A stretch of 64,000 nt of DNA, taken from the NCBI GenBank assembly GCA_943359335.1, contig CALRHC010000001.1:22466-86465 (forward strand), in the 5' to 3' direction. A program made the position numbers and the translations under genes. Shown here in pieces: positions 1 through 64,000 of this stretch. This DNA comes from Candidatus Yanofskybacteria bacterium. GTDB taxonomy: Bacteria; Patescibacteriota; Minisyncoccia; JACQLN01. The notes under the pieces were generated by a model that worked only from the letters and a program-made list of their open reading frames with translations, did not search any database and was not told the origin of the DNA. Within the stretch, counting starts at the first letter, position 1, and the number at the start of each line of letters is the position of its first letter.

Positions 1-866
1 ACCCTTACTTTGTTTCTTCTGGTTTGAGTGGTCGCTATATCGAAAAGGCTAGCTTGGCTTTTGATCCTCAAACGTCTCGCCCCGAGGTTTTATTAGAATT
101 TGATTCTGAAGGTAAAGAGCTTTTTGCTCAAATAACTAAAAAGAATGTAGGCAAACAATTAGCTATTTATTTAGACGGCTTACCAATTTCGGCTCCAGTT
201 GTTCAACAAGAAATTTTAGATGGCAGTGCTCAAATAACAGGAAAATTTTCTATAGATGAAGCCAAAACATTGGTAGAGCGTTTAAATTCTGGTGCTTTGC
301 CTGTGCCTATTGAATTAATTTCTCAACAAAGTGTAGGCGCAACGCTTGGCCAAGTTTCTTTAGAGAAAAGTTTAACAGCAGGTATTATAGGTTTTATTTT
401 AGTGGTTATATTTATGATTGTTTGGTACAGAATGGCCGGCATCATGGCGGTTATTGCTTTAATAATTTATACAATAATTTCTCTTTCTATTTTTAAACTT
501 ATTCCGGTTACATTAACCTTGGCCGGTATTACAGGCTTTATTCTTTCTATAGGTATGGCGGTGGATGCTAACGTTTTAATATTTGAAAGAGTGAAAGAGG
601 AATTAAGAAGTGGTAAATCTTTTGGATTATCTTTAAGAGAAGGTTTTACTAGGGCATGGACATCTATTCGCGATTCCAATGTTTCCAGTTTAATAACGGC
701 TTTTGTGCTTTATATATTTGGTTCTAGTTTGGTTAGGGGTTTTGCGTTAACACTTATTATTGGTATTTTGGTTTCTATGTTTTCCGCTATTACATTAACC
801 AGAACATTTTTAAGGGCTTTCGAAGGCACAAGGTTAGAAAAAATAAAGTTTTTGTGGAGACAATAA
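1..866 (+). CDS. secD: protein-export membrane protein SecD, C-terminal part (frame open to the 5' window edge; the TTG at 24 is an internal codon)
   Basis: Translation has the SecD periplasmic-head motif (LAFDPQ..LLEFDSEGKELFAQIT..LDGLPISAPVV) followed by 6 TM helices; lies directly upstream of secF with a 1-nt spacer. Confidence 0.8.
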   Translation, partial: PYFVSSGLSGRYIEKASLAFDPQTSRPEVLLEFDSEGKELFAQITKKNVGKQLAIYLDGLPISAPVVQQEILDGSAQITGKFSIDEAKTLVERLNSGALPVPIELISQQSVGATLGQVSLEKSLTAGIIGFILVVIFMIVWYRMAGIMAVIALIIYTIISLSIFKLIPVTLTLAGITGFILSIGMAVDANVLIFERVKEELRSGKSFGLSLREGFTRAWTSIRDSNVSSLITAFVLYIFGSSLVRGFALTLIIGILVSMFSAITLTRTFLRAFEGTRLEKIKFLWRQ

Positions 867-867
867 T

Positions 868-1755
868 ATGATATCTATAATTCCTAACAGAAAATTTTAT
901 TTAACTATTTCGGCAATATTGGTTGTTGTTAGTATTTTGCCCGTTGTTTTTTGGGGTTTAAAGCTCGGTATAGATTTTACTGGTGGTTCACAATGGGAAG
1001 TAGAGTTTAAAGATAATCGACCTGCCAACGAAGAAGTTTTAAAATCTTTAGATTTTTATAAATTAGAAAATTCTGTTTTACAACCAACAGGAGACAGGGG
1101 TTTAATTTTAAAGTTTAGATCTGTTAACGAAAATACACACGAAGCAATGAAGCAAGATTTAAATTCTGTCTTTCCAATAGAAGAGAAAAAGTTTGATTCT
1201 ATAGGGCCAGTTATAGGCAAAGAACTTCAGAAAAAATCTTTAAAAGCGGTTATATATGTTCTAACTTTAATAGTTATTTATATTGCTTGGGCGTTTAGAA
1301 AAGTTTCTAAACCTGTTTCTTCTTGGAAATACGGAATAATTGCGATTATTGCTTTAGTGCACGACGTAACAATTCCAATGGGTGTATTTGCTACTCTTGG
1401 TCATTTTTATGGGGTAGAAATCGATGCTTATTTTATTACAGCTATTCTTACAATTTTAGGTTTTTCGGTTCACGATACCATTGTAGTTTTCGATAGAATA
1501 AGAGAAAACCTAAGAAAGAATCCTTCTGAAGGCTTTTCTGTAACTATAAATAACAGTGTTAACCAAACCCTTGCTCGTTCTATTAATACATCCCTTACCG
1601 TATTCTTAGTGCTTTTGGCTAGCTACCTATTAGGAGGGGAAAGTACGAAAAATCTATCACTTGTTCTGCTTATAGGGGTCTTTTTTGGGACTTATTCCTC
1701 TATATTTTTGGCGAGCCCTATTTTAAGCCTTTGGGCAGGTTCCAAGCATAAATAG
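868..1755 (+). CDS. secF: protein-export membrane protein SecF
   Basis: 295 aa with N-terminal TM, periplasmic domain and C-terminal 5-TM SecDF-type domain (HDVTIPMGVFA, FDRIREN); gene order secD-secF. Confidence 0.85.
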   Translation: MISIIPNRKFYLTISAILVVVSILPVVFWGLKLGIDFTGGSQWEVEFKDNRPANEEVLKSLDFYKLENSVLQPTGDRGLILKFRSVNENTHEAMKQDLNSVFPIEEKKFDSIGPVIGKELQKKSLKAVIYVLTLIVIYIAWAFRKVSKPVSSWKYGIIAIIALVHDVTIPMGVFATLGHFYGVEIDAYFITAILTILGFSVHDTIVVFDRIRENLRKNPSEGFSVTINNSVNQTLARSINTSLTVFLVLLASYLLGGESTKNLSLVLLIGVFFGTYSSIFLASPILSLWAGSKHK

Positions 1756-1782
1756 CATATTTCCTTGGGGTACGTAGGGTAT

Positions 1783-1811
1783 TTGACATATATTTTAGGT
1801 AGTGATAGTAT
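1783..1811 (+). promoter_or_regulatory. sigma-70-type promoter (TTGACA-17-TAGTAT) upstream of 1843 gene
   Basis: Consensus -35 hexamer and 17-nt spacer; core ATTTGACATATA is shared with the promoter at 3459. Confidence 0.5.
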
Positions 1812-1842
1812 ATAAAAGCTTAAAAGTTAATACTTAATCAAA

Positions 1843-2874
1843 ATGGTCAAGTTTGATATCAAAAAAATTGTTAGCCGATTAGTAGATAACCTATCGGACC
1901 GCTCAAAGGACATAATCTTGTCCCGATTTGGCATTGGTAAAGATGACTACGATACCCTAGAAGCTATAGGGCAACGCTATGGCATTACTCGTGAAAGGGT
2001 TAGACAGATAGAAGCCGACGCTTTAAAGCATATTAAAAGTGCTTCTAATGAATCTATTATAAAACCGGTAATAACTGTTTTAAATGAATTCATAAAATCT
2101 AACGGTGGTGTTATGGATGAAAATGATCTAAAAGCTAGTTTTGCTTCTAATCATTTTGAAACAAAGCCAGAACCTACAAATAAGTACGAAGGCGCTACAA
2201 TGTTTTTCTTAAACTTGGCGGGTTCATTTGTTAGAACAAAAGAAGACGAAAATTTTTGGCCTCGCTGGGCATTAGAAAATTCTTATGTAAAAAACCAAGA
2301 AGCTTTGGTTGCTCATTTAACTGGTCAATTAAAAAAAGAAAAGAAAGTTGTTGGTTTTGAAGAAATGATTAATTGGGCCAAAAAACATAATACTGTTTTA
2401 AACAAAGATATTGTTTTGGCTTACTTAGCTTCTGCTAAAAATATTTCTAAAAATTCTTTTAGTGAATGGGGAATGATTTCTTGGGCAGAAGTTTCTCCTC
2501 GCGGTGTTCGTGACAAAGCCTACTTGGTAATGAAGCGCACGCAAAAGCCTATGCACTTTACAGAAGTTGCAGGCGAAATTAACAAAGCCAGTTTTTCTAA
2601 ACGCGTAGCTTTGCCTCAAACAGTTCACAATGAACTTATTAAAGATGGTAGATTCGTTTTGGTTGGCCGTGGTTTGTATGCTCTAAAAGATTGGGGTTAC
2701 GAAGCTGGCACAGTTAAAGATGTAATCAAAAGCGTACTTGCAGCCAAGGGTCCAATGAACCGAGAAGATGTTGTAAAATCTGTTTTGGCTAAGCGTATGG
2801 TAAAACCAAGTACAATTATTTTAAATTTAAACGGTTTTAAAAAGAAAGACGATAACAAGTATTATTTACTCTAA
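1843..2874 (+). CDS. sigma-70 region-4-like HTH domain protein, C-terminal 270 aa of unknown function
   Basis: N-terminus ILSRFGIGKDDYDTLEAIGQRYGITRERVRQIEADALKHIK matches the sigma-70 region 4.2 HTH; rest has no recognisable motif. Confidence 0.5.
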   Translation: MVKFDIKKIVSRLVDNLSDRSKDIILSRFGIGKDDYDTLEAIGQRYGITRERVRQIEADALKHIKSASNESIIKPVITVLNEFIKSNGGVMDENDLKASFASNHFETKPEPTNKYEGATMFFLNLAGSFVRTKEDENFWPRWALENSYVKNQEALVAHLTGQLKKEKKVVGFEEMINWAKKHNTVLNKDIVLAYLASAKNISKNSFSEWGMISWAEVSPRGVRDKAYLVMKRTQKPMHFTEVAGEINKASFSKRVALPQTVHNELIKDGRFVLVGRGLYALKDWGYEAGTVKDVIKSVLAAKGPMNREDVVKSVLAKRMVKPSTIILNLNGFKKKDDNKYYLL

Positions 2875-2895
2875 TAAAGTTTAACTAAACTTTCA

Positions 2896-2928
2896 AAAAC
2901 AGCTCCGATCTTGTATCGGAGCTGTTTT
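2896..2928 (+). terminator. intrinsic terminator hairpin (ACAGCTCCGAT-loop-ATCGGAGCTGT + T-run)
   Basis: Perfect 11-bp inverted repeat followed by TTTTGT; near-identical copy at 18309. Confidence 0.7.
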
Positions 2929-2987
2929 GTATTGTAGGCTTATGCTTAAGAATCTGTTCTTTAACTTTTAACTTCGAAAGGATAATT

Positions 2988-3374
2988 ATGGAAACTCCTT
3001 CCGTTGTAATGAATGAAGTTCAGGGGGAATTGTTTTTATTGAAAATGCTATTGAGTAATCTTAAGGCGGCGGAATTATTTATTTCTGCCGGTGTTGAAAT
3101 GGCGGATGCGTTAGTTGATTTATATCCTGCTGCCGATACAGTAGTTACAGAAAAGATGCGGCCCAAGACAATAGAATTTTTTAGATCGTTCGATAGGTCT
3201 ATGAATGCTCTTTCTAAGGATTTTCCAAAAGACTTAATCAAACAAGTCGAGAGTAGAGTAACTATTTTGGAAAAAACAACTACAGAAGGTTTGATAGATC
3301 AATCATCTAATGTTGGCACAGTACAAGGATCCGGAACTAATATTCATGATCCCGACCATACTGCAGAGTTGTAG
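2988..3374 (+). CDS. hypothetical protein (128 aa)
   Basis: ORF with ATG start 7 nt after an A-rich/GGA region; no recognisable motif; moderately elevated GC. Confidence 0.35.
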   Translation: METPSVVMNEVQGELFLLKMLLSNLKAAELFISAGVEMADALVDLYPAADTVVTEKMRPKTIEFFRSFDRSMNALSKDFPKDLIKQVESRVTILEKTTTEGLIDQSSNVGTVQGSGTNIHDPDHTAEL

Positions 3375-3458
3375 TTACTGTTTCGTCCCTAATAAAATGG
3401 GGACGATTTTTTTGTCTTCAAAAATTAGCCCGAGTAAAATCTAAAAATCACATTATAT

Positions 3459-3487
3459 TTGACATATAGTCAAATATTTGCTTTAAT
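3459..3487 (+). promoter_or_regulatory. sigma-70-type promoter (TTGACA-17-TTTAAT) upstream of lipoprotein gene
   Basis: TATATTTGACATATAG shares a 12-nt core with the promoter at 1783. Confidence 0.4.
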
Positions 3488-3539
3488 TTACACTCGTGTT
3501 CCTTGATTTTTTACTTTAATACCTTAAGTGGAGGTTGCA

Positions 3540-5474
3540 ATGATTCGTCGTCTGCTTTGTCTTTTTGCTATTTTGCTAGGCTTAAACGCCTGCGATAGCA
3601 AACGTGATGCGAACAAGATTTTGTCGCCAAATGTGGATGAAGAAGTGGTGGTCGCCCAAACGGAAAAAGAAGATACATCTTCTTGGGATTTAACCAAGGA
3701 TGTGTCTCTAGATTCTGTGCTGGCTATGCCAGTAGGTACAAAGATGTATTTTCGTACGGCTTTCGTCGGTAAGGTTTTGGAAGATTTCGAAGTCACTTTA
3801 GGTTATGGCAAAGTCGTATATGACCTCACTGCGCCGATGCCAGTGATACACTTGATAGCTTCCGACTCGAGGCTAATCGCTTTGGGTGGAGTATCTCACG
3901 GTATGAGTGGATCCCCAGTTTTTACCAAGGACGGCAAGGTCGGTGCGTTATCCATGAGTTTCGATGAGCAGACTGAGGACAAGAACATTGCTTTTTTTGC
4001 GACGTCGATTGAATGGATGAGGAAGGAAATTCCCAACAAGGAAATCAGGCTGGGTAAGCCGGTGGTTTGGAGGGGGTACATTGTAAGGCCATTGGCTCTT
4101 CCTCTGCTGATGTCTGGCGTTAACAATCATCTGATGAATGCGGCCATTCTCGAATACGCCGACAAACTGGGCGACGGCAATCTCAATATGTTATCGGCAT
4201 CAGGTTCGGCCGGAGCCGGTGGTAATATTGAACAGAAGTTTGAAGATGGTAGCCCGTTGACCGGAGTATTATTTACGGGAGACGAGGTGATCATCGGTGC
4301 CACAGGAACGGCAACCGATGTCCGAGGCAATAACATTTTCGGTTTCGGCCATCCCTGGTGGGGTAACGGGCAGACTTCGTTAGCCATGGTGGCCACCGAA
4401 ATTCTGGCCGAGGTTAGTGGTCCGTCGCCGTTCAAGTTAGCCAGGTTGGGCAATAAGGTTCTTGGGGAAATTATTTACGACCGTATGCCTGGAGTTGGGG
4501 GAGTTTTGGGCCAAATGCCCGAAATGATTCCCTTGGTTTTTAACGCTTCAATTTTTGGCGAGAAGGCGTTAAGCATGAATCATCAAATGTCTCCGGTAGT
4601 TTTATCCGGTTTCGACATGTTCATGCAGGCCATAATGGCCGGTACCACACTTCTTTCTCCTCTGGCCAATAGGCTAGACAATGCCAACGACAAAAGTTTG
4701 ATAGTTCGGACCAAAATCGACTTTAAGGGTTCTAACTTGAAGGTTGATTTTGAAAGGACTTATGCCCAGCCTCATGCTGGTGTATTGGATTTGATGAATG
4801 GTCCTTTGTTTGGTTTTGTTAATGCCTATTTAGGTTCTGTGGGTAACGATTATGCTGATCTGAAAGTTAGCAACATCCAAATGAATGTGGATGTTGTGGA
4901 CGAACCTTTGTTCGCAATCATACAAGGCTTCGAGGCGGATAGTGTCGTTACCGCTGGTAGTGATTTGCCAGTTAAGATCAGTTTAAGGGTTGGAGCAACT
5001 AAAGACGTCGATCTTAACTTGGCTTTTGCTGTGCCGGATAGTTTTGAGGCCGGCATCTATAGCCTGACGGTGGGTTCACTCGCAGCTTTGGAATATTCTT
5101 CCTATGAACCTTCCGATCCGAGCAAGTTTAAAAATCTGGAAGATGTGTTTGAAGACATCAACGAGGTTGATGGTAGTACCACTTTAAAGCTGGTTTTGTC
5201 TTTCAACGAGCCTTTGCCAGTGGAGGCCCCAGATAGCTTGGTGATTGTTGTGCCTGATACAGTAGTTGTGCCTGCTGATACAGTAAAGGTGGATTCACTG
5301 ATGCCTGTGCCACCACCAGTGATGGGTGGTGGTTCGATTGTGTCCTCACCAGGATTGCTACCTCCTTATCAAGAATCTATTGTCTATAACGATAAAGCCA
5401 GTATGGAAAAAAAGATAGACTGGGTTTTGCAGTATGATACAGGTACGGTTAAGGTGAAGGCGATGAAGAAGTAA
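3540..5474 (+). CDS. exported lipoprotein with SpoIVB/S55-like serine-peptidase motif (GMSGSP...GK.GA) and C-terminal Pro/Val-rich repeats
   Basis: ATG at 3540 preceded by GGAGG (the ORF-track start at 3528 is a GTG inside the SD); signal peptide MIRRLLCLFAILLGLNAC with a lipobox Cys; motif GGVSHGMSGSPVFTKDGKVGALSMSF resembles the catalytic-Ser region of peptidase S55; GC about 45-50% versus about 34% genome. Confidence 0.45.
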   Translation: MIRRLLCLFAILLGLNACDSKRDANKILSPNVDEEVVVAQTEKEDTSSWDLTKDVSLDSVLAMPVGTKMYFRTAFVGKVLEDFEVTLGYGKVVYDLTAPMPVIHLIASDSRLIALGGVSHGMSGSPVFTKDGKVGALSMSFDEQTEDKNIAFFATSIEWMRKEIPNKEIRLGKPVVWRGYIVRPLALPLLMSGVNNHLMNAAILEYADKLGDGNLNMLSASGSAGAGGNIEQKFEDGSPLTGVLFTGDEVIIGATGTATDVRGNNIFGFGHPWWGNGQTSLAMVATEILAEVSGPSPFKLARLGNKVLGEIIYDRMPGVGGVLGQMPEMIPLVFNASIFGEKALSMNHQMSPVVLSGFDMFMQAIMAGTTLLSPLANRLDNANDKSLIVRTKIDFKGSNLKVDFERTYAQPHAGVLDLMNGPLFGFVNAYLGSVGNDYADLKVSNIQMNVDVVDEPLFAIIQGFEADSVVTAGSDLPVKISLRVGATKDVDLNLAFAVPDSFEAGIYSLTVGSLAALEYSSYEPSDPSKFKNLEDVFEDINEVDGSTTLKLVLSFNEPLPVEAPDSLVIVVPDTVVVPADTVKVDSLMPVPPPVMGGGSIVSSPGLLPPYQESIVYNDKASMEKKIDWVLQYDTGTVKVKAMKK

Positions 5475-5481
5475 GCTCTTT

Positions 5482-5516
5482 AGAGCGAAGCGGAAAAACC
5501 GCTTCGCTCTTTTTAT
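5482..5516 (+). terminator. intrinsic terminator (AGAGCGAAGCGG-AAAAA-CCGCTTCGCTCT + TTTTT)
   Basis: 12-bp perfect stem followed by a T-run immediately after the stop at 5474. Confidence 0.75.
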
Positions 5517-5554
5517 TTTATTAAGATAATAAAAGTGATAAAATATAATATAAG

Positions 5555-6871
5555 ATGTTGCAAAATCCGTTTAGTTTAATATTCGATATTTTGGGAGTAG
5601 TCTCACACCATATTTGGTTATGGGGTTGGGTTTTTTTGCCGATTCTTTTGGCACCATTTTTATGGGATGCCTATATGTACCACATTCGTATTAAAACTTT
5701 AAAAAAATTTAAATGGCAGATGTTGGAATTTCGCTTACCGCCAGATGTGGAAAAAAGCCCATTGGCAATGGAACAGGTTTTAGCAATCTTACAAAGCACT
5801 CTTTTTAAAGGTGGTTGGTGGAAACGCTATGTGGAAGGGCGCGTTCAAGAATGGTTTAGTTTAGAAATAACTTCTTTCGAAGGCGAATTACATTTTTATA
5901 TTCGAACACTTGGGCAATTTAGAAATTTAGTTGAGGCGGCAATTTATGCACAATATCCACAAGCCGAAATTTTTGATGCTGAAGATTATACGGCAAACGT
6001 TCCAGCAATAATCCCAAACGAAACCCACGACCTTTTTGGTTGCGAACTTAAATTGGCACGTGAAGATGGTTACCCAATACGCACCTATAAAGATTTCGAA
6101 TTAAAGACCGAAAGTAGCAAAGAAGGTGGTTCTAATATTTCTTTGGTGGATCCTTTGGCGGGCATAGCCGAAACAATGACGCGTTTAAAAAAAGGTGAAC
6201 AAGCTTGGATTCAAATCGCTATAAGACCAACCGATGACGGTTGGAAAAAAGTAGCAATGGAGACGGTTTTAAAATTAGTCGGGCGCCCTAAAAAAGAAGT
6301 GCCACAGGGTTCTTATATGTGGGCGTTACTTAAAAAAGAATTATCCGATTTTGCTAAGGGAGCAGTGCAAGCGCCTTTTAAAACTCCGGAATTTGAACCT
6401 TTTGAATGGGGTTCACCAAAAAGTGATAAGCCTCACTCATTAATGCAGTTTCTTACTTCGGGTGAAAAAGAAATTATAGAGGCAATAGAAAGAAAAACCT
6501 CTAAAGTGGGTTTTGAGACAGTTATTAGAGTTGTGTATATAGGTACTAAAGAAGCTTTTTATATACCAACATTTTTTCAGGTGGCTTCCGGTTTTAACCA
6601 GTTTAGTACACAAAATTTAAATTCTATAAAAAGAGATGGCGCCACATTAACTGCAGGAAAATTTCCTTTTAAAAAATTTAAAGAAATGCAAAAGAAGAAG
6701 TGGATGTTATATAAATATAGAATTCGCGGCCGACCAGATACTATGTTTGTAATGAATACAGAAGAACTGGCAACACTTTACCACTTCCCAGGACGAGTTG
6801 TTATGGCGCCAAGCTTGCCTAGAGTTCAAGCTAAAAAAGGCGAACCACCAGCAGGATTACCCAGTTATTAG
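5555..6871 (+). CDS. hypothetical membrane protein (2 N-terminal TM segments plus large soluble domain), putative partner of the downstream ATPase
   Basis: 438 aa; hydrophobic N-terminus LIFDILGVVSHHIWLWGWVFLPILLAPFLW; no catalytic motif recognised. Confidence 0.5.
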   Translation: MLQNPFSLIFDILGVVSHHIWLWGWVFLPILLAPFLWDAYMYHIRIKTLKKFKWQMLEFRLPPDVEKSPLAMEQVLAILQSTLFKGGWWKRYVEGRVQEWFSLEITSFEGELHFYIRTLGQFRNLVEAAIYAQYPQAEIFDAEDYTANVPAIIPNETHDLFGCELKLAREDGYPIRTYKDFELKTESSKEGGSNISLVDPLAGIAETMTRLKKGEQAWIQIAIRPTDDGWKKVAMETVLKLVGRPKKEVPQGSYMWALLKKELSDFAKGAVQAPFKTPEFEPFEWGSPKSDKPHSLMQFLTSGEKEIIEAIERKTSKVGFETVIRVVYIGTKEAFYIPTFFQVASGFNQFSTQNLNSIKRDGATLTAGKFPFKKFKEMQKKKWMLYKYRIRGRPDTMFVMNTEELATLYHFPGRVVMAPSLPRVQAKKGEPPAGLPSY

Positions 6872-6896
6872 CTTCATTAGCTTTCAGCTTCTTTAG
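6868..6896 (+). repeat. left arm (AGCTTCATTAGC type) of the intergenic palindromic repeat family
   Basis: TTAGCTTCATTAGCTTTCAGCTTCTTTAG; its complementary arm lies at 7258..7289, beyond the four-helix-bundle gene. Confidence 0.6.
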
Positions 6897-6903
6897 ATAT
6901 TAG

Positions 6904-7266
6904 ATGATAAATTCTTACAAAGATTTAATTGTTTGGCAAAAATCATTGAAGTTATCATTGTTGGCTTATGAACTTACCGAAAAATTTCCAAAAGAAGAAA
7001 TCTATGGCTTAACATCGCAAATAAGAAGATCGGCAGTATCAATACCGTCTAATATAGCTGAAGGAAGATATAGAGGGACAAAAAATGATTTTACTCAGTT
7101 TTTAAGAATAGCTTATTCTTCGGGCGCAGAATTAGAGACACAAATAGAAATAGCTAGAAATTTATCAAAGACAAAAGATTTAGATTATTCAAAAATAGAT
7201 ATTTTAATAGTAGAGGTTATGAAGATGTTAAATGTTATGATAAGAAATATAAATCCTAAAAGCTAA
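6904..7266 (+). CDS. four-helix-bundle protein (23S rRNA intervening-sequence protein family)
   Basis: 120 aa, LIVWQKSLKLSLLAYELTEKFPKEE...QIRRSAVSIPSNIAEG..F..IAYSSGAELETQIEIA is the signature of this family. Confidence 0.75.
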   Translation: MINSYKDLIVWQKSLKLSLLAYELTEKFPKEEIYGLTSQIRRSAVSIPSNIAEGRYRGTKNDFTQFLRIAYSSGAELETQIEIARNLSKTKDLDYSKIDILIVEVMKMLNVMIRNINPKS

Positions 7267-7289
7267 AGAAGCTAGTGAAGCTAAAAGCT
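7258..7289 (+). repeat. right arm (GCTAATGAAGCT type) of the palindromic repeat family, ending at the ATG at 7290
   Basis: AGCTAAAGAAGCTAGTGAAGCTAAAAGCT|ATG; same arm precedes ATGs at 15601, 20835, 23430, 33591 and 36412(-). Confidence 0.6.
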
Positions 7290-9005
7290 ATGAATGACGA
7301 AATAACTTTATTTGCCGAAACAAATTTTAGAAACGAGAAGCGTCGTTTTGGTATTAAAAAAGACGATCGCCGCAGGCACACCTATATTATTGGAAAAACC
7401 GGTATGGGTAAAACGACCATGCTCGAAAACATGATTATTTCGGATATTATTCATGGCAAGGGTTTAGGTTTTATAGACCCACACGGGGATTCGGCCGAGA
7501 AAATTTTAGAATTTGTTCCACCAGAACGCATAAACGATGTAATTTATTTCGATCCTTCCGATTTAGAAATGCCTATAGCTTTTAATGCTATAGAAAATGT
7601 TGAAGCCGAAAAAAAGCATTTAGTAGCTTCGGGTTTGATGGGTGTGTTTAAAAAAATCTGGCCCGATGTATGGTCGGCCAGAATGGAATATATTTTAAAC
7701 AATACTATTTTAGCTTTGCTAGATTACCCTGGCGCCACTATTTTGGGTATTATGCGAATGCTTTCTAATAAAGAATACCGCAAGCAAGTGGTGGATGAAA
7801 TTAAGGATCCAATGGTTAAATCTTTCTGGGTAGATGAATTTGCTAAGTATACAGATAGATTTGCGGCCGAAGCCACTCCAGCTATTCAAAACAAAGTTGG
7901 GCAGTTTTTATCGGCTGCGGTTATTCGTAATATTGTAGGCCAAGTAAATAGTGCTATGGATATGCGCAAGGTTATGGACGAAGGCAAGATTTTAATTATG
8001 AACCTTTCCAAGGGCAAAATCGGCGAAGATAATTCTAAACTTTTGGGTGGTTTGCTGGTTACAAAATTACAGTTAGCAGCTATGAGCCGTGTAGATATTC
8101 CCGAAGAAGACCGTAAAGATTTCTTTTTATACGTAGACGAGTTTCAGAATTTTGCGACAGAATCTTTTGGTAATATTCTTTCCGAAGCTCGCAAATATCG
8201 CTTAGCCCTTATTTTGGCTAATCAGTACATTGCTCAATTAGTGCAAAGCGTGGGTGGTTCTAAAAGCACAGCGGTGCGAGACGCAATATTTGGTAACGTT
8301 GGTACCCTAATTTCTTTTAGGGTAGGCGCCGAAGATGCCGAATATTTAGAAAAAGAATTTGCACCAGAATTTGTGGCAACCGATATTGTTAATTTAGCCA
8401 AATACAATGTTTACTTAAAACTTATGATAGACGGCGCAGCTTCGCGGGCTTTTTCGGCCACAACTTTAGCTCCATACCCAAAACCAGCTGTTAATAATCG
8501 CGATGCCATTATTAAACATTCTAGGGAAACTTATGGCACACCTCGCGAAGACGTAGAAAATGAAATAGCCGATTGGGCTGGTGTTAGAGATTTAATGCCA
8601 TCTAGTATAAAAGCAGCAAAAGCAGAAAGTGATGCTGCTTTTCGTGATGGTTACGATACAGAAGCCGCACCAGCGGTTTCTGCTTCCAAGCCAAAAAGCG
8701 ACAAAGATCTTTTTGAAGCTGTTTGTTGGGAGGGTGGGGAAAAAGTTTGGGTGCCATTTAAACCAGATGGAGTCCGCCCAATTTATTGTAAAAACCATTT
8801 ATATAAATTAAACGAAGTTAAACAGCAAGTTATTTTTGAACAGTTTAAACCAGTAAGTTTGAAAGATGCTTTGCAGAAGGGCGGCATAGTTAATCACATA
8901 GGTAATAATCCTCGTCCAAATAAAAAGAAAAATAAACCTAAAGAACCTCCAGCCGATATAGAAGGTTTGCGTTCGCTGCTTTCCGATATCAAGCCAACTA
9001 CTTAA
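7290..9005 (+). CDS. P-loop ATPase of the TraD/VirD4/HerA-FtsK-like superfamily (T4SS DNA-binding-domain type) with C-terminal Cys/His zinc-ribbon-like motif
   Basis: Walker A IIGKTGMGKTT, Walker B LYVDEFQNF; C-terminus CWEGGEKVWVPFKPDGVRPIYCKNH; start set at ATG 7290 (ORF-track GTG 7275 lies inside the repeat arm) by analogy with the other repeat copies. Confidence 0.6.
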   Translation: MNDEITLFAETNFRNEKRRFGIKKDDRRRHTYIIGKTGMGKTTMLENMIISDIIHGKGLGFIDPHGDSAEKILEFVPPERINDVIYFDPSDLEMPIAFNAIENVEAEKKHLVASGLMGVFKKIWPDVWSARMEYILNNTILALLDYPGATILGIMRMLSNKEYRKQVVDEIKDPMVKSFWVDEFAKYTDRFAAEATPAIQNKVGQFLSAAVIRNIVGQVNSAMDMRKVMDEGKILIMNLSKGKIGEDNSKLLGGLLVTKLQLAAMSRVDIPEEDRKDFFLYVDEFQNFATESFGNILSEARKYRLALILANQYIAQLVQSVGGSKSTAVRDAIFGNVGTLISFRVGAEDAEYLEKEFAPEFVATDIVNLAKYNVYLKLMIDGAASRAFSATTLAPYPKPAVNNRDAIIKHSRETYGTPREDVENEIADWAGVRDLMPSSIKAAKAESDAAFRDGYDTEAAPAVSASKPKSDKDLFEAVCWEGGEKVWVPFKPDGVRPIYCKNHLYKLNEVKQQVIFEQFKPVSLKDALQKGGIVNHIGNNPRPNKKKNKPKEPPADIEGLRSLLSDIKPTT

Positions 9006-9456
9006 ACTTTATAGGTATTTCTATTTTATCGTCGTGTTCGGGCAATCCGGATGGATTGTCTTTTTTTAGTATTAAAAAACCAGTGCTTGTTGTTGGTTCT
9101 TTTTCAAAATAAAATTCTTGAGAAAACGGAACAAAATCTGTGGTCATCCATTCTGCTTTTGCTTGAATTGGTTCTAAAAGTAAAACATTTTCATCTGCAT
9201 CTTTAAGTTCTATTGGAAACGAAGCTTCGAAATACCAATTGCCTCTGGCTTCGCCTTCTATTACAAATGGATTTGTTATAATATCCCCAGCTTTAATATT
9301 ATTAACTTTAATTAAATCTTTTTTAGCATCTATTTTTTCTTGGTAACTAGAAATAAATTCTTTAGAAAAAACCGGAGCATATTTTTTATAAACAAATAGT
9401 CCTAGTATAGAAATGGCTGTTACGAAGCAGATAAATATAAGTAATTTTTTAAGCAT
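8998..9456 (-). CDS. hypothetical N-terminally anchored or exported protein (152 aa)
   Basis: Single N-terminal hydrophobic helix LLIFICFVTAISILGLFVY; no motif. Confidence 0.4.
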   Translation of the reverse strand: MLKKLLIFICFVTAISILGLFVYKKYAPVFSKEFISSYQEKIDAKKDLIKVNNIKAGDIITNPFVIEGEARGNWYFEASFPIELKDADENVLLLEPIQAKAEWMTTDFVPFSQEFYFEKEPTTSTGFLILKKDNPSGLPEHDDKIEIPIKFK

Positions 9457-9512
9457 AGATTAAGTTTAAACCAGATGTGACAAAATATCCAAAAAATGAT
9501 ATTTATTAATTT

Positions 9513-10616
9513 ATGTCAAATAGTGTTGATCGAAAGGTATACATAGGAATGTCGGGCGGGGTTGATAGCTCTGTTGCCGCTTTGTTGTTAAAAAACGAAG
9601 GCTATAATGTAACCGGTGTTTTTATGAAAAACTGGAGCGATCCAGCTTGGCCTTGCCCATGGGAAGAAGATCGCGCCGATGCTATGCGAGTTTGTTTAAA
9701 ACTTGGTATACCTTTCGAAACTTGGGATTTTACTAAAGAATACAAAGAAAAAGTTGTAGATTATATGATCCGCGAATACGCGGCCGGCCGAACGCCAAAC
9801 CCAGATGTAATGTGCAATAAAGAAATTAAGTTTGGTTTATTTTTTAATAAAGCCATAGAACTTGGTGCAGATTTTATTGCAACGGGACACTATGTGAGAA
9901 AAATCAAAAATCAAAAATCAAATCTCAAAAATTATGTACTCGCTCGCGCTCGCTATTTAGATAAGGATCAGTCTTACTTTCTTTGGACGCTCAAGCAGGG
10001 TCAGATAGAAAAATGTTTGTTTCCAATAGGCGAAATAGAATCTAAAGCCGAGGTTAGAAAAATTGCAGAAGGAGCAAGCCTGCCTACGGCAGGTAAAAAA
10101 GATTCGCAGGGAATTTGTTTTATGGGACCGGTAGATATAAAAGAATTTATAAAACCATTTGTTAAAAAAGAAATTGGCGATATTGTTACAACTTCTGGCC
10201 CTGGTCGGGCAAGCCAAAAAGTTGGCACGCATGGCGGTTTAGATTTTTATACTATCGGCCAACGCAAAGGTGTCGGCATTGGCGGCACGGGACCATATTA
10301 TGTTGCTAAAAAAGATTACGAAACTAATACACTAATTGTTTCACCTGTTACAGATATGCAATCATTGGAATCCAAATCGCTTACAGCTTCCGATATAAAT
10401 TTTATAGATGAGCGATTTGTCCCGAGTGCAGCCGAGGGAATCCAAATTCAAGCTTCTATTCGTTATCGCCAAGAACCAGTCTCGGCAGTATTGTCGAAAT
10501 TAGAAAACAATAAATACAAGGTAGAATTTGAAAAACCAGTTCGTGCCGTATCTTCCGGCCAATCAGTTGTGTTTTATAATGGAGACGAAATGTTGGGTGG
10601 TGGCGTGATAGAATAA
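9513..10616 (+). CDS. mnmA: tRNA-specific 2-thiouridylase MnmA
   Basis: PP-loop SGGVDSSVAA, catalytic Cys region, C-terminal barrel; contains a low-complexity insert KIKNQKSNLKN encoded by (ATCAAAA)3. Confidence 0.85.
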   Translation: MSNSVDRKVYIGMSGGVDSSVAALLLKNEGYNVTGVFMKNWSDPAWPCPWEEDRADAMRVCLKLGIPFETWDFTKEYKEKVVDYMIREYAAGRTPNPDVMCNKEIKFGLFFNKAIELGADFIATGHYVRKIKNQKSNLKNYVLARARYLDKDQSYFLWTLKQGQIEKCLFPIGEIESKAEVRKIAEGASLPTAGKKDSQGICFMGPVDIKEFIKPFVKKEIGDIVTTSGPGRASQKVGTHGGLDFYTIGQRKGVGIGGTGPYYVAKKDYETNTLIVSPVTDMQSLESKSLTASDINFIDERFVPSAAEGIQIQASIRYRQEPVSAVLSKLENNKYKVEFEKPVRAVSSGQSVVFYNGDEMLGGGVIE

Positions 10617-10656
10617 TTTTGATTTTATTACCCATTTTCCGTTACAATAAAGCCAC

Positions 10657-12375
10657 ATGAATTCTCAAGAAATAAGACAGAGGTTTCTTAAATTTTTCCA
10701 AGAACAGGGGCATAAGGCTGTGCCGTCTAGTTCGCTTGTCCCAACCGATCCCTCGGTTCTTTTAACAACTGCAGGAATGCAGCAGTTTAAACCGTACTTT
10801 GTTGGTCAAAAAGATCCGCTAGCCGATTTTGGTTCTAAAAATACTGTGTCTGTTCAAAAATCTTTCCGCACTTCGGATATTGATGAGGTGGGCGATGAAA
10901 CCCACCTAACATTTTTCGAAATGTTAGGGAACTTTAGTTTTGGCGGGTATTTTAAAAAAGAAGCTATCCATTATGGTTATGAATTTATAACCAAAGAAAT
11001 GGGTCTCACTATCGATTACGTTAGTGTTTTTGAAGGAGACTCGGAAGTCCCAGCCGATACGGAATCGGAAGAAATTTGGAGATCTTTAGGAATTACAAAA
11101 ATAGAAAGATTCGGCAGAAAAGATAATTTTTGGGGTCCAACTGGTGCCGAAGGCCCATGTGGCCCAACCACAGAAATTTATGTTAACGGTGTAGAGGTTT
11201 GGAATATAGTTTTTAATGAATACTATATGAAGCCAGATAAAACTTTAGAACCCTTAAAACAAAAAGGCGTAGATACCGGTATGGGTTTAGATCGTTTAGC
11301 GGTTATGGTACAAGGTAAAAAAAATGTTTTTGAAACAGACTTATTAGAACCAATTTTAAAAATTTTGCCAGAGAGTATGGATTCTCGGCACAAGCGAATA
11401 ATAGCCGATCACTTACGTGCTTCTGTCTTTCTTTTAGCCGACGGTGTAATGCCTTCTAATAAGGATAGGGGTTATATTTTGCGCCGATTGTTGCGCCGAG
11501 CATTTACATACGAACATATATATAAATTTTCACCTCAAACTGGCGAATCTTTAATTATAGAAGTTATAAAAAAATATGGTGATTTTTATCCCGAACTACA
11601 AAATCAAAAAAATAATATTATAGATATATATTTTGGCGAGTGGCAAGGTTTTAAATCGGCTTTAGAACGCGGTTTAAAGGTTTTAGAAAAAGAGAATAGT
11701 ATAGATGCCGAAAAAGCTTTTAATTTTTATGAAACATATGGTTTGCCTTACGATATTATAAAAGAAATTGCCGGTGTTAAAGCAGAAAGTTTAACATTAG
11801 AGGGTTTTGATGAAGAGTTTAAAAAACACCAAGAAATTTCTCGTGCTGGGGCCGAAAAAAAGTTTGGCGGGCATGGCATGGTGGAAGGTGATTTGACTGC
11901 GTTAGATGCGGCCGAGATGAAAGTAAAAACCGGTTTGCATACAGTTACACATTTGTTGAATGCGGCGTTGCACAAAGTTTTGGGCGAAGAAGTTTCTCAG
12001 CGTGGATCCGATATAACCGCAGAAAGAACTCGTTTTGATTTTGTTTTTAATAGGAAACTAACCGATGAAGAAATTAAAAAAGTAGAAGATTTGGTAAACG
12101 AAGCTATCTCAGCCAACTACCCAGTTAAAATAGAAACCATGCCACTGGAGGATGCTAAAAAATCTGGCGCTTTATATTTTTATAAAGGTAATTTTCCAGA
12201 AATGGTTAAGGTTTATTCTTTCGGTCCTTCGGCAGACTCAGGATCTCCTTTCAGTCGAGAAATATGTGGTGGTCCACATGTTTCAAGTACTGGAGAAATT
12301 GTAGGAAAATTTAGAATAATCAAAGAGGAAAGTTCAAGCGCAGGTATTCGCAGGATTAGAGCTACTGTGGAATAG
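10657..12375 (+). CDS. alaS: alanine--tRNA ligase, compact 572-aa form lacking the C-Ala domain
   Basis: N-terminal FLKFFQEQGHKAVPSSSLVP...TTAGMQQFKPYF class-II AlaRS motifs; editing-site HTVTHLLNAALH and CGGPHV present. Confidence 0.8.
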   Translation: MNSQEIRQRFLKFFQEQGHKAVPSSSLVPTDPSVLLTTAGMQQFKPYFVGQKDPLADFGSKNTVSVQKSFRTSDIDEVGDETHLTFFEMLGNFSFGGYFKKEAIHYGYEFITKEMGLTIDYVSVFEGDSEVPADTESEEIWRSLGITKIERFGRKDNFWGPTGAEGPCGPTTEIYVNGVEVWNIVFNEYYMKPDKTLEPLKQKGVDTGMGLDRLAVMVQGKKNVFETDLLEPILKILPESMDSRHKRIIADHLRASVFLLADGVMPSNKDRGYILRRLLRRAFTYEHIYKFSPQTGESLIIEVIKKYGDFYPELQNQKNNIIDIYFGEWQGFKSALERGLKVLEKENSIDAEKAFNFYETYGLPYDIIKEIAGVKAESLTLEGFDEEFKKHQEISRAGAEKKFGGHGMVEGDLTALDAAEMKVKTGLHTVTHLLNAALHKVLGEEVSQRGSDITAERTRFDFVFNRKLTDEEIKKVEDLVNEAISANYPVKIETMPLEDAKKSGALYFYKGNFPEMVKVYSFGPSADSGSPFSREICGGPHVSSTGEIVGKFRIIKEESSSAGIRRIRATVE

Positions 12376-12409
12376 ATTTTGTTTAAATGTAGTATAATAT
12401 AAGGCAAAC

Positions 12410-14113
12410 ATGTCAAAAGAAAATATATATATAGAACTCCACGAAGATATTCAATCGGCAGTTGAAAAAATACAATCTTCCGAAGCCGACACAATAGACC
12501 TAGTAATTCCAACAGGCGCTAGAATATTACAAAATATAGTAGATGCCCATTTAATAAAAGATGTTGCCGATGAATGTGACAAAGATTTAACCGTGATTAC
12601 AAGTGATCTTATGGGTAAAATTTTTGCAGAACGTGCTGGGTTAGCCGTTACTGGTTTAAATGGTGCCGAGGAATCGGGTGTAGTAGTTTCTCAGGCAATA
12701 TCATCTACCGGTAGAATTAGCGATATTATTCCAAGAAAAAGAGGAATACCAATAGGAATATCTTCCGAAAAAAAACAACAAGCAGTTTTAACCGCTAGAA
12801 CAAAAACCGTGGCAAGGTCTTCTGGTGGTTCTAGATCTAACGATAAAAAAGCAGAAGATTTTTATTTAAAGAAAAATAAAGGTGAAAATGGTGCGAGTTT
12901 TTTAAAATCATACAGAGAAGAACGTTCCAAAGCGAATGTTTTTGGTAATTTAAGTAAAATAAATCATAAAAAGTTTTTAAGCCCTAGTTCTTTTGTAGGG
13001 CTTATTGTTTTTGTAGCACTAGCAGTTTCTTTTGTTGTATTTAGCCAAGTTTTACCAAAGGCAGATATTTTGGTATATCCAGCACGTGAAGCAAAAAATG
13101 GAAGCATAGAAGTTTTTATTTCTGGGAAAGATTCTAAAACAGATTTAGAAAAAGGTATAATCCCTGGCGAACTTTTAACGAGCGAAAAAATGGAAAGTAT
13201 CGAATCTCCAGCAACAGGTACCCAAAGTTCTTCTGGTAAGGCACGAGGCAAGATAACTATATATAATACTTATTCAACACAGGCTCAAAAATTTGTATCT
13301 TCGAGATTTCAATCGGAAAGTGGAAAAATATTTTGGACAGTATCTAGTGTTAGTGTTCCTGGGTACACCACAAAGAGCGGGAAAATAGTTCCCGGAGAAA
13401 TTACAACCGATGTTGTAGCAGCCGAAGGTGGGGATTCTTATAATATTGCCTCTTCCAAATTTACAATGCCCGCATTTAAAGGTACTGCTAAGGGAGATAA
13501 AATTTATGCTGTATCTAAAGAAGCTATGACAGGTGGCGGAGCCAATGGAGCCAAAATTGTTTCAACTAATGACGCTACAAATGCATACGATAGCTTAAAA
13601 GAAGAAATAAAACCTCAGTTTGATTCTTTTAAACAAAATTTACCACAAGGTTTTAGTTTTTGGCCCGAAGCCTATAACGAAGAATTGGCTTCGAGTTCTG
13701 TTTCTCCGGAAGTTGGTTCGGTTGCCGAAAAATTTACAGCTACTGTAAAAATGGTGGCTAGAACGATTGTATTTAAAAACGACGATCTAGATTTATACAT
13801 AAACAAAAGAATCTCTAAAGATATAGACGAAAATAAAACATTGTTAACTAGTTCTAAAGATGTTTCTTTCTTAAAACAACCACTTGTCGATTACCAAAAA
13901 GGTACGGTTTCTGCGACTCTAAATGTTAAATACGATGTAATGGATGACTTTAATATAGATTCTTTCAAGAAAAGTATATTAAATAAAAAGAAAACAAACA
14001 TCGATATCGCCGATTATAAAGCCGACCGCATAGAAGTTAACCTTTGGCCGTTCTGGGTGAGGTCTATTCCATCTAATCCGGATAGGGTAAATGTGACCAT
14101 TGTAGGGCTTTAA
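12410..14113 (+). CDS. hypothetical membrane-anchored protein (567 aa; cytoplasmic N-domain, one TM, large Ser/Thr-rich extracytoplasmic part)
   Basis: TM at about residue 190 (FVGLIVFVALAVSFVVF); no recognised motif. Confidence 0.45.
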   Translation: MSKENIYIELHEDIQSAVEKIQSSEADTIDLVIPTGARILQNIVDAHLIKDVADECDKDLTVITSDLMGKIFAERAGLAVTGLNGAEESGVVVSQAISSTGRISDIIPRKRGIPIGISSEKKQQAVLTARTKTVARSSGGSRSNDKKAEDFYLKKNKGENGASFLKSYREERSKANVFGNLSKINHKKFLSPSSFVGLIVFVALAVSFVVFSQVLPKADILVYPAREAKNGSIEVFISGKDSKTDLEKGIIPGELLTSEKMESIESPATGTQSSSGKARGKITIYNTYSTQAQKFVSSRFQSESGKIFWTVSSVSVPGYTTKSGKIVPGEITTDVVAAEGGDSYNIASSKFTMPAFKGTAKGDKIYAVSKEAMTGGGANGAKIVSTNDATNAYDSLKEEIKPQFDSFKQNLPQGFSFWPEAYNEELASSSVSPEVGSVAEKFTATVKMVARTIVFKNDDLDLYINKRISKDIDENKTLLTSSKDVSFLKQPLVDYQKGTVSATLNVKYDVMDDFNIDSFKKSILNKKKTNIDIADYKADRIEVNLWPFWVRSIPSNPDRVNVTIVGL

Positions 14114-14143
14114 ATACCCTTGTTTTAAGCCATTATTTTATTG

Positions 14144-14172
14144 TTGACGCCACTGTTTCTATTTGTTATACT
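14144..14172 (+). promoter_or_regulatory. sigma-70-type promoter TTGACG-17-TATACT upstream of infA
   Basis: Good -35/-10 hexamers with 17-nt spacer 18 nt upstream of the infA ATG. Confidence 0.55.
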
Positions 14173-14189
14173 CTTGCAGTTACTAAATA

Positions 14190-14405
14190 ATGAAAAAGGA
14201 TGCTATCCGAAAGGAAGGAGTCGTATTAGAGGCTCTTCCAAGTGCCATGTTTAAGGTTCAATTAGACGATGGTACGGAGGTATTAGCCCATCTTTCAGGA
14301 AAGATGAGGTTGAATTTTATTCGTATTCTCCCTGGAGATAAAGTTGCTATGGAATTCTCTCCATACGACCCAAAAAGAGGTAGAATAGTGTATAGAGGAA
14401 GATAG
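14190..14405 (+). CDS. infA: translation initiation factor IF-1
   Basis: 71 aa S1-like fold, [31 protein letters not shown]...I.PGDKV. Confidence 0.9.
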
Positions 14406-14479
14406 ATTTATTTACACTGTAATTAAGATGATCTTTATTAAAAGATAAGGATTGTTTCTTTGCTGTTTGCAAATTAAAA

Positions 14480-14596
14480 ATGAAAGTTCAACCATCAGTT
14501 AAAAAAATATGCAATAAGTGTAAGACCGTTCGACGTAAGGGTAGAATTTACGTTATTTGTTCTAATCCTAAACATAAACAGCGTCAAGGCGCTTAG
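14480..14596 (+). CDS. rpmJ: 50S ribosomal protein L36
   Basis: Not in the ORF track (below its length cutoff); manual translation gives [38 protein letters not shown] (38 aa, zinc-ribbon L36). Confidence 0.85.
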
Positions 14597-14597
14597 T

Positions 14598-14655
14598 CTT
14601 GAAACTCGCAACTTGTAGCTTGTAACTCAAAAAGTTTCAAGCTTCAGGTTACAAG
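14598..14655 (+). promoter_or_regulatory. H-type pseudoknot in the rpmJ-rpsM leader (candidate S4-type autoregulatory element)
   Basis: Helix 1 CTTGAAACT(14598-14606)/AGTTTCAAG(14633-14641); helix 2 CTTGTAAC(14619-14626, inside loop 1)/GTTACAAG(14648-14655); 3' strand overlaps the AAGG just upstream of the rpsM ATG. Confidence 0.45.
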
Positions 14656-14668
14656 GTATAAGATTTAT

Positions 14669-15055
14669 ATGAGAATTGCAGGTATAAACATTCCAGATAA
14701 CAAAAGAGTAGAAGTCGCTTTGACTTATATTTTTGGCGTTGGTTTAACACTTTCTAAAGGTATTTTAAAAGCTACAAAAATAGATCCAGATAAAAGAGCT
14801 AAAGATTTAACTTCGGACGAAGCTAATAAGATTAAAGAATACGTTGAAAAGAATTTTAAAATAGAAGGAGAATTAAAAAGAGAAATAACTCAGAATATAA
14901 AAAGAAAGAAAGATATTGGTTCGTATCAGGGAATAAGGCATATGCGTGGTTTGCCAGTTCGTGGCCAGCAAACAAAAACAAATAACAGAACCAGAAGAGG
15001 GAATACAAGAAAGACTATGGGTTCTGGCAGAAAACCATCAGCACAGAAAACATAG
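14669..15055 (+). CDS. rpsM: 30S ribosomal protein S13
   Basis: [25 protein letters not shown]...; canonical S13. Confidence 0.9.
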
Positions 15056-15082
15056 ACCTAGCTTTAATATATAAATATTCAA

Positions 15083-15520
15083 ATGGGTAAAAAAAGAATT
15101 ATAGAAAAAGAGGAAAAGACAGGTGAAGCTTCAGAGGCTAAAGCTGCTCCAGCACAGAGCCGTAAGGTTGGTGCTGTAGAAAAGGGTAGGGTTTATATTC
15201 AGGCTAGCTATAACAATACTTTAATTAGTTTCACAGATGATGGAGGAAACTTGATTGCTCAGTCTTCAGCTGGAGCCTTAGGTTTTAAAGGACCAAGAAA
15301 AGCTACTCCATATGCTGCTAATAGAATAATCGAAACTTTGGGAGAAAAAATGAAGAAGGTTGGTTTAAGGGATGTAGTGGTTTTTGTAAAAGGCATTGGC
15401 TCTGGTAGAGAAGCTGCAGTTAGAGCTTTAGTAGGACAAGGTTTAAATGTTACTTCTATAAAAGATGTAACCCCTGTACCGCATAATGGCCCTAAGCCAC
15501 CTAAACCAAGAAGGGTATAA
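15083..15520 (+). CDS. rpsK: 30S ribosomal protein S11
   Basis: YIQASYNNTLISFTDDGGN...GFKGPRKATPYAA. Confidence 0.9.
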   Translation: MGKKRIIEKEEKTGEASEAKAAPAQSRKVGAVEKGRVYIQASYNNTLISFTDDGGNLIAQSSAGALGFKGPRKATPYAANRIIETLGEKMKKVGLRDVVVFVKGIGSGREAAVRALVGQGLNVTSIKDVTPVPHNGPKPPKPRRV

Positions 15521-15600
15521 ATCATCAGCTTCACTAGCTTCATTAGCTTATTAGGATATCAAACCTAAAAACTAAAGAAGCTAAAAGCTAAAAGCTAAAC
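15521..15600 (+). repeat. intergenic palindromic repeat (AGCTTCACTAGCTTCATTAGC ... GAAGCTAAAAGCTAAAAGCTAAAC|ATG)
   Basis: Member of the six-copy family; fills the whole rpsK-rpsD spacer and ends at the rpsD ATG. Confidence 0.6.
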
Positions 15601-16206
15601 ATGTATCAATCAACTTGTAAAAAATGCAGAAGACTAGGTTATAAGGTGTGTGATTCCGCTAAATGCGGTATGGTTCGCAAACCTTATCCACCAGGACAGC
15701 ACGGAAAAAATATTCGTCGCCGTCTTTCTGAATATGGAACCCAGCAAGCCGAAAAACAAAAGCTTAAACTTATTTATGGTTTAAGAGAAAAACAATTTAA
15801 AAAATATTTTGATACGGCTTCTAAAAAAAGCGGTATTACTCCTCAAATAATGATGGAGCTTTTAGAACGAAGATTAGACAATGTTATTTTTAGATTAGGA
15901 CTTGCTCCAACCAGACGTGCCTCAAGGCAATTAGTTGGGCATGGTCATATCACAATAAATAGCAAAAAGGTTAGCTCACCGTCTTATTCTGTGAGCCCAG
16001 GGGAATTAATAGATATTAAAGAATCCAGCAAAGCTAAAAAGACTTTTTCTGAAACCAAAACAATTTTAAAGAAATTTAATCCACCAAGATGGTTAGAGTT
16101 AGATAAAGAAAATCTTTCCGGAAAAGTGATTAGCGTACCAGATAAAGAATTTTTAGCTGGATTACCGGTAGAGGTTTCAAAAGTTTTGGAATATTATTCA
16201 AGATAA
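15601..16206 (+). CDS. rpsD: 30S ribosomal protein S4
   Basis: N-terminal Cys cluster CKKCRRLG..C..C, YPPGQHG, S4 domain. Confidence 0.9.
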   Translation: MYQSTCKKCRRLGYKVCDSAKCGMVRKPYPPGQHGKNIRRRLSEYGTQQAEKQKLKLIYGLREKQFKKYFDTASKKSGITPQIMMELLERRLDNVIFRLGLAPTRRASRQLVGHGHITINSKKVSSPSYSVSPGELIDIKESSKAKKTFSETKTILKKFNPPRWLELDKENLSGKVISVPDKEFLAGLPVEVSKVLEYYSR

Positions 16207-16269
16207 TAAATTAATAAATAATTCCGATCTAGCTTTGCCAAGTGGCTAACCTGGACGGTTATAAAAAAC

Positions 16270-17016
16270 ATGCAAAAATTTTCACTACCACAGTCACCAA
16301 AGATAGTAAAAAAAGATGGTAATTCAGCAGTCATTGAAGTTGACTCTCTTTACCCAGGATACGGCACAACTTTAGGCAATGCTTTGCGTAGAGTTCTTTT
16401 GTCGTCTATTCCGGGAGCTGCTATTACAACCGTAAAAATAACTGGAGTCGATCATGAGTTTTCTACTATCCCTAATGTAATGGAAGATGTTATTCATATT
16501 CTTTTAAATTTAAAACAGGTAAGATTTAAACTTTTTAAGGACGAAGCTATAACAATCAAATTATCTGTGAAAGGGGAAAAAAAGGTTACTGCAGCCGATT
16601 TTCAAACAATTGGCGGTGAGGTGGAAATCGTAAACACCGATGCTTATATTGCTACTCTTACCGATAAAAAAGCTAGCTTAGAAATAGAAGCTGAAATTAC
16701 TCCAGGCGTAGGTTACGAACCAATCGAAAGAAGAAAGAAAGATAAAATTGCTATTGGTAGTATTGCACTTGATGCTATCTATACTCCAGTTAGAAAGGTA
16801 ATGTTTAGCGCAGAAAATATGCGCGTAGGCGACAGGACAGATTTTAATAAATTAGTTTTTGAAATAGAAACAGACGGTTCTATAAGGCCGGAAGAAGCTT
16901 TTAAAAAAGCTGTAGATATTTTAGATGAACACATTAAAATTTTAGGTGAAATAGAAATTACCGAAGAAGAGGAAGTAAAGAAGGTGTCTAAGAAATCTAA
17001 AAAATCCGAAGAATAA
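16270..17016 (+). CDS. rpoA: DNA-directed RNA polymerase alpha subunit, N-terminal domain only (no alpha-CTD)
   Basis: 248 aa; alpha-NTD motifs (EVDSLYPGYGTTLGNALRRVLLSSIPGAAIT); ends in an acidic/Lys tail EEEEVKKVSKKSKKSEE instead of the usual 80-aa CTD. Confidence 0.8.
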   Translation: MQKFSLPQSPKIVKKDGNSAVIEVDSLYPGYGTTLGNALRRVLLSSIPGAAITTVKITGVDHEFSTIPNVMEDVIHILLNLKQVRFKLFKDEAITIKLSVKGEKKVTAADFQTIGGEVEIVNTDAYIATLTDKKASLEIEAEITPGVGYEPIERRKKDKIAIGSIALDAIYTPVRKVMFSAENMRVGDRTDFNKLVFEIETDGSIRPEEAFKKAVDILDEHIKILGEIEITEEEEVKKVSKKSKKSEE

Positions 17017-17021
17017 AAAAT

Positions 17022-17372
17022 ATGCGACACGTATCTAAGAAAGGCAGAAAATTCGGCAGGGTAAAGAAAGTAAGAAAGGCTTTGTTAAAGAGCTTGTGTT
17101 TAGCTTTGATTTTAAGAGGTAGAATCAGGACCACCGAAGCTAAAGCTAAAGAATTAGGTACGGTTATTTCACCATTTATCACTAAGGCTAGAAAAGGAGG
17201 ACTTGCCAATATAAAACTTATTGCTAAATTTTTACCAGAACAAGCTGTTAGTAAGTTAGTTAAAGAAATTGGTCCTAAGTATCAAGATAGAAACGGCGGA
17301 TACACCAGAATAATTAAATTGGGAGAAATGAGAAAAGACGGCGCTAGAATGTGTTTAATTGAATTTGTTTAG
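17022..17372 (+). CDS. rplQ: 50S ribosomal protein L17
   Basis: MRHVSKKGRKFGR...GGYTRIIKLG.R.GD. Confidence 0.9.
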   Translation: MRHVSKKGRKFGRVKKVRKALLKSLCLALILRGRIRTTEAKAKELGTVISPFITKARKGGLANIKLIAKFLPEQAVSKLVKEIGPKYQDRNGGYTRIIKLGEMRKDGARMCLIEFV

Positions 17373-17390
17373 ACCACGTAAAATACAAAC

Positions 17391-17765
17391 ATGAAAACAA
17401 ACAAAGAATACAAATTTGATGCAAAAGGAAAAATACTTGGTAGACTCGCTACCGAAGTGGCTTTGGTTTTGCGTGGCAAGGACGGTGCTGATTTTTCTCC
17501 TAATATGCCAGATCTAAGCAGAAAAGTAACTGTTTATAATACCGATGAATTAAAATTTACTGGTAATAAGCTGGAAGACAAAAAATATCATGTTTATTCT
17601 GGCTACCCAAGCGGTATTAGAACAAGAAGACTAGAAGAACAGATGGAAAGAGATTCCAGGGAAGTTTTAAAATTGGCGGTTTATGGTATGTTACCGAAAA
17701 ACAGATTAAGAAACAGATTTATTGCCAATTTAAAATTATTAAAAAAGGGATTAAAAGGCGAATAA
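17391..17765 (+). CDS. rplM: 50S ribosomal protein L13
   Basis: KILGRLATEVALVLRGKD..., canonical L13. Confidence 0.85.
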   Translation: MKTNKEYKFDAKGKILGRLATEVALVLRGKDGADFSPNMPDLSRKVTVYNTDELKFTGNKLEDKKYHVYSGYPSGIRTRRLEEQMERDSREVLKLAVYGMLPKNRLRNRFIANLKLLKKGLKGE

Positions 17766-17771
17766 AATAAT

Positions 17772-18287
17772 ATGGCTACAAAAGTACAAGAAAAAGAAAA
17801 AATCGAAGAGGTTGTTGAGGATTTAGATACCGAAAAGGAAGAGGCTACTGTTTTTAATACAGATAAAAAAGATTCTAAAAAATATTTTGAAGCAGTTGGC
17901 CGTAGAAAACGATCTATCGCTAGAGTCAGAATTTTTACAACTAACCCTAAAGAATCTGCTTCGCAAGGAGGTTTTGTTGTTAACGATAAAACATTAAAAG
18001 ATTATTTTGGTAGCACCCCAGCTTTTGTGGAAATGGCTTTAGAATCTTTGAACCGATTAAAAGCCTCCGATCATTTTAAAGTTTCGGTTAAGGTTAATGG
18101 TGGCGGAACAAATTCGCAAGCCGAAGCTATTCGTTTAGGTATTGCTCGGGCTTTGGTTAAATTCGATCTAAATTTTAGAAAGAAACTTAAAAAATCTGGA
18201 ATGTTACGCCGCGATCCACGTGAAAAAGAACGCCGCAAGTATGGTTTGAAGAAAGCTCGAAGAGCTCCGCAATTTTCAAAACGTTAA
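17772..18287 (+). CDS. rpsI: 30S ribosomal protein S9 (with about 40-aa acidic N-terminal extension)
   Basis: GRRKRSIARVRI...GGGTNSQAEAIRLGIARAL...RRDPREKERRKYGLKKARRAPQFSKR. Confidence 0.9.
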   Translation: MATKVQEKEKIEEVVEDLDTEKEEATVFNTDKKDSKKYFEAVGRRKRSIARVRIFTTNPKESASQGGFVVNDKTLKDYFGSTPAFVEMALESLNRLKASDHFKVSVKVNGGGTNSQAEAIRLGIARALVKFDLNFRKKLKKSGMLRRDPREKERRKYGLKKARRAPQFSKR

Positions 18288-18308
18288 GTCTATATACAAA
18301 AAAACAGC

Positions 18309-18345
18309 TCCGATCGATATCGGAGCTGTTTTTTATTACTTATTA
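18309..18345. terminator. bidirectional intrinsic terminator (ACAGCTCCGAT-CGAT-ATCGGAGCTGT flanked by A-run/T-run) between convergent rpsI and the 18343 gene
   Basis: Near-identical to the hairpin at 2896; A-run on the left and T-run on the right. Confidence 0.7.
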
Positions 18346-19659
18346 AAACTCCCCATCAAAAACTTTTACAGTAGAGTTTTCTAAAATATACAACTTAGAT
18401 TCTTTAGGTAAATAAATTACTTTATCAATTTTATTTTCTGGCCAAGAGGCGATATTTACATTGGAACGAGTGTCTATTTCTGCGGTTTTGAATAATTGTT
18501 CTTCGCTAAATAAAACATATTCGTCAAAGTGATGCCAAAACATTTCTCTTCTAATGGTTTCATTGCTTTGGTAAACTAACTCTTGATCGTTGGTTTTTTT
18601 AATTTGCCCGTTGGTTACTTCTTTTAACCAAATAACGCCAATATTTTTTCCGTTGGAATAAACAGCTTTGTCGCCTTCAAGGGAAAATTCTATAAAGTTT
18701 GGGTTTTCGAATTTAGTTTCACCCAAAGCCGAAATATTTTGTATGGCAGAATCCATCATTAAAAGTATGTTTGGGTTTTTAATAGCGATAATTTTGTTTT
18801 CAAATACATCGAAACTTTGAATGTTACTAAAGTTAAGATCGGTAACTTTTTCTTCTTTAACGTCTATTAAAAACAATTTAGCATCTATTAAGGCGATGAT
18901 GCTGTTTTTGCCAAACCATCTTAGTTCTGTTGGTAAAAACTTTGTAGGCAATGGTGTTGGGCTGGGGTTTTTTAATACTAGTTTTTTTTCGTATAGAGTT
19001 GTTAAGTTGGTAAACAAGTTACTAGTAGAATCGTAAAGATACCAGTTTTTAATAGCTCTTGTTGTTTCTCTTAAAACAATCAATTTTTGTGAATTCTTAG
19101 ACCAACCTTTATTGTTTTCTAAAAAGTTTACACTTTTATTTTTTAACTTATCTGGGAATTTTAATTCAGTCGAAGTGGCATTTATATTTGTTAAATCGCG
19201 CATTAAAATTTTTGCTGTATCTATTTTAATAGCAATAAGTTTTTTATCGTTAGAGATTGAAAAATCGTTTAAGCCTTGTGTTTCCGGCCAAACGATTTGG
19301 CTTTGTAATTGCTTAGGAAAGAGTATTACGTTTTCTGTGTTGGTTACTAAACCTGCGGTAACCTGAAATTCTTTTCCCCATGTTTGAAAAGTTTCTTTAG
19401 AAACATTAATAGTATATTTTTTTGAAGGTAAAAGATTTTTTATTAAAGCTGATCCTTTTTTATTGTAAACCTTACTGTTGTAAGTAATTTCTGTTTCTTT
19501 TGGATACGTTGATTTTACATAGATAGCTCCTGAAAGAACGAAGTTGTTATTTGAAAAATCCCAACGGTAACCTCGGGCGTACACAAGCAAGACAGAGCCT
19601 GCAGTTAAAAATATAACTACGGCTATGCCGAGCAAAATTCGTCTAATTCTTATAGTCAT
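18343..19659 (-). CDS. hypothetical membrane-anchored protein (438 aa, single N-terminal TM, probably beta-rich extracytoplasmic domain)
   Basis: N-terminal LLGIAVVIFLTAGSVLLVYA anchor; no catalytic motif. Confidence 0.4.
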   Translation of the reverse strand: MTIRIRRILLGIAVVIFLTAGSVLLVYARGYRWDFSNNNFVLSGAIYVKSTYPKETEITYNSKVYNKKGSALIKNLLPSKKYTINVSKETFQTWGKEFQVTAGLVTNTENVILFPKQLQSQIVWPETQGLNDFSISNDKKLIAIKIDTAKILMRDLTNINATSTELKFPDKLKNKSVNFLENNKGWSKNSQKLIVLRETTRAIKNWYLYDSTSNLFTNLTTLYEKKLVLKNPSPTPLPTKFLPTELRWFGKNSIIALIDAKLFLIDVKEEKVTDLNFSNIQSFDVFENKIIAIKNPNILLMMDSAIQNISALGETKFENPNFIEFSLEGDKAVYSNGKNIGVIWLKEVTNGQIKKTNDQELVYQSNETIRREMFWHHFDEYVLFSEEQLFKTAEIDTRSNVNIASWPENKIDKVIYLPKESKLYILENSTVKVFDGEF

Positions 19660-19753
19660 TTTATCGACTTTAAGTTAGCACACTTTTCTTTATTTGAAAA
19701 ACTCCAAAGTGATGTTAGGATAAAGGCCAGATTAGAGTCTTATTTTTGTAAAC

Positions 19754-20758
19754 ATGTCGGTAAAAATTGGAATTGATTTGGGAACCGCTAATATTTTGGT
19801 GTTTGTCCCGTCAAAAGGGATAGTTATTAACGAGCCTTCAGTGGTAGCGGTTTCTTTAGATGAAAACAAAATTATGGCGGTTGGGCACGAGGCTAAAGAG
19901 ATGATTGGTAGAACACACGAAGGTATTATAGCTGTTCGGCCCGTTAAAGATGGAGTTATTGCGGATTATCGTATAACCGAAGCTATGATTCGGCACTTTA
20001 TTAAAAAAATAACCGGCAGGTTTAGCTTTTTTAGGCCTGAAGTTATGGTGGCAGTTCCGGCTGGTGTAACATCAACCGAAAGACGGGCTGTTATAGAAGC
20101 TACACTTAAAGCAGGGGCTAAGGCAGCATATGTTGTTAAGGAACCAATTCTTGCTGCTTTAGGCGCTGGCATACCTATAAACGAAGCTTCGGGTAATATG
20201 ATAATAGATATAGGCGGAGGCACTACAGAGGTGGCTGTAATATCGTTAGGAGGGATTGTGGCGTGGGCATCGGCTCGTGTTGGGGGTAATGCAATTGATA
20301 CAGCTATTCAAAACTATATTCACAAGGTTCATAATTTAGCTGTAGGCGAGCGTACTGCCGAGCAAATTAAAATTGCAATAGGTTCTGCTGTGCCAAAAAA
20401 AGAAGAAGAAATTTTAGAGATTCGTGGCCGTGACCTCGTGGCTGGTTTGCCTAAAACCATAGAACTCCATTCCAACGAAATTCCTAAAGCCATAAAAGAT
20501 ACTTTGGCTGAAATTATAAAGACAGTAAAAATGGTTTTACAAGAAACTCCACCCGAGCTTTCCGCTGATATAATGGATAAAGGCATGATTATTTCTGGTG
20601 GTACAGCTTTATTGCGAAATTTGGATAGTTTAATAACTCAAGAAACTGGCGTGCCTTGTTATGTTGCCGATGATCCACTTTTCTGTGTGGTTAAAGGCAC
20701 AGGGATAGCTTTAGAAAATTTAGAATTATATAAAAGAGCGTTGTTTGCTAAGAGATAG
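19754..20758 (+). CDS. mreB: rod-shape-determining protein MreB (copy 1)
   Basis: Actin-fold motifs IGIDLGTANILV, VAVPAGVTSTERRAV, IIDIGGGTTEVAVISLGG. Confidence 0.85.
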   Translation: MSVKIGIDLGTANILVFVPSKGIVINEPSVVAVSLDENKIMAVGHEAKEMIGRTHEGIIAVRPVKDGVIADYRITEAMIRHFIKKITGRFSFFRPEVMVAVPAGVTSTERRAVIEATLKAGAKAAYVVKEPILAALGAGIPINEASGNMIIDIGGGTTEVAVISLGGIVAWASARVGGNAIDTAIQNYIHKVHNLAVGERTAEQIKIAIGSAVPKKEEEILEIRGRDLVAGLPKTIELHSNEIPKAIKDTLAEIIKTVKMVLQETPPELSADIMDKGMIISGGTALLRNLDSLITQETGVPCYVADDPLFCVVKGTGIALENLELYKRALFAKR

Positions 20759-20834
20759 CTTCAAAAGCTTGTTAGCTTCTTTAGCTTGGTTAGGAAAATC
20801 TAAAAGCTAATGCAGCTAATGAAGCTAAATTTTA
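20759..20834 (+). repeat. intergenic palindromic repeat (AGCTTGTTAGCTTCTTTAGCTT ... AAGCTAATGCAGCTAATGAAGCTAAATTTTA|ATG)
   Basis: Family member ending at the holB ATG. Confidence 0.6.
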
Positions 20835-21581
20835 ATGTATTCTCGTCAACTAAAATATTTAGATCTAGTTTTAAAGAACAACGCAGTGCCTCACGCTTTT
20901 CTTTTTTATGGTTCCGATTTTAATTATCAAGTTAATTTAGCCAAAGATTTTTTAATAAAAATAAACAAAGCCGAAGATAAAAAACAAATAATAAACGAAT
21001 CTCATCCCGATACTATTTTTATAAGCCGTGAAGATGAAAAAAAAGAAATAGGCATTGCTCAAATGAGGCGTCTTAAGGATTTTGCATCTTTAACCTCGAA
21101 CCACCTTAAATGTAAGGGTATTTTTATAAAGGAAGCTGAATATTTAAACGAAGAGTCTTGGAACGCGCTTTTAAAAACACTAGAAGAACCAATGGGTAAT
21201 AGTATTATCTTTATTCTTTCTAGTAACATTAAAAACATACCAAAAACTATTGTTTCTCGGGTTGTGAGCTTACCTTTTTATAATGAGGATATTTTAAACA
21301 AAGTCCATAGTCCAAAAGATGATATAATTATTACTAAGCTTTGCAGTATAGAAAAACTTGCTTTTGCAGAAAGAATTGATTTAGCAGAAGAAATAGCAAA
21401 AAAAGAAAATTTTTTTCCGTTATTAGACACTTGGCTAATTAAATTAAGATCAGATTTGCTAGTTAATAATAAAAAAGAAACAGCCGAGTTTATGGAAAGT
21501 TTGGCTAAAGCAAAAAATATTTTACTTTCGACCAACGTAAATACCCGTTTAGTTTTGGAGAATTTATTTTTTAGGGTTTAG
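20835..21581 (+). CDS. holB: DNA polymerase III delta-prime subunit (clamp-loader, AAA+ lid)
   Basis: VPHAFLFYGSDFNYQVNLAKDFL plus the sensor region; 248 aa. Confidence 0.6.
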   Translation: MYSRQLKYLDLVLKNNAVPHAFLFYGSDFNYQVNLAKDFLIKINKAEDKKQIINESHPDTIFISREDEKKEIGIAQMRRLKDFASLTSNHLKCKGIFIKEAEYLNEESWNALLKTLEEPMGNSIIFILSSNIKNIPKTIVSRVVSLPFYNEDILNKVHSPKDDIIITKLCSIEKLAFAERIDLAEEIAKKENFFPLLDTWLIKLRSDLLVNNKKETAEFMESLAKAKNILLSTNVNTRLVLENLFFRV

Positions 21582-21624
21582 TTTAGGATTTAAAAAGTTT
21601 TAAGTTATAGGTTACAAGATTTTT

Positions 21625-22761
21625 ATGGCTGGGTTATTAAAATTTATAATTTTCGCTGCTATCGTAGGTTCATTAGCCCTCTTTTTTGGGCAGATCTATT
21701 TTGGCCAATTTTTAAACCCACAAGGAGGTTTTTTTGTTAGCGCAGATAGAGGTACTACATGGAAAAAAATAGGTTTATTGGCCACAGGAGGGAGCATAAA
21801 TAGATTAAATATTTTAGAAATAAAATCTAACCCTAAAGATTCTAGAATCTTATACGCTATTACTTTAGGTGCCGGAGTTTTAAAAAGTGTAGATGGTGGA
21901 GAGGTTTGGTATAAATTAGGAGATAAAAATAATATTTTGATTCCTCGGGCAAATGTTCTTGCTTTAGCTACGGATTATCGTTACCCAGATTACAATAAAG
22001 ATATTCCGGATAAATTTTATTTAGCGGTTTATCAAAATAAATCTGGAAAAGTTTTAAAAACGGAAGATGGTGGTATTTCGTTTAAAGAAGTTTACATAAC
22101 CTCTCGTTCGGGTTTTCCTGTTTATGATGTAGCTTTGGACCCACGTAACCCAAATATTGTTTGGGTGGCTACGGGCGAGGGAAATTTATTAAAAAGCCCA
22201 GATGGTGGCGCAACTTGGAAGTTAGTGCAGGAATTTGGCAAAGCCATAAGTTTTTTGTTAATTAATCCTTCTAACCCAAGCTCAATGCTAGTTACTACTT
22301 TTACCGGAAGTATTTTTACTTCGCAAGATGGTGGTGCTACGTGGACAGACGATACCGAAGGAATTATATCTTTTAAAAATGCTCGTTTAATAGAAAAAGT
22401 TTTATATAACCCAACTGACGGTGGAGTTTATTTAACAAGTAAATTTGGTTTAATAAAATCTTATGATTTTGGCATAAACTGGCAGGCGATGGATGTTGTT
22501 ACCGCTAACGATATTTTACCTGCAACCGATGTTGCCTTTGGGCGGTTGTTAGGTTCGCAAAATGTTTATGTTTCTGCCAGCAACTTTATTTATTCTAGTA
22601 AAGATGGCGGAAAATTTTGGCAAATACGAAAACTTGGCACCGCTAGGCAAATTAGAACTTTATGGGTTGATCCTAAAAACCCAGATAAAATAATCGTTGG
22701 AACCAGTGGTTCTGGCAAGAAAGCTAAAAGTTCGTTGTTTATGTTTCCTACTGGGAAATAG
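21625..22761 (+). CDS. BNR/Asp-box repeat beta-propeller protein (Ycf48/sialidase-like), N-terminal TM anchor
   Basis: Six S/TxDGGxTW Asp-box repeats (SADRGTTW, SVDGGEVW, TEDGGISF, SPDGGATW, SQDGGATW, SKDGGKFW). Confidence 0.7.
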   Translation: MAGLLKFIIFAAIVGSLALFFGQIYFGQFLNPQGGFFVSADRGTTWKKIGLLATGGSINRLNILEIKSNPKDSRILYAITLGAGVLKSVDGGEVWYKLGDKNNILIPRANVLALATDYRYPDYNKDIPDKFYLAVYQNKSGKVLKTEDGGISFKEVYITSRSGFPVYDVALDPRNPNIVWVATGEGNLLKSPDGGATWKLVQEFGKAISFLLINPSNPSSMLVTTFTGSIFTSQDGGATWTDDTEGIISFKNARLIEKVLYNPTDGGVYLTSKFGLIKSYDFGINWQAMDVVTANDILPATDVAFGRLLGSQNVYVSASNFIYSSKDGGKFWQIRKLGTARQIRTLWVDPKNPDKIIVGTSGSGKKAKSSLFMFPTGK

Positions 22762-22827
22762 TAGAAATTTATCGAAGTTCCATGGTTTATACTAAAAACA
22801 TTTTCATGCTATGCTAATTTTATTAGT

Positions 22828-23358
22828 ATGGAGACACAAGAATTTAAAATTAAACTAAAAGAAGTCGCTACATTTTTGGCGAACGAACTATCAAAAGTGC
22901 GCAGTAACCGTGCTTCACCAGCTTTAGTGGAAGATATATCGGTAGATTATTTTGGCAATAAGACTCCAATAAAGGGTATTGCTAGCATAAGTTCATTAGA
23001 CGCTAGAACCTTGGTTATAGAACCTTGGGATAAAAGTGCCTTGGAACCAATTGCAAAGGCTATTGCCAATGCTAGTATTGGCGCGCAACCTATTGTAGAT
23101 AGCAAAAGCGTTAGATTAAGCTTGCCACAATTAACTCAAGAGCGTAGGCAAGAACTTATAAAATTGGTTTCTCAAAAAATGGAAGAAGCAAAAATAAGAG
23201 CTCGCAGATTGCGTGATGATGCCGTAAAAAGCGCCCAGCAAGAAAAATCCGAAGATATTAAGTTTAGAAAGAAAGACGAAATCGAAAAGGCGATGAAAGA
23301 AAATAATCAGGCTTTGGAAGATTTAAAAAGTAAAAAAGAGAAAGAGTTAATGAACTAG
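22828..23358 (+). CDS. frr: ribosome recycling factor
   Basis: LSKVRSNRASPALVEDISVDYFGNKTPIKGIASIS...LPQLTQERRQELIK. Confidence 0.9.
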   Translation: METQEFKIKLKEVATFLANELSKVRSNRASPALVEDISVDYFGNKTPIKGIASISSLDARTLVIEPWDKSALEPIAKAIANASIGAQPIVDSKSVRLSLPQLTQERRQELIKLVSQKMEEAKIRARRLRDDAVKSAQQEKSEDIKFRKKDEIEKAMKENNQALEDLKSKKEKELMN

Positions 23359-23429
23359 CTTTCAGCTTCATTAGCTTTTAGGAAACTACCTATAAGCTAA
23401 CGAAGCTAACGAAGCTAACGAAGCTAATC
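23359..23429 (+). repeat. intergenic palindromic repeat (AGCTTTCAGCTTCATTAGCTTTT ... (GCTAACGAA)x3 GCTAATC|ATG)
   Basis: Left arm complementary to the right arm; right arm is a 9-bp tandem repeat; ends at the rseP ATG. Confidence 0.65.
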
Positions 23430-24509
23430 ATGACAGTTTTAATATTTTTTATTGTATTATCTGTTCTAGTTCTGGCTCATGAATATGGCCATTACATAAC
23501 TGCTAAGCGCGCCGGCGCTAAGGTGGAGGAATTTGGTTTTGGTTTTCCGCCTAAAATTTTCTCTATAAAAAGGGGCGATACTGTTTTTTCTTTTAATTTA
23601 ATTCCCTTTGGCGGTTTTGTAAAAATATTTGGTGAATCTGGCGAACACAGAAACGAAGTTGGTAGTTTTTCGTCTTTAAAAATATCTAAACGAGCTAAAA
23701 TAGTTTGTGCCGGTGTTTTTATGAACTTGGTTTTAGCCTATGTGCTATTAAGTTTCGGAAATTTAATGGGCAGGCCAATGATTTTAGATGAAACAAATAG
23801 TGCTAAAGCTACTAATATTAAAATTCAAATAACTGCACTTTCCGAAAATTCTCCCGCATCAAGTAATGGTATTAAAGTGGGTGATTCTGTTATGGGTATA
23901 AAGTTAACCGATGGCACATTAAAAACATTTCCCGAAGTTTCCGAATTTAGATCTTTTGTAGAAAGCGAAGCCGGAAAAGAAATAAATTTAGTTTTATTGC
24001 GAGGCAAAGAAAATATAGATATTAAAATTACTCCACGTGTTAACCCGCCAGAAAACGAAGGTGCTTTGGGTGTGGCTCTAGCTAAAACTGGTTTGGTTAA
24101 ATCGCCGTGGTACTTATTTTTATGGAGCGGATTAAAAGATTTAGGCTTTATGGTTTGGATGATCGGATCCGCACTACTTTTATTTTTTAAAACTTTATTT
24201 ATTGAGGGCAGGGTAATGGGTGAAATTACAGGGCCAATAGGCATAGCTTCTTTAACGGGCGAGGCTTACAACATGGGTATAGTTTATTTGTTAAATTTAG
24301 TAGCCATACTTTCTGTTAATTTGGCTATACTAAACATAATGCCTTTTCCGGCGCTTGATGGTGGCAGGTTAGTGTTTTTAATCATAGAAAAAATAAAGGG
24401 CTCGCCTTTAAGCCAAAAATTTGAAAATACAGTAAACGTTGCTGGGTTTATTTTGTTACTTGCACTAATGTTTTTTGTAACTTGGAAAGATATAGTTAAA
24501 TTTTTCTAA
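23430..24509 (+). CDS. rseP: RIP site-2 zinc metalloprotease RseP (M50)
   Basis: HEYGHYITAKRAG (HExxH), PDZ insert, C-terminal LDGG motif (FPALDGGRLVF). Confidence 0.85.
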   Translation: MTVLIFFIVLSVLVLAHEYGHYITAKRAGAKVEEFGFGFPPKIFSIKRGDTVFSFNLIPFGGFVKIFGESGEHRNEVGSFSSLKISKRAKIVCAGVFMNLVLAYVLLSFGNLMGRPMILDETNSAKATNIKIQITALSENSPASSNGIKVGDSVMGIKLTDGTLKTFPEVSEFRSFVESEAGKEINLVLLRGKENIDIKITPRVNPPENEGALGVALAKTGLVKSPWYLFLWSGLKDLGFMVWMIGSALLLFFKTLFIEGRVMGEITGPIGIASLTGEAYNMGIVYLLNLVAILSVNLAILNIMPFPALDGGRLVFLIIEKIKGSPLSQKFENTVNVAGFILLLALMFFVTWKDIVKFF

Positions 24510-24516
24510 TACTTTA

Positions 24517-24604
24517 TCAAAATATCACTCCTCGCAGACGACACGGAGGCCTCTCAATTGTAGAATCGGTCATCTCCGTGATGCTACTCGGATTGATGTT
24601 TTGA
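24517..24604 (+). ncRNA. structured RNA-like element E1 (homolog of the element at 39787..39909), starts 8 nt after the rseP stop; strand inferred
   Basis: 15-nt terminal helix TCAAAATATCACTCC/GGATTGATGTTTTGA; inner helix ACGGAG/CTCCGT; conserved joining strands TCGCAGACGAC and GATGCTACTC identical or near-identical to E2 with compensatory changes in both helices. Confidence 0.5.
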
Positions 24605-24653
24605 TTTTCATGCTATATATAAAAAGCCCCGACAAAGGTCGAGGCTTACTCTT

Positions 24654-25073
24654 TTAACAACACAACTTGGTTTGAGATTTTTTTCTTAATATTATACTTG
24701 TTACTACATCTGAACTTGGAGATTTTGTTTCGTGGGGCATTAGTATTTGGCCCACACATACAGGCATAGTTATATCAATTCCCCCAATTTCTGTATTGTG
24801 TATATGAAGGGCTTTTATTGTAACTTCGCAAATACTCCAGATATTTCCAGTCTTACATAGTTTACAGAAGATCTCCGATTCAGCCGGCCAGTGTTCGGGA
24901 AAAATCTTTATTCTGGCTTCTTTGGTATGGCCATGGATCTTTTTCGGCTTCACATATTCCAGTTCAGCTTTTGCTATGGGCATCCAACCATCCAGTGTGC
25001 CTATAAACAAGTCGTCTAGTCTTACTAAGAGTCTGCAAATTTCTAGTGTCATAGAGCCGATTATATGCCTCAT
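24654..25073 (-). CDS. hypothetical Cys-rich protein (139 aa); weak HGHT-type metal-binding motif
   Basis: KIHGHTKE...HIHNTEIGG; GC slightly above background; no confident family. Confidence 0.35.
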   Translation of the reverse strand: MRHIIGSMTLEICRLLVRLDDLFIGTLDGWMPIAKAELEYVKPKKIHGHTKEARIKIFPEHWPAESEIFCKLCKTGNIWSICEVTIKALHIHNTEIGGIDITMPVCVGQILMPHETKSPSSDVVTSIILRKKSQTKLCC

Positions 25074-25211
25074 AACAATTTTCTCCCCGTTTAGTGTGTT
25101 TGAAAGAACTTTAATAAAATAACACTTAGTTTATTTTTTGTCAAAATAATTGTCAGGTGTCGAATGGAGTGTTAAAATCTATCAATTATTAGAATCTAGA
25201 CTATTTATTTT

Positions 25212-26462
25212 ATGCGTTACTCTCAATCGTTTATAAATACTCGTCGGGACGATCCAAAGGACGAAACAGCCACAAATGCTCGTTTGTTAATTCGTGGTGG
25301 TTTTATAGACAAGCTTATGGCTGGTTCTTACACCTTCCTGCCTTTAGGTTGGCGGGTTTATCAAAAAATAGAACAGATTGTTCGCGAAGAAATGAATGCT
25401 GTTGGTAGTGGCGAAATTTTAATGCCACTGCTTCATCCACGCGATGTTTGGAATGAGACTGGTCGCTGGGCGGATCCAAACGTTAAACAGATAATGTATC
25501 AGTTTAAATCCGTAGATGAAAAAGAATATGGACTTTCGTTTACACACGAAGAAATATTTTTAGATGTTGTTCGCAAAAATTCTTTAAGTTACAAGAATTT
25601 ACCAATAAAGCTTTATCATTTTTCTACCAAGTTTAGAAACGAACCTCGGGCGAAATCTGGTTTATTGCGTGGCCGTGAATTTATAATGAAAGATTTATAT
25701 AGCTTGCACGCTACTCAAGACGATTTAGATAAATTTTATTGGGAAGTTAAAGATGCATACTTACGTGTGTTTGATCGGGTTGGATTAAAAGATGTTAAGG
25801 TGGTTGAAGCTTCGGGTGGAGTTTTTACTTCTGGGCATACACACGAATTTCAGCTAGTAAGCCCAGTAGGTGAAGATAATATTTATTTTTGCGATAAATG
25901 TGATTGGGCACAAAACAAAGAAATTTATACACATAAAATTGGCGAAGCTTGCCCAAAGTGTGGCGGACAAGTTGAAGAAGCAAGCTCCATTGAAGTTGGA
26001 AATATTTTTAGATTTGGTACGGTATATTCCGAAAAAATGGGAATTAATTTTAAAGATTCCGATGGTAAAGATAATCCACCATATTTAGGTAGTTATGGTA
26101 TAGGTATGAGCCGTTTGGTTGGAGTTTTGGCCGAAGTATTTAATGATGAAGCTGGAATGAAGTGGCCAAAAAGTGTGGCTCCATTTTTGATCCACCTTAC
26201 TTTTTTGGGTGGCGCTAAAGATGAAGCCGAAAAATTATATAAATCTTTAGCCCAAAAGAATATGGATGTTTTATGGGATGATCGCGAAGAGTCTGCTGGA
26301 GTAAAGTTGTCGGATGCAGATTTAATTGGTATTCCTTATAGAGTAATTGTTAGCGATAAAACTTTGGCTAAAGATAGTGTAGAAATAAAAGAAAGAGGTA
26401 GTGATAAAGTAGAGATGGTTAAATTGGATGAATTGTCTTCTTGGTTGGAAAGGTTAGAGTAG
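25212..26462 (+). CDS. proS: proline--tRNA ligase, short form without the INS editing domain
   Basis: Class-II motifs (FRNEPRAKSGLLRGREF, GYGIGMSRL), anticodon-binding C-domain; CxxC-x18-CxxC insert CDKCDW...CPKCGG. Confidence 0.8.
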   Translation: MRYSQSFINTRRDDPKDETATNARLLIRGGFIDKLMAGSYTFLPLGWRVYQKIEQIVREEMNAVGSGEILMPLLHPRDVWNETGRWADPNVKQIMYQFKSVDEKEYGLSFTHEEIFLDVVRKNSLSYKNLPIKLYHFSTKFRNEPRAKSGLLRGREFIMKDLYSLHATQDDLDKFYWEVKDAYLRVFDRVGLKDVKVVEASGGVFTSGHTHEFQLVSPVGEDNIYFCDKCDWAQNKEIYTHKIGEACPKCGGQVEEASSIEVGNIFRFGTVYSEKMGINFKDSDGKDNPPYLGSYGIGMSRLVGVLAEVFNDEAGMKWPKSVAPFLIHLTFLGGAKDEAEKLYKSLAQKNMDVLWDDREESAGVKLSDADLIGIPYRVIVSDKTLAKDSVEIKERGSDKVEMVKLDELSSWLERLE

Positions 26463-26468
26463 ATTTTT

Positions 26469-27530
26469 ATGTATTTACTGAATAAATTTTTTGGTCATTT
26501 TGCTAAAGATATAGGTGTTGATCTGGGAACAGTCAACACCCTTATTTATGTTAAGGATAGAGGTATTGTTGTTAACGAACCTTCTTTAGTTGCGGTTAAT
26601 AAAAAAACAGGGCAAGTTTTGGCAATTGGTAGGGAAGCTAAAAAAATGTTGGGGCGAACTCCTAATCATATTATAGCTATTAAGCCTTTGGCTAACGGAG
26701 TAATTTCCGATTTTGAAGTGACAGAACAAATGCTTAAACATTTTTTCCAAAAAGTTCATGGAGAATCTTTTTATATGGTGCCTCGGCCAAGGGTTGTTAT
26801 TGGAATTCCATCGGGTGTAACCGAAGTAGAAAAAAGAGCTGTCGAGGAAGCTGCGCGCAACGCCGGCGCTAGAGAGGTTATGTTAGTAGAAGAACCCGTG
26901 GCTGCGGCATTAGGCGCTAGATTACCTGTACAGGAGGCACTTGGTAATATGATTGTAGATATTGGTGGCGGTACCACCGAAGTTGCTGTTATTTCTTTGG
27001 GTGGCTTAGTGGCTGGAAGAAGTTTAAGGGTAGCGGGAGAAAAATTAAACGAAGATATTATTCAGATGGCTCGGGACGATCATAGCTTGCTTTTGGGGCC
27101 TCGTTCAGCAGAAGAAATTAAAATAGCAGTTGGTAGTGTAGTAGATTTAAGCGAAAAATTGGAAACTGTTATGCGTGGCCGCGATTTAATAACTGGTTTA
27201 CCAAAAGAAGTTATAGTAACCTCAAAAGATGTAAAAAAAGCTATATCAAAATCGGTTAAAACTATTGTAGATATGGTTCGCGAAATTGTTGAAAAAACTC
27301 CGCCGGAACTTTTAGGTGATATTATGAAACGTGGAATTGTTTTGGCCGGTGGTGGTAGCTTGTTACGTGGTATAGATGAATTAATAAATAAAGAAACGGG
27401 AATTGTTGTTAAAGTTGCCGATGATCCCTTAACTGCCGTGGCTCGTGGCACGGGGATAATTTTAGAAGATACAGAAAAATACAAAGAACTTTTGGCTTCG
27501 AGGGATTATGTTACTGCGCCAAAAGATTAA
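26469..27530 (+). CDS. mreB: MreB paralog (copy 2), immediately upstream of mreC
   Basis: IGVDLGTVNTLIYV, IGIPSGVTEVEKRAV, IVDIGGGTTEVAVISLGG. Confidence 0.85.
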   Translation: MYLLNKFFGHFAKDIGVDLGTVNTLIYVKDRGIVVNEPSLVAVNKKTGQVLAIGREAKKMLGRTPNHIIAIKPLANGVISDFEVTEQMLKHFFQKVHGESFYMVPRPRVVIGIPSGVTEVEKRAVEEAARNAGAREVMLVEEPVAAALGARLPVQEALGNMIVDIGGGTTEVAVISLGGLVAGRSLRVAGEKLNEDIIQMARDDHSLLLGPRSAEEIKIAVGSVVDLSEKLETVMRGRDLITGLPKEVIVTSKDVKKAISKSVKTIVDMVREIVEKTPPELLGDIMKRGIVLAGGGSLLRGIDELINKETGIVVKVADDPLTAVARGTGIILEDTEKYKELLASRDYVTAPKD

Positions 27531-27532
27531 TT

Positions 27533-28327
27533 ATGTCTAATTGGCAGAAAATTGCTATAACCCTTTTTACAGCGACTATTTTATTTTTTTTAGATAAAGC
27601 TGGTTTTTTTAATTTTTCTGTAAATTTACTAAATCGTTTTGGAGTGGCTCCAATTACAAGATCGGTTTTTTATTTAGGCAAGGAAAGCAGTTTTTTATTT
27701 AAAAATATTTTTGGTGTAAGAGATTTAATAAAAGAAAATATCTTTTTAAAAAGTGAAAGAGATTTTTTTAGGGGAGAATATTTTAAAATTCTGCAGTTAA
27801 AAGAAGAAAACGATTTTTTGCGTAAAGCTTTAAGTTTGGGCCAAAAAGAATCTAAAAAAATAATTTTTGCAGACACTCTTTCGCTAGACCCATTCCAAGC
27901 TAGTGATTCTTTATTAGTAAATAAAGGTTTTAAAGATGGGGTTGGTGTGGGTGATTCGGTAATTCTTTCTGGAAATATTTTAGTTGGTCGGATAAAGGAA
28001 GTTTTTGCTAAAGAGAGTAGGGTTACCTTAGTAACATCAGCTCAAAATAAAGTTACGGTTGCTTCCGAAGACAGTGGGGTTAAGGGTGTAATAACGGGTT
28101 CTGCTAGTGGCGTGCTTAATTTAGATCTTGTTTTAAAAGAATCGGAATTAATAAGTGGGCAGATCCTCTTAAGTTCTGGGTTGGATGGTTTTTTTAAAGG
28201 TGGTTTTTTAGTAGGAGAGGTTGTTAAGGTTAGTAATAGCGATTCTGATCCTTTTAAAAAAGCTTTAGTGCGACCATTCTTTAATTCTAAGGATTTAAAA
28301 CAAGTTTTCATTATTGTTTCCGAATAG
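27533..28327 (+). CDS. mreC: rod-shape-determining protein MreC
   Basis: N-terminal TM, coiled-coil, two beta domains (GDSVILSGNILVGRIKEV; LLSSGLDGFFKGGFLVGEVVKV). Confidence 0.7.
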   Translation: MSNWQKIAITLFTATILFFLDKAGFFNFSVNLLNRFGVAPITRSVFYLGKESSFLFKNIFGVRDLIKENIFLKSERDFFRGEYFKILQLKEENDFLRKALSLGQKESKKIIFADTLSLDPFQASDSLLVNKGFKDGVGVGDSVILSGNILVGRIKEVFAKESRVTLVTSAQNKVTVASEDSGVKGVITGSASGVLNLDLVLKESELISGQILLSSGLDGFFKGGFLVGEVVKVSNSDSDPFKKALVRPFFNSKDLKQVFIIVSE

Positions 28328-28385
28328 TTGCTTATTTGTATTTTTTCTTGCTAAGATTCTTAAATAATTTAAATACCATTATCAA

Positions 28386-29075
28386 ATGGAACCACAACAA
28401 GAAACCACTCAATCTGTAAAAAGCTCTCTTTCGGTCCCGCTCTCTATTGTAGTAGCCGGCTTATTAATAGCGGGGGCTGTTTGGTTTAGGGGTACAGGAA
28501 ATATAGATACCACAGCTCAAGTTGGTACGAAGCCCGTTAAGGTTGATTTAGGTAACTTGCCTGTTTTAGGAGATGAAAATGCAAAAATAACCATAATAGA
28601 ATTTGCGGATTATCAATGTCCATATTGCGAAGCTTTTTTTACTCAAGTTGAACCAATACTAAGAGAAGAATATGTAAAAAAAGGGCTAGTTAAGGTGCAG
28701 TGGCGAGATTTTGCTTTTTTGGGTCCTGAATCTTTTTGGGCAGCCGAAGCAGCAAGGTGTGCTAACGATCAAGGAAAGTTTTGGCAATATCATGACTTGT
28801 TGTTAAATAGGCAAAAAGGAGAAAATGAAGGTGCTTTTAGTAAAGAAAATTTAAAAACCTTTGCCGGCGAACTTGGTTTAAATACAGCAGATTTTGATTC
28901 TTGTTTAGACACAGGCAAATATGTTCAAACTGTTAAGGATGACACCGATTATGGCCGTTCGGTTGGCGTTACTGGTACGCCAGGAACATTTATAAACGGC
29001 GAACAAGTTGTTGGTGTAGATAGAAATGATCCGTTTACTCAGTTTAAAGTTGTAATAGATAAATATTTAAAATAA
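28386..29075 (+). CDS. DsbA-family thioredoxin-fold thiol:disulfide oxidoreductase (membrane anchored)
   Basis: IIEFADYQCPYCEAFF (CPYC active site), N-terminal TM. Confidence 0.75.
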   Translation: MEPQQETTQSVKSSLSVPLSIVVAGLLIAGAVWFRGTGNIDTTAQVGTKPVKVDLGNLPVLGDENAKITIIEFADYQCPYCEAFFTQVEPILREEYVKKGLVKVQWRDFAFLGPESFWAAEAARCANDQGKFWQYHDLLLNRQKGENEGAFSKENLKTFAGELGLNTADFDSCLDTGKYVQTVKDDTDYGRSVGVTGTPGTFINGEQVVGVDRNDPFTQFKVVIDKYLK

Positions 29076-29079
29076 CTTA

Positions 29080-29550
29080 ATGAATAAAAAAAGAATAATA
29101 ATTTTAATAGTTATTTTAATAATTGCACTAGGTGCTTTTTGGTTTTTAAAATCGCCTTCGGAAAAACCAGGTGAAGCTGTGTCTATCCAACCTAATGAAA
29201 TTATAAAACCGGGCGATCCATTACCGGGATTATATCTTACAAATCCGCCAGTTTCTGGCTGGCATTATGCCGACAAAGCTAATTGGGGAATTTATACAGA
29301 AGAATTACCAGATCAAACGTTAATAGCTAATCTAGAAGATGGTGGTGTTTGGATTTCTTACCACCCAGATGCTCCACCAGAAATGGTTGAAAGTTTAAGC
29401 AAAATAGTTTCCAATTATAAAACCGGTGTAATTTTAACTCCCAGAACCAGTAGTGATAAATTAATTTCTTTGGCGGCTTGGGGCAGGTTAGATAAGTTTG
29501 ATTATTTTGACGAGGCAAGAATTTTAAAGTTTATAAAAGCATATAAATAA
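29080..29550 (+). CDS. hypothetical N-terminally anchored protein (possibly DUF3105-like) co-located with DsbA
   Basis: TM then PPVSGWHYADKANWGIY...GGVWISYHPDAPPE; family assignment tentative. Confidence 0.35.
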   Translation: MNKKRIIILIVILIIALGAFWFLKSPSEKPGEAVSIQPNEIIKPGDPLPGLYLTNPPVSGWHYADKANWGIYTEELPDQTLIANLEDGGVWISYHPDAPPEMVESLSKIVSNYKTGVILTPRTSSDKLISLAAWGRLDKFDYFDEARILKFIKAYK

Positions 29551-29578
29551 GTTTGCTCTTTAAAAAAGGAGGTTTAAA

Positions 29579-30001
29579 GTGCTAATAAAAGTTGATATAG
29601 AAATCAACAACGGTCATGAGGTTGGAACTTTTCTTGGTGAGGTTTTAATAACATTTCCAGAGATGAATATTTTTGGAAGGAGTTTTACTTTTTTTGTTGA
29701 AGAATCTGGAGGTGTTGTTTTTCTTACTATTTATAGAGACGGCGATGTTTACGCTAAAGCATTCTATAACAACAGCAGAAGTCCGACTATTTTACTAGCA
29801 GAGAATAATGGGTTTGGGCAACTTTGGTTGGTTAGGCATATCTGTAACCTTATTAGCGTTGCGGCAATGTTTTTAGAAACTAACACTTTTTCATCCGATT
29901 GTTTTATTTATCAAAATACTCTTAAGACACCTTTAACAGAAATTGACGATCGTATTTGTGGTGTTGTCTCTATGATGTGCCGCCAAACCGTTCCAAAATA
30001 A
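29579..30001 (+). CDS. hypothetical protein (140 aa), GTG start preceded by AAGGAGG
   Basis: Strong SD 7 nt upstream of GTG; no motif. Confidence 0.4.
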   Translation: MLIKVDIEINNGHEVGTFLGEVLITFPEMNIFGRSFTFFVEESGGVVFLTIYRDGDVYAKAFYNNSRSPTILLAENNGFGQLWLVRHICNLISVAAMFLETNTFSSDCFIYQNTLKTPLTEIDDRICGVVSMMCRQTVPK

Positions 30002-30002
30002 A

Positions 30003-30037
30003 AATCCCGCTTAGCGTTTTTGCCTAGCGGGATTTGT
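30003..30037. terminator. bidirectional terminator hairpin AAATCCCGCTTAGCG-TTTTT-GCCTAGCGGGATTT
   Basis: Imperfect 12-bp stem with flanking A/T runs between convergent transcripts. Confidence 0.6.
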
Positions 30038-30041
30038 TTGT

Positions 30042-30158
30042 GGCGACAGAGCTGTGTAGCAGTGACCCGACGTTTCCGTCAACGCCTAAGGTGGGCTGAG
30101 CACTGAACTACAAGAAATTCCTACTTATGGAATTTCTCCTTTCGGCAACTCTGCCGCC
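30042..30158 (-). ncRNA. unassigned structured small RNA (about 117 nt, three stems)
   Basis: On the minus strand: 10-bp closing helix GGCGGCAGAG/CUCUGUCGCC (G·U on minus, A-C mismatch on plus), perfect 9-bp hairpin AGAAAUUCC-AUAAGUA-GGAAUUUCU, third arm UGUAG..CAGUG..GACG-GAAA-CGUC..CACUG..CUACA with a GNRA loop; no ORF; lies 3' of the two tRNAs. Confidence 0.45.
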
Positions 30159-30169
30159 GGTATAATTTT

Positions 30170-30250
30170 TGGTGGGGGCAGCGGGATTTGAACCCACGAC
30201 CTACCGATTGGCAATCGGTAGCTCTTCCTACATATCTGAGCTATGCCCCC
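30170..30250 (-). tRNA. tRNA-Gly (anticodon GCC), CCA encoded, unusually long 13-nt D-loop
   Basis: Hand fold: acceptor GGGGGCA/UGCCCCC, anticodon arm ACCGA-UUGCCAA-UCGGU, T-arm GUGGG-UUCAAAU-CCCGC, 3' ACCA. Confidence 0.7.
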
Positions 30251-30260
30251 ACGCAAAATT

Positions 30261-30336
30261 TGGCTGTGCCCCAGGGAGTCGAACCCCGATAGCCTCCTCG
30301 TTTAGAGGTGGTGTCCTGCCATTGAACGAGGGCACA
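30261..30336 (-). tRNA. tRNA of unresolved identity with non-canonical anticodon arm (19 nt in place of 17)
   Basis: Acceptor UGUGCCC/GGGCACA (U1-A72), D-arm GUUC-AAUGGCA-GGAC, T-arm CGGGG-UUCGACU-CCCUG, encoded GCCA; anticodon region CCACCUCUAAACGAGGAGG folds only as an imperfect stem with a 5-, 7- (CUAAACG) or 9-nt loop. Confidence 0.5.
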
Positions 30337-30412
30337 GCACAGAAAAGATCTGGGTAGTAATTTAGCAATTACCTAAAAAACTGTCAATTCTTCTTTTGTA
30401 AGCTATTTTTCT

Positions 30413-32734
30413 GTGTTATTATTTTCTAGTAATATACTCAACCTAATGCCAGCTGAAAAAGAAAAAGAGGATATTAAAAATCCTAAAAAACCTCAAACAA
30501 AAAAGCTAAAAAAGGAAACTTCTTGGCTTCATTTAGAATCAGGCGTCAAAAGAAGCGTTGCAGGCGTTTTATTGTTAGCTGTGGCTCTGGTAACAACTTT
30601 AGCTTTTTTTGGCTTGTCTGGATCTTTTTCGGAAGCCATCACCAGTGGCGCCGATTATTTGTTTGGCTCCGGCAGTTTCTTTGTGCCCTTAACAATGTTT
30701 TTAATGTCGTTTTTTATTTTAACTTCCGATAAGAAAAAAATATTGGGTTCCACTATAATTGGTGGCAATCTTTTGATTTTAAGTTTTTTAGGAATGATGG
30801 AAGTTTTTTCTAATAACCATGCTGGTGGAAATATTGGATATTATTTTAGTTGGCCGTTTATGCAAATGTTTGGTTTTTGGGGTTCGCTAGTATTTTTTAT
30901 AGCATTTTTCTTTTCAGCCATGTTAATTGTTTTTCGCTTGCCACTTAAAGACCAAATAAAAGAAAAGGTTACGTTTAAGGCAGATGAAAACGGTGAAATG
31001 ATTTCAGAAAAGAAACTAGTTTTAGAAAAGGGTTTGGTAACAAAAATTGCAACATTGGCGAATAAAGCAAAATTACCACAAGTAGCTGTTAAAAAAGCAG
31101 AAGCCCCAAAACCTGCTGGTGATACTGTTACTATAAATTCTCCACAAGGTAACGCGCTTGCAGCAAAAACAGACGAAGCTCCAAAAAAGAAACAAGACAT
31201 GGCCAGCGGGTTTAGTGTTTTACCTTTGTCTGTTAATTACAAATTTCCACCACTCGATTTATTAGAAGACGAAGGTTCGATGCCGGTTACCGGTGACATT
31301 AAGGGTAATGCCATAATTATTCAAAAAACTTTAGAGAATTTTAATATTCCAGTAGAAATGTCGGAGGTTAATATTGGGCCTGCGGTTACACAATTTACCT
31401 TAAAGCCAGCAATGGGAGTTAAGCTTGCCAGTATTTTAGCTTTGCAAAAGGATTTATCTTTGGCTTTGGGTGGGGAGTCTTTAAGAATAGAGGCGCCGAT
31501 TCCAGGGAAGTCTTTGGTGGGTATAGAAATACCAAATCAAAAATCGATGGTTGTGCGTTTAAAGGCTTTGCTTCAAGGCTTTGAGGCATCGGAACATAAA
31601 AACTTTTTAAATATTGGTTTAGGTAAAGATGTTTCGGGTAGGTCAACTTGGTCGGCATTAACAAAAATGCCTCACTTACTTATTGCAGGAGCCACGGGTT
31701 CTGGTAAAAGTGTTGCCATAAATTCTTTAATAGTTAATTTACTGTATCAACATTCTCCAGAAATTTTACGTTTTATAATGGTGGATCCAAAAAGAGTTGA
31801 ATTAACTTTATATAATGGTATTCCTCATTTATTAACACCAGTTATTGTGGAACCTAAAAAAGCTGTATCTGCTTTAAAATGGGCAGTTTCCGAAATGGAA
31901 AGAAGGTATACAGTGCTATCGGAAAAAGGCGTAAGAGATATTGGTAGTTTTAATTCTCAAATAGATGGTAAAAAAGGCGACGATTTAATGCCTTATTTGG
32001 TTATTATAATAGATGAGCTTGCCGATTTAATGTCTACATATGGTAGAGAGATTGAAGCTACTGTTGTTCGTTTGGCTCAAATGGCTCGCGCAGTTGGAAT
32101 CCATTTGGTTTTAGCTACCCAGCGTCCATCGGTAGAAGTTATTACCGGATTAATTAAGGCTAACATTACTACACGCATAGCTTTTGCGGTGGCCTCGCAA
32201 ATAGATTCAAGAACAATTTTAGATTCTGCTGGTGCCGAAAAACTTTTGGGTATGGGCGACATGCTTTTTGTAACTTCCGATTCACCAAAGCCAAAACGTA
32301 TTCAAGGAACTTTCGTTTCGGAAAAAGAAGTTAAAAAAGTTGTTGGGTTTATAAAATCTAATTTACCCGAAGATGCGCCAGATACCAACCCAGACGAAGC
32401 TCTTGGTTTGGAAAAAGCTGTTTCCGATCATAAACCAATATTGGCTGGCGTAGATTTAAGTAGTATGGATTCTAATGGCGAAGATGATGACGAACTTTTG
32501 CCTCAAGCCAAAGAAGCTATTATGCAGGCAGGTAAAGCCTCGGCTTCGCTATTGCAGCGTCGATTACGCGTAGGTTATGCACGCGCTGCCAGATTACTCG
32601 ATATTCTAGAGGCTCAAGGTATGATTGGCCCAGGGGAAGGTGCTAAGCCAAGGGAAGTTTTGGTAAAAGCTGAAACATCTGCAGAAGATCAACAACTAGA
32701 TTCCGAACTTGATAAGTCAAGTGAAACTATTTAA
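30413..32734 (+). CDS. ftsK: DNA translocase FtsK/SpoIIIE
   Basis: N-terminal 4-5 TM, motor domain GATGSGKSVAINSLI, C-terminal gamma winged helix LLQRRLRVGYARAARLLDILEAQGMIGP. Confidence 0.85.
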   Translation: MLLFSSNILNLMPAEKEKEDIKNPKKPQTKKLKKETSWLHLESGVKRSVAGVLLLAVALVTTLAFFGLSGSFSEAITSGADYLFGSGSFFVPLTMFLMSFFILTSDKKKILGSTIIGGNLLILSFLGMMEVFSNNHAGGNIGYYFSWPFMQMFGFWGSLVFFIAFFFSAMLIVFRLPLKDQIKEKVTFKADENGEMISEKKLVLEKGLVTKIATLANKAKLPQVAVKKAEAPKPAGDTVTINSPQGNALAAKTDEAPKKKQDMASGFSVLPLSVNYKFPPLDLLEDEGSMPVTGDIKGNAIIIQKTLENFNIPVEMSEVNIGPAVTQFTLKPAMGVKLASILALQKDLSLALGGESLRIEAPIPGKSLVGIEIPNQKSMVVRLKALLQGFEASEHKNFLNIGLGKDVSGRSTWSALTKMPHLLIAGATGSGKSVAINSLIVNLLYQHSPEILRFIMVDPKRVELTLYNGIPHLLTPVIVEPKKAVSALKWAVSEMERRYTVLSEKGVRDIGSFNSQIDGKKGDDLMPYLVIIIDELADLMSTYGREIEATVVRLAQMARAVGIHLVLATQRPSVEVITGLIKANITTRIAFAVASQIDSRTILDSAGAEKLLGMGDMLFVTSDSPKPKRIQGTFVSEKEVKKVVGFIKSNLPEDAPDTNPDEALGLEKAVSDHKPILAGVDLSSMDSNGEDDDELLPQAKEAIMQAGKASASLLQRRLRVGYARAARLLDILEAQGMIGPGEGAKPREVLVKAETSAEDQQLDSELDKSSETI

Positions 32735-32846
32735 CTAATATCAAGGTTAAACCTTGATATGTTTAAAATCACCCAACGCGGGTGGTTTTTTCTTGCTTAC
32801 AAAATATTGCGGTGTTAATCTAAAGTAAATATTTTTACATACTATC

Positions 32847-33506
32847 GTGCCCATAGCTCAAACTAAAGACAATTTAAAGCTCAATGATTATTTAACAGAA
32901 AGAAGAAAATTTTTAAAGATTTCTTTCGGGGATTTGGTTACAAAAACAGGAATTCCGGCGAAGCATTTAAAAAAAATTGAAAAAGGTGAGTGGTGCGATC
33001 TGCCCTCGGGGGTTTATGTTAAAGGTTTTTTAAAAAAATATGCCGGAGTGGTTGGCTTAGACGAAAACGAATTAGCTTTAAGATATGAAAACGAATGGCA
33101 GCAGATTTGCAAAATTGATTTACCCAAACAAGGTAATAAAACCTTAAATAAAATAAATTTTCTAAAACAATTTTCTTTCAGGTGGGTTGTTTTGGGAGTT
33201 ATCGGAGTTTTTGTGCTATTTTATATCGGTTGGCAGTTTAAAGTTATTTTAGAAAAACCAGATTTAAATTTGAATTATCCTATTGGAAGCGATACTATTG
33301 TGGATAATCCTAAGATGGAGTTTAAAGGAAAAGTTTCGGAAGATTCAGTCTTAACTATAAATAATGAAATAGTCTTGATGACAGAGGATGGATCTTTTAT
33401 TAAGGAAGTGGAATTACTTAATGGAATCAATACATTCGAGATAAAGGCAGTAAGTAGATTTGGTAAAGAAAATAAAATAATTAGACGGGTAACATATAAT
33501 CCATAA
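32847..33506 (+). CDS. rodZ: RodZ-like HTH/TM cytoskeleton protein (GTG start)
   Basis: N-terminal XRE-type HTH with YVKGFLKKYAGVVGLDENEL (RodZ signature), single TM, C-terminal beta domain. Confidence 0.5.
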   Translation: MPIAQTKDNLKLNDYLTERRKFLKISFGDLVTKTGIPAKHLKKIEKGEWCDLPSGVYVKGFLKKYAGVVGLDENELALRYENEWQQICKIDLPKQGNKTLNKINFLKQFSFRWVVLGVIGVFVLFYIGWQFKVILEKPDLNLNYPIGSDTIVDNPKMEFKGKVSEDSVLTINNEIVLMTEDGSFIKEVELLNGINTFEIKAVSRFGKENKIIRRVTYNP

Positions 33507-33587
33507 ACACAGCTTCGTTAGTTGTTAGCTTCGTTAGCTTTTAGTAAATTTTGAAAGCTAGTGAAGCTAGAAGCTAAAAGCTAAATA
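33507..33587 (+). repeat. intergenic palindromic repeat (CAGCTTCGTTAGTTGTTAGCTTCGTTAGC ... GCTAGTGAAGCTAGAAGCTAAAAGCTAAATATTG|ATG)
   Basis: Family member ending at the recA ATG (33591). Confidence 0.6.
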
Positions 33588-33590
33588 TTG

Positions 33591-34634
33591 ATGGCTAAAA
33601 AAAATATAGTTCCAGAAGAAAAATTTCCTGTAAAATCAAATAGTAAGGGTTTACAAGAAACCGTAAAAGAAATCAGAGAACGTTTTGGAGAAGGTTCCAT
33701 AATGGCTTTGGGCGATGCACCAAAAGTAGATGTTGATGCGATTCCAACAGGATCAATTTCTTTGGATCTGGCTTTGGGTGTGGGTGGAATACCAAAAGGA
33801 AGGGTAGTAGAAATATATGGCCCGGAAAGCTCTGGTAAAACAACTCTAACTTTGCATATTGTAGCCGAAGCACAGCGACGTGGTAGTTTAGCTGCTTTCG
33901 TTGATGCTGAACACGCACTTGATCCAGACTATGCTAAAAAGATTGGTGTTAACATAGATGATCTTTTGGTTTCACAACCAGATAATGGTGAACAAGCATT
34001 AGACATTGTGGAGGCCTTGGTAAAATCTGGTAGGGTCGGTGTTGTGGTTGTAGATTCTGTAGCAGCATTAACTCCTCAAGCCGAAATAGATGGCGAGATG
34101 GGCGATATGCAAATGGGTTTGCAAGCAAGATTAATGTCTAAGGCGCTTCGAAAACTTACAAACATTGCTTCTAAAAGCGGAACAACAGTTATATTTACAA
34201 ACCAAATAAGAATGAAACTTGGTGTTATGTTTGGCAACCCAGAAACTACTCCGGGTGGAAATGCTTTAAAGTTTTTTTCTTCGGTAAGAATGGATATTCG
34301 CCGCATCGCGCAATTAAAAAGCAAAGAAGAAATTGTTGGAAACCGTGTCCGTGTAAAAGTTGTAAAAAATAAAGTAGCCGCGCCTTTTAGGCAAGCAGAG
34401 TTTGATATTATGTATAACCAAGGTATTGCATCGCTCGCGGATATTTTGCAAACAGGTGTGCGCTTGGGTGTGCTAGATAAATCTGGTTCTTGGTATCAAT
34501 ACTCTGGGCAGAAAATAGGGCAGGGCACAGAAGCCACAGTAGCCTATTTAAAAGAAAACGTTAAAACATCTTTACAGATATTAGAAGAAATAAAAAAGAA
34601 ATCTATAGACGCTCAAACAGCTTTAACAGCCTAA
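33591..34634 (+). CDS. recA: recombinase RecA
   Basis: [13 protein letters not shown] Walker A, L1/L2 loops; ATG 33591 preferred over TTG 33588. Confidence 0.9.
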
Positions 34635-34636
34635 AC

Positions 34637-34668
34637 AAAAACCCTCCGACCAATATCGGAGGGTTTTT
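34637..34668 (+). terminator. intrinsic terminator ACCCTCCGA-CCAATA-TCGGAGGGT + TTTTT
   Basis: CTCCGA-family hairpin; sibling at 35617. Confidence 0.7.
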
Positions 34669-34738
34669 GACTATATGGGGTTTTTGTTTTAATATTCAAA
34701 AATTGTTATACAAGGTTCTTTAATAAAAGGAGGTTCGT

Positions 34739-35614
34739 ATGCCTCGTAAACGTCAGGCTGCCGAATTAGTTTTTGATGATGAGTCTGAATTGTTAATTTA
34801 TTTTAATGATATAGAAAATTCAAGAGGTCTCTCAGCAGAGATAGAACAAGTACTTTCAAGGGATATAAAAAATGGAGACGAGGAAGCTCTAAAAAGACTT
34901 GTTTCGAAAAACCTTCGCTTTGTTGTTAGTATTGCTAAAGAATATGTGGGTAATGGTGTATCTCTCCCTGATCTAATTCAAGCCGGTAATATGGGTCTTA
35001 TTGTGGCAGCTAAGAGATTTGATGGAACAAAGGGTTTTAAACTTATTTCATATGCTGTCTGGTGGATAAGGCAAGGAATTCTTCAGACTTTAGCGGAACA
35101 TTCTCGTATAGTTCGTTTGCCAACAAATAAAGTTGGTGAACTGATTAGATTGGGTAAGATAGATAAAAAAATGACTCAAGTCTTGGGACGCGCTCCAACT
35201 ACAAAAGAAATTACTGAGGCATACAAAGAGATTGATAATATTGAAGATCTTAGGATGATATCACAAAAGCCGGTTTCTTTAGACGAAAGGCTTGAAGACG
35301 ACAGTCTGAATACTTTTTTAGATTATTTAACGGATAACAGTCAGTCTGTAGAAGAATCTATAGAAGTTAGCGAGATACGTACTATTATTTCCGATGGTAT
35401 AAAACTCCGTTTGGATGATAGAGAAGCTAGGGTTATAAGGCGTTATTTTGGTTTAGATGGAGCTCCTCCTCAAACCTTAGAACAAATAGCTACAGAGTTG
35501 AAAGATAAAAAAGGAACTAGAAAACTAACAAGAGAAAGAGTTCGTCAAATAAAGGAAAGGGCTTTGCCCAAGTTGCGTGCCTATATTAGAAGTAGAATGG
35601 TTGATGTTCTTTAA
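34739..35614 (+). CDS. RNA polymerase sigma factor, sigma-70 family (alternative; regions 2-4 only), strong SD AAAGGAGG
   Basis: Region 2 LVSKNLRFVVSIAKEYVGNGVSLPDLIQAGNMGL..YAVWWIRQ, region 4.2 TLEQIATELKDKKGTRKLTRERVRQIKERAL. Confidence 0.75.
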   Translation: MPRKRQAAELVFDDESELLIYFNDIENSRGLSAEIEQVLSRDIKNGDEEALKRLVSKNLRFVVSIAKEYVGNGVSLPDLIQAGNMGLIVAAKRFDGTKGFKLISYAVWWIRQGILQTLAEHSRIVRLPTNKVGELIRLGKIDKKMTQVLGRAPTTKEITEAYKEIDNIEDLRMISQKPVSLDERLEDDSLNTFLDYLTDNSQSVEESIEVSEIRTIISDGIKLRLDDREARVIRRYFGLDGAPPQTLEQIATELKDKKGTRKLTRERVRQIKERALPKLRAYIRSRMVDVL

Positions 35615-35616
35615 AC

Positions 35617-35650
35617 AAAAACCCTCCGATATTGTTCGGAGGGTTTTTTA
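35617..35650. terminator. bidirectional terminator ACCCTCCGAT-ATTGT-TCGGAGGGT between convergent sigma gene and rpsR
   Basis: A-run upstream, T-run downstream. Confidence 0.7.
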
Positions 35651-35651
35651 T

Positions 35652-35897
35652 TTATCTTACGTGTTGTGTAAACGGTAGCAAGCCGGCAATGCGGGATCGC
35701 TTTATAGCGTTAGCCACTCGGCGTTGGTGTTTAGAACAATTGCCAGTACGAGTTCTAGAAGCGATTTTATATTGGTGGGTTAAAAAGCTTTTAAGCCCAG
35801 CTGCTTCTTTAAAATCGACAACGTCAATATCGTTCGTGCAAAAATAGCACTGCTTTTTTTCTACCTTTGCTTTTTTATGTGTTGGTTTATATGCCAT
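35652..35897 (-). CDS. rpsR: 30S ribosomal protein S18
   Basis: CYFC..IDVVDFK....LK.F.....KI..RTRTGNCSKHQRRVANAIKRSRIAGLLPF. Confidence 0.85.
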   Translation of the reverse strand: MAYKPTHKKAKVEKKQCYFCTNDIDVVDFKEAAGLKSFLTHQYKIASRTRTGNCSKHQRRVANAIKRSRIAGLLPFTQHVR

Positions 35898-35929
35898 GTT
35901 TTTCTATGAATTTCTTAGTATAGACAATA

Positions 35930-36412
35930 TTAGAAGGGAATGTCCGAAATGTCAACTTCCTCGGCATCTTGTTCTATTATTGGTATGTTTTCTTCTTTTT
36001 GATTTTGACTTCTTTCTTGGGGTTTATTTGCTACTGGAGTATTTGGTCTGCTAGATGTAAAACTTGCTCCGCTTGTCTCACCAGCTGTTCTGGGTCCTAA
36101 CTGTATAGCTTCGGCGACAACTTCGGTTCTGTATTTTTTTGTGCCATCGGCTGCGTCCCAGCTTCGGTTTTGAATTCTACCTTCTACTAAAACCATTTTG
36201 CCCTTGTTTAAATATTTGGCACAGGTTTCAGCCATTCTGCCAAAAACAACAACATTATGAAACTGAGTATCTTGTTGTTTTTGTCCGCTTTTGTCGTTCC
36301 ATACTCTGTTGGTAGCAACTGCAAAGCTTGCGACAGTTCCGCCTGATGGTAGCGAACGCACTTCTGGGTCTCGGGTTAAATTACCAAGAACAAATATTTT
36401 GTTAAGATTCAT
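35930..36412 (-). CDS. ssb: single-stranded DNA-binding protein
   Basis: OB fold NKIFVLGNLTRDPEVR...FHNVVVFGRMAE..YL.KG..V.VEGR; acidic tail ending DISDIPF. Confidence 0.9.
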   Translation of the reverse strand: MNLNKIFVLGNLTRDPEVRSLPSGGTVASFAVATNRVWNDKSGQKQQDTQFHNVVVFGRMAETCAKYLNKGKMVLVEGRIQNRSWDAADGTKKYRTEVVAEAIQLGPRTAGETSGASFTSSRPNTPVANKPQERSQNQKEENIPIIEQDAEEVDISDIPF

Positions 36413-36497
36413 TAATTAGCTTTTAGCTTTTAGCTTTTAGCTTTTAGCTTTTTAGAAAATTCCTAACAAGCTAATGAAGCTAATGAAGCTAGTTTTA
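36413..36497 (-). repeat. intergenic palindromic repeat (minus-strand reading: TAGCTTCATTAGCTTCATTAGC ... (AGCTAAA)x5 AGCTAA|ATG of ssb)
   Basis: Five 7-bp tandem AGCTTTT units on plus; same family and same placement immediately 5' of a start codon. Confidence 0.65.
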
Positions 36498-36959
36498 CTA
36501 CTTAAGTAATTCTTCTAATTTTTTATCAACTTCTTCTGTATTCATTTCTACAACTTCTGGTTTTTGTTCAACTACAGGAGCGGTCTCGAAAACAGGAGCA
36601 GGTTTTCTTTCTGTTCTATATTGGCGAGGTTCAAATACAGGTAACGATTTTGTCTTCTTTAACATTTTTTCTGTCTTGGCAATAAGCATATAGCGCAAAA
36701 CATTTTCGCCGTGGCGTAATTGAGTTTCAACTTCTTTAGGAAAGATAGCTTCTTCTCCACCAGAAAGTTCTAAATCTACAGTGTTACCCTGCATAGAATG
36801 TTTAATAGGGTATGGTAAATATTCTCCTAATTTTATTTTAGAGTATGTGATCCCAAAACCACTTTTTGCTAAAGTATCGGTTGTTTCGGAAACAAATTTA
36901 TTAACGCCTTCTTCGTTTAAAGTTGGCTTTAAAACAATATATAGTTCGTACAATCTCAT
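36498..36959 (-). CDS. rpsF: 30S ribosomal protein S6
   Basis: MRLYELYIVLKPTLNEE...; start moved to the internal Met (36959) because S6 begins MR.YE..; rpsF-ssb-rpsR order conserved. Confidence 0.85.
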   Translation of the reverse strand: MRLYELYIVLKPTLNEEGVNKFVSETTDTLAKSGFGITYSKIKLGEYLPYPIKHSMQGNTVDLELSGGEEAIFPKEVETQLRHGENVLRYMLIAKTEKMLKKTKSLPVFEPRQYRTERKPAPVFETAPVVEQKPEVVEMNTEEVDKKLEELLK

Positions 36960-37124
36960 AGACCCGAGTTTATCAGGTTTTACTTGCCAAAACAAGAGGT
37001 TTAGGTTGACTATTGACAATACCTTTAATATAGACTATACTATAACCATAGTTCATTTTTTATAAAATAGGCGGCGACGGCCTATGACGGTCGCTATTTA
37101 AATGTTTTTCAATGGGAGGTTCCT

Positions 37125-37946
37125 ATGAGTTCTTCGAGGCAGTTGGTTGAGAGGTTGGAGAAGGCGGAAGTTCAAAGAAACACCCGTCTCAATCCGATGA
37201 CGGTCATCGGGAAAGAAGAGATCATGCTCCGGTGGAGCAAACAGCAGATCGCGATCCTTATCCCTGGGGACAAGATCATGACTGACCTCTACGAAGAGGC
37301 TCTGGAAGCTGATCCCTGCATGGTGCTCCGCGACGGCGATTCGTTCGAGTACGAGGGTGTCGACGAACACGGACGAAAAATAAAGTACTGGGTGACCTGC
37401 TACCTAAACGAACATGGCTTGGCTCGTTACAGCCGTGACGACGAGACCAAGAAAAACACTCGAGAGAGGTACCAGACAGAGGCTGCAGAGATCGCCAAGC
37501 TGAAGGACACCTATGGTTTCGATGGTGTCGCCATCAACAAGTTGAGAGCGGCATCCCGAGTAGGGCTTCTGCTTTCCCCTGTGGTTTGGCTCGAGAATGC
37601 TTTGAAGATGCAGGGTGAGGCAGATGTGGTGAGGAATCTTCTCGCAACTCTCTTCAAGGGTGCTGAGAATTTTCCGGAGAAAGAATTCCGGAGCATCCTG
37701 AATCACATCGGCTTCGAACCCCCCGTTGAAACTGGCAGGGACTTTGTCTCCGTATGCTTCGGGGTGAGGGCTTTGCTGGTGAACATCGACTTTGGCAAGA
37801 AGGTTGTTGAGCCCGAGACCAATGGTCACGCGAAGATCAACGGCAACGGTTACCACAATCCCTCCGAAGACGGGCCTGCCATCGGTCCAGAACACGCCAA
37901 ACGGGCGGCTGGCATCAGCGAAACGTTCGCGCCGGTCGTCCAGTAA
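37125..37946 (+). CDS. hypothetical protein (273 aa) in a GC-rich (about 55%) laterally acquired insert; own SD GGGAGG and terminator
   Basis: Sharp compositional break versus flanking about 34% GC; many antisense ORFs typical of high-GC coding DNA; no motif recognised. Confidence 0.55.
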   Translation: MSSSRQLVERLEKAEVQRNTRLNPMTVIGKEEIMLRWSKQQIAILIPGDKIMTDLYEEALEADPCMVLRDGDSFEYEGVDEHGRKIKYWVTCYLNEHGLARYSRDDETKKNTRERYQTEAAEIAKLKDTYGFDGVAINKLRAASRVGLLLSPVVWLENALKMQGEADVVRNLLATLFKGAENFPEKEFRSILNHIGFEPPVETGRDFVSVCFGVRALLVNIDFGKKVVEPETNGHAKINGNGYHNPSEDGPAIGPEHAKRAAGISETFAPVVQ

Positions 37947-37970
37947 TAGCTACAAGTAAGCAGTACCTTA

Positions 37971-38000
37971 AGAGGTTCCTAAACAGGAACCTCTTTTTTA
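37971..38000 (+). terminator. intrinsic terminator AGAGGTTCCT-AAAC-AGGAACCTCT + TTTTTTA
   Basis: Perfect 10-bp stem and T-run 25 nt after the stop. Confidence 0.8.
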
Positions 38001-38033
38001 TTTTTGCTTACTGATACATAATGCAAATATAAT

Positions 38034-39785
38034 ATGAATTCTCAAGTAGAAGATATTAAAAATCGCTTAGATATCGCCGAAGTTATTCAGGGCTATTTAA
38101 AATTGCAAAAAGCTGGTGCCAACTGGAAAGGCTCGTGCCCGTTTCATCACGAAAAGACCCCTTCTTTTGTGGTAACACCTGCTAGGCAAATTTGGCATTG
38201 TTTTGGTTGTGGTGAAGGTGGTGATGTTTTTTCGTTTGTGCAAAAAATGGAGGGTTTGGAATTTTATGATGTTTTAAAAATGTTGGCCGAAAAAGCTGGA
38301 GTTAAATTAATAAAACGCGACCAAGATGTAGAGTTGGGTTCGCAGAGAAAAAGAATTTACGAAATTTCGGAACTTGCTACAAAATTTTTTGAACGCCAGT
38401 TGTTATCAAAGCAGGGTCAGCTAGCTGGAGAATATTTAAAAGATAGAGGTGTAACCAAAGAATCTTTAATTAGTTTTAGAATTGGTTGGGCACCCGATAC
38501 TTGGCAATCATTGCATAACTTTTTAAGTAGTGAGGGTTATACCGATGATGAAATAGATAAATCGGGACTTGCAGTAAAAAGCGAAACAACGGGCGAATAT
38601 CACGATAGGTTTAGACACAGAATAATGTTTCCCATAGCCGATAGCCAAGGGCAGGTGATTGGTTTTACCGGAAGAATTTTTGAAAAAGTAAAAGGTAAAA
38701 CTGTGCACGAAGATGCGGGAAAATATGTTAATACTCCAAGTACAATTTTATACGATAAATCGCAGGCACTTTATGGTTTAGATAAATCTAGAACATATAT
38801 TAGAAACGAGGGCTGTATTTTGCTGGAAGGTACAATGGATGTTTTAATGTCGCACCAAGCTGGTGTAAAAAATGTTGCGGCAACTTGTGGTACGGCTTTT
38901 GGTGTGGGGCATGCCAGAATAATTAAAAGATACACAGAAAAATTAATGCTAGCGTTTGATGCCGATGATGCAGGAGATTCTGCTTTAAAAAAAGGTGTGA
39001 ACATGGCAATTGCTTCGGGGCTTAATGTTTCGGTAATTTCTATTCCCTCGGGTAAAGATACGGCGGACGCTGTAAAAGAAGATCCAAAACTTTGGAGCGA
39101 GTCGGTTTCAAAACCCGTGCCATACTTAGCTCATATTATAAATAGATCGCTAAAAGATTTTTCTGGAACATTGGAATCTAAAAAGAATGTTTTAGTAAAT
39201 GTTTTGCCGTTTATAAAAAGTATTGTTTCTCCGTTAGATAAAGATTATTGGTTAGAAGAACTTTCGCATAGAGTTGGTGTAGCAAGGGATGTTTTAAATT
39301 TGGAATTAAAACAATTACCTGTTCAGGATTTTAACTCCACATTACAGGCTCCCAGTATACTTTCTTCTAAGGTTATTGCTTCTCCAAAAGATTTGCCGGG
39401 TTTACGTCAAGAAGAGTATCTGCTATCTTTACTATTAAGATATCCAGACTTAAAAGGCCGCCTTGGCAATGAGGAGCTAGAATTATTCTCCCAGCCAAAC
39501 TTATTTTCGCTGGCCCAAAGTCTACTGGCAAATGACGGAACCAAAATTCCGGATTCGGCTGATTCTCGCTTGATTGCTATGAGCGAACTAATAGCCGATT
39601 TTAATATTGATCCGGAAGACGAATTTGCTAGAACTCTTGTTAGTTTAAAAAAACAAAGTTTGCAGTCTAAGCTTAAAGTTATTCAAGCCGATATTAAAAA
39701 AGCTGAAGCCGATGGCGACAGCCAAGCTTTGAATCTTTTGCTTAAGGAATTTGGCGAACTTTCTCAAAAATTATTAAATATATAA
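38034..39785 (+). CDS. dnaG: DNA primase
   Basis: Zinc-binding CPFHHEKTPSF..WHCFGCGEGGDV, TOPRIM domain (EGTMDV, LAFDADDAG). Confidence 0.9.
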   Translation: MNSQVEDIKNRLDIAEVIQGYLKLQKAGANWKGSCPFHHEKTPSFVVTPARQIWHCFGCGEGGDVFSFVQKMEGLEFYDVLKMLAEKAGVKLIKRDQDVELGSQRKRIYEISELATKFFERQLLSKQGQLAGEYLKDRGVTKESLISFRIGWAPDTWQSLHNFLSSEGYTDDEIDKSGLAVKSETTGEYHDRFRHRIMFPIADSQGQVIGFTGRIFEKVKGKTVHEDAGKYVNTPSTILYDKSQALYGLDKSRTYIRNEGCILLEGTMDVLMSHQAGVKNVAATCGTAFGVGHARIIKRYTEKLMLAFDADDAGDSALKKGVNMAIASGLNVSVISIPSGKDTADAVKEDPKLWSESVSKPVPYLAHIINRSLKDFSGTLESKKNVLVNVLPFIKSIVSPLDKDYWLEELSHRVGVARDVLNLELKQLPVQDFNSTLQAPSILSSKVIASPKDLPGLRQEEYLLSLLLRYPDLKGRLGNEELELFSQPNLFSLAQSLLANDGTKIPDSADSRLIAMSELIADFNIDPEDEFARTLVSLKKQSLQSKLKVIQADIKKAEADGDSQALNLLLKEFGELSQKLLNI

Positions 39786-39786
39786 A

Positions 39787-39909
39787 ATAAAATATCGTTC
39801 TTCGTAGACGATATGGAGCCTCTTTATTGTATCAAAAGTCTTCCTGCCTACGGCAGGTAAACTCCATACCTGCCCGCCTCTGGCGGGATGCTACTCAGAA
39901 CGATATTTT
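39787..39909 (+). ncRNA. structured RNA-like element E2 in the dnaG-rpoD spacer, homolog of E1 (24517..24604); strand inferred
   Basis: Perfect 13-bp terminal helix AAAATATCGTTCT/AGAACGATATTTT; inner helix ATGGAG/CTCCAT; extra hairpins CCTGCC-TAC-GGCAGG and CCCGCC-TCT-GGCGGG; joining strands TCGTAGACGAT and GATGCTACTC; begins 2 nt after the dnaG stop. Confidence 0.5.
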
Positions 39910-39924
39910 CTCGTAAATTTTTCT

Positions 39925-41103
39925 ATGCCAAAAAAGAAAAAGATAAAAAAAATAAAGAAATCTAAACCAAAAAAGGTTTCTAAAAAAACCTCTAAAGTTA
40001 AAAAGGCTAAGCCAAGCCATAAAGCTAAAACTCCGGTTGTTACCGAAGAAAAATTAGCCGATTTAGTTAGACGTGGTAAAAGCAGGGGTTTTATTACTGA
40101 ATCAGAAATTATTCAAACTTTTCCAAATATCGAACAAGATATTTCTGGTTTGGAGTATTTGTATACTCACTTAGAATCTATAAATATAAAAATAATTAGT
40201 GCGCAGGAGAGACTTAAAACTTTAGAACCTGGCAAAGAAAAAACAAAGAAATCGGATCATGTGGGTTTAGGACCTTTGTTTGATTCTGTTCAAATATATT
40301 TACGCGAAATTGGCAGAGTGCCGCTTTTGCGTGGTCCAGAAGAAGTTGAACTTGCTAAAAGAATAGAAAAAGGTGATGCGGAAGCTAGGCAAAAACTAAC
40401 CCAAGCAAATTTGCGTTTGGTGGTTTCGATTGCTAAAAAATATGTTGGTAGAAGTTCGCATTTAACACTGCTCGATTTAATTCAAGAAGGAAATATTGGT
40501 TTAACCAAAGCCGTAGAAAAATTTGATTACACCAAAGGTTATAAATTTTCTACTTATGCCACTTGGTGGATTCGCCAAGCAGTAACTCGCGCTTTAGCCG
40601 ACCAAGCCAGAACAATTCGTATTCCGGTACACATGGTGGAAACGATTTCTAAATACACACAGGTAAAAAGGAGATTGCTTCAAGATCTTGGCCGAGAACC
40701 TTTAGCCGAAGAAATTGCTCAAGAAATGGATATGGATGTAACCAAAGTTAGGCACATTCAAAAAATTACACAAGAAGCAGTATCGTTAGAATCTCCAGTG
40801 GGCGATAGTGACGAAGACAGTACACTTGGCGAACTTATAGAAGACGAAAAAACTTTATTGCCTTCGCAAGTAGCGGCTCAACAATTATTACGCGATCAAA
40901 TTAAAATGATAATAGACGATCTTTCGCCACGCGAACAAAAAATATTGCAGATGCGTTTTGGTTTGGAAGATGGCGCCACACACACTTTAGAAGAAGTGGG
41001 TAAAGAGTTTGGTGTAACTCGCGAACGTATTAGGCAGATCGAAGCCAAAGCTTTAGACAAAATACGTGGCCACGAGAGGATTCATAAATTGAGGGAGTAT
41101 TAA
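39925..41103 (+). CDS. rpoD: primary RNA polymerase sigma factor RpoD (Lys-rich N-terminus replacing region 1.1)
   Basis: Region 1.2 [12 protein letters not shown], 2.x [34 protein letters not shown], 3.0 [13 protein letters not shown], 4.2 [24 protein letters not shown]; dnaG-rpoD synteny. Confidence 0.9.
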
Positions 41104-41112
41104 TTTTGTATA

Positions 41113-41148
41113 AAAAAAATCCACGCACTGTTTTTGGTGCGTGGAGTG
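41113..41148. terminator. bidirectional terminator ATCCACGCAC-TGTTTTTG-GTGCGTGGA between rpoD and the convergent helicase
   Basis: 9-bp stem with A-run/T-run. Confidence 0.65.
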
Positions 41149-41163
41149 AAGGCAAGGTATTAT

Positions 41164-43254
41164 TTACTCTTTGCCAAGGAATTTTTTCCAGCCAGGGAAA
41201 TCCTTATAGAAATAATATGGATTACCCGGAAGTTTTGGATCATTTCTATATGATCTTGTATACATAGGTCCTGAGATGATGTTCAGCTTTATCGCCGCTC
41301 TAGAAGCTTCTTTCCATGTTTTGTACTTAATGGATCCACCCAAGAATATAATCCAGCCAGGGAAATCTTTATAAGTCTCATCCGGATTACTTGGGAGTCT
41401 CTCATCTTTTTTGTAGTATCTTTGATACTTGGGTCCAGATGTGATGCCTAGAGATATGGCCGCTACTCCTGCCTCTTGCCAAGTCGGATATCTAACAGTT
41501 CTGTCTAAGAATACTGACCATCCCGGAAAGTTTTGGTAAGTAATTCTAGGTATTGATGGTAGCTTTCTATCTTTTTTATATTCTCCACTTTTATAACCAG
41601 ATGATGTTTTGATGCTCAACTTTACCGCCGCTCTAGAAGCTTCTTGCCAAGTTGGGTAAAAAATATTTTGTAAGAATTCTCCATATCCAGGAAAATCAGG
41701 ATAGGTACTGTTTGGATTTGATGGTAGCCTAGGGTCTTCCTTGTATCTCTCGTTCTTCTTGTAGTCTGTCGTATCTCTAATACCCAACTTTATCGCCGCT
41801 CTAGAAGCTTCTTGCCATGTCGGATACACATTTTCAGCAGTACGCTTGGGACCGCCCTTTCCTAAAAAAACATTCCAACTAGGAAAGTTTTTATAGGTAT
41901 ATGATGGATCTGGTGGTAACTTGTTATCTTTGCGATACATCTCTCGGTATTCGGATACTTTTTTAAGACCAAGTTTTTGTGTGGCTTGTGACGCTTCTTC
42001 CCATGTAGTATAGAATTCTCTTTCGCAATGATCTAGAACTTTCATTAAATCCACTACCTCATCAGAGAAAGTGAACTCAAATCCCTTTCCAGACACTTCA
42101 AACTTTTGTCTAGTATAACCTTCATGTTCTATCTCTTTTTTAGAAGTGTATTCTTCGTGAAGATTGGAAATTTTGTTCATCATCTCAAGTACTAGCTGAA
42201 TACGCTCAAGATTTCCCACAAAGTCTAGAACTATGAGCTTATCTTTTCCAGGACGAAGTCCGCGGCCAAGTTGTTGCCGAAAGACAGTCAAAACTCCAGT
42301 AACTCGGCAGAATGCAACCAATCCAACAGATGGAACATTAACTCCTTCGTTGAAAGCATTTACTGCACATACCCTGCGAACCGTTCCGTTATGCAAAGCT
42401 CCGAGAACTTTTTGGTTCTTACTCCAAGAGTCGTTCTTGTCTTTGCCTTTGCGTGAATGAAATGTTTCTGAAAGTTCAAGTGATTTACTGAGTCTTTCAG
42501 CGTGGGTAATTGAGTCGCAAAATACAACTGCTTTTTCAAGATAACCATTTATGATTCTCGTGATTTCTTCGTCACGTTTCCTTATAAAGATTCGGCGGTT
42601 AACTTCTGCCATGGTAAAACGTTTCTTGCCTTCATGGATTTCAGCTGTAATTTCTTGAAGTACTTTATCGTCCAAACTCTGGTCGGTAATAACGTGATAC
42701 TCAATTCTAGGAAGCCAACTACGGGCAATAGCTTCTTCTAGAGTTATGTTAATCACTTCGGGACCAAAGATGCTACGAATGTCTGCTCCATCTTCGCGGT
42801 CAGGTGTAGCAGTAAGACCGAGCTTAGCTCCGGTGAAGTAATTAGTTACTGGTCGATACGTTTCAGCTTCCGAGTGATGGGCTTCGTCTACGATGATCAA
42901 ACCAAAATGATTTCGTGACCATTGTTTAAGATTGTTTCTCATGGTCTGCCAAGTGGCAAAAACAATATCTCCTTCTTTTGCTCCGTTCTTTGACATGCCA
43001 TTATATATAACCATTCTAGTTTTTCTTTCATCAAAAACTAGGCCGAATTCATCAAGGGCGTGTTTCAGAATATGGTTGTTATGAACCAAAAACAAGGTTT
43101 TTTTGGGACGAAATTTCTTTGTAACAAATATAGCTGTTAGGGTTTTGCCCAAACCAGTAGCCATTACAACCAATGCTCTTTTAGAGTGACTACGTAATTC
43201 TTTCAGAGCGGCTTTAGTGGCTAGCTCTTGGTAAACACGAGGTTCTATCTTCAA
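41164..43254 (-). CDS. SF2 DEAD/DEAH-box (ResIII-type) helicase with five C-terminal tandem repeats of about 55 aa
   Basis: Walker A MATGLGKT, DEAH box IVDEAHH, helicase-C QQLGRGLR; repeats YPTWQEASRAAIKLGI...YK.D.RLPSNP..TY.DFPGW..FLG x5; GC about 41%. Confidence 0.65.
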   Translation of the reverse strand: MKIEPRVYQELATKAALKELRSHSKRALVVMATGLGKTLTAIFVTKKFRPKKTLFLVHNNHILKHALDEFGLVFDERKTRMVIYNGMSKNGAKEGDIVFATWQTMRNNLKQWSRNHFGLIIVDEAHHSEAETYRPVTNYFTGAKLGLTATPDREDGADIRSIFGPEVINITLEEAIARSWLPRIEYHVITDQSLDDKVLQEITAEIHEGKKRFTMAEVNRRIFIRKRDEEITRIINGYLEKAVVFCDSITHAERLSKSLELSETFHSRKGKDKNDSWSKNQKVLGALHNGTVRRVCAVNAFNEGVNVPSVGLVAFCRVTGVLTVFRQQLGRGLRPGKDKLIVLDFVGNLERIQLVLEMMNKISNLHEEYTSKKEIEHEGYTRQKFEVSGKGFEFTFSDEVVDLMKVLDHCEREFYTTWEEASQATQKLGLKKVSEYREMYRKDNKLPPDPSYTYKNFPSWNVFLGKGGPKRTAENVYPTWQEASRAAIKLGIRDTTDYKKNERYKEDPRLPSNPNSTYPDFPGYGEFLQNIFYPTWQEASRAAVKLSIKTSSGYKSGEYKKDRKLPSIPRITYQNFPGWSVFLDRTVRYPTWQEAGVAAISLGITSGPKYQRYYKKDERLPSNPDETYKDFPGWIIFLGGSIKYKTWKEASRAAIKLNIISGPMYTRSYRNDPKLPGNPYYFYKDFPGWKKFLGKE

Positions 43255-43364
43255 TTTAGACCACCTTTCTTTTCGGTAGGTATTTAATTTTTAAGGATCA
43301 AAAAGCATTTTATGCTTTGGCAACGATTATAACAATAATTATAGTTTTGTCAAGATTTTATTAG

Positions 43365-43415
43365 CTTTCTTAGTTCGCAATCTTTTTCGCCGCAGAATTT
43401 GTTCCAAAACCTTAA
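43365..43415. repeat. direct repeat DR1: degenerate copy of the last about 22 codons of the 43993..46866 gene
   Basis: CTTTCTTAGTTCGCAATCTTTTTCGCCGCAGAATTTGTTCCAAAACCTTAA matches 44006..44065 (about 85% identity, 9-nt deletion); minus-strand translation gives LRFWNKFCGEKDCELRKLIKS* versus LKFWNKFCGEKDCEYCELRKLIS*. Confidence 0.7.
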
Positions 43416-43441
43416 GTTTCACTGTTACTGTGGATAGAGTG

Positions 43442-43470
43442 TTGACTTCGCTTAAGTGTGTGAGTATAAT
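43442..43470 (+). promoter_or_regulatory. sigma-70 promoter TTGACT-17-TATAAT for the toxin-antitoxin cassette
   Basis: Consensus hexamers 40 nt upstream of 43510. Confidence 0.6.
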
Positions 43471-43509
43471 TGTAACATAATTTGTTACAATTAATTTTTT
43501 AATAAAAAC

Positions 43510-43725
43510 ATGCGTAATATAGTTAATATATCTTTACCTAAAGAGATGGTTCAAGCAGTAGAAGAAAGTATGAAGAAGAATAATTTTGCTACCAAAAGCG
43601 AATTTTTTAGGGCTATTTTGAGAACTTGGTTGGAAGATAAATTAGCTAAAGAACTAGAGGAGAGTAGAAAAGAATTACAGCAAGGTAAGGGTAAAATTTT
43701 AAAATCTCTTAAAACTCTTAGGTAA
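43510..43725 (+). CDS. ribbon-helix-helix (CopG/ParD-like) antitoxin
   Basis: 71 aa; ISLPKEMVQAVEESMKKNNFATKSEFFRAILRTWL is a RHH motif; directly upstream of a RelE/ParE-like ORF. Confidence 0.65.
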   Translation: MRNIVNISLPKEMVQAVEESMKKNNFATKSEFFRAILRTWLEDKLAKELEESRKELQQGKGKILKSLKTLR

Positions 43726-43734
43726 ACTTACCCA

Positions 43735-43992
43735 ATGCAGATTTACTATTCCACCAAGTTTAAGAGGGAATATAAAAAACTGCCAAAACAAGTAAAACTT
43801 TTAGCGGAAGAAAAAGAACAAATTTTCAGAAAAGATCTTTTTGATAAAAGGCTAGATACTCATAAATTACACGGTAAGCTAAAAGAATATTGGGCTTTTA
43901 GTATAGATGGTAAAAATAGAATAGTTTTTGAGTTTGCCAAGAAAAATGCTATTTGGTTTCATTCAGTTGGCGATCATTCTATTTATTATTAA
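43735..43992 (+). CDS. RelE/ParE-family type II toxin
   Basis: 85 aa; YSTKFKREYKKLPKQVK..L..HKLHGKLKEYWAFSIDGKNRIVFEF.....I.FHSVGDH fits the RelE/ParE fold signature. Confidence 0.65.
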   Translation: MQIYYSTKFKREYKKLPKQVKLLAEEKEQIFRKDLFDKRLDTHKLHGKLKEYWAFSIDGKNRIVFEFAKKNAIWFHSVGDHSIYY

Positions 43993-46866
43993 TTAGGAAA
44001 TTAACTTCCTTAGTTCGCAATATTCACAGTCTTTTTCACCGCAGAATTTATTCCAGAACTTTAAATTTAAAATTTCATCGGTACATTTTACGATAGTTTC
44101 TTTTAGCTCTTTGGTATGTTCGTTAGAAATTTCAAAAACCTCTCTTTTAAATCTGTTTTTATCGTCAGGCTCGGTAAAATCAATTGCACCTGCCATCATA
44201 TTATATTTTTTATTTGGCAATGAATCTAAAAGTAATTTGTAAAAAACCAATTGCCTAAAGTAATTACCGTCGGCGTTTTTTGTGTTGCCTAAAATTTCGT
44301 TACGGCTTTTGGCCGCACCTGTTTTGTAATCAACTACAGTTACAGCTGGGCTATTTGGTTTTAACTCAAGTCTATCTAGTTTTCCGCTTAGCTTAATTTC
44401 ATGTTTGCCTAAGTTTAAACTAACGCCTTTTATATTAAGCTCGTTAACTGTTTTTTGCGGTAAAGAGTCTTTATAAAAATTATAATAAGCCGTTAAACTT
44501 TCTATTCCTTTTTTAAGCAGGGCTTCGTGATCTTTCGGCATTAAAGGGTAATTTCGCAAATCTTCTATAAATTTTTCTATTATAAATTTATAAGTTATTT
44601 TTTTGTTTTTTTCTCTTTCGTCAAAGAATAACTGCAAAGCCTTGTGTTTGGCATTGCCGTAAATTAAATAATTAGCTTGGGCTTTAGGTATACGCAGTAA
44701 ATTGTTGTAGAAAAAATTCCAAGGGCAATCTAAGTAGTTGTTTAGAGAAGTAGGCGAGAAGCCGCGGTGTAAAAAGAGATCAATCACAAAAGATTTTTCA
44801 TTTATTTTTGGTTTTTCGTTATTAGAAGTTGAAACTAAAACAATCTTTTTAATTTCCGAGTTTGGTTTAGCAACAATTTCTTCTTTTAAAGATGGGTTAA
44901 TTTCGTTTATAAATTGGCTAGGGACTTGTTCTTTGCCATCGAACGAAGTTGTTGAGTAGGTAATAAAAGCTTCTTTTTTGGCGCGAGTTATGGCCATATA
45001 GAATAATCTGCGCTCGTCCTCGTTTTTTTCTATTTTACTAGCATCAAAGCTGGTTTTAATTGGTAGTTTAATATGGCTCATGTTTCGTTTATTGCCCCAG
45101 TGGCCGTTGTAGGCGCCAATAATAAAAACATAATCAAATTCTAAGCCTTTGGCTCGATGGGCTGTCATAAGCCGAATATTTTCCGGCAGGGTTTTTGTTT
45201 TAATTTGTATAGGTAGGTTGTGTTCTTTTAAAATTTCTAAATGGTTTATGTAATCTGGTAAAGAGAAGTTATGGTTAGCAAAATTTATTTTTTTAACTTC
45301 ACTAAAAAGAGTATGAAGCTTATTTAGTTTATCGTTGTAATTTTGCCCCGCTAGTAAATTTTTTAAATAACCAGATTCATTTATTACTTTTTCGAAAAAC
45401 TTAACAAATATATTGTTATGGCTATATTTTTTCCACTCGCCGATCTTTTTAAATAAATTAGAAACAGTAGGCGAACTATTAGGATTTTTTGATTCTATGG
45501 TTTGGAAAGTTTCAAGTGGATTAATATTTAAAAAATCTAAATGAAGTGCTGGGGCTAAAAACTCTAACGAGGGAAAGTTTTCTATAGCCTTAAAAAGTAT
45601 ATTTAATTTTTTAATATCTATGTCTTCTAGAATATTTTCATCGGATTCTACACCATGAGTTATATTTTGTTTGGTTAAAAAATCAGATAAAGAAAAAGCA
45701 TCTTTGTTTTCTCTGTATAAAATGGCAATTTTATGCGCCTCAACTTTTTGTTTTAGTAATTCTTTTATTTTTTGAGTTATAAAAAGATATTCAGATTCTG
45801 GAGATTCAAAAGAAATAACTTTAATATTGCTACCAGTGGTTTTTTGGTTTGCTTTCAATTGTACTGCAGCAAGTATGGTTTGGTTTTTTTCTATTAAACT
45901 ATGCGAAGCATCTAATATTTTTTGAGTAGAACGATAGTTTTGTTTAAGCTCTACTAATTTGGCTTTTTTAAATTTTTCTTTAAAATATAAAAAGTTTTCC
46001 AAACTAGCACCTTGAAACCTATATATAGCTTGTTTTTCGTCGCCTACAACGAACAGGTTTGGGTTTGTATCATAACTAGTTAAAAGTTCTAAAGCTTTGT
46101 TTTGGGCGCCGTTTGTATCTTGGTGTTCGTCTACTAATATGTACTGGTACTTTTCCTGAAGATCTAACAAAAAATCTTTATTCTTTTTAAGTGAATCTAT
46201 GGTTTCTAAAATCATATCTTCAAAGTCGTATAATTTTTTCTTTGAAAGTTCGTCTTGGTATTTTTTATAAACCAAAGATAATTCCTTTAAACGTTCAGTG
46301 TTCTTTTCCTCTTTAATATCTTCGGTGTTTATTTTTGAAGTTATATTTTTAAATTCTAAAGGATTAATACCTTCGCTTTTTAGTTGGCGGATATTTTTTA
46401 AAATTTCGGTAACATAATAATATTTATTGCCGAATGGTTTTAAGTTTTTAAAATTATTTTCGTCTATAATTTTTCTAACAATTTGAATTTGATCTACTTG
46501 GTTGGCATTATTGGAACCAATTATTTTTGGAAAATTTTCTGGGTAGTCTTGAATAATTTTGTTACAAAAGCCATGGAAGGTATGGATATTAATATAGTAG
46601 CTAGGCGTCCCTATCAAACTAGTCAAACGTCGCCTCATATTAGCAGTGGCGGATTCAGTAAATGTTAAAGCTAAAATATTTTCTGGGTTGGTATCGGTTT
46701 TGTTTAAGATATTAGCAATGCGCAAAGTTAAAATTTGAGTTTTACCTGTGCCAGGCCCAGCAATAACCATAACCGGGCCATCTATAGTTTCCACCGCTTG
46801 GCGCTGTTCGGGGTTTAAAGAAGTTAATTCTTTTTTGAATTTAGAGATGTCCATATTGGTTACCAT
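43993..46866 (-). CDS. UvrD/PcrA-type SF1 helicase fused to a C-terminal RecB/Cas4-like PD-(D/E)xK nuclease with Fe-S Cys cluster
   Basis: Walker A AGPGTGKTQ, UvrD motifs; C-terminus CPWNFF...DRLELK...VVDYKTG...CGEKDCEYC (4-Cys cluster plus DYK nuclease motif). Confidence 0.75.
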   Translation of the reverse strand: MVTNMDISKFKKELTSLNPEQRQAVETIDGPVMVIAGPGTGKTQILTLRIANILNKTDTNPENILALTFTESATANMRRRLTSLIGTPSYYINIHTFHGFCNKIIQDYPENFPKIIGSNNANQVDQIQIVRKIIDENNFKNLKPFGNKYYYVTEILKNIRQLKSEGINPLEFKNITSKINTEDIKEEKNTERLKELSLVYKKYQDELSKKKLYDFEDMILETIDSLKKNKDFLLDLQEKYQYILVDEHQDTNGAQNKALELLTSYDTNPNLFVVGDEKQAIYRFQGASLENFLYFKEKFKKAKLVELKQNYRSTQKILDASHSLIEKNQTILAAVQLKANQKTTGSNIKVISFESPESEYLFITQKIKELLKQKVEAHKIAILYRENKDAFSLSDFLTKQNITHGVESDENILEDIDIKKLNILFKAIENFPSLEFLAPALHLDFLNINPLETFQTIESKNPNSSPTVSNLFKKIGEWKKYSHNNIFVKFFEKVINESGYLKNLLAGQNYNDKLNKLHTLFSEVKKINFANHNFSLPDYINHLEILKEHNLPIQIKTKTLPENIRLMTAHRAKGLEFDYVFIIGAYNGHWGNKRNMSHIKLPIKTSFDASKIEKNEDERRLFYMAITRAKKEAFITYSTTSFDGKEQVPSQFINEINPSLKEEIVAKPNSEIKKIVLVSTSNNEKPKINEKSFVIDLFLHRGFSPTSLNNYLDCPWNFFYNNLLRIPKAQANYLIYGNAKHKALQLFFDEREKNKKITYKFIIEKFIEDLRNYPLMPKDHEALLKKGIESLTAYYNFYKDSLPQKTVNELNIKGVSLNLGKHEIKLSGKLDRLELKPNSPAVTVVDYKTGAAKSRNEILGNTKNADGNYFRQLVFYKLLLDSLPNKKYNMMAGAIDFTEPDDKNRFKREVFEISNEHTKELKETIVKCTDEILNLKFWNKFCGEKDCEYCELRKLIS
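44006..44065. repeat. direct repeat DR2 (authentic 3' coding end of the helicase-nuclease gene), partner of DR1
   Basis: See DR1; the two copies bracket the 43510..43992 toxin-antitoxin cassette and its promoter. Confidence 0.7.
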
Positions 46867-46901
46867 TTAATCATTTTTAGATGTTTGCTACAATCTAATT
46901 A

Positions 46902-47471
46902 ATGAATTCTAAAACCATAATTGTTTTAGGTAGGTCGGGGTCGGGTAAAGGTACACAGGTTGAGCTTTTAAAAAAACTTATAGAACCTTGTCTTTATATT
47001 TACGCCGGCGATCTTTTTCGTGAACTTTCTGAATTCGATACAGTGGCTGGCAAAAAAATAAAAGCCGATTTAGCAACTGGTGGTTTACCACCAGAATGGA
47101 TCGCCGCTTTTTTGTGGCAAAAAGAACTAGTTTATGGTGTTCATGGGCTAGAAAATATTATTATTGATGGTTCACCTCGCCGTTTAGACGAAGCCAAAGA
47201 AATAGACAAAGTTTTAAGTTGGCTAGGTAGAACCGATATTAAAGTTATTTTAATAGATATTACAGAAGATGAAGCTGTTAAGCGTTTGCTTAAACGTGGC
47301 CGCGCCGATGACACCGAAGAATCAATTCGCTCGCGTTTAAGTTGGTTTAATACAGATGCTATGCCTGCGATTGAATATTACGAAAAATCGAATAGGTTGA
47401 TTAAAGTTGATGGTATGGGTAGTATAGACGAAATCCATGAGCGTATAAAAACAGCTCTAGAAATTGAATGA
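46902..47471 (+). CDS. adk: adenylate kinase-like nucleoside monophosphate kinase
   Basis: P-loop LGRSGSGKGTQ, NMP-binding and LID-less short form (189 aa). Confidence 0.7.
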   Translation: MNSKTIIVLGRSGSGKGTQVELLKKLIEPCLYIYAGDLFRELSEFDTVAGKKIKADLATGGLPPEWIAAFLWQKELVYGVHGLENIIIDGSPRRLDEAKEIDKVLSWLGRTDIKVILIDITEDEAVKRLLKRGRADDTEESIRSRLSWFNTDAMPAIEYYEKSNRLIKVDGMGSIDEIHERIKTALEIE

Positions 47472-48229
47472 TAGCCATAAAGACACCAGAAGAAATAGAA
47501 ATCATGCGCCAAGGAGGAAAAATCCTGGCGCGTGTTTTACAGGAGCTCGCTTTAGAAGTAAAGGTGGGCGTTAGTTTGAATTACCTAGACGATTTAGCCG
47601 AAAAACTTGTTTTAGGTTATGGAGCTAAGCCTTCTTTTAAAGGTTATAAACCCGCTGGAGCTAAGAAAGCTTATCCGGCTACTTTGTGTGCTTCGTTAAA
47701 CTACGAAGTTGTTCATGGTGTGCCCGACGATAGAGTTTTAAAAAATGGAGATATTATTAGTTTAGATTTGGGAGTTTTTTATAATGGTTATCATACAGAT
47801 AGCGCTGTAACTTTTGGTGTGGGCGAAATTTCTGAAAAAGCTACGCAACTTTTATTGGTAACCGAAGGTGATTTGGATTTAGCTATAACTTTAATAAAAC
47901 CAAATGTTTATTGGGGTGATATCGCTTACGAAATGCAGCGTCATGTGGAGGCTGCAAGATTTTCCGTGGTAAAAGATTTAACGGGGCATGGTGTTGGAAA
48001 AAATTTACAAGAAGAACCGTTTTTGCCTAATTACGGCAGTAAAGGCGACGAACCAATGTTAAAAGAAGGAATGGTTATTGCAATTGAACCTATGGTGGCT
48101 GTTGGTAAATCTGCGGTAGAATTAGGTTTGGATGGTTTTGTGTATCAAACAAAAGATAAAAGTTTAGCTGCACACTTTGAACATACAATTGTTGTTACCA
48201 AAAAGGGTGCCGAGGTTTTAACGAAATAA
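47468..48229 (+). CDS. map: methionine aminopeptidase type I
   Basis: pita-bread fold metal ligands (D..D..H..E..E context: VHGVPDD, DLGVFYNGYHTDSA, HGVGK, IAIEPM). Confidence 0.85.
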   Translation: MIAIKTPEEIEIMRQGGKILARVLQELALEVKVGVSLNYLDDLAEKLVLGYGAKPSFKGYKPAGAKKAYPATLCASLNYEVVHGVPDDRVLKNGDIISLDLGVFYNGYHTDSAVTFGVGEISEKATQLLLVTEGDLDLAITLIKPNVYWGDIAYEMQRHVEAARFSVVKDLTGHGVGKNLQEEPFLPNYGSKGDEPMLKEGMVIAIEPMVAVGKSAVELGLDGFVYQTKDKSLAAHFEHTIVVTKKGAEVLTK

Positions 48230-48240
48230 TATTAGTCCTT

Positions 48241-48798
48241 ATGACTTTAGATATCGGTTTAGGTATTTTATTTTCGATTTTAGTTTCTAAAATATTCAAT
48301 ATAGAATTAACGCCACAACTTATAATGATTGGTGCTGGTTTTTCTTTGTTGCCAGATTTAGATGTTTTTGTAGAATTAGCAAAGCGAGGACGAATAGGTG
48401 GTAGGGTTCAAGGGCATCATCGCGAATTAACACATTTTCCTTTAACTTTTTTGATAGTTGCTGTACTAGTTTATATATATTTTGGAGGGGTTTGGTTTTC
48501 TCTTTTTTCTTTAACTATTTTGGCTCATTTTCTACACGATAGTTTCGGAATGGGTTGGGGGATACAATGGTTATGGCCTTTTACTAATAGGGCTTACAAA
48601 TTTTTTTCTAATAAAGACGGCAGCTTTTCGAAAAACTTTATTGTTTCTTGGAAACCCAATGAATTAAAAGAGACAATAAAAAAATATGGAGATGATCATT
48701 GGCTTAGGAATTACTATTTAAAATTGCACCCAATAGCCATTTTCGAATTTTTGTTTTTGGTTTTTTCTCTAATAGTGCTATATATAAGTTTACAATGA
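48241..48798 (+). CDS. membrane-bound metal-dependent hydrolase, YdjM/DUF457-like
   Basis: 5 TM; His-rich motifs HHRELTHFPL and HFLHDSFGMGWGIQWLWPF. Confidence 0.5.
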   Translation: MTLDIGLGILFSILVSKIFNIELTPQLIMIGAGFSLLPDLDVFVELAKRGRIGGRVQGHHRELTHFPLTFLIVAVLVYIYFGGVWFSLFSLTILAHFLHDSFGMGWGIQWLWPFTNRAYKFFSNKDGSFSKNFIVSWKPNELKETIKKYGDDHWLRNYYLKLHPIAIFEFLFLVFSLIVLYISLQ

Positions 48799-49166
48799 TT
48801 TACTTAGGAATTGATTACGGCGAAAAGAGAATAGGTTTGGCTAAGGGTGATAGTTTATTGAAAATAGCCACACCTTTAAAAACTATTTTAAATGGTGAAG
48901 GTGTTTTAAATGAACTCGCGCACATTGTTAATACAGAAGTTGTAGAAAAGATAATTGTAGGCATACCCGTAAGTTTTAATGGCGAAGTAAACGAATTTGC
49001 TGAAAAGATAATAGAATTTTCCGAAGATTTGGAAGCCAGAACCGATATTCCAGTTGAAACTATCAATGAAATTTTTTCTTCTAAAATGGCTGGTCAAAAT
49101 TCTACTAAAATAGATGAATCTTCCGCGGCCTTAATTTTGCAAACATACCTTGACAAAAGGGTATAA
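48795..49166 (+). CDS. ruvX: Holliday-junction resolvase-like nuclease RuvX/YqgF
   Basis: MIYLGIDYGEKRIGLAKGD N-terminal RNase H-like motif, 123 aa. Confidence 0.75.
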   Translation: MIYLGIDYGEKRIGLAKGDSLLKIATPLKTILNGEGVLNELAHIVNTEVVEKIIVGIPVSFNGEVNEFAEKIIEFSEDLEARTDIPVETINEIFSSKMAGQNSTKIDESSAALILQTYLDKRV

Positions 49167-49401
49167 ATTTTGTAAGTTATTGTTTATAAATTTGTTCTTT
49201 TCACCATCAAATAGAAAGGATGGTTGGTTATGCTAGGTTTGCAAGAGATTGTGAGCTTTTTAACTCCGTCAAGTTGGAAGAGTTTCTTATACGGAGGTGT
49301 TGCTTGCCCAGTAATTTTATGTATATTTTTTGTTATAGTACTTCTTTGTTTTTGGGTGGTGGGCGATTTGCGGTCAAGGCGACGCGTAAGGAGAGGTTAA
49401 T

Positions 49402-49704
49402 ATGACAGAAAAAGTTCCTTTTAAATGTGCGGTTTGTGGAAACACAAGTTATGAATCAATAGGTCACTCTTCAAGAGAGTCTAGGGTGGGTATAGTAGGT
49501 ACTTTCAGAGCTGTAAATCTTTTCGCTTGTACAAGATGCACCAATGTTTTTACAGATCCAAAAAAATTCACTTCCATCATTGGTATAATGCCGCTCTTAA
49601 GCAATCAAGAAGAAGAGCTCGAGAGGGATATGGAGTTTATCGATAAAACTGGTGAAGAAATCCAAGCCTTAGGAGTAATAGGAGGAGAATCGGCGTTCCA
49701 TTAA
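49402..49704 (+). CDS. hypothetical zinc-ribbon protein (100 aa), strong SD AAGGAGAGG
   Basis: CAVCGN...CTRCTN four-Cys ribbon; terminator hairpin AAAACGGAGCCGTTTTT follows. Confidence 0.4.
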   Translation: MTEKVPFKCAVCGNTSYESIGHSSRESRVGIVGTFRAVNLFACTRCTNVFTDPKKFTSIIGIMPLLSNQEEELERDMEFIDKTGEEIQALGVIGGESAFH

Positions 49705-49814
49705 AAAACTCCGAGCTGAACGTCTATGTATATGTCGGCGATTACGGTTCCGTATAAAAACGGAGCCGTTTTTATTTGGCTTTAAATGTTGTAGAGTGAT
49801 AAAATTAAAATATT

Positions 49815-50552
49815 ATGAATCCCTATATCTCTGTCGTTATTCCTTCTTATAACGAGGAAAAAAGAATAGCTAAAACCTTGCAAAGGTTTAAAGAATATTT
49901 ATCGGTTCAAGATTACACTTACGAAGTTTTGGTTGTAGTGGATGGTGCTCGCGATAATACCGCCGAAGTTGCCGAAAAATTTAGTTTAGATTGGACGCAA
50001 TTAAAAGTTGTTAATAATAAACAAAATCATGGTAAAGGTTTTGTGGTTAAGCAGGGAATGCTAGAAGCTAAGGGCGAATATAGAGTTTTTACCGATGCCG
50101 ATAACTCTACCGATATTAAACATTTGGAAAAAATGATTCCAAAGTTTAAAGAAGGTTTTAAAGTTGTTATTGGTTCACGCGATTATAAAGATGCGATTGG
50201 TGCTAAACAGGCAATTCCACAATCTGGTTTTAAACGTTTACTGGGTAATATGGGTAATATTTTTATTCAAGTTGTGGCAGTTTTTGGTATATGGGATACC
50301 CAAGCTGGTTTTAAGGGTTTTTCGGCTGAGGCCGCAGAGAAAATATTTTCTAAGGCAACAATTGAACGCTGGGGTTTCGACATCGAGGTTTTGGCCCTTG
50401 CCCGCAAGTTTGGTTATAAAATTGCAAAAATTCCTTTGTATTGGGAAAACGATACAGAGAGTCATGTAAAGTTATCTAGTTATTTGGGTGTTTTACGTGA
50501 CACTGTGAAAGTAAGGATTAACTTATGGAGTGGAAAATATAATGCAAAATAA
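49815..50552 (+). CDS. family-2 glycosyltransferase (dolichyl/polyprenyl-phosphate sugar synthase-like)
   Basis: VVIPSYNEE, VVVDGARDNT (DxD-like), QAGFKGF motifs. Confidence 0.75.
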   Translation: MNPYISVVIPSYNEEKRIAKTLQRFKEYLSVQDYTYEVLVVVDGARDNTAEVAEKFSLDWTQLKVVNNKQNHGKGFVVKQGMLEAKGEYRVFTDADNSTDIKHLEKMIPKFKEGFKVVIGSRDYKDAIGAKQAIPQSGFKRLLGNMGNIFIQVVAVFGIWDTQAGFKGFSAEAAEKIFSKATIERWGFDIEVLALARKFGYKIAKIPLYWENDTESHVKLSSYLGVLRDTVKVRINLWSGKYNAK

Positions 50553-51537
50553 AAAAGATATTTCAGAACTTCGCCAAGATCCAGTTAGCCGTGATTGGAT
50601 TATAATTTCTTCTGGCAGATCTAAAAAGCCGGATTTTTTTGGGTCGAACAAAAATCTCCACGAAGAAACGCCCATTAATCTTTGTCCTTTCGAAGACCCC
50701 AAAGCTCACGGTAATGAAATTGTAAAAAATTATTCATCGGGTATAAAAGTGGTTAATAATAAATTTCCCATAATAAGGGGCGAGGTTTGTAATTCAGAAA
50801 AAAGATATGGTCCGTATTTAATAAAAGATTCAGCAGGTTATCATGAAGTTGTAATTTTTAAAGATCATAAAAAAGGTATAGCCGAATTAGATAGCGAAAG
50901 CGTTTGGCAAATTGTTTCGGCTTATCACGATAGATATAACAATCTTAAAAATAAAGAATGCGCTAATTATATTTTAATAATTCATAATCATGGACGTGAG
51001 GCTGGGGCTTCGGTTTCTCATCCGCATTCCCAAATATTAGCCATACCTTTTATACCGTCGGATATTAGCCGGAGTTTATCTGGTTCGGCTATATATAAGA
51101 TGGAAAGAAAGCGTTGCGTCCATTGCGATATTATAGAATGGGAACTTAAAGAACAAAAAAGAGTAATATTCGAAAATGATAGTTTTGTAGCGTTGGTGCC
51201 TTATGTACCAAGATTTTCGTACGAAATAAGAATTTTTCCTAAAAAACATCAAGTCTTTTTTGAAGAAGCGGATAATTTAGAATTAAAAGATTTTGCCGAA
51301 GCCTTAAGAGTTTCTTTAGCCAAGATTTTTCATGGCTTAAATAATCCTGCCTATAATTTTTTTATACATACTCCGTCCACCGATGCCGAACATGATTACG
51401 GTTTTTACCATTGGCATTTAGAAATAAACCCAAGATTAGGCGTTTGGGGCGGTTTTGAATTAGGTACGGGCGGTGAAGTTATAAATACTGACCCAGATGA
51501 AGCAGCGGAATACCTTAGGAGGGTGAATTACGAATAA
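50530..51537 (+). CDS. galactose-1-phosphate uridylyltransferase-family (HIT-like) nucleotidyltransferase
   Basis: HIT-type HPHSQ active-site motif (SVSHPHSQILAIPF) and second-half YHWHLEI; overlaps upstream gene by 23 nt. Confidence 0.55.
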   Translation: MENIMQNKKDISELRQDPVSRDWIIISSGRSKKPDFFGSNKNLHEETPINLCPFEDPKAHGNEIVKNYSSGIKVVNNKFPIIRGEVCNSEKRYGPYLIKDSAGYHEVVIFKDHKKGIAELDSESVWQIVSAYHDRYNNLKNKECANYILIIHNHGREAGASVSHPHSQILAIPFIPSDISRSLSGSAIYKMERKRCVHCDIIEWELKEQKRVIFENDSFVALVPYVPRFSYEIRIFPKKHQVFFEEADNLELKDFAEALRVSLAKIFHGLNNPAYNFFIHTPSTDAEHDYGFYHWHLEINPRLGVWGGFELGTGGEVINTDPDEAAEYLRRVNYE

Positions 51538-51602
51538 AGAATTAAGAATTATGATAAGAAAGTTTTTTCTTAATTCATAATTCCTGATTCATAATTCTTT
51601 TT

Positions 51603-52340
51603 ATGAAACTTATTATTGCCAATTGGAAATTAAATCCAACGACATTAAACGAGGCTATTGCTTTAGTTTCTGGTTTAGCTCATTTAATGAAAGTAGAAGA
51701 ATTTGAAAGGATTGTTATTTTGCCGCCATTTATTTTTTTAGAAGAATTAGTAAAACGTTTTAAGCATTTTAAATGGGGAGCCCAAAATGTTTTTTGGGAA
51801 AAGATAGGCGCTTATACCGGTGAAGTTTCTTTGCCGATGCTAAAGGGCGTTGGCGCGGAATGGGTTTTAGTGGGTCATTCCGAGCGTCGTTTAATTTTTG
51901 GTGAAACCGATGAAGATATTAATAAAAAAATGAATACAGCTTTAGAAGCTGGTTTTAATGTAATAGTTGCTGTAGGCGAACTTCAGAAAGATGATCACTC
52001 GGATGAAGTTATAAAAAGTTTTAAAAAAAGTATTACGGGCGCTGATAAATCAAAATTAGAAAAATTAATTGTGGCTTACGAACCTGTATGGGCTATAAGT
52101 ACTACACCCAATGCTAAGCCAGATAACCCAGCGCGGTCTAACCAAATAATAGGGGAACTTAAACATACTGCATTTAAAATGTTTGGCGAAGATTCTAAAA
52201 AGATAAAGTTTTTGTATGGCGGTTCGGTTAATGCAGAAAATGCAAGTAAGTTTTTAAGTGAACCATATATTGACGGCGCTTTGGTGGGTGGAGCTTCTTT
52301 AAAAAGTGATGAATTTTACGAAATAATAAAAAAATCATAA
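51603..52340 (+). CDS. tpiA: triosephosphate isomerase
   Basis: IANWKLN, VGHSERR, AYEPVWAIST, GGSV motifs. Confidence 0.9.
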   Translation: MKLIIANWKLNPTTLNEAIALVSGLAHLMKVEEFERIVILPPFIFLEELVKRFKHFKWGAQNVFWEKIGAYTGEVSLPMLKGVGAEWVLVGHSERRLIFGETDEDINKKMNTALEAGFNVIVAVGELQKDDHSDEVIKSFKKSITGADKSKLEKLIVAYEPVWAISTTPNAKPDNPARSNQIIGELKHTAFKMFGEDSKKIKFLYGGSVNAENASKFLSEPYIDGALVGGASLKSDEFYEIIKKS

Positions 52341-52343
52341 CCA

Positions 52344-53525
52344 ATGTTACCTAGTTTAAAAAAAATAACCGATCTAAATGGAAAAAAAGTTATTTTAAGA
52401 GCCGATGTTAATGTACCTATTGTTGATGGCGAAGTAGCAGTGGGGGCGGATTGGCGGATTCGCGCGATTTTGCCCACTTTAAATTATCTTTCCAATGCTG
52501 GAGCAAAAATAATAATAATTGCTCATTTAGGCAGACCAAAAGGGCATGATATGCATTTTAGTTTGTACCCAGTTTTTTCTAGGTTAAAAGAGCTGTGGCA
52601 CAAGGATAAAATATTTTTTAGTACTGAAGTTATTGGTAAGGAAACAGAAAATAAAATAGCTAAATTAAATGAAGGTGAGGTCTTAATGTTGGAAAATTTA
52701 AGGTTTCACAAAGAAGAAGAATCTAACGAAGAAAATTTTTCTAAAAAATTGGCTAGTTACGGCGAAATTTTTGTAAACGATGCTTTTGCCGCTTCGCATA
52801 GGGCACATGCCTCCATTGTGGGTTTGCCAAAATTTTTAAAATCTTACGCCGGTTTTCTTTTAGAGAAAGAGGTTTCTATTTTAGGAATGATTAGGGCTAA
52901 ACCTCGTCACCCGTTAGTTTTTATAATGGGTGGAGCCAAGGCTGATACAAAACTAAAATTGATTAAGGAATTTTTAAATAAATCCGAAGCAATTTTACTA
53001 GGCGGTATTTTAGCTAACACCGTTCTTAACGCTAAAGGTTTAAGCGTGGGCCAGTCTTTAGTAGAAGAAAAATTGTTAGCCGAGGCCAAAAGAATTAGTT
53101 CTGCTTCTAATAATTTATTTTTGCCAACAGATGTTTCTGTTACAGAATCTTTAGCCAGAGCTAAAAATATAGCTACAAGAAAAATAAAAGATGTTAAACC
53201 CGAAGAATTTGTGGTTGATATCGGGCCGGAAACAATTTTTTCTTTTAAAAAAATAATTAAAACAGCCAAGATGATTGTTTGGAATGGTCCGGTAGGCTAT
53301 GTTGAATTGCCCGATTTTAGAAAGGGTTCGTTAGAAATTGCTAAAGCCGTAGCCGAAAACAGTGGAGAGAAAATAATAGGTGGGGGAGACTTGATTGGTT
53401 TTTTAGCCGAAGAAGGTTTAACGGATAAAATGACATATATTTCCACAGGCGGAGGTGCGATGTTAGAATTTTTGGCAGGAGATGAACTGCCTGGGGTAAA
53501 AGTGTTAGAATCATGGAGTAAATAA
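52344..53525 (+). CDS. pgk: phosphoglycerate kinase
   Basis: ILRADVNVP, IAHLGRPKG, GGGA...FLAG C-terminal motifs. Confidence 0.9.
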   Translation: MLPSLKKITDLNGKKVILRADVNVPIVDGEVAVGADWRIRAILPTLNYLSNAGAKIIIIAHLGRPKGHDMHFSLYPVFSRLKELWHKDKIFFSTEVIGKETENKIAKLNEGEVLMLENLRFHKEEESNEENFSKKLASYGEIFVNDAFAASHRAHASIVGLPKFLKSYAGFLLEKEVSILGMIRAKPRHPLVFIMGGAKADTKLKLIKEFLNKSEAILLGGILANTVLNAKGLSVGQSLVEEKLLAEAKRISSASNNLFLPTDVSVTESLARAKNIATRKIKDVKPEEFVVDIGPETIFSFKKIIKTAKMIVWNGPVGYVELPDFRKGSLEIAKAVAENSGEKIIGGGDLIGFLAEEGLTDKMTYISTGGGAMLEFLAGDELPGVKVLESWSK

Positions 53526-53532
53526 AATTGAC

Positions 53533-55248
53533 ATGAAATATAAATGGATTTTTAATGATCAGGCCGAGCCTGATTTTTTATCTAAAGCGCCGGAATATTC
53601 AGAAATAATATCTGCACTGCTTTTGGATAGAGGTTTAGATTCTAAAGAAAAAATAGAAAGTTTTTTTAATCCGGAATATTCTACCGGTTTGCACGATCCT
53701 TTTTTACTTAAAGATATGGATAAAGCTTGCGAGCGTGTCAAACGCGCTATAGCTAACAAGGAAAAAATTGTTATCTATTCCGATTACGATGTAGATGGCG
53801 TTTGTTCGGCTACAGTTTTAGGAGAATATTTTAAAAGCATAGATTATCCAATAGAGGTGTATATGCCCGATCGGCAAAAAGAAGGTCACGGTGTTAATCA
53901 AACTGCTTTAGAATCAATTATAGCTAATGGAGCTAAACTTATAATAACTTTGGATTGCGGTACTACTAACATTAAAGAAATAGAGTGGGCGAAAAATAAT
54001 GGGGTAGATATGATCGTGGTAGATCACCATCAAACCGTGGCAGGAAATCCAGCGACAGTGGCTTTTGTAAATCCCTATCAAGAAGGCGACACATATCCGT
54101 TTAAGGGTTTGTGTGGCACGGGACTCGCTTTTAAATTACACTGCGCTCTTAAGGGTGGAGATAGTTCTTCGCCGAAATGGCTTTTAGATTTAGTGGCTAT
54201 GGCTACTGTAGCCGATATGATGCCACTTTTGGATGAGAATAGGATGTTGGTTAAATATGGTTTATTTGTTTTAGCTAAAACAAAAAGAGTTGGTTTAAGA
54301 AAATTAATGGAATCAGCTGGAGTTGAGGCTAAATATAATTTAGAAACCATTAGCACTAATCTAGATAGCTTTACTTTGGGCTTTACTTTAGGCCCACGCA
54401 TAAATGCGGCAAGCCGTATGGCTCATGCCAATTTAGCTTACGAACTTTTAACCAGTAACGATGAATCTAAAATAGATGAATTAGTTTTATCTCTTAACGA
54501 TAATAATCGTAAACGTCAGCAAGTTGTAGATAAAGTTTTAAAAGATGTTCGTTCCAGAATAGACGCTTATTCAGAATTACCTAGTTTTATAGTGGAGGGT
54601 TCATCTGATTGGTCTATTAATCTTTTGGGTTTAGTAGCTTCAAAAATTACAGAGCGTTATCAAAGGCCAGTGTTGTTGTATCAAAACAAAGATGAGACTA
54701 AGGCCAAAGGCTCGCTTCGTAGTATAGACGGTTTTAATTTAATTGATGCCTTAGGATCGATTAGCAATTTACTTATTCAATATGGTGGGCATACTGCTGC
54801 GGGCGGTTGCACCTTCGAAATTTCTAATGCAGAAAAAGTAAAACTAGGTTTAGATGCTTATGCTAAAAATATTTTAACTCCAGAATTATTACAAAAAAAG
54901 TTAAAAATTAGCGCAGAAATAAATTTGGCTAAAATAGATTGGCCACTAATGGAAACACTCAAAAAATTTGAACCATTTGGCATGGCAAATCCTAAGCCAA
55001 AGTTTTTAAGTAGAGATATCGAAGTTACAAAACTGGTATTACTAGGGCAGAAAGCGGAACATTTAAAAATTTTTATAACCGATAAAAAAATAAATAAAAC
55101 TTTTCCAGTTTTGTTTTTTAGACATAATGGACTTGCCGAAGATTTTAAAATCGGCGACACTTTAGATGTTGTTTACGAGTTAGATATTAACGAATGGAAC
55201 GGGAATAGGGAAATACAATTAAAATTAATAGATTATGCCAAAAAATAA
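53533..55248 (+). CDS. recJ: single-stranded-DNA-specific exonuclease RecJ
   Basis: DHH motifs (YSDYDVDGV, DCGT, VVDHHQ) and DHHA1 YGGHTAAGG. Confidence 0.85.
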   Translation: MKYKWIFNDQAEPDFLSKAPEYSEIISALLLDRGLDSKEKIESFFNPEYSTGLHDPFLLKDMDKACERVKRAIANKEKIVIYSDYDVDGVCSATVLGEYFKSIDYPIEVYMPDRQKEGHGVNQTALESIIANGAKLIITLDCGTTNIKEIEWAKNNGVDMIVVDHHQTVAGNPATVAFVNPYQEGDTYPFKGLCGTGLAFKLHCALKGGDSSSPKWLLDLVAMATVADMMPLLDENRMLVKYGLFVLAKTKRVGLRKLMESAGVEAKYNLETISTNLDSFTLGFTLGPRINAASRMAHANLAYELLTSNDESKIDELVLSLNDNNRKRQQVVDKVLKDVRSRIDAYSELPSFIVEGSSDWSINLLGLVASKITERYQRPVLLYQNKDETKAKGSLRSIDGFNLIDALGSISNLLIQYGGHTAAGGCTFEISNAEKVKLGLDAYAKNILTPELLQKKLKISAEINLAKIDWPLMETLKKFEPFGMANPKPKFLSRDIEVTKLVLLGQKAEHLKIFITDKKINKTFPVLFFRHNGLAEDFKIGDTLDVVYELDINEWNGNREIQLKLIDYAKK

Positions 55249-55684
55249 TAAAGTAGTTGTTTATACAGACGGTGGTTCTAGGGGTAATCCTGGCCCATCG
55301 GCGGTTGGAGTGGTGGTTTACGATGAATCGGAGAAAATAGTAAAAGAATATAATCAGGTTCTAGAAGTTTCTACCAATAATGAAGCTGAATACGAAGCGG
55401 TTATTTTTGCTTTAAAAAAACTAAAACAGCTTTTCGGTAAGGATGGCACTAAAAATTTAGATATAGAATTTAGAATGGATAGCCAGCTTATTGCTTCGCA
55501 ATTAGGTGGTAAATTTAAAATAAACGAAGAAAGAATGCAGGCACTTTTTATTAAGGTTTGGAATTTAAAATTTGAATTTGGAAATATAATCTTTAAATAT
55601 ATTCCACGCGAACAAAACAAACGCGCTGATCAATTAGTAAACGATGCGCTTGACGGCAAAGGAAAAAACGATAAATTACTCTAA
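55235..55684 (+). CDS. rnhA: ribonuclease H (type 1)
   Basis: VVVYTDGGSRGNPGPSAVGVVVYD, NNEAEY, catalytic D/E/D spacing; overlaps recJ by 14 nt. Confidence 0.8.
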   Translation: MPKNNKVVVYTDGGSRGNPGPSAVGVVVYDESEKIVKEYNQVLEVSTNNEAEYEAVIFALKKLKQLFGKDGTKNLDIEFRMDSQLIASQLGGKFKINEERMQALFIKVWNLKFEFGNIIFKYIPREQNKRADQLVNDALDGKGKNDKLL

Positions 55685-55687
55685 AAA

Positions 55688-55727
55688 CAAAACATCCAGC
55701 TCGCCTAGAGAGCTGGATGTTTTTGTT
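55688..55727. terminator. bidirectional terminator AACATCCAGCTC-GCCTAGA-GAGCTGGATGTT with A-run/T-run; 3' end of both rnhA (+) and rnpB (-)
   Basis: 12-bp perfect stem; core CCAGCT...CCTAGA...AGCTGG repeated at 56221. Confidence 0.7.
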
Positions 55728-56170
55728 AAGAAAGTCGTAAGCCGAATTCTGTCTTGCCTCAACGGCAAGGATAATCATCTGTCTGGGATTGTTATTGCTA
55801 ACAACCTCTGGCGACTCTTCCTTAATAATTTAGATTACTAAGGACACGGTCTTGCACCAAGTGGGGTTTACAACTATTTAGTATTGCTACTAAACAGAAT
55901 CGCGTTTGACGCGACACTTTTCACCTTTAGACTCAATTTTTACATTGAGCTTAGTATAGTCTCTGTTGCATAGGCTCACGGAATCAGCTGTCATCAATGA
56001 ACCTATATCCAATAAAGGACACTTTCCCTGGGCTTGAACCTAATTTTCATTAGATCTGCTCCCGGTTGCATTTCGCAACCACTTGTTTCCTCCGTTTATT
56101 CAACGGATTCGGTGTTCGGACTTTCCTCAATCCATTTTTAGATGAATTGCGATTATCTCACTTTCTTAAC
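55725..56170 (-). ncRNA. rnpB: RNase P RNA (bacterial type)
   Basis: Minus strand carries the universal GAGGAAAGUCCGAACACC (P4 5' strand), ACAGAAUUCGGCUUAC (P4 3' strand) and a perfect P1 GUUAAGAAAGU/ACUUUCUUAAC; minus-strand promoter TTGACT-17-TATCAT at 56205..56177; no ORF of substance. Confidence 0.85.
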
Positions 56171-56220
56171 AATATAATGATAATGTTTTTGTTATATTTA
56201 GTCAATATTGAATTTGGCAT

Positions 56221-56257
56221 AACAATACCCAGCTTACCTAGAAAGCTGGGTATTGTT
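56221..56257. repeat. perfect 15-bp palindrome AACAATACCCAGCTT-ACCTAGA-AAGCTGGGTATTGTT between the rnpB promoter and the 56314 gene
   Basis: Same CCAGCT / CCTAGA-loop / AGCTGG core as the rnpB terminator hairpin at 55690. Confidence 0.6.
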
Positions 56258-56313
56258 ATTATCAAGGTGTTACTGATAAACTTAATAGATATTTCTTTTA
56301 TTTTTCTTACTAA

Positions 56314-58719
56314 ATGAGCTCGGATTTTGTTTTTATAGACCCTAATAAAATTCCTCCACGCAGATCGGTTAAACCAGCGAGGTCTGGTCGTTTTAAGGTT
56401 AAGAAAATATCATCTAAGGTTTGGGAAAATAATTATGAAGAAGAGGTAGAATCCCAAGAAGAAGTTCCCGAATTTAATTTACTCGATAGTGTTTTACCGC
56501 AAAATAATATTGCGGTTCAAGCCAGTAGCATTGACCCTTTGAGTCAAGCTATATTTACACCAGAAAAAGTTGTTTTTAGTTCTATAAATAATTATTTACC
56601 TCAAGCAGTTGTAAAAAATAATACAAAAACAAAAGAAGATTTTCGCAAAGAACTTTTAGCGGAAATAGAAAATATCTATGCAAAGGACGATGAACTTTCT
56701 AGAAGAATAAACGAAATGTCTTCTACTTCTCGTTCGGTTCCAATGCATCTAGTCAGCTCTTCTATAATAAATAAAGATATTGATGATAATGGTAATTTAA
56801 AAATTCATATTGCTCCTAAACAAGATTTTTATAAAAACTTTGGAGATAAAGAAAATAAAGATATTTATATTGCAGAGACTTTCATTAAAAAAGATTTGAC
56901 CGAACGTTATAGAGCGGAAAGCGATTGGTTTCAGGTTAGTTCGACAGCGCCTTCTAGGGTTTCTGATTTAAAAAAATACTATGAAGCTAAAGATAGACGT
57001 GGTTCTAATTCTCAACAGGTAAAGTTTGAATTATCTAAAAAAGATAATAGATTTAATTTAAAATCTATCGTTGGGTATATGTCGGTATTTTTAGTCCCTG
57101 TTTCCTTGGTGTATCTTTTTGTTTCCGGTCAGTTTTCTCTTTCTGGTTTTGTTTTAGGTAGTGGAAACTTTGTAAAAACTGCTTTGGGTGGGGTTAATTC
57201 TAAGTTATTAAGCACATCTAGCTTTACCTTGGTTAATTCTAAGGATAGTGAAATTTTTCCACAACTTACAGAATTTAGTTCACAAATTAAAGAGGCTGGT
57301 TTAGGTAAAGAGTTAAGCGATAGTATAGAAAGCTTTTTACAAAAGAATGCAGAATTTTCTTGGTTTAATCTTTTTAAGAGTAAATCTATAAACAATAATT
57401 TTTCTATAATCGAGACAGAAAGTTTAGCCAAAGTTAAAAATGCTTTAAACACTTTAAGTATTAATAATAAAAATTTAATTAGGCTTAGTTCGGAGTTTTC
57501 TAACTATCTTTCCATCATTTCTTTTTGGAATCAGGTTTTGTTGCCAGATAAAAATTATTTAATAGTAGTTTTAAATTCTGAACGTTCTTGGCCGGGTGGG
57601 GGTGAACCAAAAAATTATGTTGTTGTTAGTACCTCTAAAGAAGGTTTAGAAACAGTGTCATCTGGTAAATTTTCCGAACTAGATGCTGCATTCGATTTAA
57701 AAGTAGTTCCGCCCGATCCAATTAAAGTAGCTAGCACTTCCTGGTTACCATCGCAATCTTTTTGGTTTATGGATTTTAAAGAATCCGCCAAAACAATTAC
57801 AAACTTTTTTGAAAATACTTCTGGAAAAAGAATCGACGGCGTAATTGCGGTAAATGAAAGCTTTTTAAAAAATTTAAGTTTTAAAGAAAGTTTAACAATG
57901 GATACTTCTTCACCTAGTTGGTTTTATGGTTTTTACGAAGCTTTTGGTCGCAAGCCGGCTGGCAGATGGGTATCTTTAGCAAGTATTTTAAATAATGGTT
58001 TAAATTCTCACGATGTTCAGTTTTATTTTAAAGATTCTGCGTTAGAAAAATTTGTTGAAGGCTCTGGTTGGTCAACTAAAGTTGCTAGTGAAGACTCAAA
58101 AGATATTTTAGGTGTTTCTTGGGCTAGTATAAAGGGCGGATCTTTAAATTTGGAACTGGCTGAATATAGAACACAAATATTTCAAGATGGTTCGGTTATA
58201 GTAAAACTTAATTTAATGGTTCGTCAAAATATTGGAGATGAATCGTTAAGTTATTTAAAAGTATATTTGCCAAAAGGTGCTCAAGTTTTGAAAGCAGAAG
58301 GTTTTTCGGTTAAAGAAAAAATTCCAAAATTTAGTTATGCAGTTAAGGGTTTTTCTTCGGATAGAAGAATAAATAATTTTACAGATTCTAAGGCGGGCGA
58401 TATAGATATTTTTGATGAAGGCAATAACGCTGTTGTGGGTGGTTGGATTAACTTAAAAAGAAACGCAAGAAACACGGTTAATTTGGAATATATTTCTTCT
58501 ACAAAAATTTCGCGGGTAGATGGAAAAGGAGATTATTCTTTGAAAATTATTCGGCCAAGTCAAAAAGATAATGTCCCTTTTCGTTATGTGATTACTCCAC
58601 AAGAAGGTGTAATTATTGAATCTTTAGAACCAAATGGTTTTGTAAGCCAGAACCTGGGTGAATATCAGGGCAATATTTCGCAGGATCTAAATTTAATTTC
58701 ATCGTTTTTGTTTAAATAA
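56314..58719 (+). CDS. large hypothetical membrane-anchored protein (801 aa; TM near residue 250, Ser/Asn-rich extracytoplasmic region)
   Basis: Single internal TM YMSVFLVPVSLVYLFVSGQF; no recognised motif. Confidence 0.4.
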   Translation: MSSDFVFIDPNKIPPRRSVKPARSGRFKVKKISSKVWENNYEEEVESQEEVPEFNLLDSVLPQNNIAVQASSIDPLSQAIFTPEKVVFSSINNYLPQAVVKNNTKTKEDFRKELLAEIENIYAKDDELSRRINEMSSTSRSVPMHLVSSSIINKDIDDNGNLKIHIAPKQDFYKNFGDKENKDIYIAETFIKKDLTERYRAESDWFQVSSTAPSRVSDLKKYYEAKDRRGSNSQQVKFELSKKDNRFNLKSIVGYMSVFLVPVSLVYLFVSGQFSLSGFVLGSGNFVKTALGGVNSKLLSTSSFTLVNSKDSEIFPQLTEFSSQIKEAGLGKELSDSIESFLQKNAEFSWFNLFKSKSINNNFSIIETESLAKVKNALNTLSINNKNLIRLSSEFSNYLSIISFWNQVLLPDKNYLIVVLNSERSWPGGGEPKNYVVVSTSKEGLETVSSGKFSELDAAFDLKVVPPDPIKVASTSWLPSQSFWFMDFKESAKTITNFFENTSGKRIDGVIAVNESFLKNLSFKESLTMDTSSPSWFYGFYEAFGRKPAGRWVSLASILNNGLNSHDVQFYFKDSALEKFVEGSGWSTKVASEDSKDILGVSWASIKGGSLNLELAEYRTQIFQDGSVIVKLNLMVRQNIGDESLSYLKVYLPKGAQVLKAEGFSVKEKIPKFSYAVKGFSSDRRINNFTDSKAGDIDIFDEGNNAVVGGWINLKRNARNTVNLEYISSTKISRVDGKGDYSLKIIRPSQKDNVPFRYVITPQEGVIIESLEPNGFVSQNLGEYQGNISQDLNLISSFLFK

Positions 58720-58746
58720 AAAACCGACCCGTTTTGGGTCGGTTTG
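58720..58746. terminator. bidirectional terminator AAACCGACCC-GTTTTG-GGTCGGTTT
   Basis: Perfect 10-bp stem between convergent genes. Confidence 0.75.
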
Positions 58747-58768
58747 TGGTAACACTCTTAAGGAGATA

Positions 58769-59431
58769 TTATTCGGTTTCTATTTCCAGATTCTCCAATT
58801 CTTGTCTGATGGTATAGCGCGAGATACCTCTTGATCGACGTAGTTTTCCAACCAAGTTTACCGATACGCCTGCACATTCGGCTATGATCTTATCGCTCAA
58901 ATGTCCAAGAAATGGACCGACTTTATCTCTCCAATTGTTTTTATTTATTTCTGTAAAAGAATATTTTTTTCCGATTCTTTCAAAGGCCTGGGTAAGTCCT
59001 CCAAAGTGAACCACGGCCGAGTGGTAAATAGCTGGATGTTCCTTTAGCATCTCTTCCGGTGATAGACCTTCTTTGCCAAACAACTTAGGCAAAGTCTGAG
59101 CCGCACAGAAAAAAGGCAACTCTATATTGCTATATCTACCATGGCAAATAAGCTTGGGTTGAAAGCGATTGCCGCAACCAGAACAAGCTGTGGTGAAATC
59201 ATCTGGATCAGGTAAAAAACCTTTAATAATCTCTAGAGCCGTCATTTTACAACTACACTTGGGGCATGTTGCTTGGGGTTCGTACTTGTCGCCCCTCAAC
59301 GCTTCAACTAAATCCAAACGCATCTGAAGTTGTGCTTGCTGGATATATATACGTTGCTCAACATTCAATGATAGAGTGATTCTTTGCATATTTCTCAAAC
59401 TCTGCGAAAGTGACACTTCTTGCATCAACAT
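58769..59431 (-). CDS. hypothetical zinc-ribbon plus C-terminal HTH protein (220 aa), GC about 42%
   Basis: CPKCSC...CSGCGNRF ribbon; C-terminal LVGKLRRSRGISRYTIRQEL resembles an HTH. Confidence 0.4.
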   Translation of the reverse strand: MLMQEVSLSQSLRNMQRITLSLNVEQRIYIQQAQLQMRLDLVEALRGDKYEPQATCPKCSCKMTALEIIKGFLPDPDDFTTACSGCGNRFQPKLICHGRYSNIELPFFCAAQTLPKLFGKEGLSPEEMLKEHPAIYHSAVVHFGGLTQAFERIGKKYSFTEINKNNWRDKVGPFLGHLSDKIIAECAGVSVNLVGKLRRSRGISRYTIRQELENLEIETE

Positions 59432-59580
59432 CTTTTCTCTCCTCTTAAGGGGTTTAAATGAGCTTTTTTTATTTTACTTAATATTATATATTTGTCAAGT
59501 GACAACCTCTTTAGTCCGCAGTTTAATTTGGAATGAATGTTTTTATTTGTACTCTCTATTTATGCTAATATCTAGTAACA

Positions 59581-61200
59581 ATGGCTCTAGACAGATTTAA
59601 CGGCTTTTTAAGCCAAAAAACAAAAGGTGTTTTGGCTGCAGCAAGTATATTGGCTTTGGCTGGTCTTTTGAGCCGTTTGCTTGGCTTTGGCAGAAACGCA
59701 TTGCTGGCTTACTACTTTGGAGCAGGCGATGTTTTGGATGCTTATTTTTTAGCTTTTAGATTACCTGATTTCTTTTTTAATCTATTATTTTTTGGTGCTT
59801 TTTCAGCTGGTTTTGTTCCGGTGTTTATAAAAATTAAAAACGAAAATGCAGAGCGTGCTTGGAAGTTGGCTAGCGATGTTTTAAGTATTACACTTGTGAT
59901 ATTTGCAGTGTTTGGCGCTTTATTTTTTGTAGCGGCTCCATGGATTTTAAAACTAATTGCCCCCGGTTTTGAAGGCGAAAAATTGGACCTTGCTGTAAAA
60001 TTAAGCAGAGTAATGTTTTTACAGCCCATGTTTTTAGGTGTGTCGGTTGTGTTTTCGGGAATACTACAATCAACACATAGATTTTTGGCTTATGCTTTTG
60101 CTCCAATTTTTTATAACATCGGGATAATAATTGGTATTTTATTTTTTGCTACTAGACTCGGTCCCATTGGTTTAGCTTGGGGTGTTGTTTTGGGTGCTTT
60201 GCTACATATGTTAGTACAGTATCCAGCAGCTAAGCATAGTGGTTTTAATTACAAACCTTCTTTTTCTTTTAAGGAAAATTCTATAAGGGATATTTTTCAT
60301 ATAATAATTCCACGTTCTTTGAGTTTGATTTTGGCTCAACTTAATTTAGTTGTTTTGGCCGGAGTAGCTTCTTTTTTAGGTTCGGGCAGAGTTTCTATTT
60401 TTAGTTTTGCAAACGATTTAAACGGTTTAATTTTGGGTGTGGTAGCAGTGCCGCTTGGTGTGGCCGTGTTTCCGGTTTTTGCTAGCGAAATATCTAAAAA
60501 AAGATTCGAAGAGTTTTCTGCTATTTTTATAAAAACATTGCGCCAGCTTTTATTTGTAATGATACCAGCCACTGCTTTGTTTTTTGTTTTGCGTGCACAA
60601 ATAGTGCGTTTAACTTTAGGCTATGGCCAGTTTGACTGGCTTGATACTGTTTTAACGATAGATACCTTAGGATTATTTTTGATAGGTTTAATTTTTCAAG
60701 GAATGCTCGCTATTATTCTTAGAGCATTTTTTGCTTTGGAAGACGCCAAGACAACTTTTTGGGTTCTATTATTTGGTGTTTTAATAAGCGTAGTTAGCGC
60801 TCTGTCTTTGGGACCAATTATGGATGTTCCGGCTTTGGCGCTTGCAATGAGCATAGCTTCTGTGTTTAATACAGTTGTTTTATTTATATTTTTAACAAAA
60901 AGAATTAAGACTATTTCTTTAAAACTTTTATTAAAACCAGTTAGTGTCTTTATTCTTGGAGCCTTAGTTGCTGGTTTTTTGGCTCACTATACACTTTATT
61001 TTATAGATAGATTTATAGATACGCACAAAGTTTTACATTTAATTATACAGGGGTTATTATCGGGTCTTGTTGGGTTAGTAGCGTACTTTGTTGTTTTGGG
61101 TTTTTCTGGAATAGAGGAATACAAGTTTATTGTTGAAAAAATTAAATCTAGTAAAAAAATTATTTTACCGAACTTAGACGAAGAAACACATCAAAGCTAG
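59581..61200 (+). CDS. murJ: lipid II flippase MurJ (MviN)
   Basis: 14-TM MOP-family; N-terminal LLSRLLGFGRNALLAYYFGAGDVLDAYFLAFRLPDFF. Confidence 0.85.
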   Translation: MALDRFNGFLSQKTKGVLAAASILALAGLLSRLLGFGRNALLAYYFGAGDVLDAYFLAFRLPDFFFNLLFFGAFSAGFVPVFIKIKNENAERAWKLASDVLSITLVIFAVFGALFFVAAPWILKLIAPGFEGEKLDLAVKLSRVMFLQPMFLGVSVVFSGILQSTHRFLAYAFAPIFYNIGIIIGILFFATRLGPIGLAWGVVLGALLHMLVQYPAAKHSGFNYKPSFSFKENSIRDIFHIIIPRSLSLILAQLNLVVLAGVASFLGSGRVSIFSFANDLNGLILGVVAVPLGVAVFPVFASEISKKRFEEFSAIFIKTLRQLLFVMIPATALFFVLRAQIVRLTLGYGQFDWLDTVLTIDTLGLFLIGLIFQGMLAIILRAFFALEDAKTTFWVLLFGVLISVVSALSLGPIMDVPALALAMSIASVFNTVVLFIFLTKRIKTISLKLLLKPVSVFILGALVAGFLAHYTLYFIDRFIDTHKVLHLIIQGLLSGLVGLVAYFVVLGFSGIEEYKFIVEKIKSSKKIILPNLDEETHQS

Positions 61201-61230
61201 TATTTAGAATAGAGACAAGAAAAAACAAAG

Positions 61231-63030
61231 ATGAAACCAGAAACTCAAAATATAAGAAACTTTTCAATAATTGCCCATATCGATCACGGCAAGTCTACTT
61301 TGGCCGATAGGCTTTTAGAATTAACGAAAACCGTAGAAGTGCGCCAGATGCATTCGCAGTATCTAGATATGATGGATTTAGAACAGGAACGTGGCATAAC
61401 CATTAAAATGCAGCCGGTTAGAATGCAATACAATGGTTATATTTTAAATTTAATAGATACACCAGGGCATGTAGATTTTTCCTACGAAGTTTCCCGTTCT
61501 TTGGCTGCAGTAGAAGGCGTTATTTTATTAGTAGATGGAACTAAAGGTATACAAGCGCAAACCTTGGCGCATTTGAGCCAGGCTCAAAAGCAAAATAAAG
61601 TTATAATTGCGGCGGTAAATAAAATAGATTTACCTAATGCTCGCCCAGAAGAAATAGAAGAAGAGTTAAAAAATCTTTTAGGTCAAGATGTAGAAATTTT
61701 TAAAATATCGGCTAAAGACGGCACCAATGTAGATAAGCTTTTAGATACAGTTATAGAAAGAGTGCCTTCACCTAAAAATTCACCAAGCTCTTTAGATAGA
61801 GCTTTGATTTTTGATTCCACTTACGATTCTTACAAAGGAGTTTTAGCATATGTACGTGTTTTTAACGGTAGTTTTAGGGGTGATCAAAAAATAAAATTAA
61901 TCGCTCAAAATAAAGAAGCAGGAATTATGGAAGTTGGGCATTTTAAACCCCAGCTTTCGGTTCAAAAAGAAATCAAAGAAGGGGAAATAGGTTTTATTGC
62001 CACAGGCTTAAAAGACCCTTCACTTATAAGAGTGGGTGACACCGCAGTTATTTTAAATTCGGAATCTCAATTTTTAGATTTAAAAAACTTTGCCCTAGAA
62101 GGTTACAAAGATCCTCGTCCAGTTGTATTTGCCAGTATGTTTCCAAAGGATGGTGCGGAGTTTGCTATGTTAAAAGATTCCTTACTTAAACTTAAACTTT
62201 CCGATGCGGCTTTAACTTTCGAACTAGATTCACAAGAAGTTTTAGGACGAGGTTTTAGATGTGGGTTTTTGGGTTCCTTGCATATGGAAATTGTTTTAGA
62301 ACGCTTGGAACGGGAATATAATTTATCTTTAATAACAACGACACCTTCGGTAAGTTACGAAATAATTTTAAGAGATGGAACAATTCAGAATATTTTCTCG
62401 GCGGCTGATTTGCCAACTTCTGATAGATATTCAGAAGTTCGTGAACCTTGGGTTTCTTTAACTTTGCTTTCACCTTCAAAATATATTGGAGGTATTTTAG
62501 AACTTTTAGCTCACCGCCGCGGAATTTCTAAACACACTGAATATATTTCGGAAGACAGGGTAGAAATTTTTTATGAAATACCCCTTGCCGAAATTATTGT
62601 AGATTTTCACGATAAGTTAAAAAGCGTTTCTTCGGGCTATGCTTCGCTAAGTTACGAATTTTTAGAACTTAGAAAAGGCGATTTAATTAAATTAGATATT
62701 TTAGTAGCAGGTGAACTAGTTGATGCTTTAAGCCGAATTGTGCCGAGCGATCAAGCCCAAGACGAAGGCAAAAGAATTGTAGAAAGATTAAAAGAACTTT
62801 TACCAAGGCAGTGGTTCGAAGTAATGTTACAAGCCGCCATTGGTGGAAAAATAATTGCTCGCGAAAATATCGCCGCTTTAAAGAAAGATGTAACTAGCCA
62901 TATGTATGGAGGCGATATTACACGCAAAATGAAGCTTAGGGAAAAGCAAAAAAAGGGTAAGAAAAAAATGAAAGAAAGGGGAAGAGTAGACATTCCAAAC
63001 TCTGTTTTTTTCGAATTATTAAAGCGCTAG
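61231..63030 (+). CDS. lepA: elongation factor 4 (LepA)
   Basis: G domain AHIDHGKST, DTPGHVDF, NKID; LepA C-terminal domain. Confidence 0.9.
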   Translation: MKPETQNIRNFSIIAHIDHGKSTLADRLLELTKTVEVRQMHSQYLDMMDLEQERGITIKMQPVRMQYNGYILNLIDTPGHVDFSYEVSRSLAAVEGVILLVDGTKGIQAQTLAHLSQAQKQNKVIIAAVNKIDLPNARPEEIEEELKNLLGQDVEIFKISAKDGTNVDKLLDTVIERVPSPKNSPSSLDRALIFDSTYDSYKGVLAYVRVFNGSFRGDQKIKLIAQNKEAGIMEVGHFKPQLSVQKEIKEGEIGFIATGLKDPSLIRVGDTAVILNSESQFLDLKNFALEGYKDPRPVVFASMFPKDGAEFAMLKDSLLKLKLSDAALTFELDSQEVLGRGFRCGFLGSLHMEIVLERLEREYNLSLITTTPSVSYEIILRDGTIQNIFSAADLPTSDRYSEVREPWVSLTLLSPSKYIGGILELLAHRRGISKHTEYISEDRVEIFYEIPLAEIIVDFHDKLKSVSSGYASLSYEFLELRKGDLIKLDILVAGELVDALSRIVPSDQAQDEGKRIVERLKELLPRQWFEVMLQAAIGGKIIARENIAALKKDVTSHMYGGDITRKMKLREKQKKGKKKMKERGRVDIPNSVFFELLKR

Positions 63031-63087
63031 AAAATGGCTTAAAACCGAGTTTTTCTAGCAATATTTACGGTTTTTGGGTTGTAGGAC

Positions 63088-63115
63088 TTGACAGGATTTA
63101 TGGCTATGGTATACT
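63088..63115 (+). promoter_or_regulatory. sigma-70 promoter TTGACA-16-TATACT driving the GC-rich locus
   Basis: Consensus hexamers immediately upstream of the compositional jump. Confidence 0.55.
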
Positions 63116-63118
63116 GGA

Positions 63119-63787
63119 AACATCATTGATCGTTAGCGGTTTCCCTCCCCGAGGGCCACTAGCTGATCATAGTTCATTCATTTTCAAAGAAAGAAAGGAA
63201 GGTGCCAAGTGGACGAGAGCCGTGGACAGCCGTCTGGGTTCACCCTATTCCAAATTTCTCGCTCCGGCTAACCTGGTCCTCGACGACCTGGTCGCCAACT
63301 TCTCCGCCGGCGCTGGCCATACCGAATAGGTTCTGGCCGCAGCCCGCGCGAAGGTGAGTGTAAGTCGACTCAATAGCGAGTCGCTGCTCGCGATGCTCGG
63401 CAACTGCGAAAGTTGCCGAGTCTGCCCGAACGCTCTGGAGACGCCAGATGCGTTATTGTCCGATGGATCGCCCCCGTAACGCGGAGGCTCTACCGTGCCA
63501 AGAAGGCGCTGCGGAATTCCAGGTCCTATTTAGGACGAGGGTTCAGGGAATAAGATTCTCCTAGTGTTGTCTAACTGTTTAGATGATGTCTTCGCTCAAA
63601 TTGTTTCTAGCGAGACAGCCGATCTGGCAGTTCAATGCATAGGATAAAAGAATCTTAACAATCCTCGTCCTGTGTCACCTTTTGGAGTTAGTTAGATGGC
63701 CCTCCGCCTCCTTTCTTTGTTGTTTTAATGAAATTGGGAGCGGACACCCCGATTTCACCCCCGACACTACGGTGTCGGGGCTTTTTA
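63119..63787 (+). other. GC-rich (about 52-55%) promoter- and terminator-bounded locus without a convincing ORF: candidate large structured RNA or decayed foreign gene
   Basis: About 670 nt between the promoter and hairpin CCCCGACAC-TAC-GGTGTCGGGG+TTTTT; only a 67-codon ORF (63126..63329) interrupted by in-frame TAG; GNRA hairpin GGCAAC-UGCGAAAG-UUGCC; sharp GC break from neighbours. Confidence 0.4.
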
Positions 63788-63867
63788 TTTATTTAACACT
63801 AAGTGTTGAACAAATATCCTGAGTGAGTAAAACGAATCGAAGGATTTAAGATGGGTTTTATTTATTA

Positions 63868-63905
63868 AAAAACTCCTTCGATTTGGTATCGGAGGAGTTT
63901 TAGTT
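63868..63905. terminator. CTCCGA-family hairpin AACTCCTTCGA-TTTGGTA-TCGGAGGAGTT
   Basis: 11-bp stem with one G·U; A-run/T-run flanks. Confidence 0.55.
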
Positions 63906-64000
63906 TTCTTGAGGTTCGGTTTCTGCTTTAGCAAAGCTTTTTATTATAGGGTCCATATTGCCATCTAAAACTTTATCTATTTGGCTCCAACTTTTTTTAA

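Follow-up and report, generated by a model that had tools for sequence, protein, structure and literature searches.

The closest described relative of the protease discussed here is SpoIVB of Bacillus subtilis (MEROPS family S55, Pfam PF05580, TIGR02860), for which a crystal structure is available (9LNF; PMC12502668). In the HtrA, DegP and DegS proteases (S1C), as well as in Rv3671c/MarP, the catalytic residues follow the order His-Asp-Ser and are accompanied by PDZ or transmembrane accessory parts; their similarity to the protein described below is limited to the GxSGxP turn (Trypsin_2, E 0.15). The order of the catalytic residues is a hallmark of a protease clan, and in every clan PA family known to us it is His-Asp-Ser/Cys. 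At the level of the genome, the locus can be compared with the replacement-type flexible genomic islands of marine-bacteria pangenomes, in which the same position carries a different allele, or none, in each strain, and the products are typically surface-exposed.

The stretch of DNA analyzed here (the window, 64,000 nucleotides of a Candidatus Yanofskybacteria contig) probably carries at positions 3457–5514 a self-contained cassette, running from promoter to terminator and seated in such a replacement-type variable spot, with a product that is an S55-related serine endopeptidase with its barrels reversed. Together with a small ORF, the cassette would fill the spot between two conserved genes, one for a sigma70-region-4/HARE-HTH protein and one for a DUF8128 protein. 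The predicted product would be exported and would sit on the outer side of the membrane at the end of a flexible tether of ~37 residues, with Cys18 as its probable lipid anchor. Its fold would be that of chymotrypsin (clan PA), and as a serine endopeptidase it would be related specifically to S55 (SpoIVB); in its chain, the nucleophile barrel (S123, GMSGSP) comes first and is followed by an insert of 67 residues and then by a barrel presenting the general base H271 and D314. The PDZ domain of SpoIVB is missing, and ~300 residues of β-rich domains probably choose the substrates instead. The features of the locus are collected in Table 1.

Table 1. Features of the variable spot, in window coordinates
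Feature	Position	Strand	Basis or remark
Intrinsic terminator of sigma70-region-4/HARE-HTH gene	2896..2928	+	14-bp stem and U-tract, -21.1 kcal/mol, z -6.2
Small ORF, 128 aa	2988..3374	+	syntenic in L003, L007, L094, L096, L097
Terminator after small ORF	3383..3406	+	-14.3 kcal/mol, z -4.4
Cassette promoter	3459..3487	+	invariant across five loci, one in a different genomic context
Ribosome-binding site GGAGG	3530..3534	+	5 nt ahead of ATG 3540, kept in orthologues
CDS of S55-like lipoprotein peptidase, 644 aa	3540..5474	+	ORF
Predicted lipoprotein signal peptide MIRRLLCLFAILLGLNAC, lipobox L-N-A-C18	3540..3593	+	lipobox pattern in orthologues
Acidic tether, ~37 residues	3594..3704	+	largely low confidence; pLDDT <50 at residues 25–40
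First β-barrel, residues 56–165, homologous to S55/chymotrypsin-fold C-terminal barrel	3705..4034	+	profile homology
Insert of ~67 residues (166–232) between serine and histidine barrels	4035..4235	+	AF2 secondary structure
Second β-barrel, residues 233–350, as N-terminal His/Asp barrel of chymotrypsin fold	4236..4589	+	
C-terminal α/β and β-rich domains, residues 351–562	4590..5225	+	pLDDT mostly >90
Pro/Val-rich disordered loop, residues 563–614	5226..5381	+	pLDDT 35–46
C-terminal strands, residues 615–644	5382..5471	+	pLDDT 88–96, strands 619–625 and 634–642
Cassette terminator	5482..5510	+	-22.3 kcal/mol, z -6.5

Two protein-coding ORFs are present in the island, the larger one comprising 644 residues when counted from the ATG, one fewer than the 645 given in the preliminary description of this DNA; an alternative GTG start at 3528 would extend it to 648. 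The two terminators that had been proposed as the bounds of the island (at 2896 and 5482) are both real and coincide with the edges of the variable region: on the left, DNA similarity to close relatives stops at 2868–2972, and on the right, similarity to loci L096 and L097 restarts at 5509–5516. The hairpin of the right-hand terminator, GCGAAGCGG-N5-CCGCTTCGC, occurs once in the window and is also found 3' of the gene in L003, L094, and L095. A third terminator, absent from the preliminary description, follows the small ORF, so that the island consists of two transcription units; this terminator is kept in L003, L094, and L096, and the protease cassette, as delimited by the indel between L096 and L097, begins with it. 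A protein identical to the window protease (P0001) is encoded on six public contigs, the longest of 123 kb, and the gene order in Patescibacteria is SecDF, sigma-region-4 gene, small ORF, protease gene, DUF8128, and T4CP.

The first barrel aligns with the serine-bearing C-terminal barrel of SpoIVB/S55 with an hhalign E value of 3.5e-20, and the GMSGSP stretch, previously noted as resembling the catalytic-serine region of S55 peptidases, is thus truly homologous to it. The match takes in the GMSG(S/A)P turn, the GxxxGA strand that follows it, and the terminal IEWM helix, with which the barrel closes as in the chymotrypsin fold. The motif HGMSGSPVFTKDGKVGALSMSF spans residues 119–140, with G121-M-S123-G-S-P126 encoded by nucleotides 3900–3917 and the nucleophile S123 by 3906–3908. 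The same barrel matches 9LNF with E 3.3e-12, and in a Foldseek comparison of the whole model with the PDB, in which the signal is diluted because the query is multi-domain, this structure was the sole significant match, over 105 columns. Of 62 family members, 60 match the Pfam S55 profile, always with profile positions 117–206 and always in their N-terminal part.

The second barrel, modelled by itself with a pLDDT of 88.7, contains the sequence GTxT...GFGH271 (H271 encoded by 4350–4352), K299, and D314 (4479–4481). Its strands fit the N-terminal barrel of chymotrypsin, with His following the third strand and Asp preceding the sixth in the model, and the spacing between H271 and D314 is 43 residues. 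The corresponding spacing between His57 and Asp102 of chymotrypsin is 45 residues. The His motif is of the type GTxT..x(G/A)xGH in both this protein and SpoIVB. In profile comparisons the barrel also matches SpoIVB at two sites, weakly and in co-linear order (the region of His236 and the strand that follows), and it matches the N-terminal profile of Pfam S55 with E 0.009. When the two barrels were rejoined in the SpoIVB order, a single alignment over 130 columns was obtained (score 128.9 vs 119.7). Across the family alignment, S123 and H271 are invariant (211/211 each) and D314 nearly so (209/211), and the pLDDT of the AF2 model (pTM 0.81) exceeds 90 around all three residues.

The order of these elements along the chain sets the protein apart. 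It has the two six-stranded chymotrypsin-type β-barrels of clan PA, but its Ser123 precedes His271 and Asp314, whereas the clan order is His, Asp, Ser/Cys; similarly, although its catalytic-serine barrel is homologous to that of SpoIVB (GMSGxP region), the order of S55, with His236 before Ser378, is not followed. Consistent with a swap, the two halves of the S55 profile match in inverted order, the C-terminal one upstream of the N-terminal one. We know of no precedent for the order Ser-His-Asp in clan PA, and a literature search for a permuted clan PA or S55 protease, or for this protease family, returned nothing relevant, an absence that is not proof. The individual matches of the second barrel to the N-terminal barrel of S55 are weak (P 0.005–0.07, hhalign probabilities <10%), and a profile of the middle region searched against PDB sequences gave chance matches only (citrate synthase, E 0.004) and no SpoIVB. 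It could be argued that only the first barrel is derived from a protease and that the second is a generic barrel of the MreC/PilZ type, the protein being then either a non-catalytic binder or an enzyme with a different catalytic arrangement (Ser-only, Ser/Lys involving K299, or an intersubunit triad). We regard this as unlikely. In the reading with reversed barrels, S123, H271, and D314 would come together at the interface of the barrels as a working triad.

The preliminary description drew the comparison with SpoIVB-type signalling peptidases. An orthodox peptidase of this type would be a PDZ-guided S55 enzyme that cleaves a membrane regulator and triggers intramembrane proteolysis, borrowed by a non-sporulating organism. 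The truly S55-like GMSGSP barrel agrees with such an assignment, as do the label "SpoIVB peptidase S55 domain-containing protein", given by NCBI to some homologues, and the presence of a gene for a sigma-region-4 protein 0.7 kb upstream. Against it, no PDZ domain was found by profile search in the window protein or in any of the 62 family members, whereas PDZ_6 is detected at the SpoIVB locus L013. The protein scores only 17.8 bits with TIGR02860 (curated threshold 305) and 16.6 bits with PF05580 (threshold 25), the latter restricted to profile positions 157–198 of 210, and no co-linear whole-domain S55 match above the curated thresholds was obtained. The barrels are swapped, and no element of a sporulation context (spo0A/recN neighbourhood, SpoIVFA substrate, Bacillota) was found at the Patescibacteria locus. 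The sigma-region-4 gene remains beside DUF8128 in relatives without the protease, the protease gene is missing from a strain with 99%-identical flanks, and in Gemmatimonadota and Acidobacteriota the homologous genes stand alone, neither a partner nor the gene context being conserved. The orthodox reading is thus largely refuted, and we consider it highly improbable. The SpoIVB genes used for comparison came from the frameshifted genome locus L013 and 80 Bacillaceae loci; querying with 97 aa of SpoIVB yielded short fragments only and no full-length SpoIVB, and as the Bacillaceae proteins are 68–79% identical to the reconstructed L013 query (Neff 2.3), the sensitivity of the resulting profile is limited.

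As compared with SpoIVB, then, both proteins appear from sequence and model to be exported serine peptidases with a double β-barrel fold, but in the window protease the serine barrel, the 67-residue insert (little conserved across clades), and the His/Asp barrel follow each other in reverse, the PDZ domain is absent, an extra 300 C-terminal residues belong to no recognizable family, and the context is not one of sporulation. SpoIVB has a signal anchor, whereas the members of this family have a lipoprotein or plain signal peptide. The lipoprotein-type signal peptide claimed earlier for the large ORF is conserved across its clade: the lipobox is kept in clade A (LAAC, LLAC, LIAC, LWSC or LGSC in orthologues, followed by D or G), and clade B has ordinary signal peptides. 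The Asn at position -2 of LNAC18 is unusual with respect to the [LVI][ASTVI][GAS]C pattern. The protease is predicted to be exported and is probably lipid-anchored at Cys18. Residues 351–562, for which no recognizable family was found and which have no Pfam match in the 62 members, presumably handle the recognition of substrates or partners. The Pro/Val-rich segment, previously taken for terminal repeats, is a disordered loop that varies in length and composition and is almost missing in P0005; it is followed by the C-terminal strands, which in the model fold back on the body of the protein.

The family is large, comprising at least 4,570 clusters at 50% identity; it occurs in Acidobacteriota, Gemmatimonadota, Methylacidiphilales, and Patescibacteria, with several carriers in the last of these, and the notion that an S55-like peptidase would be unusual in such a bacterium does not hold. 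If the assignment is true, thousands of natural proteins carry S55/chymotrypsin barrels in swapped order, which would represent a clean circular permutation and would merit a MEROPS family or subfamily of its own. In addition, D314 occupies a position like that of Asp102, whereas the examined Bacillaceae SpoIVBs have Asn there; since the Asp is kept where SpoIVB has Asn, the family could help to settle the third catalytic residue of SpoIVB. The NCBI label quoted above is misleading as to the function of these ~600-aa proteins. With slightly less confidence than an even chance would warrant, we propose a very large, hitherto undescribed family of serine proteases with circularly permuted barrels (Ser-His-Asp), whose members are secreted or anchored to lipid. 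In the ultra-small Patescibacteria the gene would form a surface-protease cassette that differs from strain to strain, is exchanged rapidly, and has a promoter of its own with an operator; the protease would be used in contacts with host cells or with the proteome of the surroundings. We can speculate that the enzyme acts on external proteins, whether of the host cell, the environment, or the surface of the producing cell itself; a predicted surface protease is what one would expect to be important to an episymbiont or a scavenger.

The island character of the locus, suggested earlier from composition, is confirmed by comparison with close relatives. The flanks of L096 and L097 are 99% identical, and the two differ by a promoter-to-terminator cassette of 2,125 bp, so the protease must be dispensable. 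In eight distant relatives (L101–L104, L107–L110) the site is empty, with the sigma-region-4 gene adjoining DUF8128 across a gap of ~45–200 nt between tblastn matches. Where the gene is present, its product is 60% or 36% identical to that of relatives, the neighbouring proteins being 88–93% or 70–82% identical; in L096 the promoter and 5'UTR are 85% identical, and the ORF is 36% identical. The whole promoter-to-terminator unit also occurs at a second locus (polIII-alpha ... NusB) in L095 and L005. Mosaic breakpoints are located at 2868–2972, 3382, about 3527, and 5509–5516; no integrase or transposase is adjacent to the cassette, and no significant repeats flank it. The turnover may proceed through homologous recombination, with the flanks and the promoter as the conserved sequences involved, possibly under diversifying or frequency-dependent selection. 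Fixed position between core genes, presence, absence and divergent alleles between near-identical flanks, the lack of mobility genes, and a product predicted to be surface-exposed are all shared with replacement-type islands. The differences are that a single 2-kb cassette is exchanged here, gained, lost, and replaced as one gene rather than as a multi-gene glycosylation cluster, that it is also found at a second locus, and that replacement of the ORF leaves the promoter and 5'UTR conserved.

The elevated GC content that first drew attention to the region is real. In 1-kb windows it reaches 0.475 at 4001–5000 versus about 0.31–0.40 elsewhere (maximum in 300-nt windows, 0.527), and the protease gene alone accounts for the rise (GC 0.464, GC3 0.482); the small ORF (GC 0.377, GC3 0.31) lies at the upper end of the background range. 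The remaining genes in the window that encode 150 aa or more have GC3 of 0.18–0.33, with the exception of 37125–37946 (0.67) and 58769–59431 (0.38). A native, vertically inherited gene, its GC raised by an amino-acid composition rich in Gly, Ala, Pro, and Val or by gene-specific selection, would agree with GC1 at the high end (0.53), and selection could be hinted at by GC3 values of 0.44–0.55 in all alleles irrespective of the GC of the host (elevated likewise in L003, L094, and L096), which a simple one-off transfer does not fully explain. The excess, however, is mainly at third positions (0.48, beyond the 0.20–0.33 of all neighbours), with an ordinary GC2 of 0.38, and the anomaly thus resides in synonymous positions and does not stem from the amino-acid composition. 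Polymorphism for presence between strains with 99%-identical flanks, the gene-free ancestral state in the eight distant relatives, alleles 36–60% identical between neighbours 88–98% identical, and the sister alleles P0003 and P0004 in different genomic contexts also speak against vertical descent, which is very improbable.

Several other connections were considered and rejected. A bAvd-like 23S-IVP gene lies nearby, but no template/variable repeat pair characteristic of a DGR occurs in 2800–9100, L003 and L007 carry the cassette without the IVP gene, and no reverse transcriptase is adjacent. Neither PADLOC (defence island) nor PHROG (phage origin) matches the protease or the small ORF. A functional tie to DUF8128 and the VirD4-like ATPase is contradicted by the retention of this pair, together with the sigma-region-4 gene, in relatives without the protease, and by the presence of the protease at another locus.

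The cassette promoter consists of a -35 element TTGACA (3459–3464), a 17-nt spacer, and an extended -10 element TGCTTTAAT (3479–3487); similarity to L095, in its other genomic context, begins exactly at 3457. A palindrome, TTGAC-ATATA-GTCAA (3459–3473), overlaps the -35 element, its arms conserved and its center variable, and is a candidate operator; the pattern TTGAC-N5-GTCAA occurs once in the window, with 0 occurrences expected. The 12-nt core ATTTGACATATA, reported earlier as common to this promoter and that of the sigma-region-4 gene, is indeed present in both (exact copies at 1781 and 3457); a third copy, on the minus strand at 9510, deviates at one position. The number of matches expected when one mismatch is tolerated is 0.62, and three were reached in 3 of 100 shuffles. 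The orthologous promoter pairs of L003 and L007 share only TTGACA/T, and the co-regulation proposed on this basis was rejected, the shared part being the -35 hexamer only.

The small ORF had been called an orphan, but it is not a singleton: its family comprises 14 members, Patescibacteria in every case, with a conserved C-terminal motif H[DEQ]PDxTAE, and searches of Pfam, NCBIfam, PHROG, and PADLOC gave nothing above threshold. Despite synteny, identity is 18–28% in a five-way alignment and 23–29% pairwise, and the protein is fast-evolving and restricted to Patescibacteria. DNA similarity to L094 is nil across this ORF although both flanks are 83–91% identical; it is the first module of the island, replaceable on its own.

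The large gene is best read as encoding a member of an S55-related peptidase family of the clan-PA fold in which the barrels stand in reversed order and the domain architecture is new; in Patescibacteria it occurs as an exchangeable single-gene cassette that extends from promoter to terminator. The two terminators that the preliminary description placed at the ends of the two-ORF stretch are real, each folding far better than shuffled controls, and with a third one, between the ORFs, the stretch comprises two transcription units. The gene order GatC–amidase–...–SecD–SecF–sigma region 4 protein–small ORF–protease–DUF8128–VirD4-like ATPase–MnmA is also found in the loci of two other Patescibacteria genomes, L003 and L007.

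Positions of the cassette, its neighbours and other features of the window
Feature	Position	Strand	Detail
Sigma-70 region 4/HARE-HTH gene	1843-2874	+	343 aa; left neighbour of the two-ORF stretch
Terminator (hairpin plus U-tract)	2896-2928		-21.1 kcal/mol; z -6.2 against shuffled controls
Small ORF	2988-3374	+	128 aa
Terminator (hairpin plus U-tract)	3383-3406		-14.3 kcal/mol; z -4.4 against shuffled controls
Cassette promoter	3459-3464 (-35), 3479-3487 (extended -10)	+	TTGACA, 17-nt spacer, TGCTTTAAT
Large ORF (protease)	3540-5474	+	644 aa from the ATG, which follows GGAGG at 3530-3534
Terminator (hairpin plus U-tract)	5482-5510		-22.3 kcal/mol; z -6.5 against shuffled controls
DUF8128 gene	5555-6871	+	right neighbour of the two-ORF stretch
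23S rRNA intervening-sequence protein gene	6904-7266	+	PF05635, E 3.5e-36
TrwB/VirD4-like ATPase gene	7275-9005	+	C-terminal treble-clef zinc finger
tRNA	30173-30250	-	Rfam
Compositional outlier ORF	37125-37946	+	273 aa; GC 0.54, GC3 0.67
RNase P RNA, class A	55723-56168	-	Rfam, 145 bits

The N terminus of the large protein, MIRRLLCLFAILLGLNAC followed by Asp, looks like a lipoprotein signal peptide, with an unusual Asn at position -2. The nearest homologues carry LAAC, LLAC, LIAC, LWSC or LGSC, with D or G next and then an acidic linker, and a more distant clade has ordinary signal peptides in place of the lipobox type. The protein is predicted to be exported and is probably lipid-tethered, and it has a conserved serine-protease active-site set. 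In the databases, the identical protein turns up on a metagenome contig of 123 kb. Patescibacteria homologues are 84%, 57%, 57% and 49% identical to it, and one of these carries the label Ca. Taylorbacteria. The next block comprises lipoproteins ~36% identical, several labelled Gemmatimonadota, with examples (P0008 and P0018) on 6–7-Mb contigs. Homologues at ~25% identity come from Thermoanaerobaculia, Acidobacteriota, Bryobacteraceae and Methylacidiphilales, and several bear the NCBI name 'SpoIVB peptidase S55 domain-containing protein'. An exhaustive profile search yields 4,570 cluster representatives (50% identity) at E <= 1e-30; the best 150 of these are 546–721 aa long and all but one cover essentially the entire profile, so the family is large and uniform in architecture.

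The resemblance of the GMSGSP stretch to S55/SpoIVB peptidases, proposed at the outset, is borne out. The window protein scores 16.6 bits with Pfam Peptidase_S55 (cut-off 25), a weak match over profile positions 157–198 of 210, yet 60 of the 62 family members match the profile, always with the C-terminal half of the profile (117–206) and always at the protein N terminus. The family profile matches the SpoIVB crystal structure 9LNF with E 3.3e-12 (profile positions 36–132 on chain residues 223–319). Residues ~70–165, compared with a 78-sequence alignment of spoIVB genes recovered from Bacillaceae genomes, give an hhalign E of 3.5e-20 and a probability of 99.3, the match taking in GMSGSP, the G-A strand after it and the 'IEWM' helix at the end. 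One of the spoIVB genes recovered (L013 2165-3480, GCA_003268595.1) is broken by frameshifts into three ORFs, which may reflect a low-quality assembly or a pseudogene, and was used only after manual reconstruction. S123 aligns with SpoIVB Ser378 (Ala in 9LNF) and is, by this alignment, the predicted nucleophile. SpoIVB-type identity, in turn, does not hold: a domain search finds no PDZ domain in the window protein or in the 62 family members, and the TIGR02860 score is 17.8 against a cut-off of 305. The protein is a relative of SpoIVB and not itself a SpoIVB.

Downstream of the serine motif, the family alignment contains a second invariant set (G247, G256-T257, G270-H271, G277, K299, G309, D314). 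S123 and H271 occur in all of the 211 diverse sequences compared, and D314 in 209. AlphaFold gives a confident model (pLDDT 84, pTM 0.81), which shows a six-stranded barrel with a terminal helix (residues 68–163), an insert (165–232), a second β-barrel (239–323), confident α/β and β domains as far as residue 560, and a disordered loop (563–614) followed by two final strands. The SpoIVB His236 motif, 'AAGIGTMTFYDPxxKxYGALGH', resembles the family's 'AAxGTVTYVDGNxIYAFGH'. Profile–profile alignment puts residues 251–271 on this motif (P 0.04–0.07) and, co-linearly, residues 299–326 on the next SpoIVB segment (P 0.005–0.018), and the middle region of one family member matches positions 12–84 of Pfam S55 (E 0.009). 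Re-joining the barrels in the SpoIVB order produces a single alignment of 130 columns with a score of 128.9 versus 119.7. In the model, H271 comes after the third strand of the second barrel and D314 before the sixth, at a spacing of 43 residues, compared with 45 for His57 and Asp102 of chymotrypsin. Taken singly, these lines are modest evidence of what the second barrel is, but in combination they make it likely that the S55/chymotrypsin double barrel is circularly permuted, with the Ser barrel first, then a 67-residue connector and the His/Asp barrel, giving the order S-H-D.

D314 would occupy the canonical Asp102-like position of chymotrypsin, whereas its equivalent is Asn in the Bacillaceae SpoIVBs examined (L014–L093). 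The residue classically assigned as catalytic in SpoIVB is Asp363. In 9LNF, Asp363 lies ~24 Å from His236, and its catalytic role has been questioned (PMC12502668). Our literature search found neither a description of this protease family nor one of any permuted protease of clan PA or S55, which is weak negative evidence.

The protease and the small ORF have evolved out of step with their neighbours. Neighbouring proteins are 88–93% identical to those of L003 (MnmA 80%) and 70–82% to those of L007, versus 60% and 36% for the protease and 23% and 29% for the small ORF. The decisive evidence came from a metagenome scan with DUF8128: the sigma region 4 gene is followed directly by DUF8128 in eight more distant relatives (~45–200 nt between tblastn hits), and this junction is the empty ancestral site. 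Two Hainich groundwater contigs, L096 and L097, are very near the window (neighbouring proteins 90–98% identical, MnmA 81%); the L096 protease, P0016, is only 36% identical to that of the window, and L097 has none. These contigs are 99% identical in DNA on both flanks; between the flanks, L096 has 2,125 bp comprising a terminator, promoter, ORF and second terminator, where L097 has 124 unrelated bases. The protease is dispensable at strain level and often replaced. DNA similarity between the window and five relatives breaks at 2868–2972, 3382, ~3527 and 5509–5516; the variable region thus coincides with the island first delineated, and in it the small ORF and the protease cassette form two modules that can each be replaced without the other.

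The promoter-to-terminator unit (window 3457–5514) also occurs in a second context, polIII-alpha(-) ... NusB, in L095 and L005, and the L095 allele (P0003) is sister to that of L003 (P0004) despite the different surroundings. In L095 the cassette is followed by genes for a DUF5678 protein and a retropepsin-like Asp_protease_2 (3245–3852, GC3 0.35 and 0.25), which were not observed in this context in L005. The island was found to have neither an integrase or transposase nor repeats at its flanks; most simply, DNA taken up by the cell would recombine homologously with the conserved flanks and promoter.

Across five loci the spacer of the cassette promoter is conserved to the same degree as its hexamers. 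A palindrome, TTGAC-N5-GTCAA, overlaps the -35 element and is a candidate operator; its arms are kept around a centre of ATATA, ATCTA, ATGTA or ATCCG, and the pattern occurs once in the window. The promoter of the sigma region 4 gene, TTGACA-17-TGATAGTAT, is kept in L003. The 12-mer reported as common to both promoters is a true sequence identity, but the orthologous promoters of L003 and L007 share only the -35, and it is therefore no evidence of the co-regulation it had hinted at.

The turnover pattern is typical of surface-exposed products and points to interaction with external partners, not to a role in housekeeping or signalling; outside Patescibacteria, the neighbouring genes gave no further clue. 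The protein would be an active endopeptidase outside the membrane, with its unassigned C-terminal 300 residues selecting substrates, and the external partners would be the host-cell surface or proteins of the environment, or else a receptor would be under pressure from phages.

The small ORF, initially regarded as an orphan, belongs to a family of 14 proteins of 94–135 aa (all source-labelled ones from Patescibacteria) whose main common feature is a C-terminal H[DEQ]PDxTAE motif; no match above threshold was found in Pfam, NCBIfam, PHROG or PADLOC. It is still present in the protease-less L097, so the two are not obligate partners.

The GC rise initially ascribed to the whole stretch is real but confined to the large gene (0.464, up to 0.527 in 300-nt windows), the GC3 of the small ORF (0.31) being at the upper edge of the background. 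GC3 of the large gene is 0.482, versus 0.18–0.33 in all other ORFs of at least 150 aa except 37125–37946 and 58769–59431. Its GC2 (0.381) is ordinary, the excess lying at synonymous sites, and GC3 is raised (0.44–0.55) in all protease alleles from low-GC hosts. The first of the two excepted ORFs, the strongest compositional outlier of the window, has no Pfam match and is probably another acquired gene.

The sigma region 4 protein lacks regions 2 and 3, and its region 4 resembles the MzaA C terminus (NCBIfam NF041931, E 2.7e-19; PADLOC MzaA). DUF8128 and the VirD4-like ATPase each match one half of the same phage protein family, phrog_5156 (E 1.4e-12 and 1e-64, respectively), and this pair is kept with the sigma region 4 gene across distant Patescibacteria. 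Between DUF8128 and the ATPase, the window, L096 and L097 carry the gene for the intervening-sequence protein, a bAvd-like four-helix bundle; L003 and L007 lack it, so it is a second small insertion in the conserved block. Across the whole window, Rfam gives just two matches at gathering threshold, RNase P RNA and one tRNA.

Follow-up and report, generated by a model that had tools for sequence, protein, structure and literature searches.

The function of the four-helix-bundle proteins (IVPs) encoded by intervening sequences (IVSs) of 23S rRNA has remained open since 1993, and the family is very large; our own search yielded at least ~8000 candidates, with more than 100 clusters at 68-78% identity. 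In one described case, the 23S IVS of Coxiella, a 28-bp stem and tandem heptamers upstream of the ORF are associated with excision by RNase III (PMC4990558), a process shown experimentally for stem-flanked 23S IVSs (PMC4990558). What the protein contributes is unclear, as the Coxiella IVS protein is apparently not expressed (PMC4990558). A structural relative, Avd, binds RNA stem-loops in diversity-generating retroelements (DGRs; bioRxiv 10.1101/2023.10.23.563531). The origin of the abundant intergenic heptamer repeats of bacteria is also unexplained.

Here, we analyse a 64-kb stretch of DNA (the window) in which an IVP gene lies between two protein-coding genes. On balance we favour the reading that segment 6868-7289 is an IVS-type gene cassette residing in an mRNA operon and not in 23S rRNA, with the gene and its arms forming one evolutionary unit; its processing by RNase III and its mechanism of mobility are inferred.

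The cassette and its host genes

The features of the locus, together with the related palindromes found elsewhere in the window, are collected in Table 1. An earlier note on this DNA had placed a four-helix-bundle gene of the 23S-IVS type exactly between the two arms of a palindromic repeat, and both the protein assignment and the nesting hold. The ORF matches PF05635 (23S_rRNA_IVP) with an E-value of 3.5e-36 and 124.1 bits against a cut-off of 33.8, covering profile positions 1-105 of 106, and TIGR02436 with 119.4 bits (cut-off 24). Its AF2 model consists of four helices (residues 5-26, 36-57, 60-85 and 96-116; pLDDT 92), for which the best PDB match in Foldseek is Xcc0516 (2GSC; TM 0.82-0.87, 42% identity), BT_0352 (2RLD) matching with a TM of 0.76-0.84. 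Four polar residues that are invariant or nearly so across 28 homologues, R42, S46, N50 and E53, make up an RxxxSxxxNxxE motif, with Q39 in place of the leading G of the published family motif, GxxRxxxSxxxNxxE (PMC3936711). As dN/dS is only 0.05-0.13 in comparison with the orthologues at related loci L001 and L002, the protein is under purifying selection and hence functional.

Table 1. Coordinates of the cassette, its host genes and the ORF-less palindromes of the window
Feature	Position	Strand	Description
Likely transcription unit start	5482..5549	+	Terminator-like hairpin 5482-5510, then promoter-like site 5521-5549
Upstream host gene (MEM)	5555..6871	+	438 aa, DUF8128-type, hydrophobic N-terminus
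Left arm	6868..6903	+	TTAGCTTCATTAGCTTTCAGCTTCTTTAGATATTAG; TAGCTT-type units TTAGCTTCA / TTAGCTTTCAG / CTTCTTTAG / ATATTAG; T/G-rich with TAG
IVP gene	6904..7266	+	120 aa, PF05635/TIGR02436 four-helix-bundle protein, purifying selection
Right arm	7257..7289	+	CCTAAAAGCTAAAGAAGCTAGTGAAGCTAAAAGCT; AAGCTA-type units; A/C-rich with CTA
Downstream host gene (ATPase)	7290..9005	+	VirD4/TraD-like coupling ATPase, C-terminal treble-clef zinc finger
ORF-less palindrome	15526..15600	.	Between genes 15083..15520 and 15601..16206; dG -21, z -4.2
ORF-less palindrome	20756..20830	.	Upstream TAG stop in first unit; next gene from 20835; z -3.0
ORF-less palindrome	23355..23429	.	Upstream TAG stop in arm; next gene from 23430; z -6.2
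ORF-less palindrome	33511..33585	.	Between 32847..33506 and gene starting 33588/33591; dG -33.2, z -4.6
ORF-less palindrome	36416..36492	.	Between minus-strand genes 36498..37019 and 35930..36412

The first unit of the left arm takes in the TAG stop codon of MEM (6869-6871), and the right arm overlaps both the final IVP codons (P K S) and the TAA stop before ending one base ahead of the ATPase ATG. In the minimum free energy fold of 6850-7310 the two arms pair with each other; their duplex (-39.8 kcal/mol) comprises three nearly continuous helices with some 30 bp in total, and the cassette thus fulfils the IVS criterion of a terminal inverted-repeat stem around the ORF, in keeping with the IVS-like architecture that had been proposed for it. 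The 461-nt fold taken as a whole is no more stable than its shuffles (z 0.08). The criterion of a location in 23S rRNA (helix 25 or 45) is not met, since the cassette is flanked by protein-coding genes and a search of the window against Rfam yielded no rRNA, and seven further IVP loci that we examined all lie outside rRNA. No RNase III signature motif was found in the window, which is only part of the genome.

The neighbouring genes are as previously described, namely a membrane protein and a TraD/VirD4-like ATPase. The DUF8128 assignment of MEM comes from a faint match on the L001 orthologue, and MEM is kept directly upstream of the ATPase gene in 76 related loci. The ATPase matches TrwB_AAD_bind, TraG-D_C and T4SS-DNA_transf, and its start is the ATG at 7290, with an N-terminus (MNDEITLF) conserved among relatives, not the GTG at 7275 given by the ORF lister. 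The terminator-like and promoter-like sites at 5482..5549 are likely to mark the start of a MEM-IVP-ATPase transcription unit, co-transcription being inferred, and the cassette itself contains neither kind of site on the + strand. Shine-Dalgarno sequences are missing from the IVP gene, the ATPase gene and the genes that follow the palindromes, which is uninformative because 43 of the 58 genes in the window also lack one.

ORF-less palindromes and the same junction in relatives

With up to one mismatch allowed, the window contains 19 occurrences of the arm motif TTAGCTTNNNTAGCTT where 0.43 would be expected, a count reached by none of 100 shuffles; chance similarity of the arms is thereby ruled out, and they are, as claimed, common to other loci. 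Elsewhere in the window TAGCTT-type arms form five palindromes without an ORF, each filling the gap between co-directional genes and aligning to the ends of the cassette, in which the IVP ORF takes the position of the loop. The earlier note had put the arms at these other loci 20-40 bp apart, but the measured loops are shorter, at ~6-20 nt. An orientation of the ORF-less palindromes relative to transcription was considered and dropped, as a palindrome is identical on both strands.

The same junction in relatives shows that the two host genes normally adjoin each other or are translationally coupled, and that the cassette has been inserted between them. The gap between MEM and the ATPase gene is 0-35 nt in roughly 40 of the 76 related loci, so the splitting of a gene pair suggested in the note is borne out. 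An empty site, which the note had proposed to look for, is provided by L003, a fairly close relative (ATPase 82% identical) in which only TCCTAT separates stop from start, a gap of 6 nt with no arms. Comparison of this empty site (TAG-TCCTAT-ATG) with the filled one reveals no target-site duplication, and the criteria for a MITE or IS-type element, namely such a duplication together with a cognate transposase, are not met, there being no transposase in the immediately flanking genes. Longer gaps occur in L035 (1003 nt, with a 127-aa ORF) and L075 (790 nt, with a 101-aa ORF), neither of which gave a tblastn match to an IVP. An IVP gene at this junction without arms would have counted against the proposal, and no such relative exists among the loci compared.

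L001 and L002 carry the cassette at the same site with the same arms, and the window and both relatives agree at every position over the ~38 nt that run from AATCCTAAAAGC up to the ATPase ATG. No classical compensatory pairs are seen among the three, because the right arm is invariant and the left arm variable. At this site the history of the cassette is younger than that of the host genes, suggesting horizontal exchange. When the window is compared with L001, identity at 4-fold sites is 0.67 for IVP (n=30), 0.36 for the ATPase (n=193) and 0.27 for MEM (Fisher p = 0.002 and 0.0005 for IVP against ATPase and MEM, respectively), and nucleotide identity rises stepwise at the arms. Special synonymous constraint on the IVP gene is not indicated, since against L002 it is no more conserved at 4-fold sites than the ATPase gene (0.74 and 0.72). 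In the host tree built on 4-fold sites, L001 clusters with L003 and L004, so the history requires either horizontal exchange or losses; whether the empty site of L003 reflects an absence that preceded gain, or a precise loss, is unresolved.

Further cases support the claim that gene and arms travel together, to which the lower 4-fold divergence from L001 also speaks. Duplication of cassettes within a genome is shown by L168, where two copies, ~98% identical over ~470 nt, occupy neighbouring intergenic sites of one contig. Close relatives of the IVP with TAGCTT-type arms are found at unrelated sites in other genomes, at prgI, fpg and traC, and L137 and L105 each have two IVPs with different arm units on a single contig.

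IVP genes and their arms across phyla

A survey of IVP loci shows that gene and arms recur jointly across the family, with a fixed polarity. Inverted repeats, called at a score of >=24, flank 64 of 84 IVP genes from many phyla (76%) as against 13 of 267 control ORFs (5%). The arms are usually composed of tandem 7-9-nt units, G/TAG-rich upstream and C/CTA-rich downstream: G exceeds C in the upstream flank of 72 of 85 loci and C exceeds G in the downstream flank of 70 of 85, while TAG upstream and CTA downstream each occur 2.7 times per 60 nt (0.7 and 0.6 in controls). By a strict measure (80% self-match), either flank is periodic at 34 of 87 IVP loci and 14 of 252 controls, period 7 being dominant. 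ORFs on both sides of the IVP gene are co-directional with it at 68 of 87 loci, compared with 75 of 189 controls.

On average, the two arms of a locus also match each other better than they match those of other loci. Among 87 left arms, the best partner was the locus's own right arm in 22 cases and it ranked in the top three in 39, with a mean duplex energy of -35.9 kcal/mol for self against -22.4 for non-self pairs. No advantage of the sense-strand duplex was detected (27 sense versus 41 antisense among strong cases; Wilcoxon p 0.035), and selection at the RNA level has thus left no G:U signature that would reveal it, leaving it possible that complementarity is maintained at the level of DNA. 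Vertical inheritance is seen in Flavobacteriia for the IVPs of two sites, sdhA|sdhB and the one upstream of a conserved MINLFNTHIE... gene (label 'ndpA'), and their arms have diverged in sequence with self-complementarity apparently kept.

How the gene and arms came to be associated can be read in several ways. In one, modelled on REPIN/RAYT systems and in our judgement unlikely, an autonomous element encodes the IVP as a trans-acting factor that binds or mobilises arm arrays, and the ORF-less palindromes are non-autonomous derivatives that the IVP both spreads and maintains. The layout resembles that of RAYT genes flanked by inverted REPs alongside dispersed REPIN doublets, with one cassette and five palindromes in the window, and in many phyla there are ORF-less arrays built on the same unit as the arms of the local IVP; the strong purifying selection and invariant residues of the IVP, the binding of nucleic-acid stem-loops by its structural relative Avd (bioRxiv 10.1101/2023.10.23.563531) and an arm complementarity that is DNA-like, without G:U bias, would all suit such a factor. 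The IVP, however, lacks nuclease, transposase and HUH motifs alike and matches no such family, the empty site bears no target-site duplication, and some IVPs have been vertically stable at their sites for long periods, while sequence-specific recognition is hard to square with IVPs that are 50-78% identical across phyla next to wholly different arm units. The related proposal that the gene encodes the Avd accessory protein of a DGR is effectively refuted at this locus: a weak similarity to NF033474 and structural matches to 4DWL and 8UB7 (TM ~0.76-0.83) speak for it, but its 20.5 bits are far under the cut-off of 80, identity to Avd structures is 12-14% compared with 42% to Xcc0516, and the neighbours (MEM, the VirD4-like ATPase, MnmA and AlaS) include neither a reverse transcriptase nor a TR/VR pair. 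We reject a DGR Avd identity on the score and the missing context.

A passive role for the palindromes, as host-owned intercistronic elements (RNA-processing, mRNA-stability or translational-coupling hairpins) one of which took up an unrelated IVP gene into its loop through a chance recombination, strikes us as improbable. Arms would not then be expected at 76% of IVP genes and 5% of control ORFs, nor with a G-rich/C-rich polarity fixed relative to the IVP frame; moreover, arm type in L137 and L105 tracks the cassette and not the contig, the inner arms are included in the L168 duplication, and the empty L003 site is wholly armless. Such a role would nonetheless account for ORF-less palindromes that outnumber the cassette and fit precisely into stop-to-start gaps, for the many relatives whose MEM|ATPase junction holds a palindrome of short units without an ORF, and for known intergenic heptamer arrays that end just before start codons, described without reference to IVPs (PMC4679880, PMC4692102). 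Two origins are open for the ORF-less palindromes, either as hotspots into which the gene is taken up or as cassettes that have lost it by deletion, and what enzyme, if any, mobilises them is equally unsettled. The reading of gene and arms as a single cassette can be widened, as no more than a tentative possibility, to a class of hairpin elements that is widespread but has so far gone unrecognised. IVP cassettes would be those of its members that bear an ORF, and the intergenic heptamer and short-unit arrays (CPR palindromes, GGGAATC pairs of Xanthomonas, TAACTGA repeats and cyanobacterial STRR) would be the ORF-less derivatives; the 23S IVS would be one special landing site, and binding of the arm hairpin by the IVP pentamer would aid its maintenance, processing or spread.

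Proposed mechanism and comparison with known systems

We envisage that the arms form a stem of ~30 bp in the MEM-IVP-ATPase transcript, and that RNase III, by analogy with 23S IVSs and in the absence of transcript data, would cut this stem to release the IVP message; the host cistrons would be left intact and the insertion would thus be harmless. The TAG-rich left arm may supply stop codons for upstream frames, along with an AGGA-like site that serves the IVP in many of the relatives, and the A/C-rich right arm, ending at the next start codon, could act as the leader of the following gene, which would make the cassette insertable between coupled genes. Spread most likely proceeds via arm-to-arm homology, with resident palindromes of matching unit as the targets of recombination or gene conversion, an inference for which direction and enzyme are unknown, and hairpin-mediated deletion might generate the ORF-less copies, again in an unknown direction. 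That the IVP pentamer binds the arm hairpin is speculation by analogy with Avd.

Our literature search found no paper that connects extra-ribosomal IVP genes with inverted arrays of short units at their flanks. The locus and the survey together describe gene and inverted arms as a conserved unit of fixed polarity, mostly in operons, with ORF-less relatives built of the same units, and they turn two descriptive puzzles into testable hypotheses, namely RNase III processing of operon mRNAs, binding of the arms by IVP and arm-mediated exchange of cassettes. For annotation, they account for the short-repeat arrays beside IVP genes and for the apparent interruption by these genes of operons that include cas, T4SS and sdh.

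Among known systems, the ORF-containing 23S IVSs of Leptospira, Coxiella burnetii and Xanthomonas (S23p/IVP ORF, helix 45) encode proteins of the same PF05635/TIGR02436 family. They share with the cassette a long stem of terminal inverted repeats whose loop holds the ORF, the coexistence of ORF-less and ORF-containing versions and a weak or absent Shine-Dalgarno sequence, and the Coxiella IVS also has tandem short repeats (GACAGAT x3) in its 5' arm just upstream of the ORF. The cassette differs in that its host transcript is a protein-coding operon, its arms are 9-nt-period TAGCTT units common to dispersed ORF-less palindromes, its ORF is under purifying selection where that of Coxiella is decaying, and its excision by RNase III has not been demonstrated. 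With Avd it shares the four-helix-bundle fold of a pentameric barrel family whose member Avd binds RNA stem-loops, but it lacks an RT or TR/VR context and scores under the family cut-off.

REP/REPIN elements and their RAYTs are similar as genome-specific intergenic palindromes in which inverted units form doublets with a short spacer, and the combination of dispersed palindromic doublets with one gene between inverted copies is fulfilled in the window. The IVP four-helix bundle, however, has none of the features of a Y1/HUH (IS200/IS605-like) transposase, leaving that criterion unmet, and the window arms are arrays of tandem 7-9-nt units where a REP is a single hairpin. Intergenic heptamer repeats offer a further parallel, namely GGGAATC in Xanthomonas (70-75 convergent inverted pairs), TAACTGA in Beggiatoaceae, cyanobacteria and Bacteroidetes, and the cyanobacterial STRR; a term search of two papers on these repeats found no mention of IVP genes. 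Like the arms described here, they consist of intergenic tandem units of 7 nt that often end right at the next start codon, contain stop codons in the forward orientation and form inverted pairs, and their patchy distribution suggests horizontal spread.

The IVP cassette and its host genes

The gene enclosed by the arms encodes a clear member of PF05635/TIGR02436 (IVP), the four-helix-bundle proteins first known from intervening sequences (IVSs) of 23S rRNA. The protein shares 42% of its residues with Xcc0516, of known crystal structure (2GSC), and is under purifying selection (dN/dS 0.05-0.13); its predicted model, four helices, is confident (pLDDT 92) and superposes on 2GSC with a TM of 0.82-0.87, with BT_0352 (2RLD) next and DGR Avd farther off.

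In the minimum free energy structure of 6850-7310 the two arms are paired, forming a duplex of ~30 bp and -39.8 kcal/mol, which bears out the layout described in an earlier note, namely a four-helix-bundle gene between arms that form a stem. There are 19 occurrences of the arm motif in the window, where 0.43 would be expected, and the motif builds five palindromes without an enclosed gene, each occupying the gap between the stop codon of one gene and the ATG of the next. Aligned with the cassette stripped of its ORF, these ORF-less palindromes match it arm for arm, the IVP ORF being exactly their loop; the loops measure ~6-20 nt, not the 20-40 bp that the note had claimed. A second palindrome family has members just 5' of two start codons (ATG at 14669 and at 21625); the units resemble the AAGTTAT/GGTTACAAG arms around a distant IVP subfamily in a related metagenomic locus (L073).

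Upstream of the cassette lies a gene (MEM) for a DUF8128-type protein whose N-terminus is hydrophobic, and downstream one for a VirD4/TraD-like coupling ATPase, whose start we have corrected. Since a terminator-like hairpin followed by a promoter-like site lies ahead of MEM, and neither kind of signal was found on the + strand inside the cassette, we infer that MEM, IVP and ATPase are probably one transcript. Elsewhere in the window, two of three near-identical G+C-rich terminator-like hairpins lie inverted to each other (97% complementary) on either side of the gene 34739..35614. Where ARAGORN calls a tRNA-Phe, Rfam at gathering score finds only one tRNA around this position; either the call is false or the tRNA is an unusual one. 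The RNase P RNA probably carries inserted helices, because its match spans 446 nt against 367 model positions, and the four tandem copies at 41255-41826 are a repeated protein module.

Features of the window
Feature	Coordinates	Strand	Remarks
MEM gene	5555..6871		DUF8128-type
Left arm, TTAGCTTCATTAGCTTTCAGCTTCTTTAGATATTAG	6868-6903	+	directly 5' of IVP ORF
IVP gene	6904..7266	+	120 aa; PF05635 (23S_rRNA_IVP) E 3.5e-36; TIGR02436 119 bits
Right arm, CCTAAAAGCTAAAGAAGCTAGTGAAGCTAAAAGCT	7257-7289	+	overlaps 3' end of IVP ORF
ATPase gene	7290..9005		starts at ATG 7290
Five ORF-less palindromes	15526-15600, 20756-20830, 23355-23429, 33511-33585, 36416-36492		built of arm motif
Second palindrome family, TAGCTTGTAACTC...GGTTACAAG and TAGTTTAGGATTT...TTATAGGTTACAAG	14616-14655, 21579-21618		
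Terminator-like hairpins, AAAAACCCTCCGA...TCGGAGGGTTTTT	34632-34668, 35612-35648, 18296-18332		first two bracket a gene
tRNA-Phe call	30261-30336		anticodon AAA; adjoins tRNA-Gly(GCC)
RNase P RNA match	55723-56168		
Four tandem copies	41255-41826	-	period ~165-168 nt; inside ORF 41164..43254

Related loci at the same junction and at other sites

The close relatives belong to Parcubacteria/Patescibacteria groundwater assemblies, which makes a CPR bacterium the likeliest source of the window. A metagenome scan with the ATPase as query returned 80 loci. The MEM and ATPase pair was conserved in 76 of the loci examined, and in roughly 40 of these 76 the genes overlap or lie no more than 35 nt apart, in keeping with the claim that the cassette is inserted into an otherwise adjacent pair. 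The empty site is exemplified by L003 (identity with the window 82% for the ATPase, 72% for MEM), where only TCCTAT separates TAG from ATG and no trace of arms was found at the junction; L004 (76%) likewise has no IVP gene. Two relatives have the window's cassette at this junction, arms included: their IVPs are 88% (L001) and 94% (L002) identical to that of the window, and ~38 nt of the right arm are the same in all three sequences. In the distant lineages L073 and L074 the junction holds a different IVP subfamily (34-38% identical; with an in-frame stop in L074) between other arms, of (ATAACTT)x4 with (AAGTTAT)x3 and of CATGRAACA type, and in many other relatives the gap holds ORF-less palindromes of yet other short units. 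Another palindrome, bounded by CCCCGT(T)AG...CTA(A)CGGGG, also occurs at this junction (L004 ~728-768, L008 1071-1155, L017 3910-3994 and the gaps of L054 and L056, where it encloses ~340 nt). In L035, a 1003-nt gap contains a 127-aa ORF (3439-3822) without a tblastn match to IVP, which from reading its sequence may be NYN/LabA-like.

That IVP genes travel with their arms, as the earlier note suggested, is supported by several loci. The IVP tree nests the window clade with L083, L163, L165 and L168, all of which have TAGCTT-type arms but lie 5' of prgI, fpg and traC-like genes. Two cassette copies in L168 (9018-9533 and 9933-10448), ~98% identical over ~470 nt with the inner arms included, occupy the neighbouring intergenic sites that flank prgI within a T4SS-like operon; the first, with a CAA-to-TAA nonsense mutation, is a recent duplicate turning pseudogene. 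Because L137 and L105 each contain two IVP genes with different arm units on one contig, arm type goes with the cassette and not with the genome. In seven CPR loci (L083, L085, L088, L092, L096, L107 and L168) a cassette sits directly 5' of prgI, the M(Q/R)F(K/Q)VPQF... gene; these IVPs are polyphyletic and their arms unlike. Either cassettes land there preferentially or the insertion is an ancient one.

Fourfold-degenerate sites point to exchange at the window's own junction. Between window and L001 these are near saturation in the host genes (0.36 identical in the ATPase, n=193; 0.27 in MEM), as against 0.67 in the IVP gene (n=30; Fisher p 0.002 against the ATPase, 0.0005 against MEM), and nucleotide identity rises stepwise at the arms. 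Between window and L002 the IVP and ATPase agree (0.74 and 0.72), and the IVP gene is therefore under no special synonymous constraint. At the same class of sites L001 groups with the cassette-free L003 and L004. These data are most simply read as horizontal exchange that brought the cassette into the same junction, or as arm-mediated exchange between resident cassettes; whether L003 reflects gain elsewhere or precise loss remains unresolved.

Inverted repeats around IVP genes across phyla

A one-genome-per-species scan with an IVP alignment found 80 loci, in Patescibacteria, Bacteroidota, Clostridia, Acidobacteriota, Desulfobacterota, Gammaproteobacteria, Chloroflexota and others. Each ORF was scored for its best local inverted repeat between the flanking 90 nt on one side and on the other; 64/84 IVP genes reached the threshold of 24, compared with 13/267 control ORFs (90-200 aa, taken from these loci), which extends the IVS-like layout beyond this locus. 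Tandem arrays of 7-9-nt units typically make up the arms (either flank periodic at a strict threshold in 34/87 loci against 14/252 controls, period 7 dominating); in L098 the right arm has grown to about nine tandem CCTAACCTC units (5356-5440). Arm polarity is fixed relative to the IVP ORF: upstream arms have G>C in 72/85 loci and 2.7 TAG per 60 nt, downstream arms C>G in 70/85 and 2.7 CTA per 60 nt, while control flanks have no skew (TAG 0.7, CTA 0.6). Matching of arms within a cassette exceeds what common composition gives, the right arm of the same cassette ranking first among 87 candidates in 22 loci and no lower than third in 39 (duplexes average -35.9 kcal/mol for self pairs against -22.4 for non-self).

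IVP genes are flanked on both sides by co-directional ORFs in 68/87 loci (75/189 controls), with median gaps of ~40 nt around the embedded genes; none of seven IVP loci checked that lack a downstream ORF was in rRNA. Many loci have ORF-less palindromes of the local arm unit nearby (e.g. L117, L141, L122, L112, L146, L083). In Thiohalocapsa L117 such arrays (GTGGATA/TATCCAC, 5660-6170) lie inside seemingly coding sequence. In Flavobacterium (L115, L123, L124, L134) the left arm is ~70 nt upstream of the IVP ATG, and the AT-rich spacer looks like a Bacteroidetes promoter, which the cassettes may thus carry themselves.

Because Flavobacteriia IVPs form site-specific clades, at the sdhA|sdhB junction, at tilS and upstream of a MINLFNTHIE... 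gene (labelled 'ndpA' here), vertical inheritance at these three sites is indicated. The arms of these IVPs vary from genus to genus while seeming, by inspection, self-complementary; this reflects either selection for pairing or copying of one arm from the other. Six Flavobacteriaceae loci from different genera (L111, L118, L125, L131, L140 and L145) have a cassette directly upstream of a MNLTLKIWRQKNA... gene, which we read as sdhB without a domain check. Their IVPs are near-monophyletic, yet the arm units differ in every genus.

Proposed mechanism, alternatives and known systems

On balance we read 6868-7289 as an IVS-type cassette, with moderate confidence. The Coxiella 23S IVS has a 28-bp terminal stem, tandem heptamers 5' of its ORF and excision by RNase III, a step also reported in Salmonella and Leptospira (PMC4990558). 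If the analogy holds, the ~30-bp stem would be cut by RNase III in the operon transcript, parting the IVP message from the host cistrons, and the insertion would be tolerated. The fixed polarity would suit translation, in that TAG-bearing upstream units may halt incoming reading frames, those of many relatives end in AGGA-like sequence, and A/C-rich downstream units reach up to the next start codon; Shine-Dalgarno sites precede only 15/58 window genes. Sense-strand arm duplexes are no more stable than antisense ones, and window, L001 and L002 have a fixed right and a variable left arm, both of which count against a purely RNA-level explanation. We infer that spread may proceed by arm-to-arm homologous recombination and that ORF-less copies could arise by hairpin-mediated deletion. 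That an IVP pentamer binds the arm hairpin is suggested only by Avd, which binds RNA stem-loops (bioRxiv 10.1101/2023.10.23.563531).

Among the alternatives, a REPIN/RAYT-like system with the IVP as active factor has a similar layout, and is rather unlikely for an element without the defining transposase feature. A passive hotspot seems slightly less plausible again, and identification as DGR Avd can hardly be entertained. The observation made in the earlier note is confirmed and its interpretation supported: the locus is an IVS-type IVP cassette housed in an operon, and ORF-less relatives of it are dispersed elsewhere.

Earlier work has noted IVP genes within cas operons (PMC3936711) and among CPR 16S and 23S insertions (bioRxiv 10.1101/2024.02.27.582315). 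Abundant intergenic heptamer arrays, including convergent inverted pairs and arrays stopping just 5' of start codons, are described from Xanthomonas, Nostoc, Beggiatoaceae and Bacteroidetes in PMC4692102 and PMC4679880, where a term search met no mention of IVP genes. Our literature search, which did not cover subscription literature, found no description of a gene-in-arms rule for IVPs. The window element has its architecture in common with the 23S IVS but differs from it in location, outside 23S rRNA. The main interest lies in the broader cassette pattern, which is directly testable.

Follow-up and report, generated by a model that had tools for sequence, protein, structure and literature searches.

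A DUF8128 membrane protein and a VirD4/TrwB-type ATPase encoded side by side in Patescibacteria: a probable split coupling protein

The locus and its boundaries

The DNA analysed here is a stretch of 64,000 nucleotides from Candidatus Yanofskybacteria, referred to below as the window. Positions 5555-9005 of its forward strand hold a module made up of a gene for a 438-aa DUF8128 membrane protein (5555..6871), a 23S-IVP passenger gene (6904-7266) and a gene for a P-loop ATPase (7290-9005), each at the place where a sequence-only reading had put it. Terminator-like hairpins lie on either side. The first (5482..5510, forward strand), of the intrinsic type with a 12-bp stem (8 GC) and a T tail, closes an upstream 648-aa gene and marks the 5′ limit of the transcription unit. 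The second, also with a T tail, is found at 9040..9061 on the same strand, 35 nt 3′ of the ATPase stop codon. No terminator of comparable strength was found inside 5555-9005; the weak candidates at 5637, 7717 and 7901 each have a stem of 6 bp followed by a poor T tail. A candidate sigma-70-like promoter (TTAAGA-17-TATAAT, 5521..5549, forward strand) ends 6 nt 5′ of the membrane-gene ATG. It is a consensus match only, and promoter-like matches in the region are no more numerous than the shuffled expectation.

Further upstream, a gene at 1843..2874 (forward strand) encodes a DNA-binding protein of 343 aa with Sigma70-region-4 and HARE-HTH domains. In 76 of 80 related loci this gene stands immediately before the one for DUF8128 and, judging by gene order, its product is a syntenic neighbour of the pair; it is absent beside the fused genes of Gracilibacteria-like genomes described below. 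The window departs from the usual arrangement in that a lineage-specific insertion (2988..5474, forward strand) splits the HARE-HTH gene off from the DUF8128 gene. The GC content of this insertion is raised (0.44 versus about 0.36), and it holds two open reading frames. One (2988-3374) encodes 128 aa and has a terminator to itself (3383-3406); the other (3528-5474) encodes a putative lipoprotein of 648 aa with weak SpoIVB/S55-like serine-protease similarity.

Within the module, a passenger cassette (6869..7274, forward strand) consists of the middle gene and imperfect inverted repeats. The 120-aa product of this gene is a four-helix-bundle protein of the 23S_rRNA_IVP family (PF05635, E 3.5e-36; TIGR02436). 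The repeats (6869-6902 / 7241-7274) are 74% complementary, and 89% in their core (6886-6903 / 7256-7273). A GIY-YIG gene occupies the equivalent slot in two other loci (L001 and L077), a 97%-identical relative being among its carriers, and in most loci the slot is empty. The earlier description of the four-helix-bundle gene as an insertion is thereby borne out: the cassette sits at the intergenic slot of the split point and is not part of the module.

All window genes other than the module are housekeeping genes. Among the open reading frames of at least 150 aa with Pfam matches in the 64 kb, none is a T4SS, pilus, relaxase or competence gene, which agrees with the initial statement that conjugation, pilus and competence genes are missing. 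Integrase and mating-pair-formation (mpf) genes are likewise absent from the locus, as are VirB3, VirB6 and VirB8 neighbours. The window encodes its own complete FtsK (alpha, motor and gamma; 30413-32734). GC content in 2-kb windows over both genes is 0.36-0.37, similar to most of the 64 kb. The small selfish genes inserted at the locus (IVP, GIY-YIG) and the relatives carried by Bacillota plasmids might suggest that the pair was left behind by a conjugative or mobilisable element that had integrated here. We consider this extremely improbable, given the missing integrase, relaxase and mpf genes and the ordinary GC content, and because both reading frames are intact with invariant catalytic motifs and the chromosomal position recurs in 74 or more divergent genomes.

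An anchor and a motor on separate proteins

The membrane protein had been read as having two N-terminal transmembrane segments and a large soluble domain with no recognisable motif. The first description is not supported and the second does not hold. Hydrophobic, Trp-rich sequence forms one stretch only, spanning about aa 5-42 (nt 5567-5680) and modelled as one long helix (5-51), and PF26449 (DUF8128) is precomputed on a public protein of 100% identity as well as on all 120 listed homologues. The local Pfam copy, which appears older than the PF26449 model, gave no match. The basic flank IRIKTLKKFKW that follows the hydrophobic stretch puts the soluble domain on the cytoplasmic side. This alpha/beta domain is modelled with a fold like that of the VirB4 N-terminal domain, TrwK (VirB4) being its best structural match. 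No sequence similarity was detected: nothing was found when the DUF8128 profile was compared to TcpF/VirB4 by hhalign, and no VirB4 was found in a PDB profile search. The relation of DUF8128 to VirB4, as seen in the model, is structural only. TrsD, a remote homologue of the VirB4 N-terminus in monoderm T4SS, is abundant in Patescibacteria (PMC12102498); compared by description only, TrsD homologues are mostly found beside virB4, whereas DUF8128 is found beside a T4CP-like ATPase. A weak structural likeness to EccE of ESX type VII secretion, a different secretion system for which no sequence similarity to DUF8128 was found, is an analogy only. The protein also has a conserved NxEELATxxHFP motif (nt 6755-6790) and ends in a disordered, conserved tail, KKGEPPxGLP (nt 6833-6868).

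The ATPase (7290..9005, forward strand), a VirD4/TrwB-type protein, counts 571 aa from the ATG at 7290 used in the public gene call; an alternative GTG start at 7275 would give 576 aa. Its N-terminus lies some 35 aa ahead of Walker A, and it has no hydrophobic segment, its top 19-residue Kyte-Doolittle value of 1.45 being below the transmembrane threshold of 1.6. Walker A (GKTGMGKTT, nt 7392-7418, aa 40-48) and Walker B (FFLYVDEFQ, nt 8121-8147, aa 283-291, reported earlier as LYVDEFQ) are both present. An inserted helical domain at about aa 101-230 is extremely conserved, more so than any other part of the protein, and contains an invariant block (nt 7617-7721). Seven helices occupy aa ~106-214 of the structure model, between the Walker motifs, and phmmer aligns TrwB on either side of this stretch, a correspondence seen at the level of the interval as a whole. 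A variable linker leads to the Cys/His string CWEGGEKVWVPFKPDGVRPIYCKNH (nt 8724-8798), after which comes a basic tail. This string had been noticed before and is indeed present; its placement at the end of the protein was mistaken, as 68 residues follow it. The region is a degenerate copy of a CxxC-x17-CxxC zinc ribbon (PF23477/TIGR04272) that is intact in most homologues; in the window's lineage two of the four Cys are gone. As a sequence feature, the ribbon suggests nucleic-acid binding, a reading that this loss weakens.

The proposed place of the ATPase in the T4SS coupling-protein (T4CP) lineage is supported. With TrwB of R388, DotL and other VirD4/TrwB/TraD proteins it shares an FtsK-HerA-type P-loop nucleotide-binding domain (NBD) of T4CP-like fold, intact and aligned Walker A (RH-x4-G-x-TG-x-GK[ST]) and Walker B (hhhh[DV]DE) motifs, and an all-alpha domain inserted between the two. 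The Pfam T4CP profiles, TrwB_AAD_bind, TraG-D_C and T4SS-DNA_transf, all exceed their GA cut-offs (PF10412, 47.4 bits, GA 20.5; PF12696, 27.1, GA 22; PF02534, 24.9, GA 20.1). The NCBIfam T4CP equivalogs (TraD, CD1115) are matched far below their full-length cut-offs; the ATPase is therefore a T4CP member at the family level and not an equivalog. It did not classify into a housekeeping family. An FtsK/SpoIIIE identity was rejected, PF01580 matching Walker A only (E 0.0059, 16.5 bits, GA 24).

Unlike T4CPs, which carry an N-terminal transmembrane anchor on the same polypeptide, the ATPase has no transmembrane helix, and the anchor resides with a ~370-aa VirB4-NTD-like domain on the separate DUF8128 protein. 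The window ATPase further differs in its C-terminal zinc ribbon, in the lack of relaxase and mpf genes in the 64-kb window and in belonging to a chromosomal, vertically inherited pair that is unusually conserved, the helical domain most of all. A precedent for a coupling ATPase anchored in trans is found in pIP501, where the separately encoded membrane protein TraI has been put forward as the tether of the coupling protein TraJ (PMC12857230). By description, TraI is a small two-TM protein, whereas the window partner has a large folded cytoplasmic domain, and the pIP501 pair, unlike the window pair, lies inside a conjugation operon.

Adjacency, conservation and fusion of the two genes

The ATPase gene lies directly downstream of the DUF8128 gene, on the same strand, in 74 of 79 patescibacterial loci from many lineages, with gaps of 0-241 nt. 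Where an adjacent ATPase is missing (5 of 80 loci), one locus stops at a contig edge and four have other genes downstream. The two genes thus co-occur in other genomes, and the membrane protein can be taken as the partner of the ATPase, as the sequence-only reading had supposed. Median identity in the same loci is 62.6% for the ATPase, 47.5% for MnmA, 43.3% for AlaRS and 37.8% for DUF8128, with the ATPase above the other three in every paired comparison. Gene order with secDF, mnmA and alaS is kept across divergent lineages. Patescibacteria inherit the pair vertically as part of their core genome; it is not a mobile element.

This context also bears on the suggestion that the pair could serve in anti-phage defence or plasmid partition, as an ATPase like HerA, DndH/DptH or those of MADS working with a membrane adaptor. 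PADLOC matches of the ATPase to mad8 (3.1e-16), HerA (2e-5) and DndH (6e-3) speak for it, yet this homology is generic. DUF8128 has no PADLOC match, the partner genes (NurA, Sir2, DndFG/DptFG, mad1-7) are not in the neighbourhood, and viral contigs gave one marginal match only. The conserved gene order, together with purifying selection that is stronger on the ATPase than on housekeeping enzymes, is unlike patchy, fast-turnover defence islands, leaving this option little support and making it very improbable.

MAGs of the Gracilibacteria/Altimarinota type encode a single protein of 845-967 aa that is colinear with both window proteins. DUF8128 aligns over its full length to aa ~1-410 of this protein at 27-32% identity (down to 7e-52), and the ATPase core to aa ~420-870 at 52-59% (down to 2e-174), with about 8 residues between the two parts and the anchor in cis. 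PHROG 5156 matches both window proteins in unchanged order. Fusions carrying PF26449 and DUF87 also occur on Bacillota plasmids, some of them named 'type IV secretory system conjugative DNA transfer family protein'; their identity to the window ATPase is 28%. The fused proteins thus hold, on one polypeptide, the same modules that the window encodes as two, in the same order and with PF26449 on the N-terminal part; no PF23477 zinc ribbon was matched among those listed. On a Shouchella clausii plasmid (NZ_CP012476) the fusion DB29_RS21110 adjoins a Replic_Relax (relaxase-like) gene, and the plasmid also has a separate TcpF/VirB4, a CD3337/EF1877 membrane protein and a lytic transglycosylase. From these neighbours, the fusion fills the T4CP slot. 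While Bacillota fusions adjoin relaxase-like and Tcp-type transfer genes, the Gracilibacteria fusions are chromosomal, like the window pair, and no T4SS, relaxase or mating-pair-formation genes were found around the fused genes of loci L083-L085.

Because the two genes are adjacent in Patescibacteria and fused elsewhere, and because the Bacillota fusion lies beside a relaxase-like gene, the pair is very probably a split T4CP-type two-protein motor, cut at the linker between N-terminal region and motor. DUF8128 is the membrane-anchor, N-terminal half of this split coupling protein and the ATPase is its motor half. The original two-gene pairing stands; instead of a new minimal system, the pair is the split form of a single T4CP-type protein. 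Improbable by comparison is a split VirB4-like ATPase that assembles or energises a system and is not a substrate receptor. The DUF8128 fold is nearest TrwK/VirB4, and the ATPase fold is equally close to the VirB4 CTD and to DptH/DndH, so that structure alone cannot separate T4CP from VirB4; the T4CP assignment rests on sequence profiles and on the plasmid position of the fused homologue. TIGR00929 (E 4.8e-4, 20 residues) and NF045975 (8e-4, 43 residues, aa 28-70) cover only the P-loop, at about 18 bits versus cut-offs of 590-643, and P-loop_TraG reaches E 0.048, whereas the T4CP profiles pass. In addition, the long helical stretch inserted between the two Walker motifs corresponds in position to the TrwB all-alpha domain, the Shouchella plasmid has a separate VirB4 alongside the fused homologue, and VirB-type neighbours are absent from the locus.

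Role in or outside a secretion system

A 2025 survey reported T4CP homologues in 2,918 of 3,026 Patescibacteria assemblies (96%), with only 148 of 5,713 near virB4, and its authors raised the exaptation of these orphan homologues (PMC12102498). Orphan T4CP homologues are already known, and the module described here is real and only partly new; no published account was found of DUF8128 as the partner, of its VirB4-like fold, of the relation between split and fused forms or of the zinc ribbon. The survey further counted Patescibacteria-clade VirB4 in 2,407 assemblies and 109 relaxases in 103 genomes, and reported that T4CP genes often lie away from virB4 in ordinary systems (PMC12102498), so remoteness does not prove independence from a T4SS.

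The T4SS that Patescibacteria encode on their chromosome (usually near dnaA/dnaN) could have in this pair its true coupling protein, encoded remotely and feeding proteins or DNA to a VirB4/VirB6 channel. We regard this as a serious possibility, if short of an even chance. It would account for the T4CP homology of the ATPase, for the fused relative in the T4CP slot of a Bacillota conjugation module and for the frequent distance between virB4 and T4CP genes; monoderm conjugation machinery is the source of the patescibacterial T4SS (PMC12102498), and the VirB4-NTD-like domain could dock to VirB3/VirB6-type partners. However, T4CP homologues occur in more assemblies than patescibacterial VirB4, and the T4CP homologue of S. 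epibionticum is non-essential whereas its T4SS genes are essential (PMC12102498). The helical substrate-recognition domain, far from being variable, shows the highest conservation in the protein, the ATPase is conserved above aminoacyl-tRNA synthetase genes, and T4SS genes were found neither in the 64 kb nor in the fused-gene loci. On balance we lean slightly towards exaptation of the pair to a role without relaxase or classical conjugation.

On the homology, adjacency, natural fusions, folds, conservation and context observed for the pair, we propose that DUF8128 would supply the membrane anchor and a cytoplasmic VirB4-NTD-like domain, and the ATPase the P-loop NBD with its inserted all-helical domain, C-terminal zinc ribbon and basic tail. 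The conserved C-terminal tail of DUF8128 may dock on the N-terminal strands of the ATPase, tethering an ATP-driven ring, presumably hexameric by homology with TrwB, to the inner membrane face. This ring would serve as translocase or substrate receptor; its cargo, most likely nucleic acid, and its direction of transport are both conjectural. More tentatively, and with some doubt, the pair may be a T4SS-independent, near-universal patescibacterial membrane motor derived from a domesticated coupling protein, its VirB4-NTD-like half then pointing to a once common two-domain architecture of VirD4 and VirB4. In cells unable to make nucleotides, such a motor could, for example, carry nucleic acid, whether taken from the host or their own, across the membrane or along it.

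Patescibacteria represent a large share of bacterial diversity, with tiny genomes and a life on other cells, and near-universal genes conserved above tRNA synthetases are likely central to that lifestyle. The survey left open what the orphan coupling-protein homologues attach to; DUF8128 provides a partner. The two-protein motor thereby gains an architecture, an anchor with a VirB4-like domain joined to motor domains with a zinc ribbon, and the natural fusions make the DUF8128-ATPase interaction directly testable. DUF8128 is placed in the T4SS protein universe and bears on the divergence of VirB4 and VirD4. Should the pair prove T4SS-independent, it would clearly exemplify how conjugation machinery can be recruited to a core function of the cell.

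A probable coupling-protein ATPase and its gene neighbours

ORF calling in the window places three ORFs on the forward strand: the membrane protein gene (5555-6871, 438 aa), a 23S_rRNA_IVP passenger (the IVP gene, 6904-7266, 120 aa; PF05635 at E 3.5e-36, TIGR02436) and the ATPase gene (7275-9005, 576 aa from a GTG; the public call starts at ATG 7290 and yields 571 aa). The ORFs and motifs quoted in the sequence-only reading were all located, with Walker A (GKTGMGKTT) at nt 7392-7418, Walker B (FFLYVDEFQ) at nt 8121-8147 and the Cys/His string, a zinc ribbon, at nt 8724-8798, each on the forward strand. The first gene is preceded by a promoter-like match (5521-5549) and, before that, by a terminator-like hairpin of good strength (5482-5510); the next comparable terminator follows the ATPase gene (9040-9061), so that the three ORFs look like a single transcription unit.

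In the Pfam scan, the ATPase passes the thresholds of TrwB_AAD_bind (47.4 bits against a cut-off of 20.5), TraG-D_C and T4SS-DNA_transf, whereas its matches to DUF87, FtsK_SpoIIIE and P-loop_TraG are sub-threshold. The sequence evidence supports the proposed membership of the type IV coupling protein (T4CP) and HerA-FtsK lineage. The NCBIfam scan returned only partial, below-cut-off matches to the TraD, CD1115, TrbC, CedD and VirB4 equivalogs. By sequence, the best solved relatives are TrwB (6.6e-6) and DotL (4e-4); the alignments bring the Walker A and Walker B regions into register. An AlphaFold2 model (pLDDT 72 overall, core mostly >80) matches the DptH/DndH C-domain and the VirB4 CTD (23.3 each), DotL (22.4), TrwB (22.3), Cag-beta (19.3) and HerA (17.8). 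These figures place the modelled fold in the VirB4/VirD4 branch of the FtsK-HerA superfamily without separating VirB4 from VirD4; the sequence profiles favour the T4CP assignment.

No hydrophobic segment was found in the ATPase. Between its Walker motifs the model predicts about seven helices (aa ~106-214) in the position of the TrwB all-alpha domain, and this inserted domain is the most conserved region of the protein, with a mean top-residue frequency of 0.86 that rises to 0.98 at aa 111-130. The all-alpha domain of classical T4CPs is tied to substrate recognition and differs between systems; here it is near-invariant, suggesting one partner shared by all of these organisms. An unconserved linker (aa 431-472; mean top-residue frequency 0.17) leads to the PF23477/TIGR04272 zinc ribbon. 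Most ATPase homologues carry the CxxC-x17-CxxC form of this ribbon; the window lineage and its closest relatives have CWEG…CKNH, with two of the four cysteines lost and the surrounding PFKPDGxRPIYCK core retained, so that zinc binding may be lost or altered in this lineage.

The DUF8128 membrane protein

Neither the Pfam scan nor the NCBIfam scan matched the membrane protein (the Pfam copy apparently predates PF26449), and searches of PDB sequences, whether by the protein alone or by a 61-sequence profile, gave only chance matches, to MOB1 and FokI. In a database of 5.8 billion proteins 2,974 homologues were found, and PF26449, which is DUF8128, is annotated on every homologue among the matches listed, the identical protein included. 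HMMER, run in full over 1.84 billion representatives, returned 3,761 clusters at E<=1e-3; the matches listed from this library are close, unfused members and add no distant relatives. The best-conserved motifs are NxEELATxxHFP and a C-terminal KKGEPPxGLP. A separate 438-aa ORF (18343-19659) was tested as a DUF8128 paralogue and rejected.

The N-terminus had been read as two transmembrane segments. Two separate segments were not confirmed; there is a single hydrophobic Trp-rich stretch (~aa 5-42) with a basic flank behind it, which AlphaFold2 models as one long helix. The model, built on the 61-sequence alignment (pLDDT 85, pTM 0.78), further contains alpha/beta domains and a conserved but disordered tail. 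VirB4 is where the structure searches with this model lead, and Foldseek independently ranked eight chains of TrwK, a VirB4, at the top with a probability of 0.99. The search did not give aligned ranges; since no P-loop protein other than TrwK/VirB4 is in the structure-search lists and the DUF8128 model itself lacks a P-loop, the match would have to fall on the N-terminal, non-ATPase part of VirB4, which DUF8128 thus appears to resemble. Alignment of the DUF8128 profile against TcpF/VirB4 with hhalign detected no relation, so the link to the VirB4 N-terminal domain, as modelled, is structural only.

Gene pairing and natural fusions

Alignment of DUF8128 led us to 80 loci, fetched as contigs with one genome per species, all from Patescibacteria MAGs (Parcubacteria/Paceibacterota together with many named candidate phyla). 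By tblastn, 74 of the 79 non-self loci have the ATPase gene, in the same orientation, as the next gene downstream at a distance of 0-241 nt; at one locus an 825-nt gap is occupied by a GIY-YIG gene. An adjacent ATPase is missing from five of the 80, once at a contig edge and four times with other genes downstream. At two loci without it (L003 and L047), these genes appear by eye, from their translations, to be NusA, trigger factor and ClpP homologues, and a third (L057) encodes a more divergent DUF8128 protein of 485 aa. This adjacency supports the pairing proposed from the window, and natural fusions support it more strongly.

A weak tblastn match uncovered one such fusion on a Shouchella clausii plasmid, an 883-aa 'DUF87' protein whose N-terminal part aligns with DUF8128 (1e-7) and whose C-terminal part aligns with the ATPase of the window (28% identity, 1e-46). 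Searching with this protein retrieved Bacillaceae/Paenibacillaceae proteins with PF26449 and PF01935, some of them named 'type IV secretory system conjugative DNA transfer family protein', together with proteins of ~670-1,000 aa (most 750-1,000) carrying PF26449, PF10412, PF01935, PF02534 and PF12696, two of which are assigned by name to Gracilibacteria and Altimarinota MAGs. The MAG fusions are colinear with the window pair: their N-terminal ~410 aa correspond to DUF8128 over its full length (27-32% identity, E-values as low as 7e-52), the following ~430 aa to the core of the ATPase (52-59% identity, as low as 2e-174), and only ~8 residues lie between the two parts. The two window proteins are likewise both matched, in this order, by PHROG 5156. 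Judged by this colinearity, the window pair is best read as the split form of one protein, cut at a linker that AlphaFold2 predicts to be disordered. At 8067-12059 of L081, a locus of the Pontibacillus sp. ALD_SL1 megaplasmid (NZ_CP062975), a fused DUF8128-ATPase gene is disrupted: the DUF8128-like ORF ends in Walker A (…SGMTGVGK) and the ATPase remainder is found in separate ORFs (9602-10156 and 11631-12059). Among the nearby genes, one is a pilin-like gene of conjugal transfer and another is of the sigma-factor-like HTH kind.

The match of the DUF8128 model to TrwK/VirB4 raises the alternative that the pair is a split VirB4-like energiser. The Shouchella plasmid, however, encodes a separate TcpF-type VirB4 (NF052333, E 1.9e-254), a CD3337/EF1877 mobilome membrane protein and a lytic transglycosylase/C40 peptidase, and the gene that follows the fusion immediately downstream encodes a Replic_Relax protein; the coupling-protein position is thus filled by the fusion, distinct from VirB4. 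This evidence is positional rather than functional proof. Together with the sequence profiles, it leaves a VirB4-like energiser improbable, and we hold with considerable confidence that the pair is a split, T4CP-type two-protein motor.

The intergenic slot, which coincides with the split point, is an insertion hot spot that is empty in most loci and otherwise holds small selfish-type genes that differ per genome. In the window (6869-7274), the IVP gene lies between imperfect inverted repeats (6869-6902 and 7241-7274). A 97%-identical relative (L001, slot 1562-1816) has an 84-aa ORF and L077 (slot 7789-8163) a 124-aa ORF, both GIY-YIG-like by eye.

Genomic context and possible role

All window ORFs of at least 150 aa with Pfam matches are housekeeping genes, among them secDF, mnmA, alaS, ribosomal protein genes, rpoA, two mreB, mreC, holB, rseP, proS, a complete ftsK, recA, two sigma factors, dnaG, helicases, recJ, tpi, pgk, murJ and lepA. 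The Gracilibacteria-like fused genes are likewise found among housekeeping genes. Over the 79 loci, median identity to the window protein is 62.6% for the ATPase, 47.5% for MnmA, 43.3% for AlaRS, 37.8% for DUF8128 and 37.2% for the upstream HTH protein, and the ATPase is the better conserved partner in every paired comparison. Replacement of FtsK by the ATPase was dropped, as the window has a full FtsK. A defence role is very unlikely. Less credible still is a mobile-element remnant: an integrated element was dropped since there are no integrase, relaxase or mpf genes and synteny is conserved. A phage origin was dropped because the viral-contig scan gave one marginal, truncated match.

The upstream HTH protein (343 aa, 1843-2874, preceded by secD/secF) combines an N-terminal sigma70 region 4 with a C-terminal HARE-HTH. 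Its gene directly precedes the one for DUF8128 in 76 of the 80 patescibacterial loci, where it may encode a DNA-binding adaptor of the pair or may simply reflect conserved synteny, and is not present beside the Gracilibacteria-like fused genes; a 340-aa gene upstream of one of these fusions (L084) was tested as a candidate and rejected. In the window, a lineage-specific insertion of higher GC (2988-5474; 0.44 versus ~0.36) separates the two genes. It contains a 128-aa ORF, which is followed by a terminator of its own (3383-3406), and encodes a putative lipoprotein of 648 aa (signal-like …LLGLNAC) that weakly matches SpoIVB/S55 serine proteases (GMSGSPVF; E 0.008 in Pfam, 0.0013 in NCBIfam). 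Neither ORF has a tblastn match at E<=1e-5 in the 80 loci, of which L001 extends just 189 nt ahead of its DUF8128 gene.

Elsewhere in the window, two full-length MreB/Mbl paralogues (19754-20758 and 26469-27530, both ~E 1e-135) and MreC (27533-28327) are encoded in a genome from a group whose cells are generally characterised as ultra-small cocci or short rods. A ResIII/SNF2-type helicase on the reverse strand (41164-43254), with three C-terminal copies of the 'integrase repeat unit' (INT_rpt, PF14882), adjoins a 957-aa UvrD/PD-(D/E)XK AddA-like helicase-nuclease (43993-46866) and falls within the 40-44 kb stretch where GC skew flattens. At E<=1e-5, Pfam gave no match for four sizeable ORFs, of 567, 438, 273 and 220 aa, at 12410-14113, 18343-19659, 37125-37946 and 58769-59431 respectively.

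The homology, the split and fused forms, the folds, the context and the conservation are shown by the analysis; as a working mechanism that goes beyond them, we propose that the DUF8128 protein inserts in the membrane with its bulk in the cytoplasm, and that its conserved C-terminal tail would bind the N-terminal strands of the ATPase, tail and strands being covalently continuous in the fusions. The ATPase would then assemble as a TrwB-like hexamer at the membrane, where ATP hydrolysis would drive or gate the movement of a polymer, most likely nucleic acid because of the zinc ribbon and basic tail. A membrane anchor supplied in trans has a precedent in the tethering proposed for TraJ and TraI of pIP501 (PMC12857230).

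That T4CPs are orphans in Patescibacteria has been reported before: Quinonero-Coronel et al. (2025, PMC12102498) counted 5,713 VirD4-type T4CP homologues in 2,918 of 3,026 Patescibacteria assemblies, only 148 of them near virB4, alongside Patescibacteria-clade VirB4 in 2,407 assemblies and only 109 relaxases in 103 genomes. In S. epibionticum the T4CP homologue is non-essential and the T4SS genes are essential, and the authors state that exaptation of the T4CP 'cannot be ruled out' (PMC12102498). That the pair serves the patescibacterial T4SS as a remote coupling protein is in our view a serious but weaker candidate. A role independent of relaxase-based conjugation, and possibly of a T4SS, has in our view close to an even chance. 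The same study describes TrsD as a remote homologue of the VirB4 N-terminus that usually adjoins virB4, Gracilibacteria excepted (PMC12102498); a match of the TrsD profile to the fused Gracilibacteria proteins could account for that exception.

A literature search for 'DUF8128' found no paper mentioning it, and neither a CPR protein-family paper (PMC6744442) nor an S. epibionticum preprint (PMC10187176) mentions the pair; we found no earlier description of the DUF8128 partner, its VirB4-like fold or the fusion evidence. The sequence-only reading was essentially right and its finding real, and the pair is a T4CP variant, split, zinc-ribbon-bearing and chromosomally fixed, rather than a new kind of system. 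The motor would be of greater interest if it proved to be independent of a T4SS.
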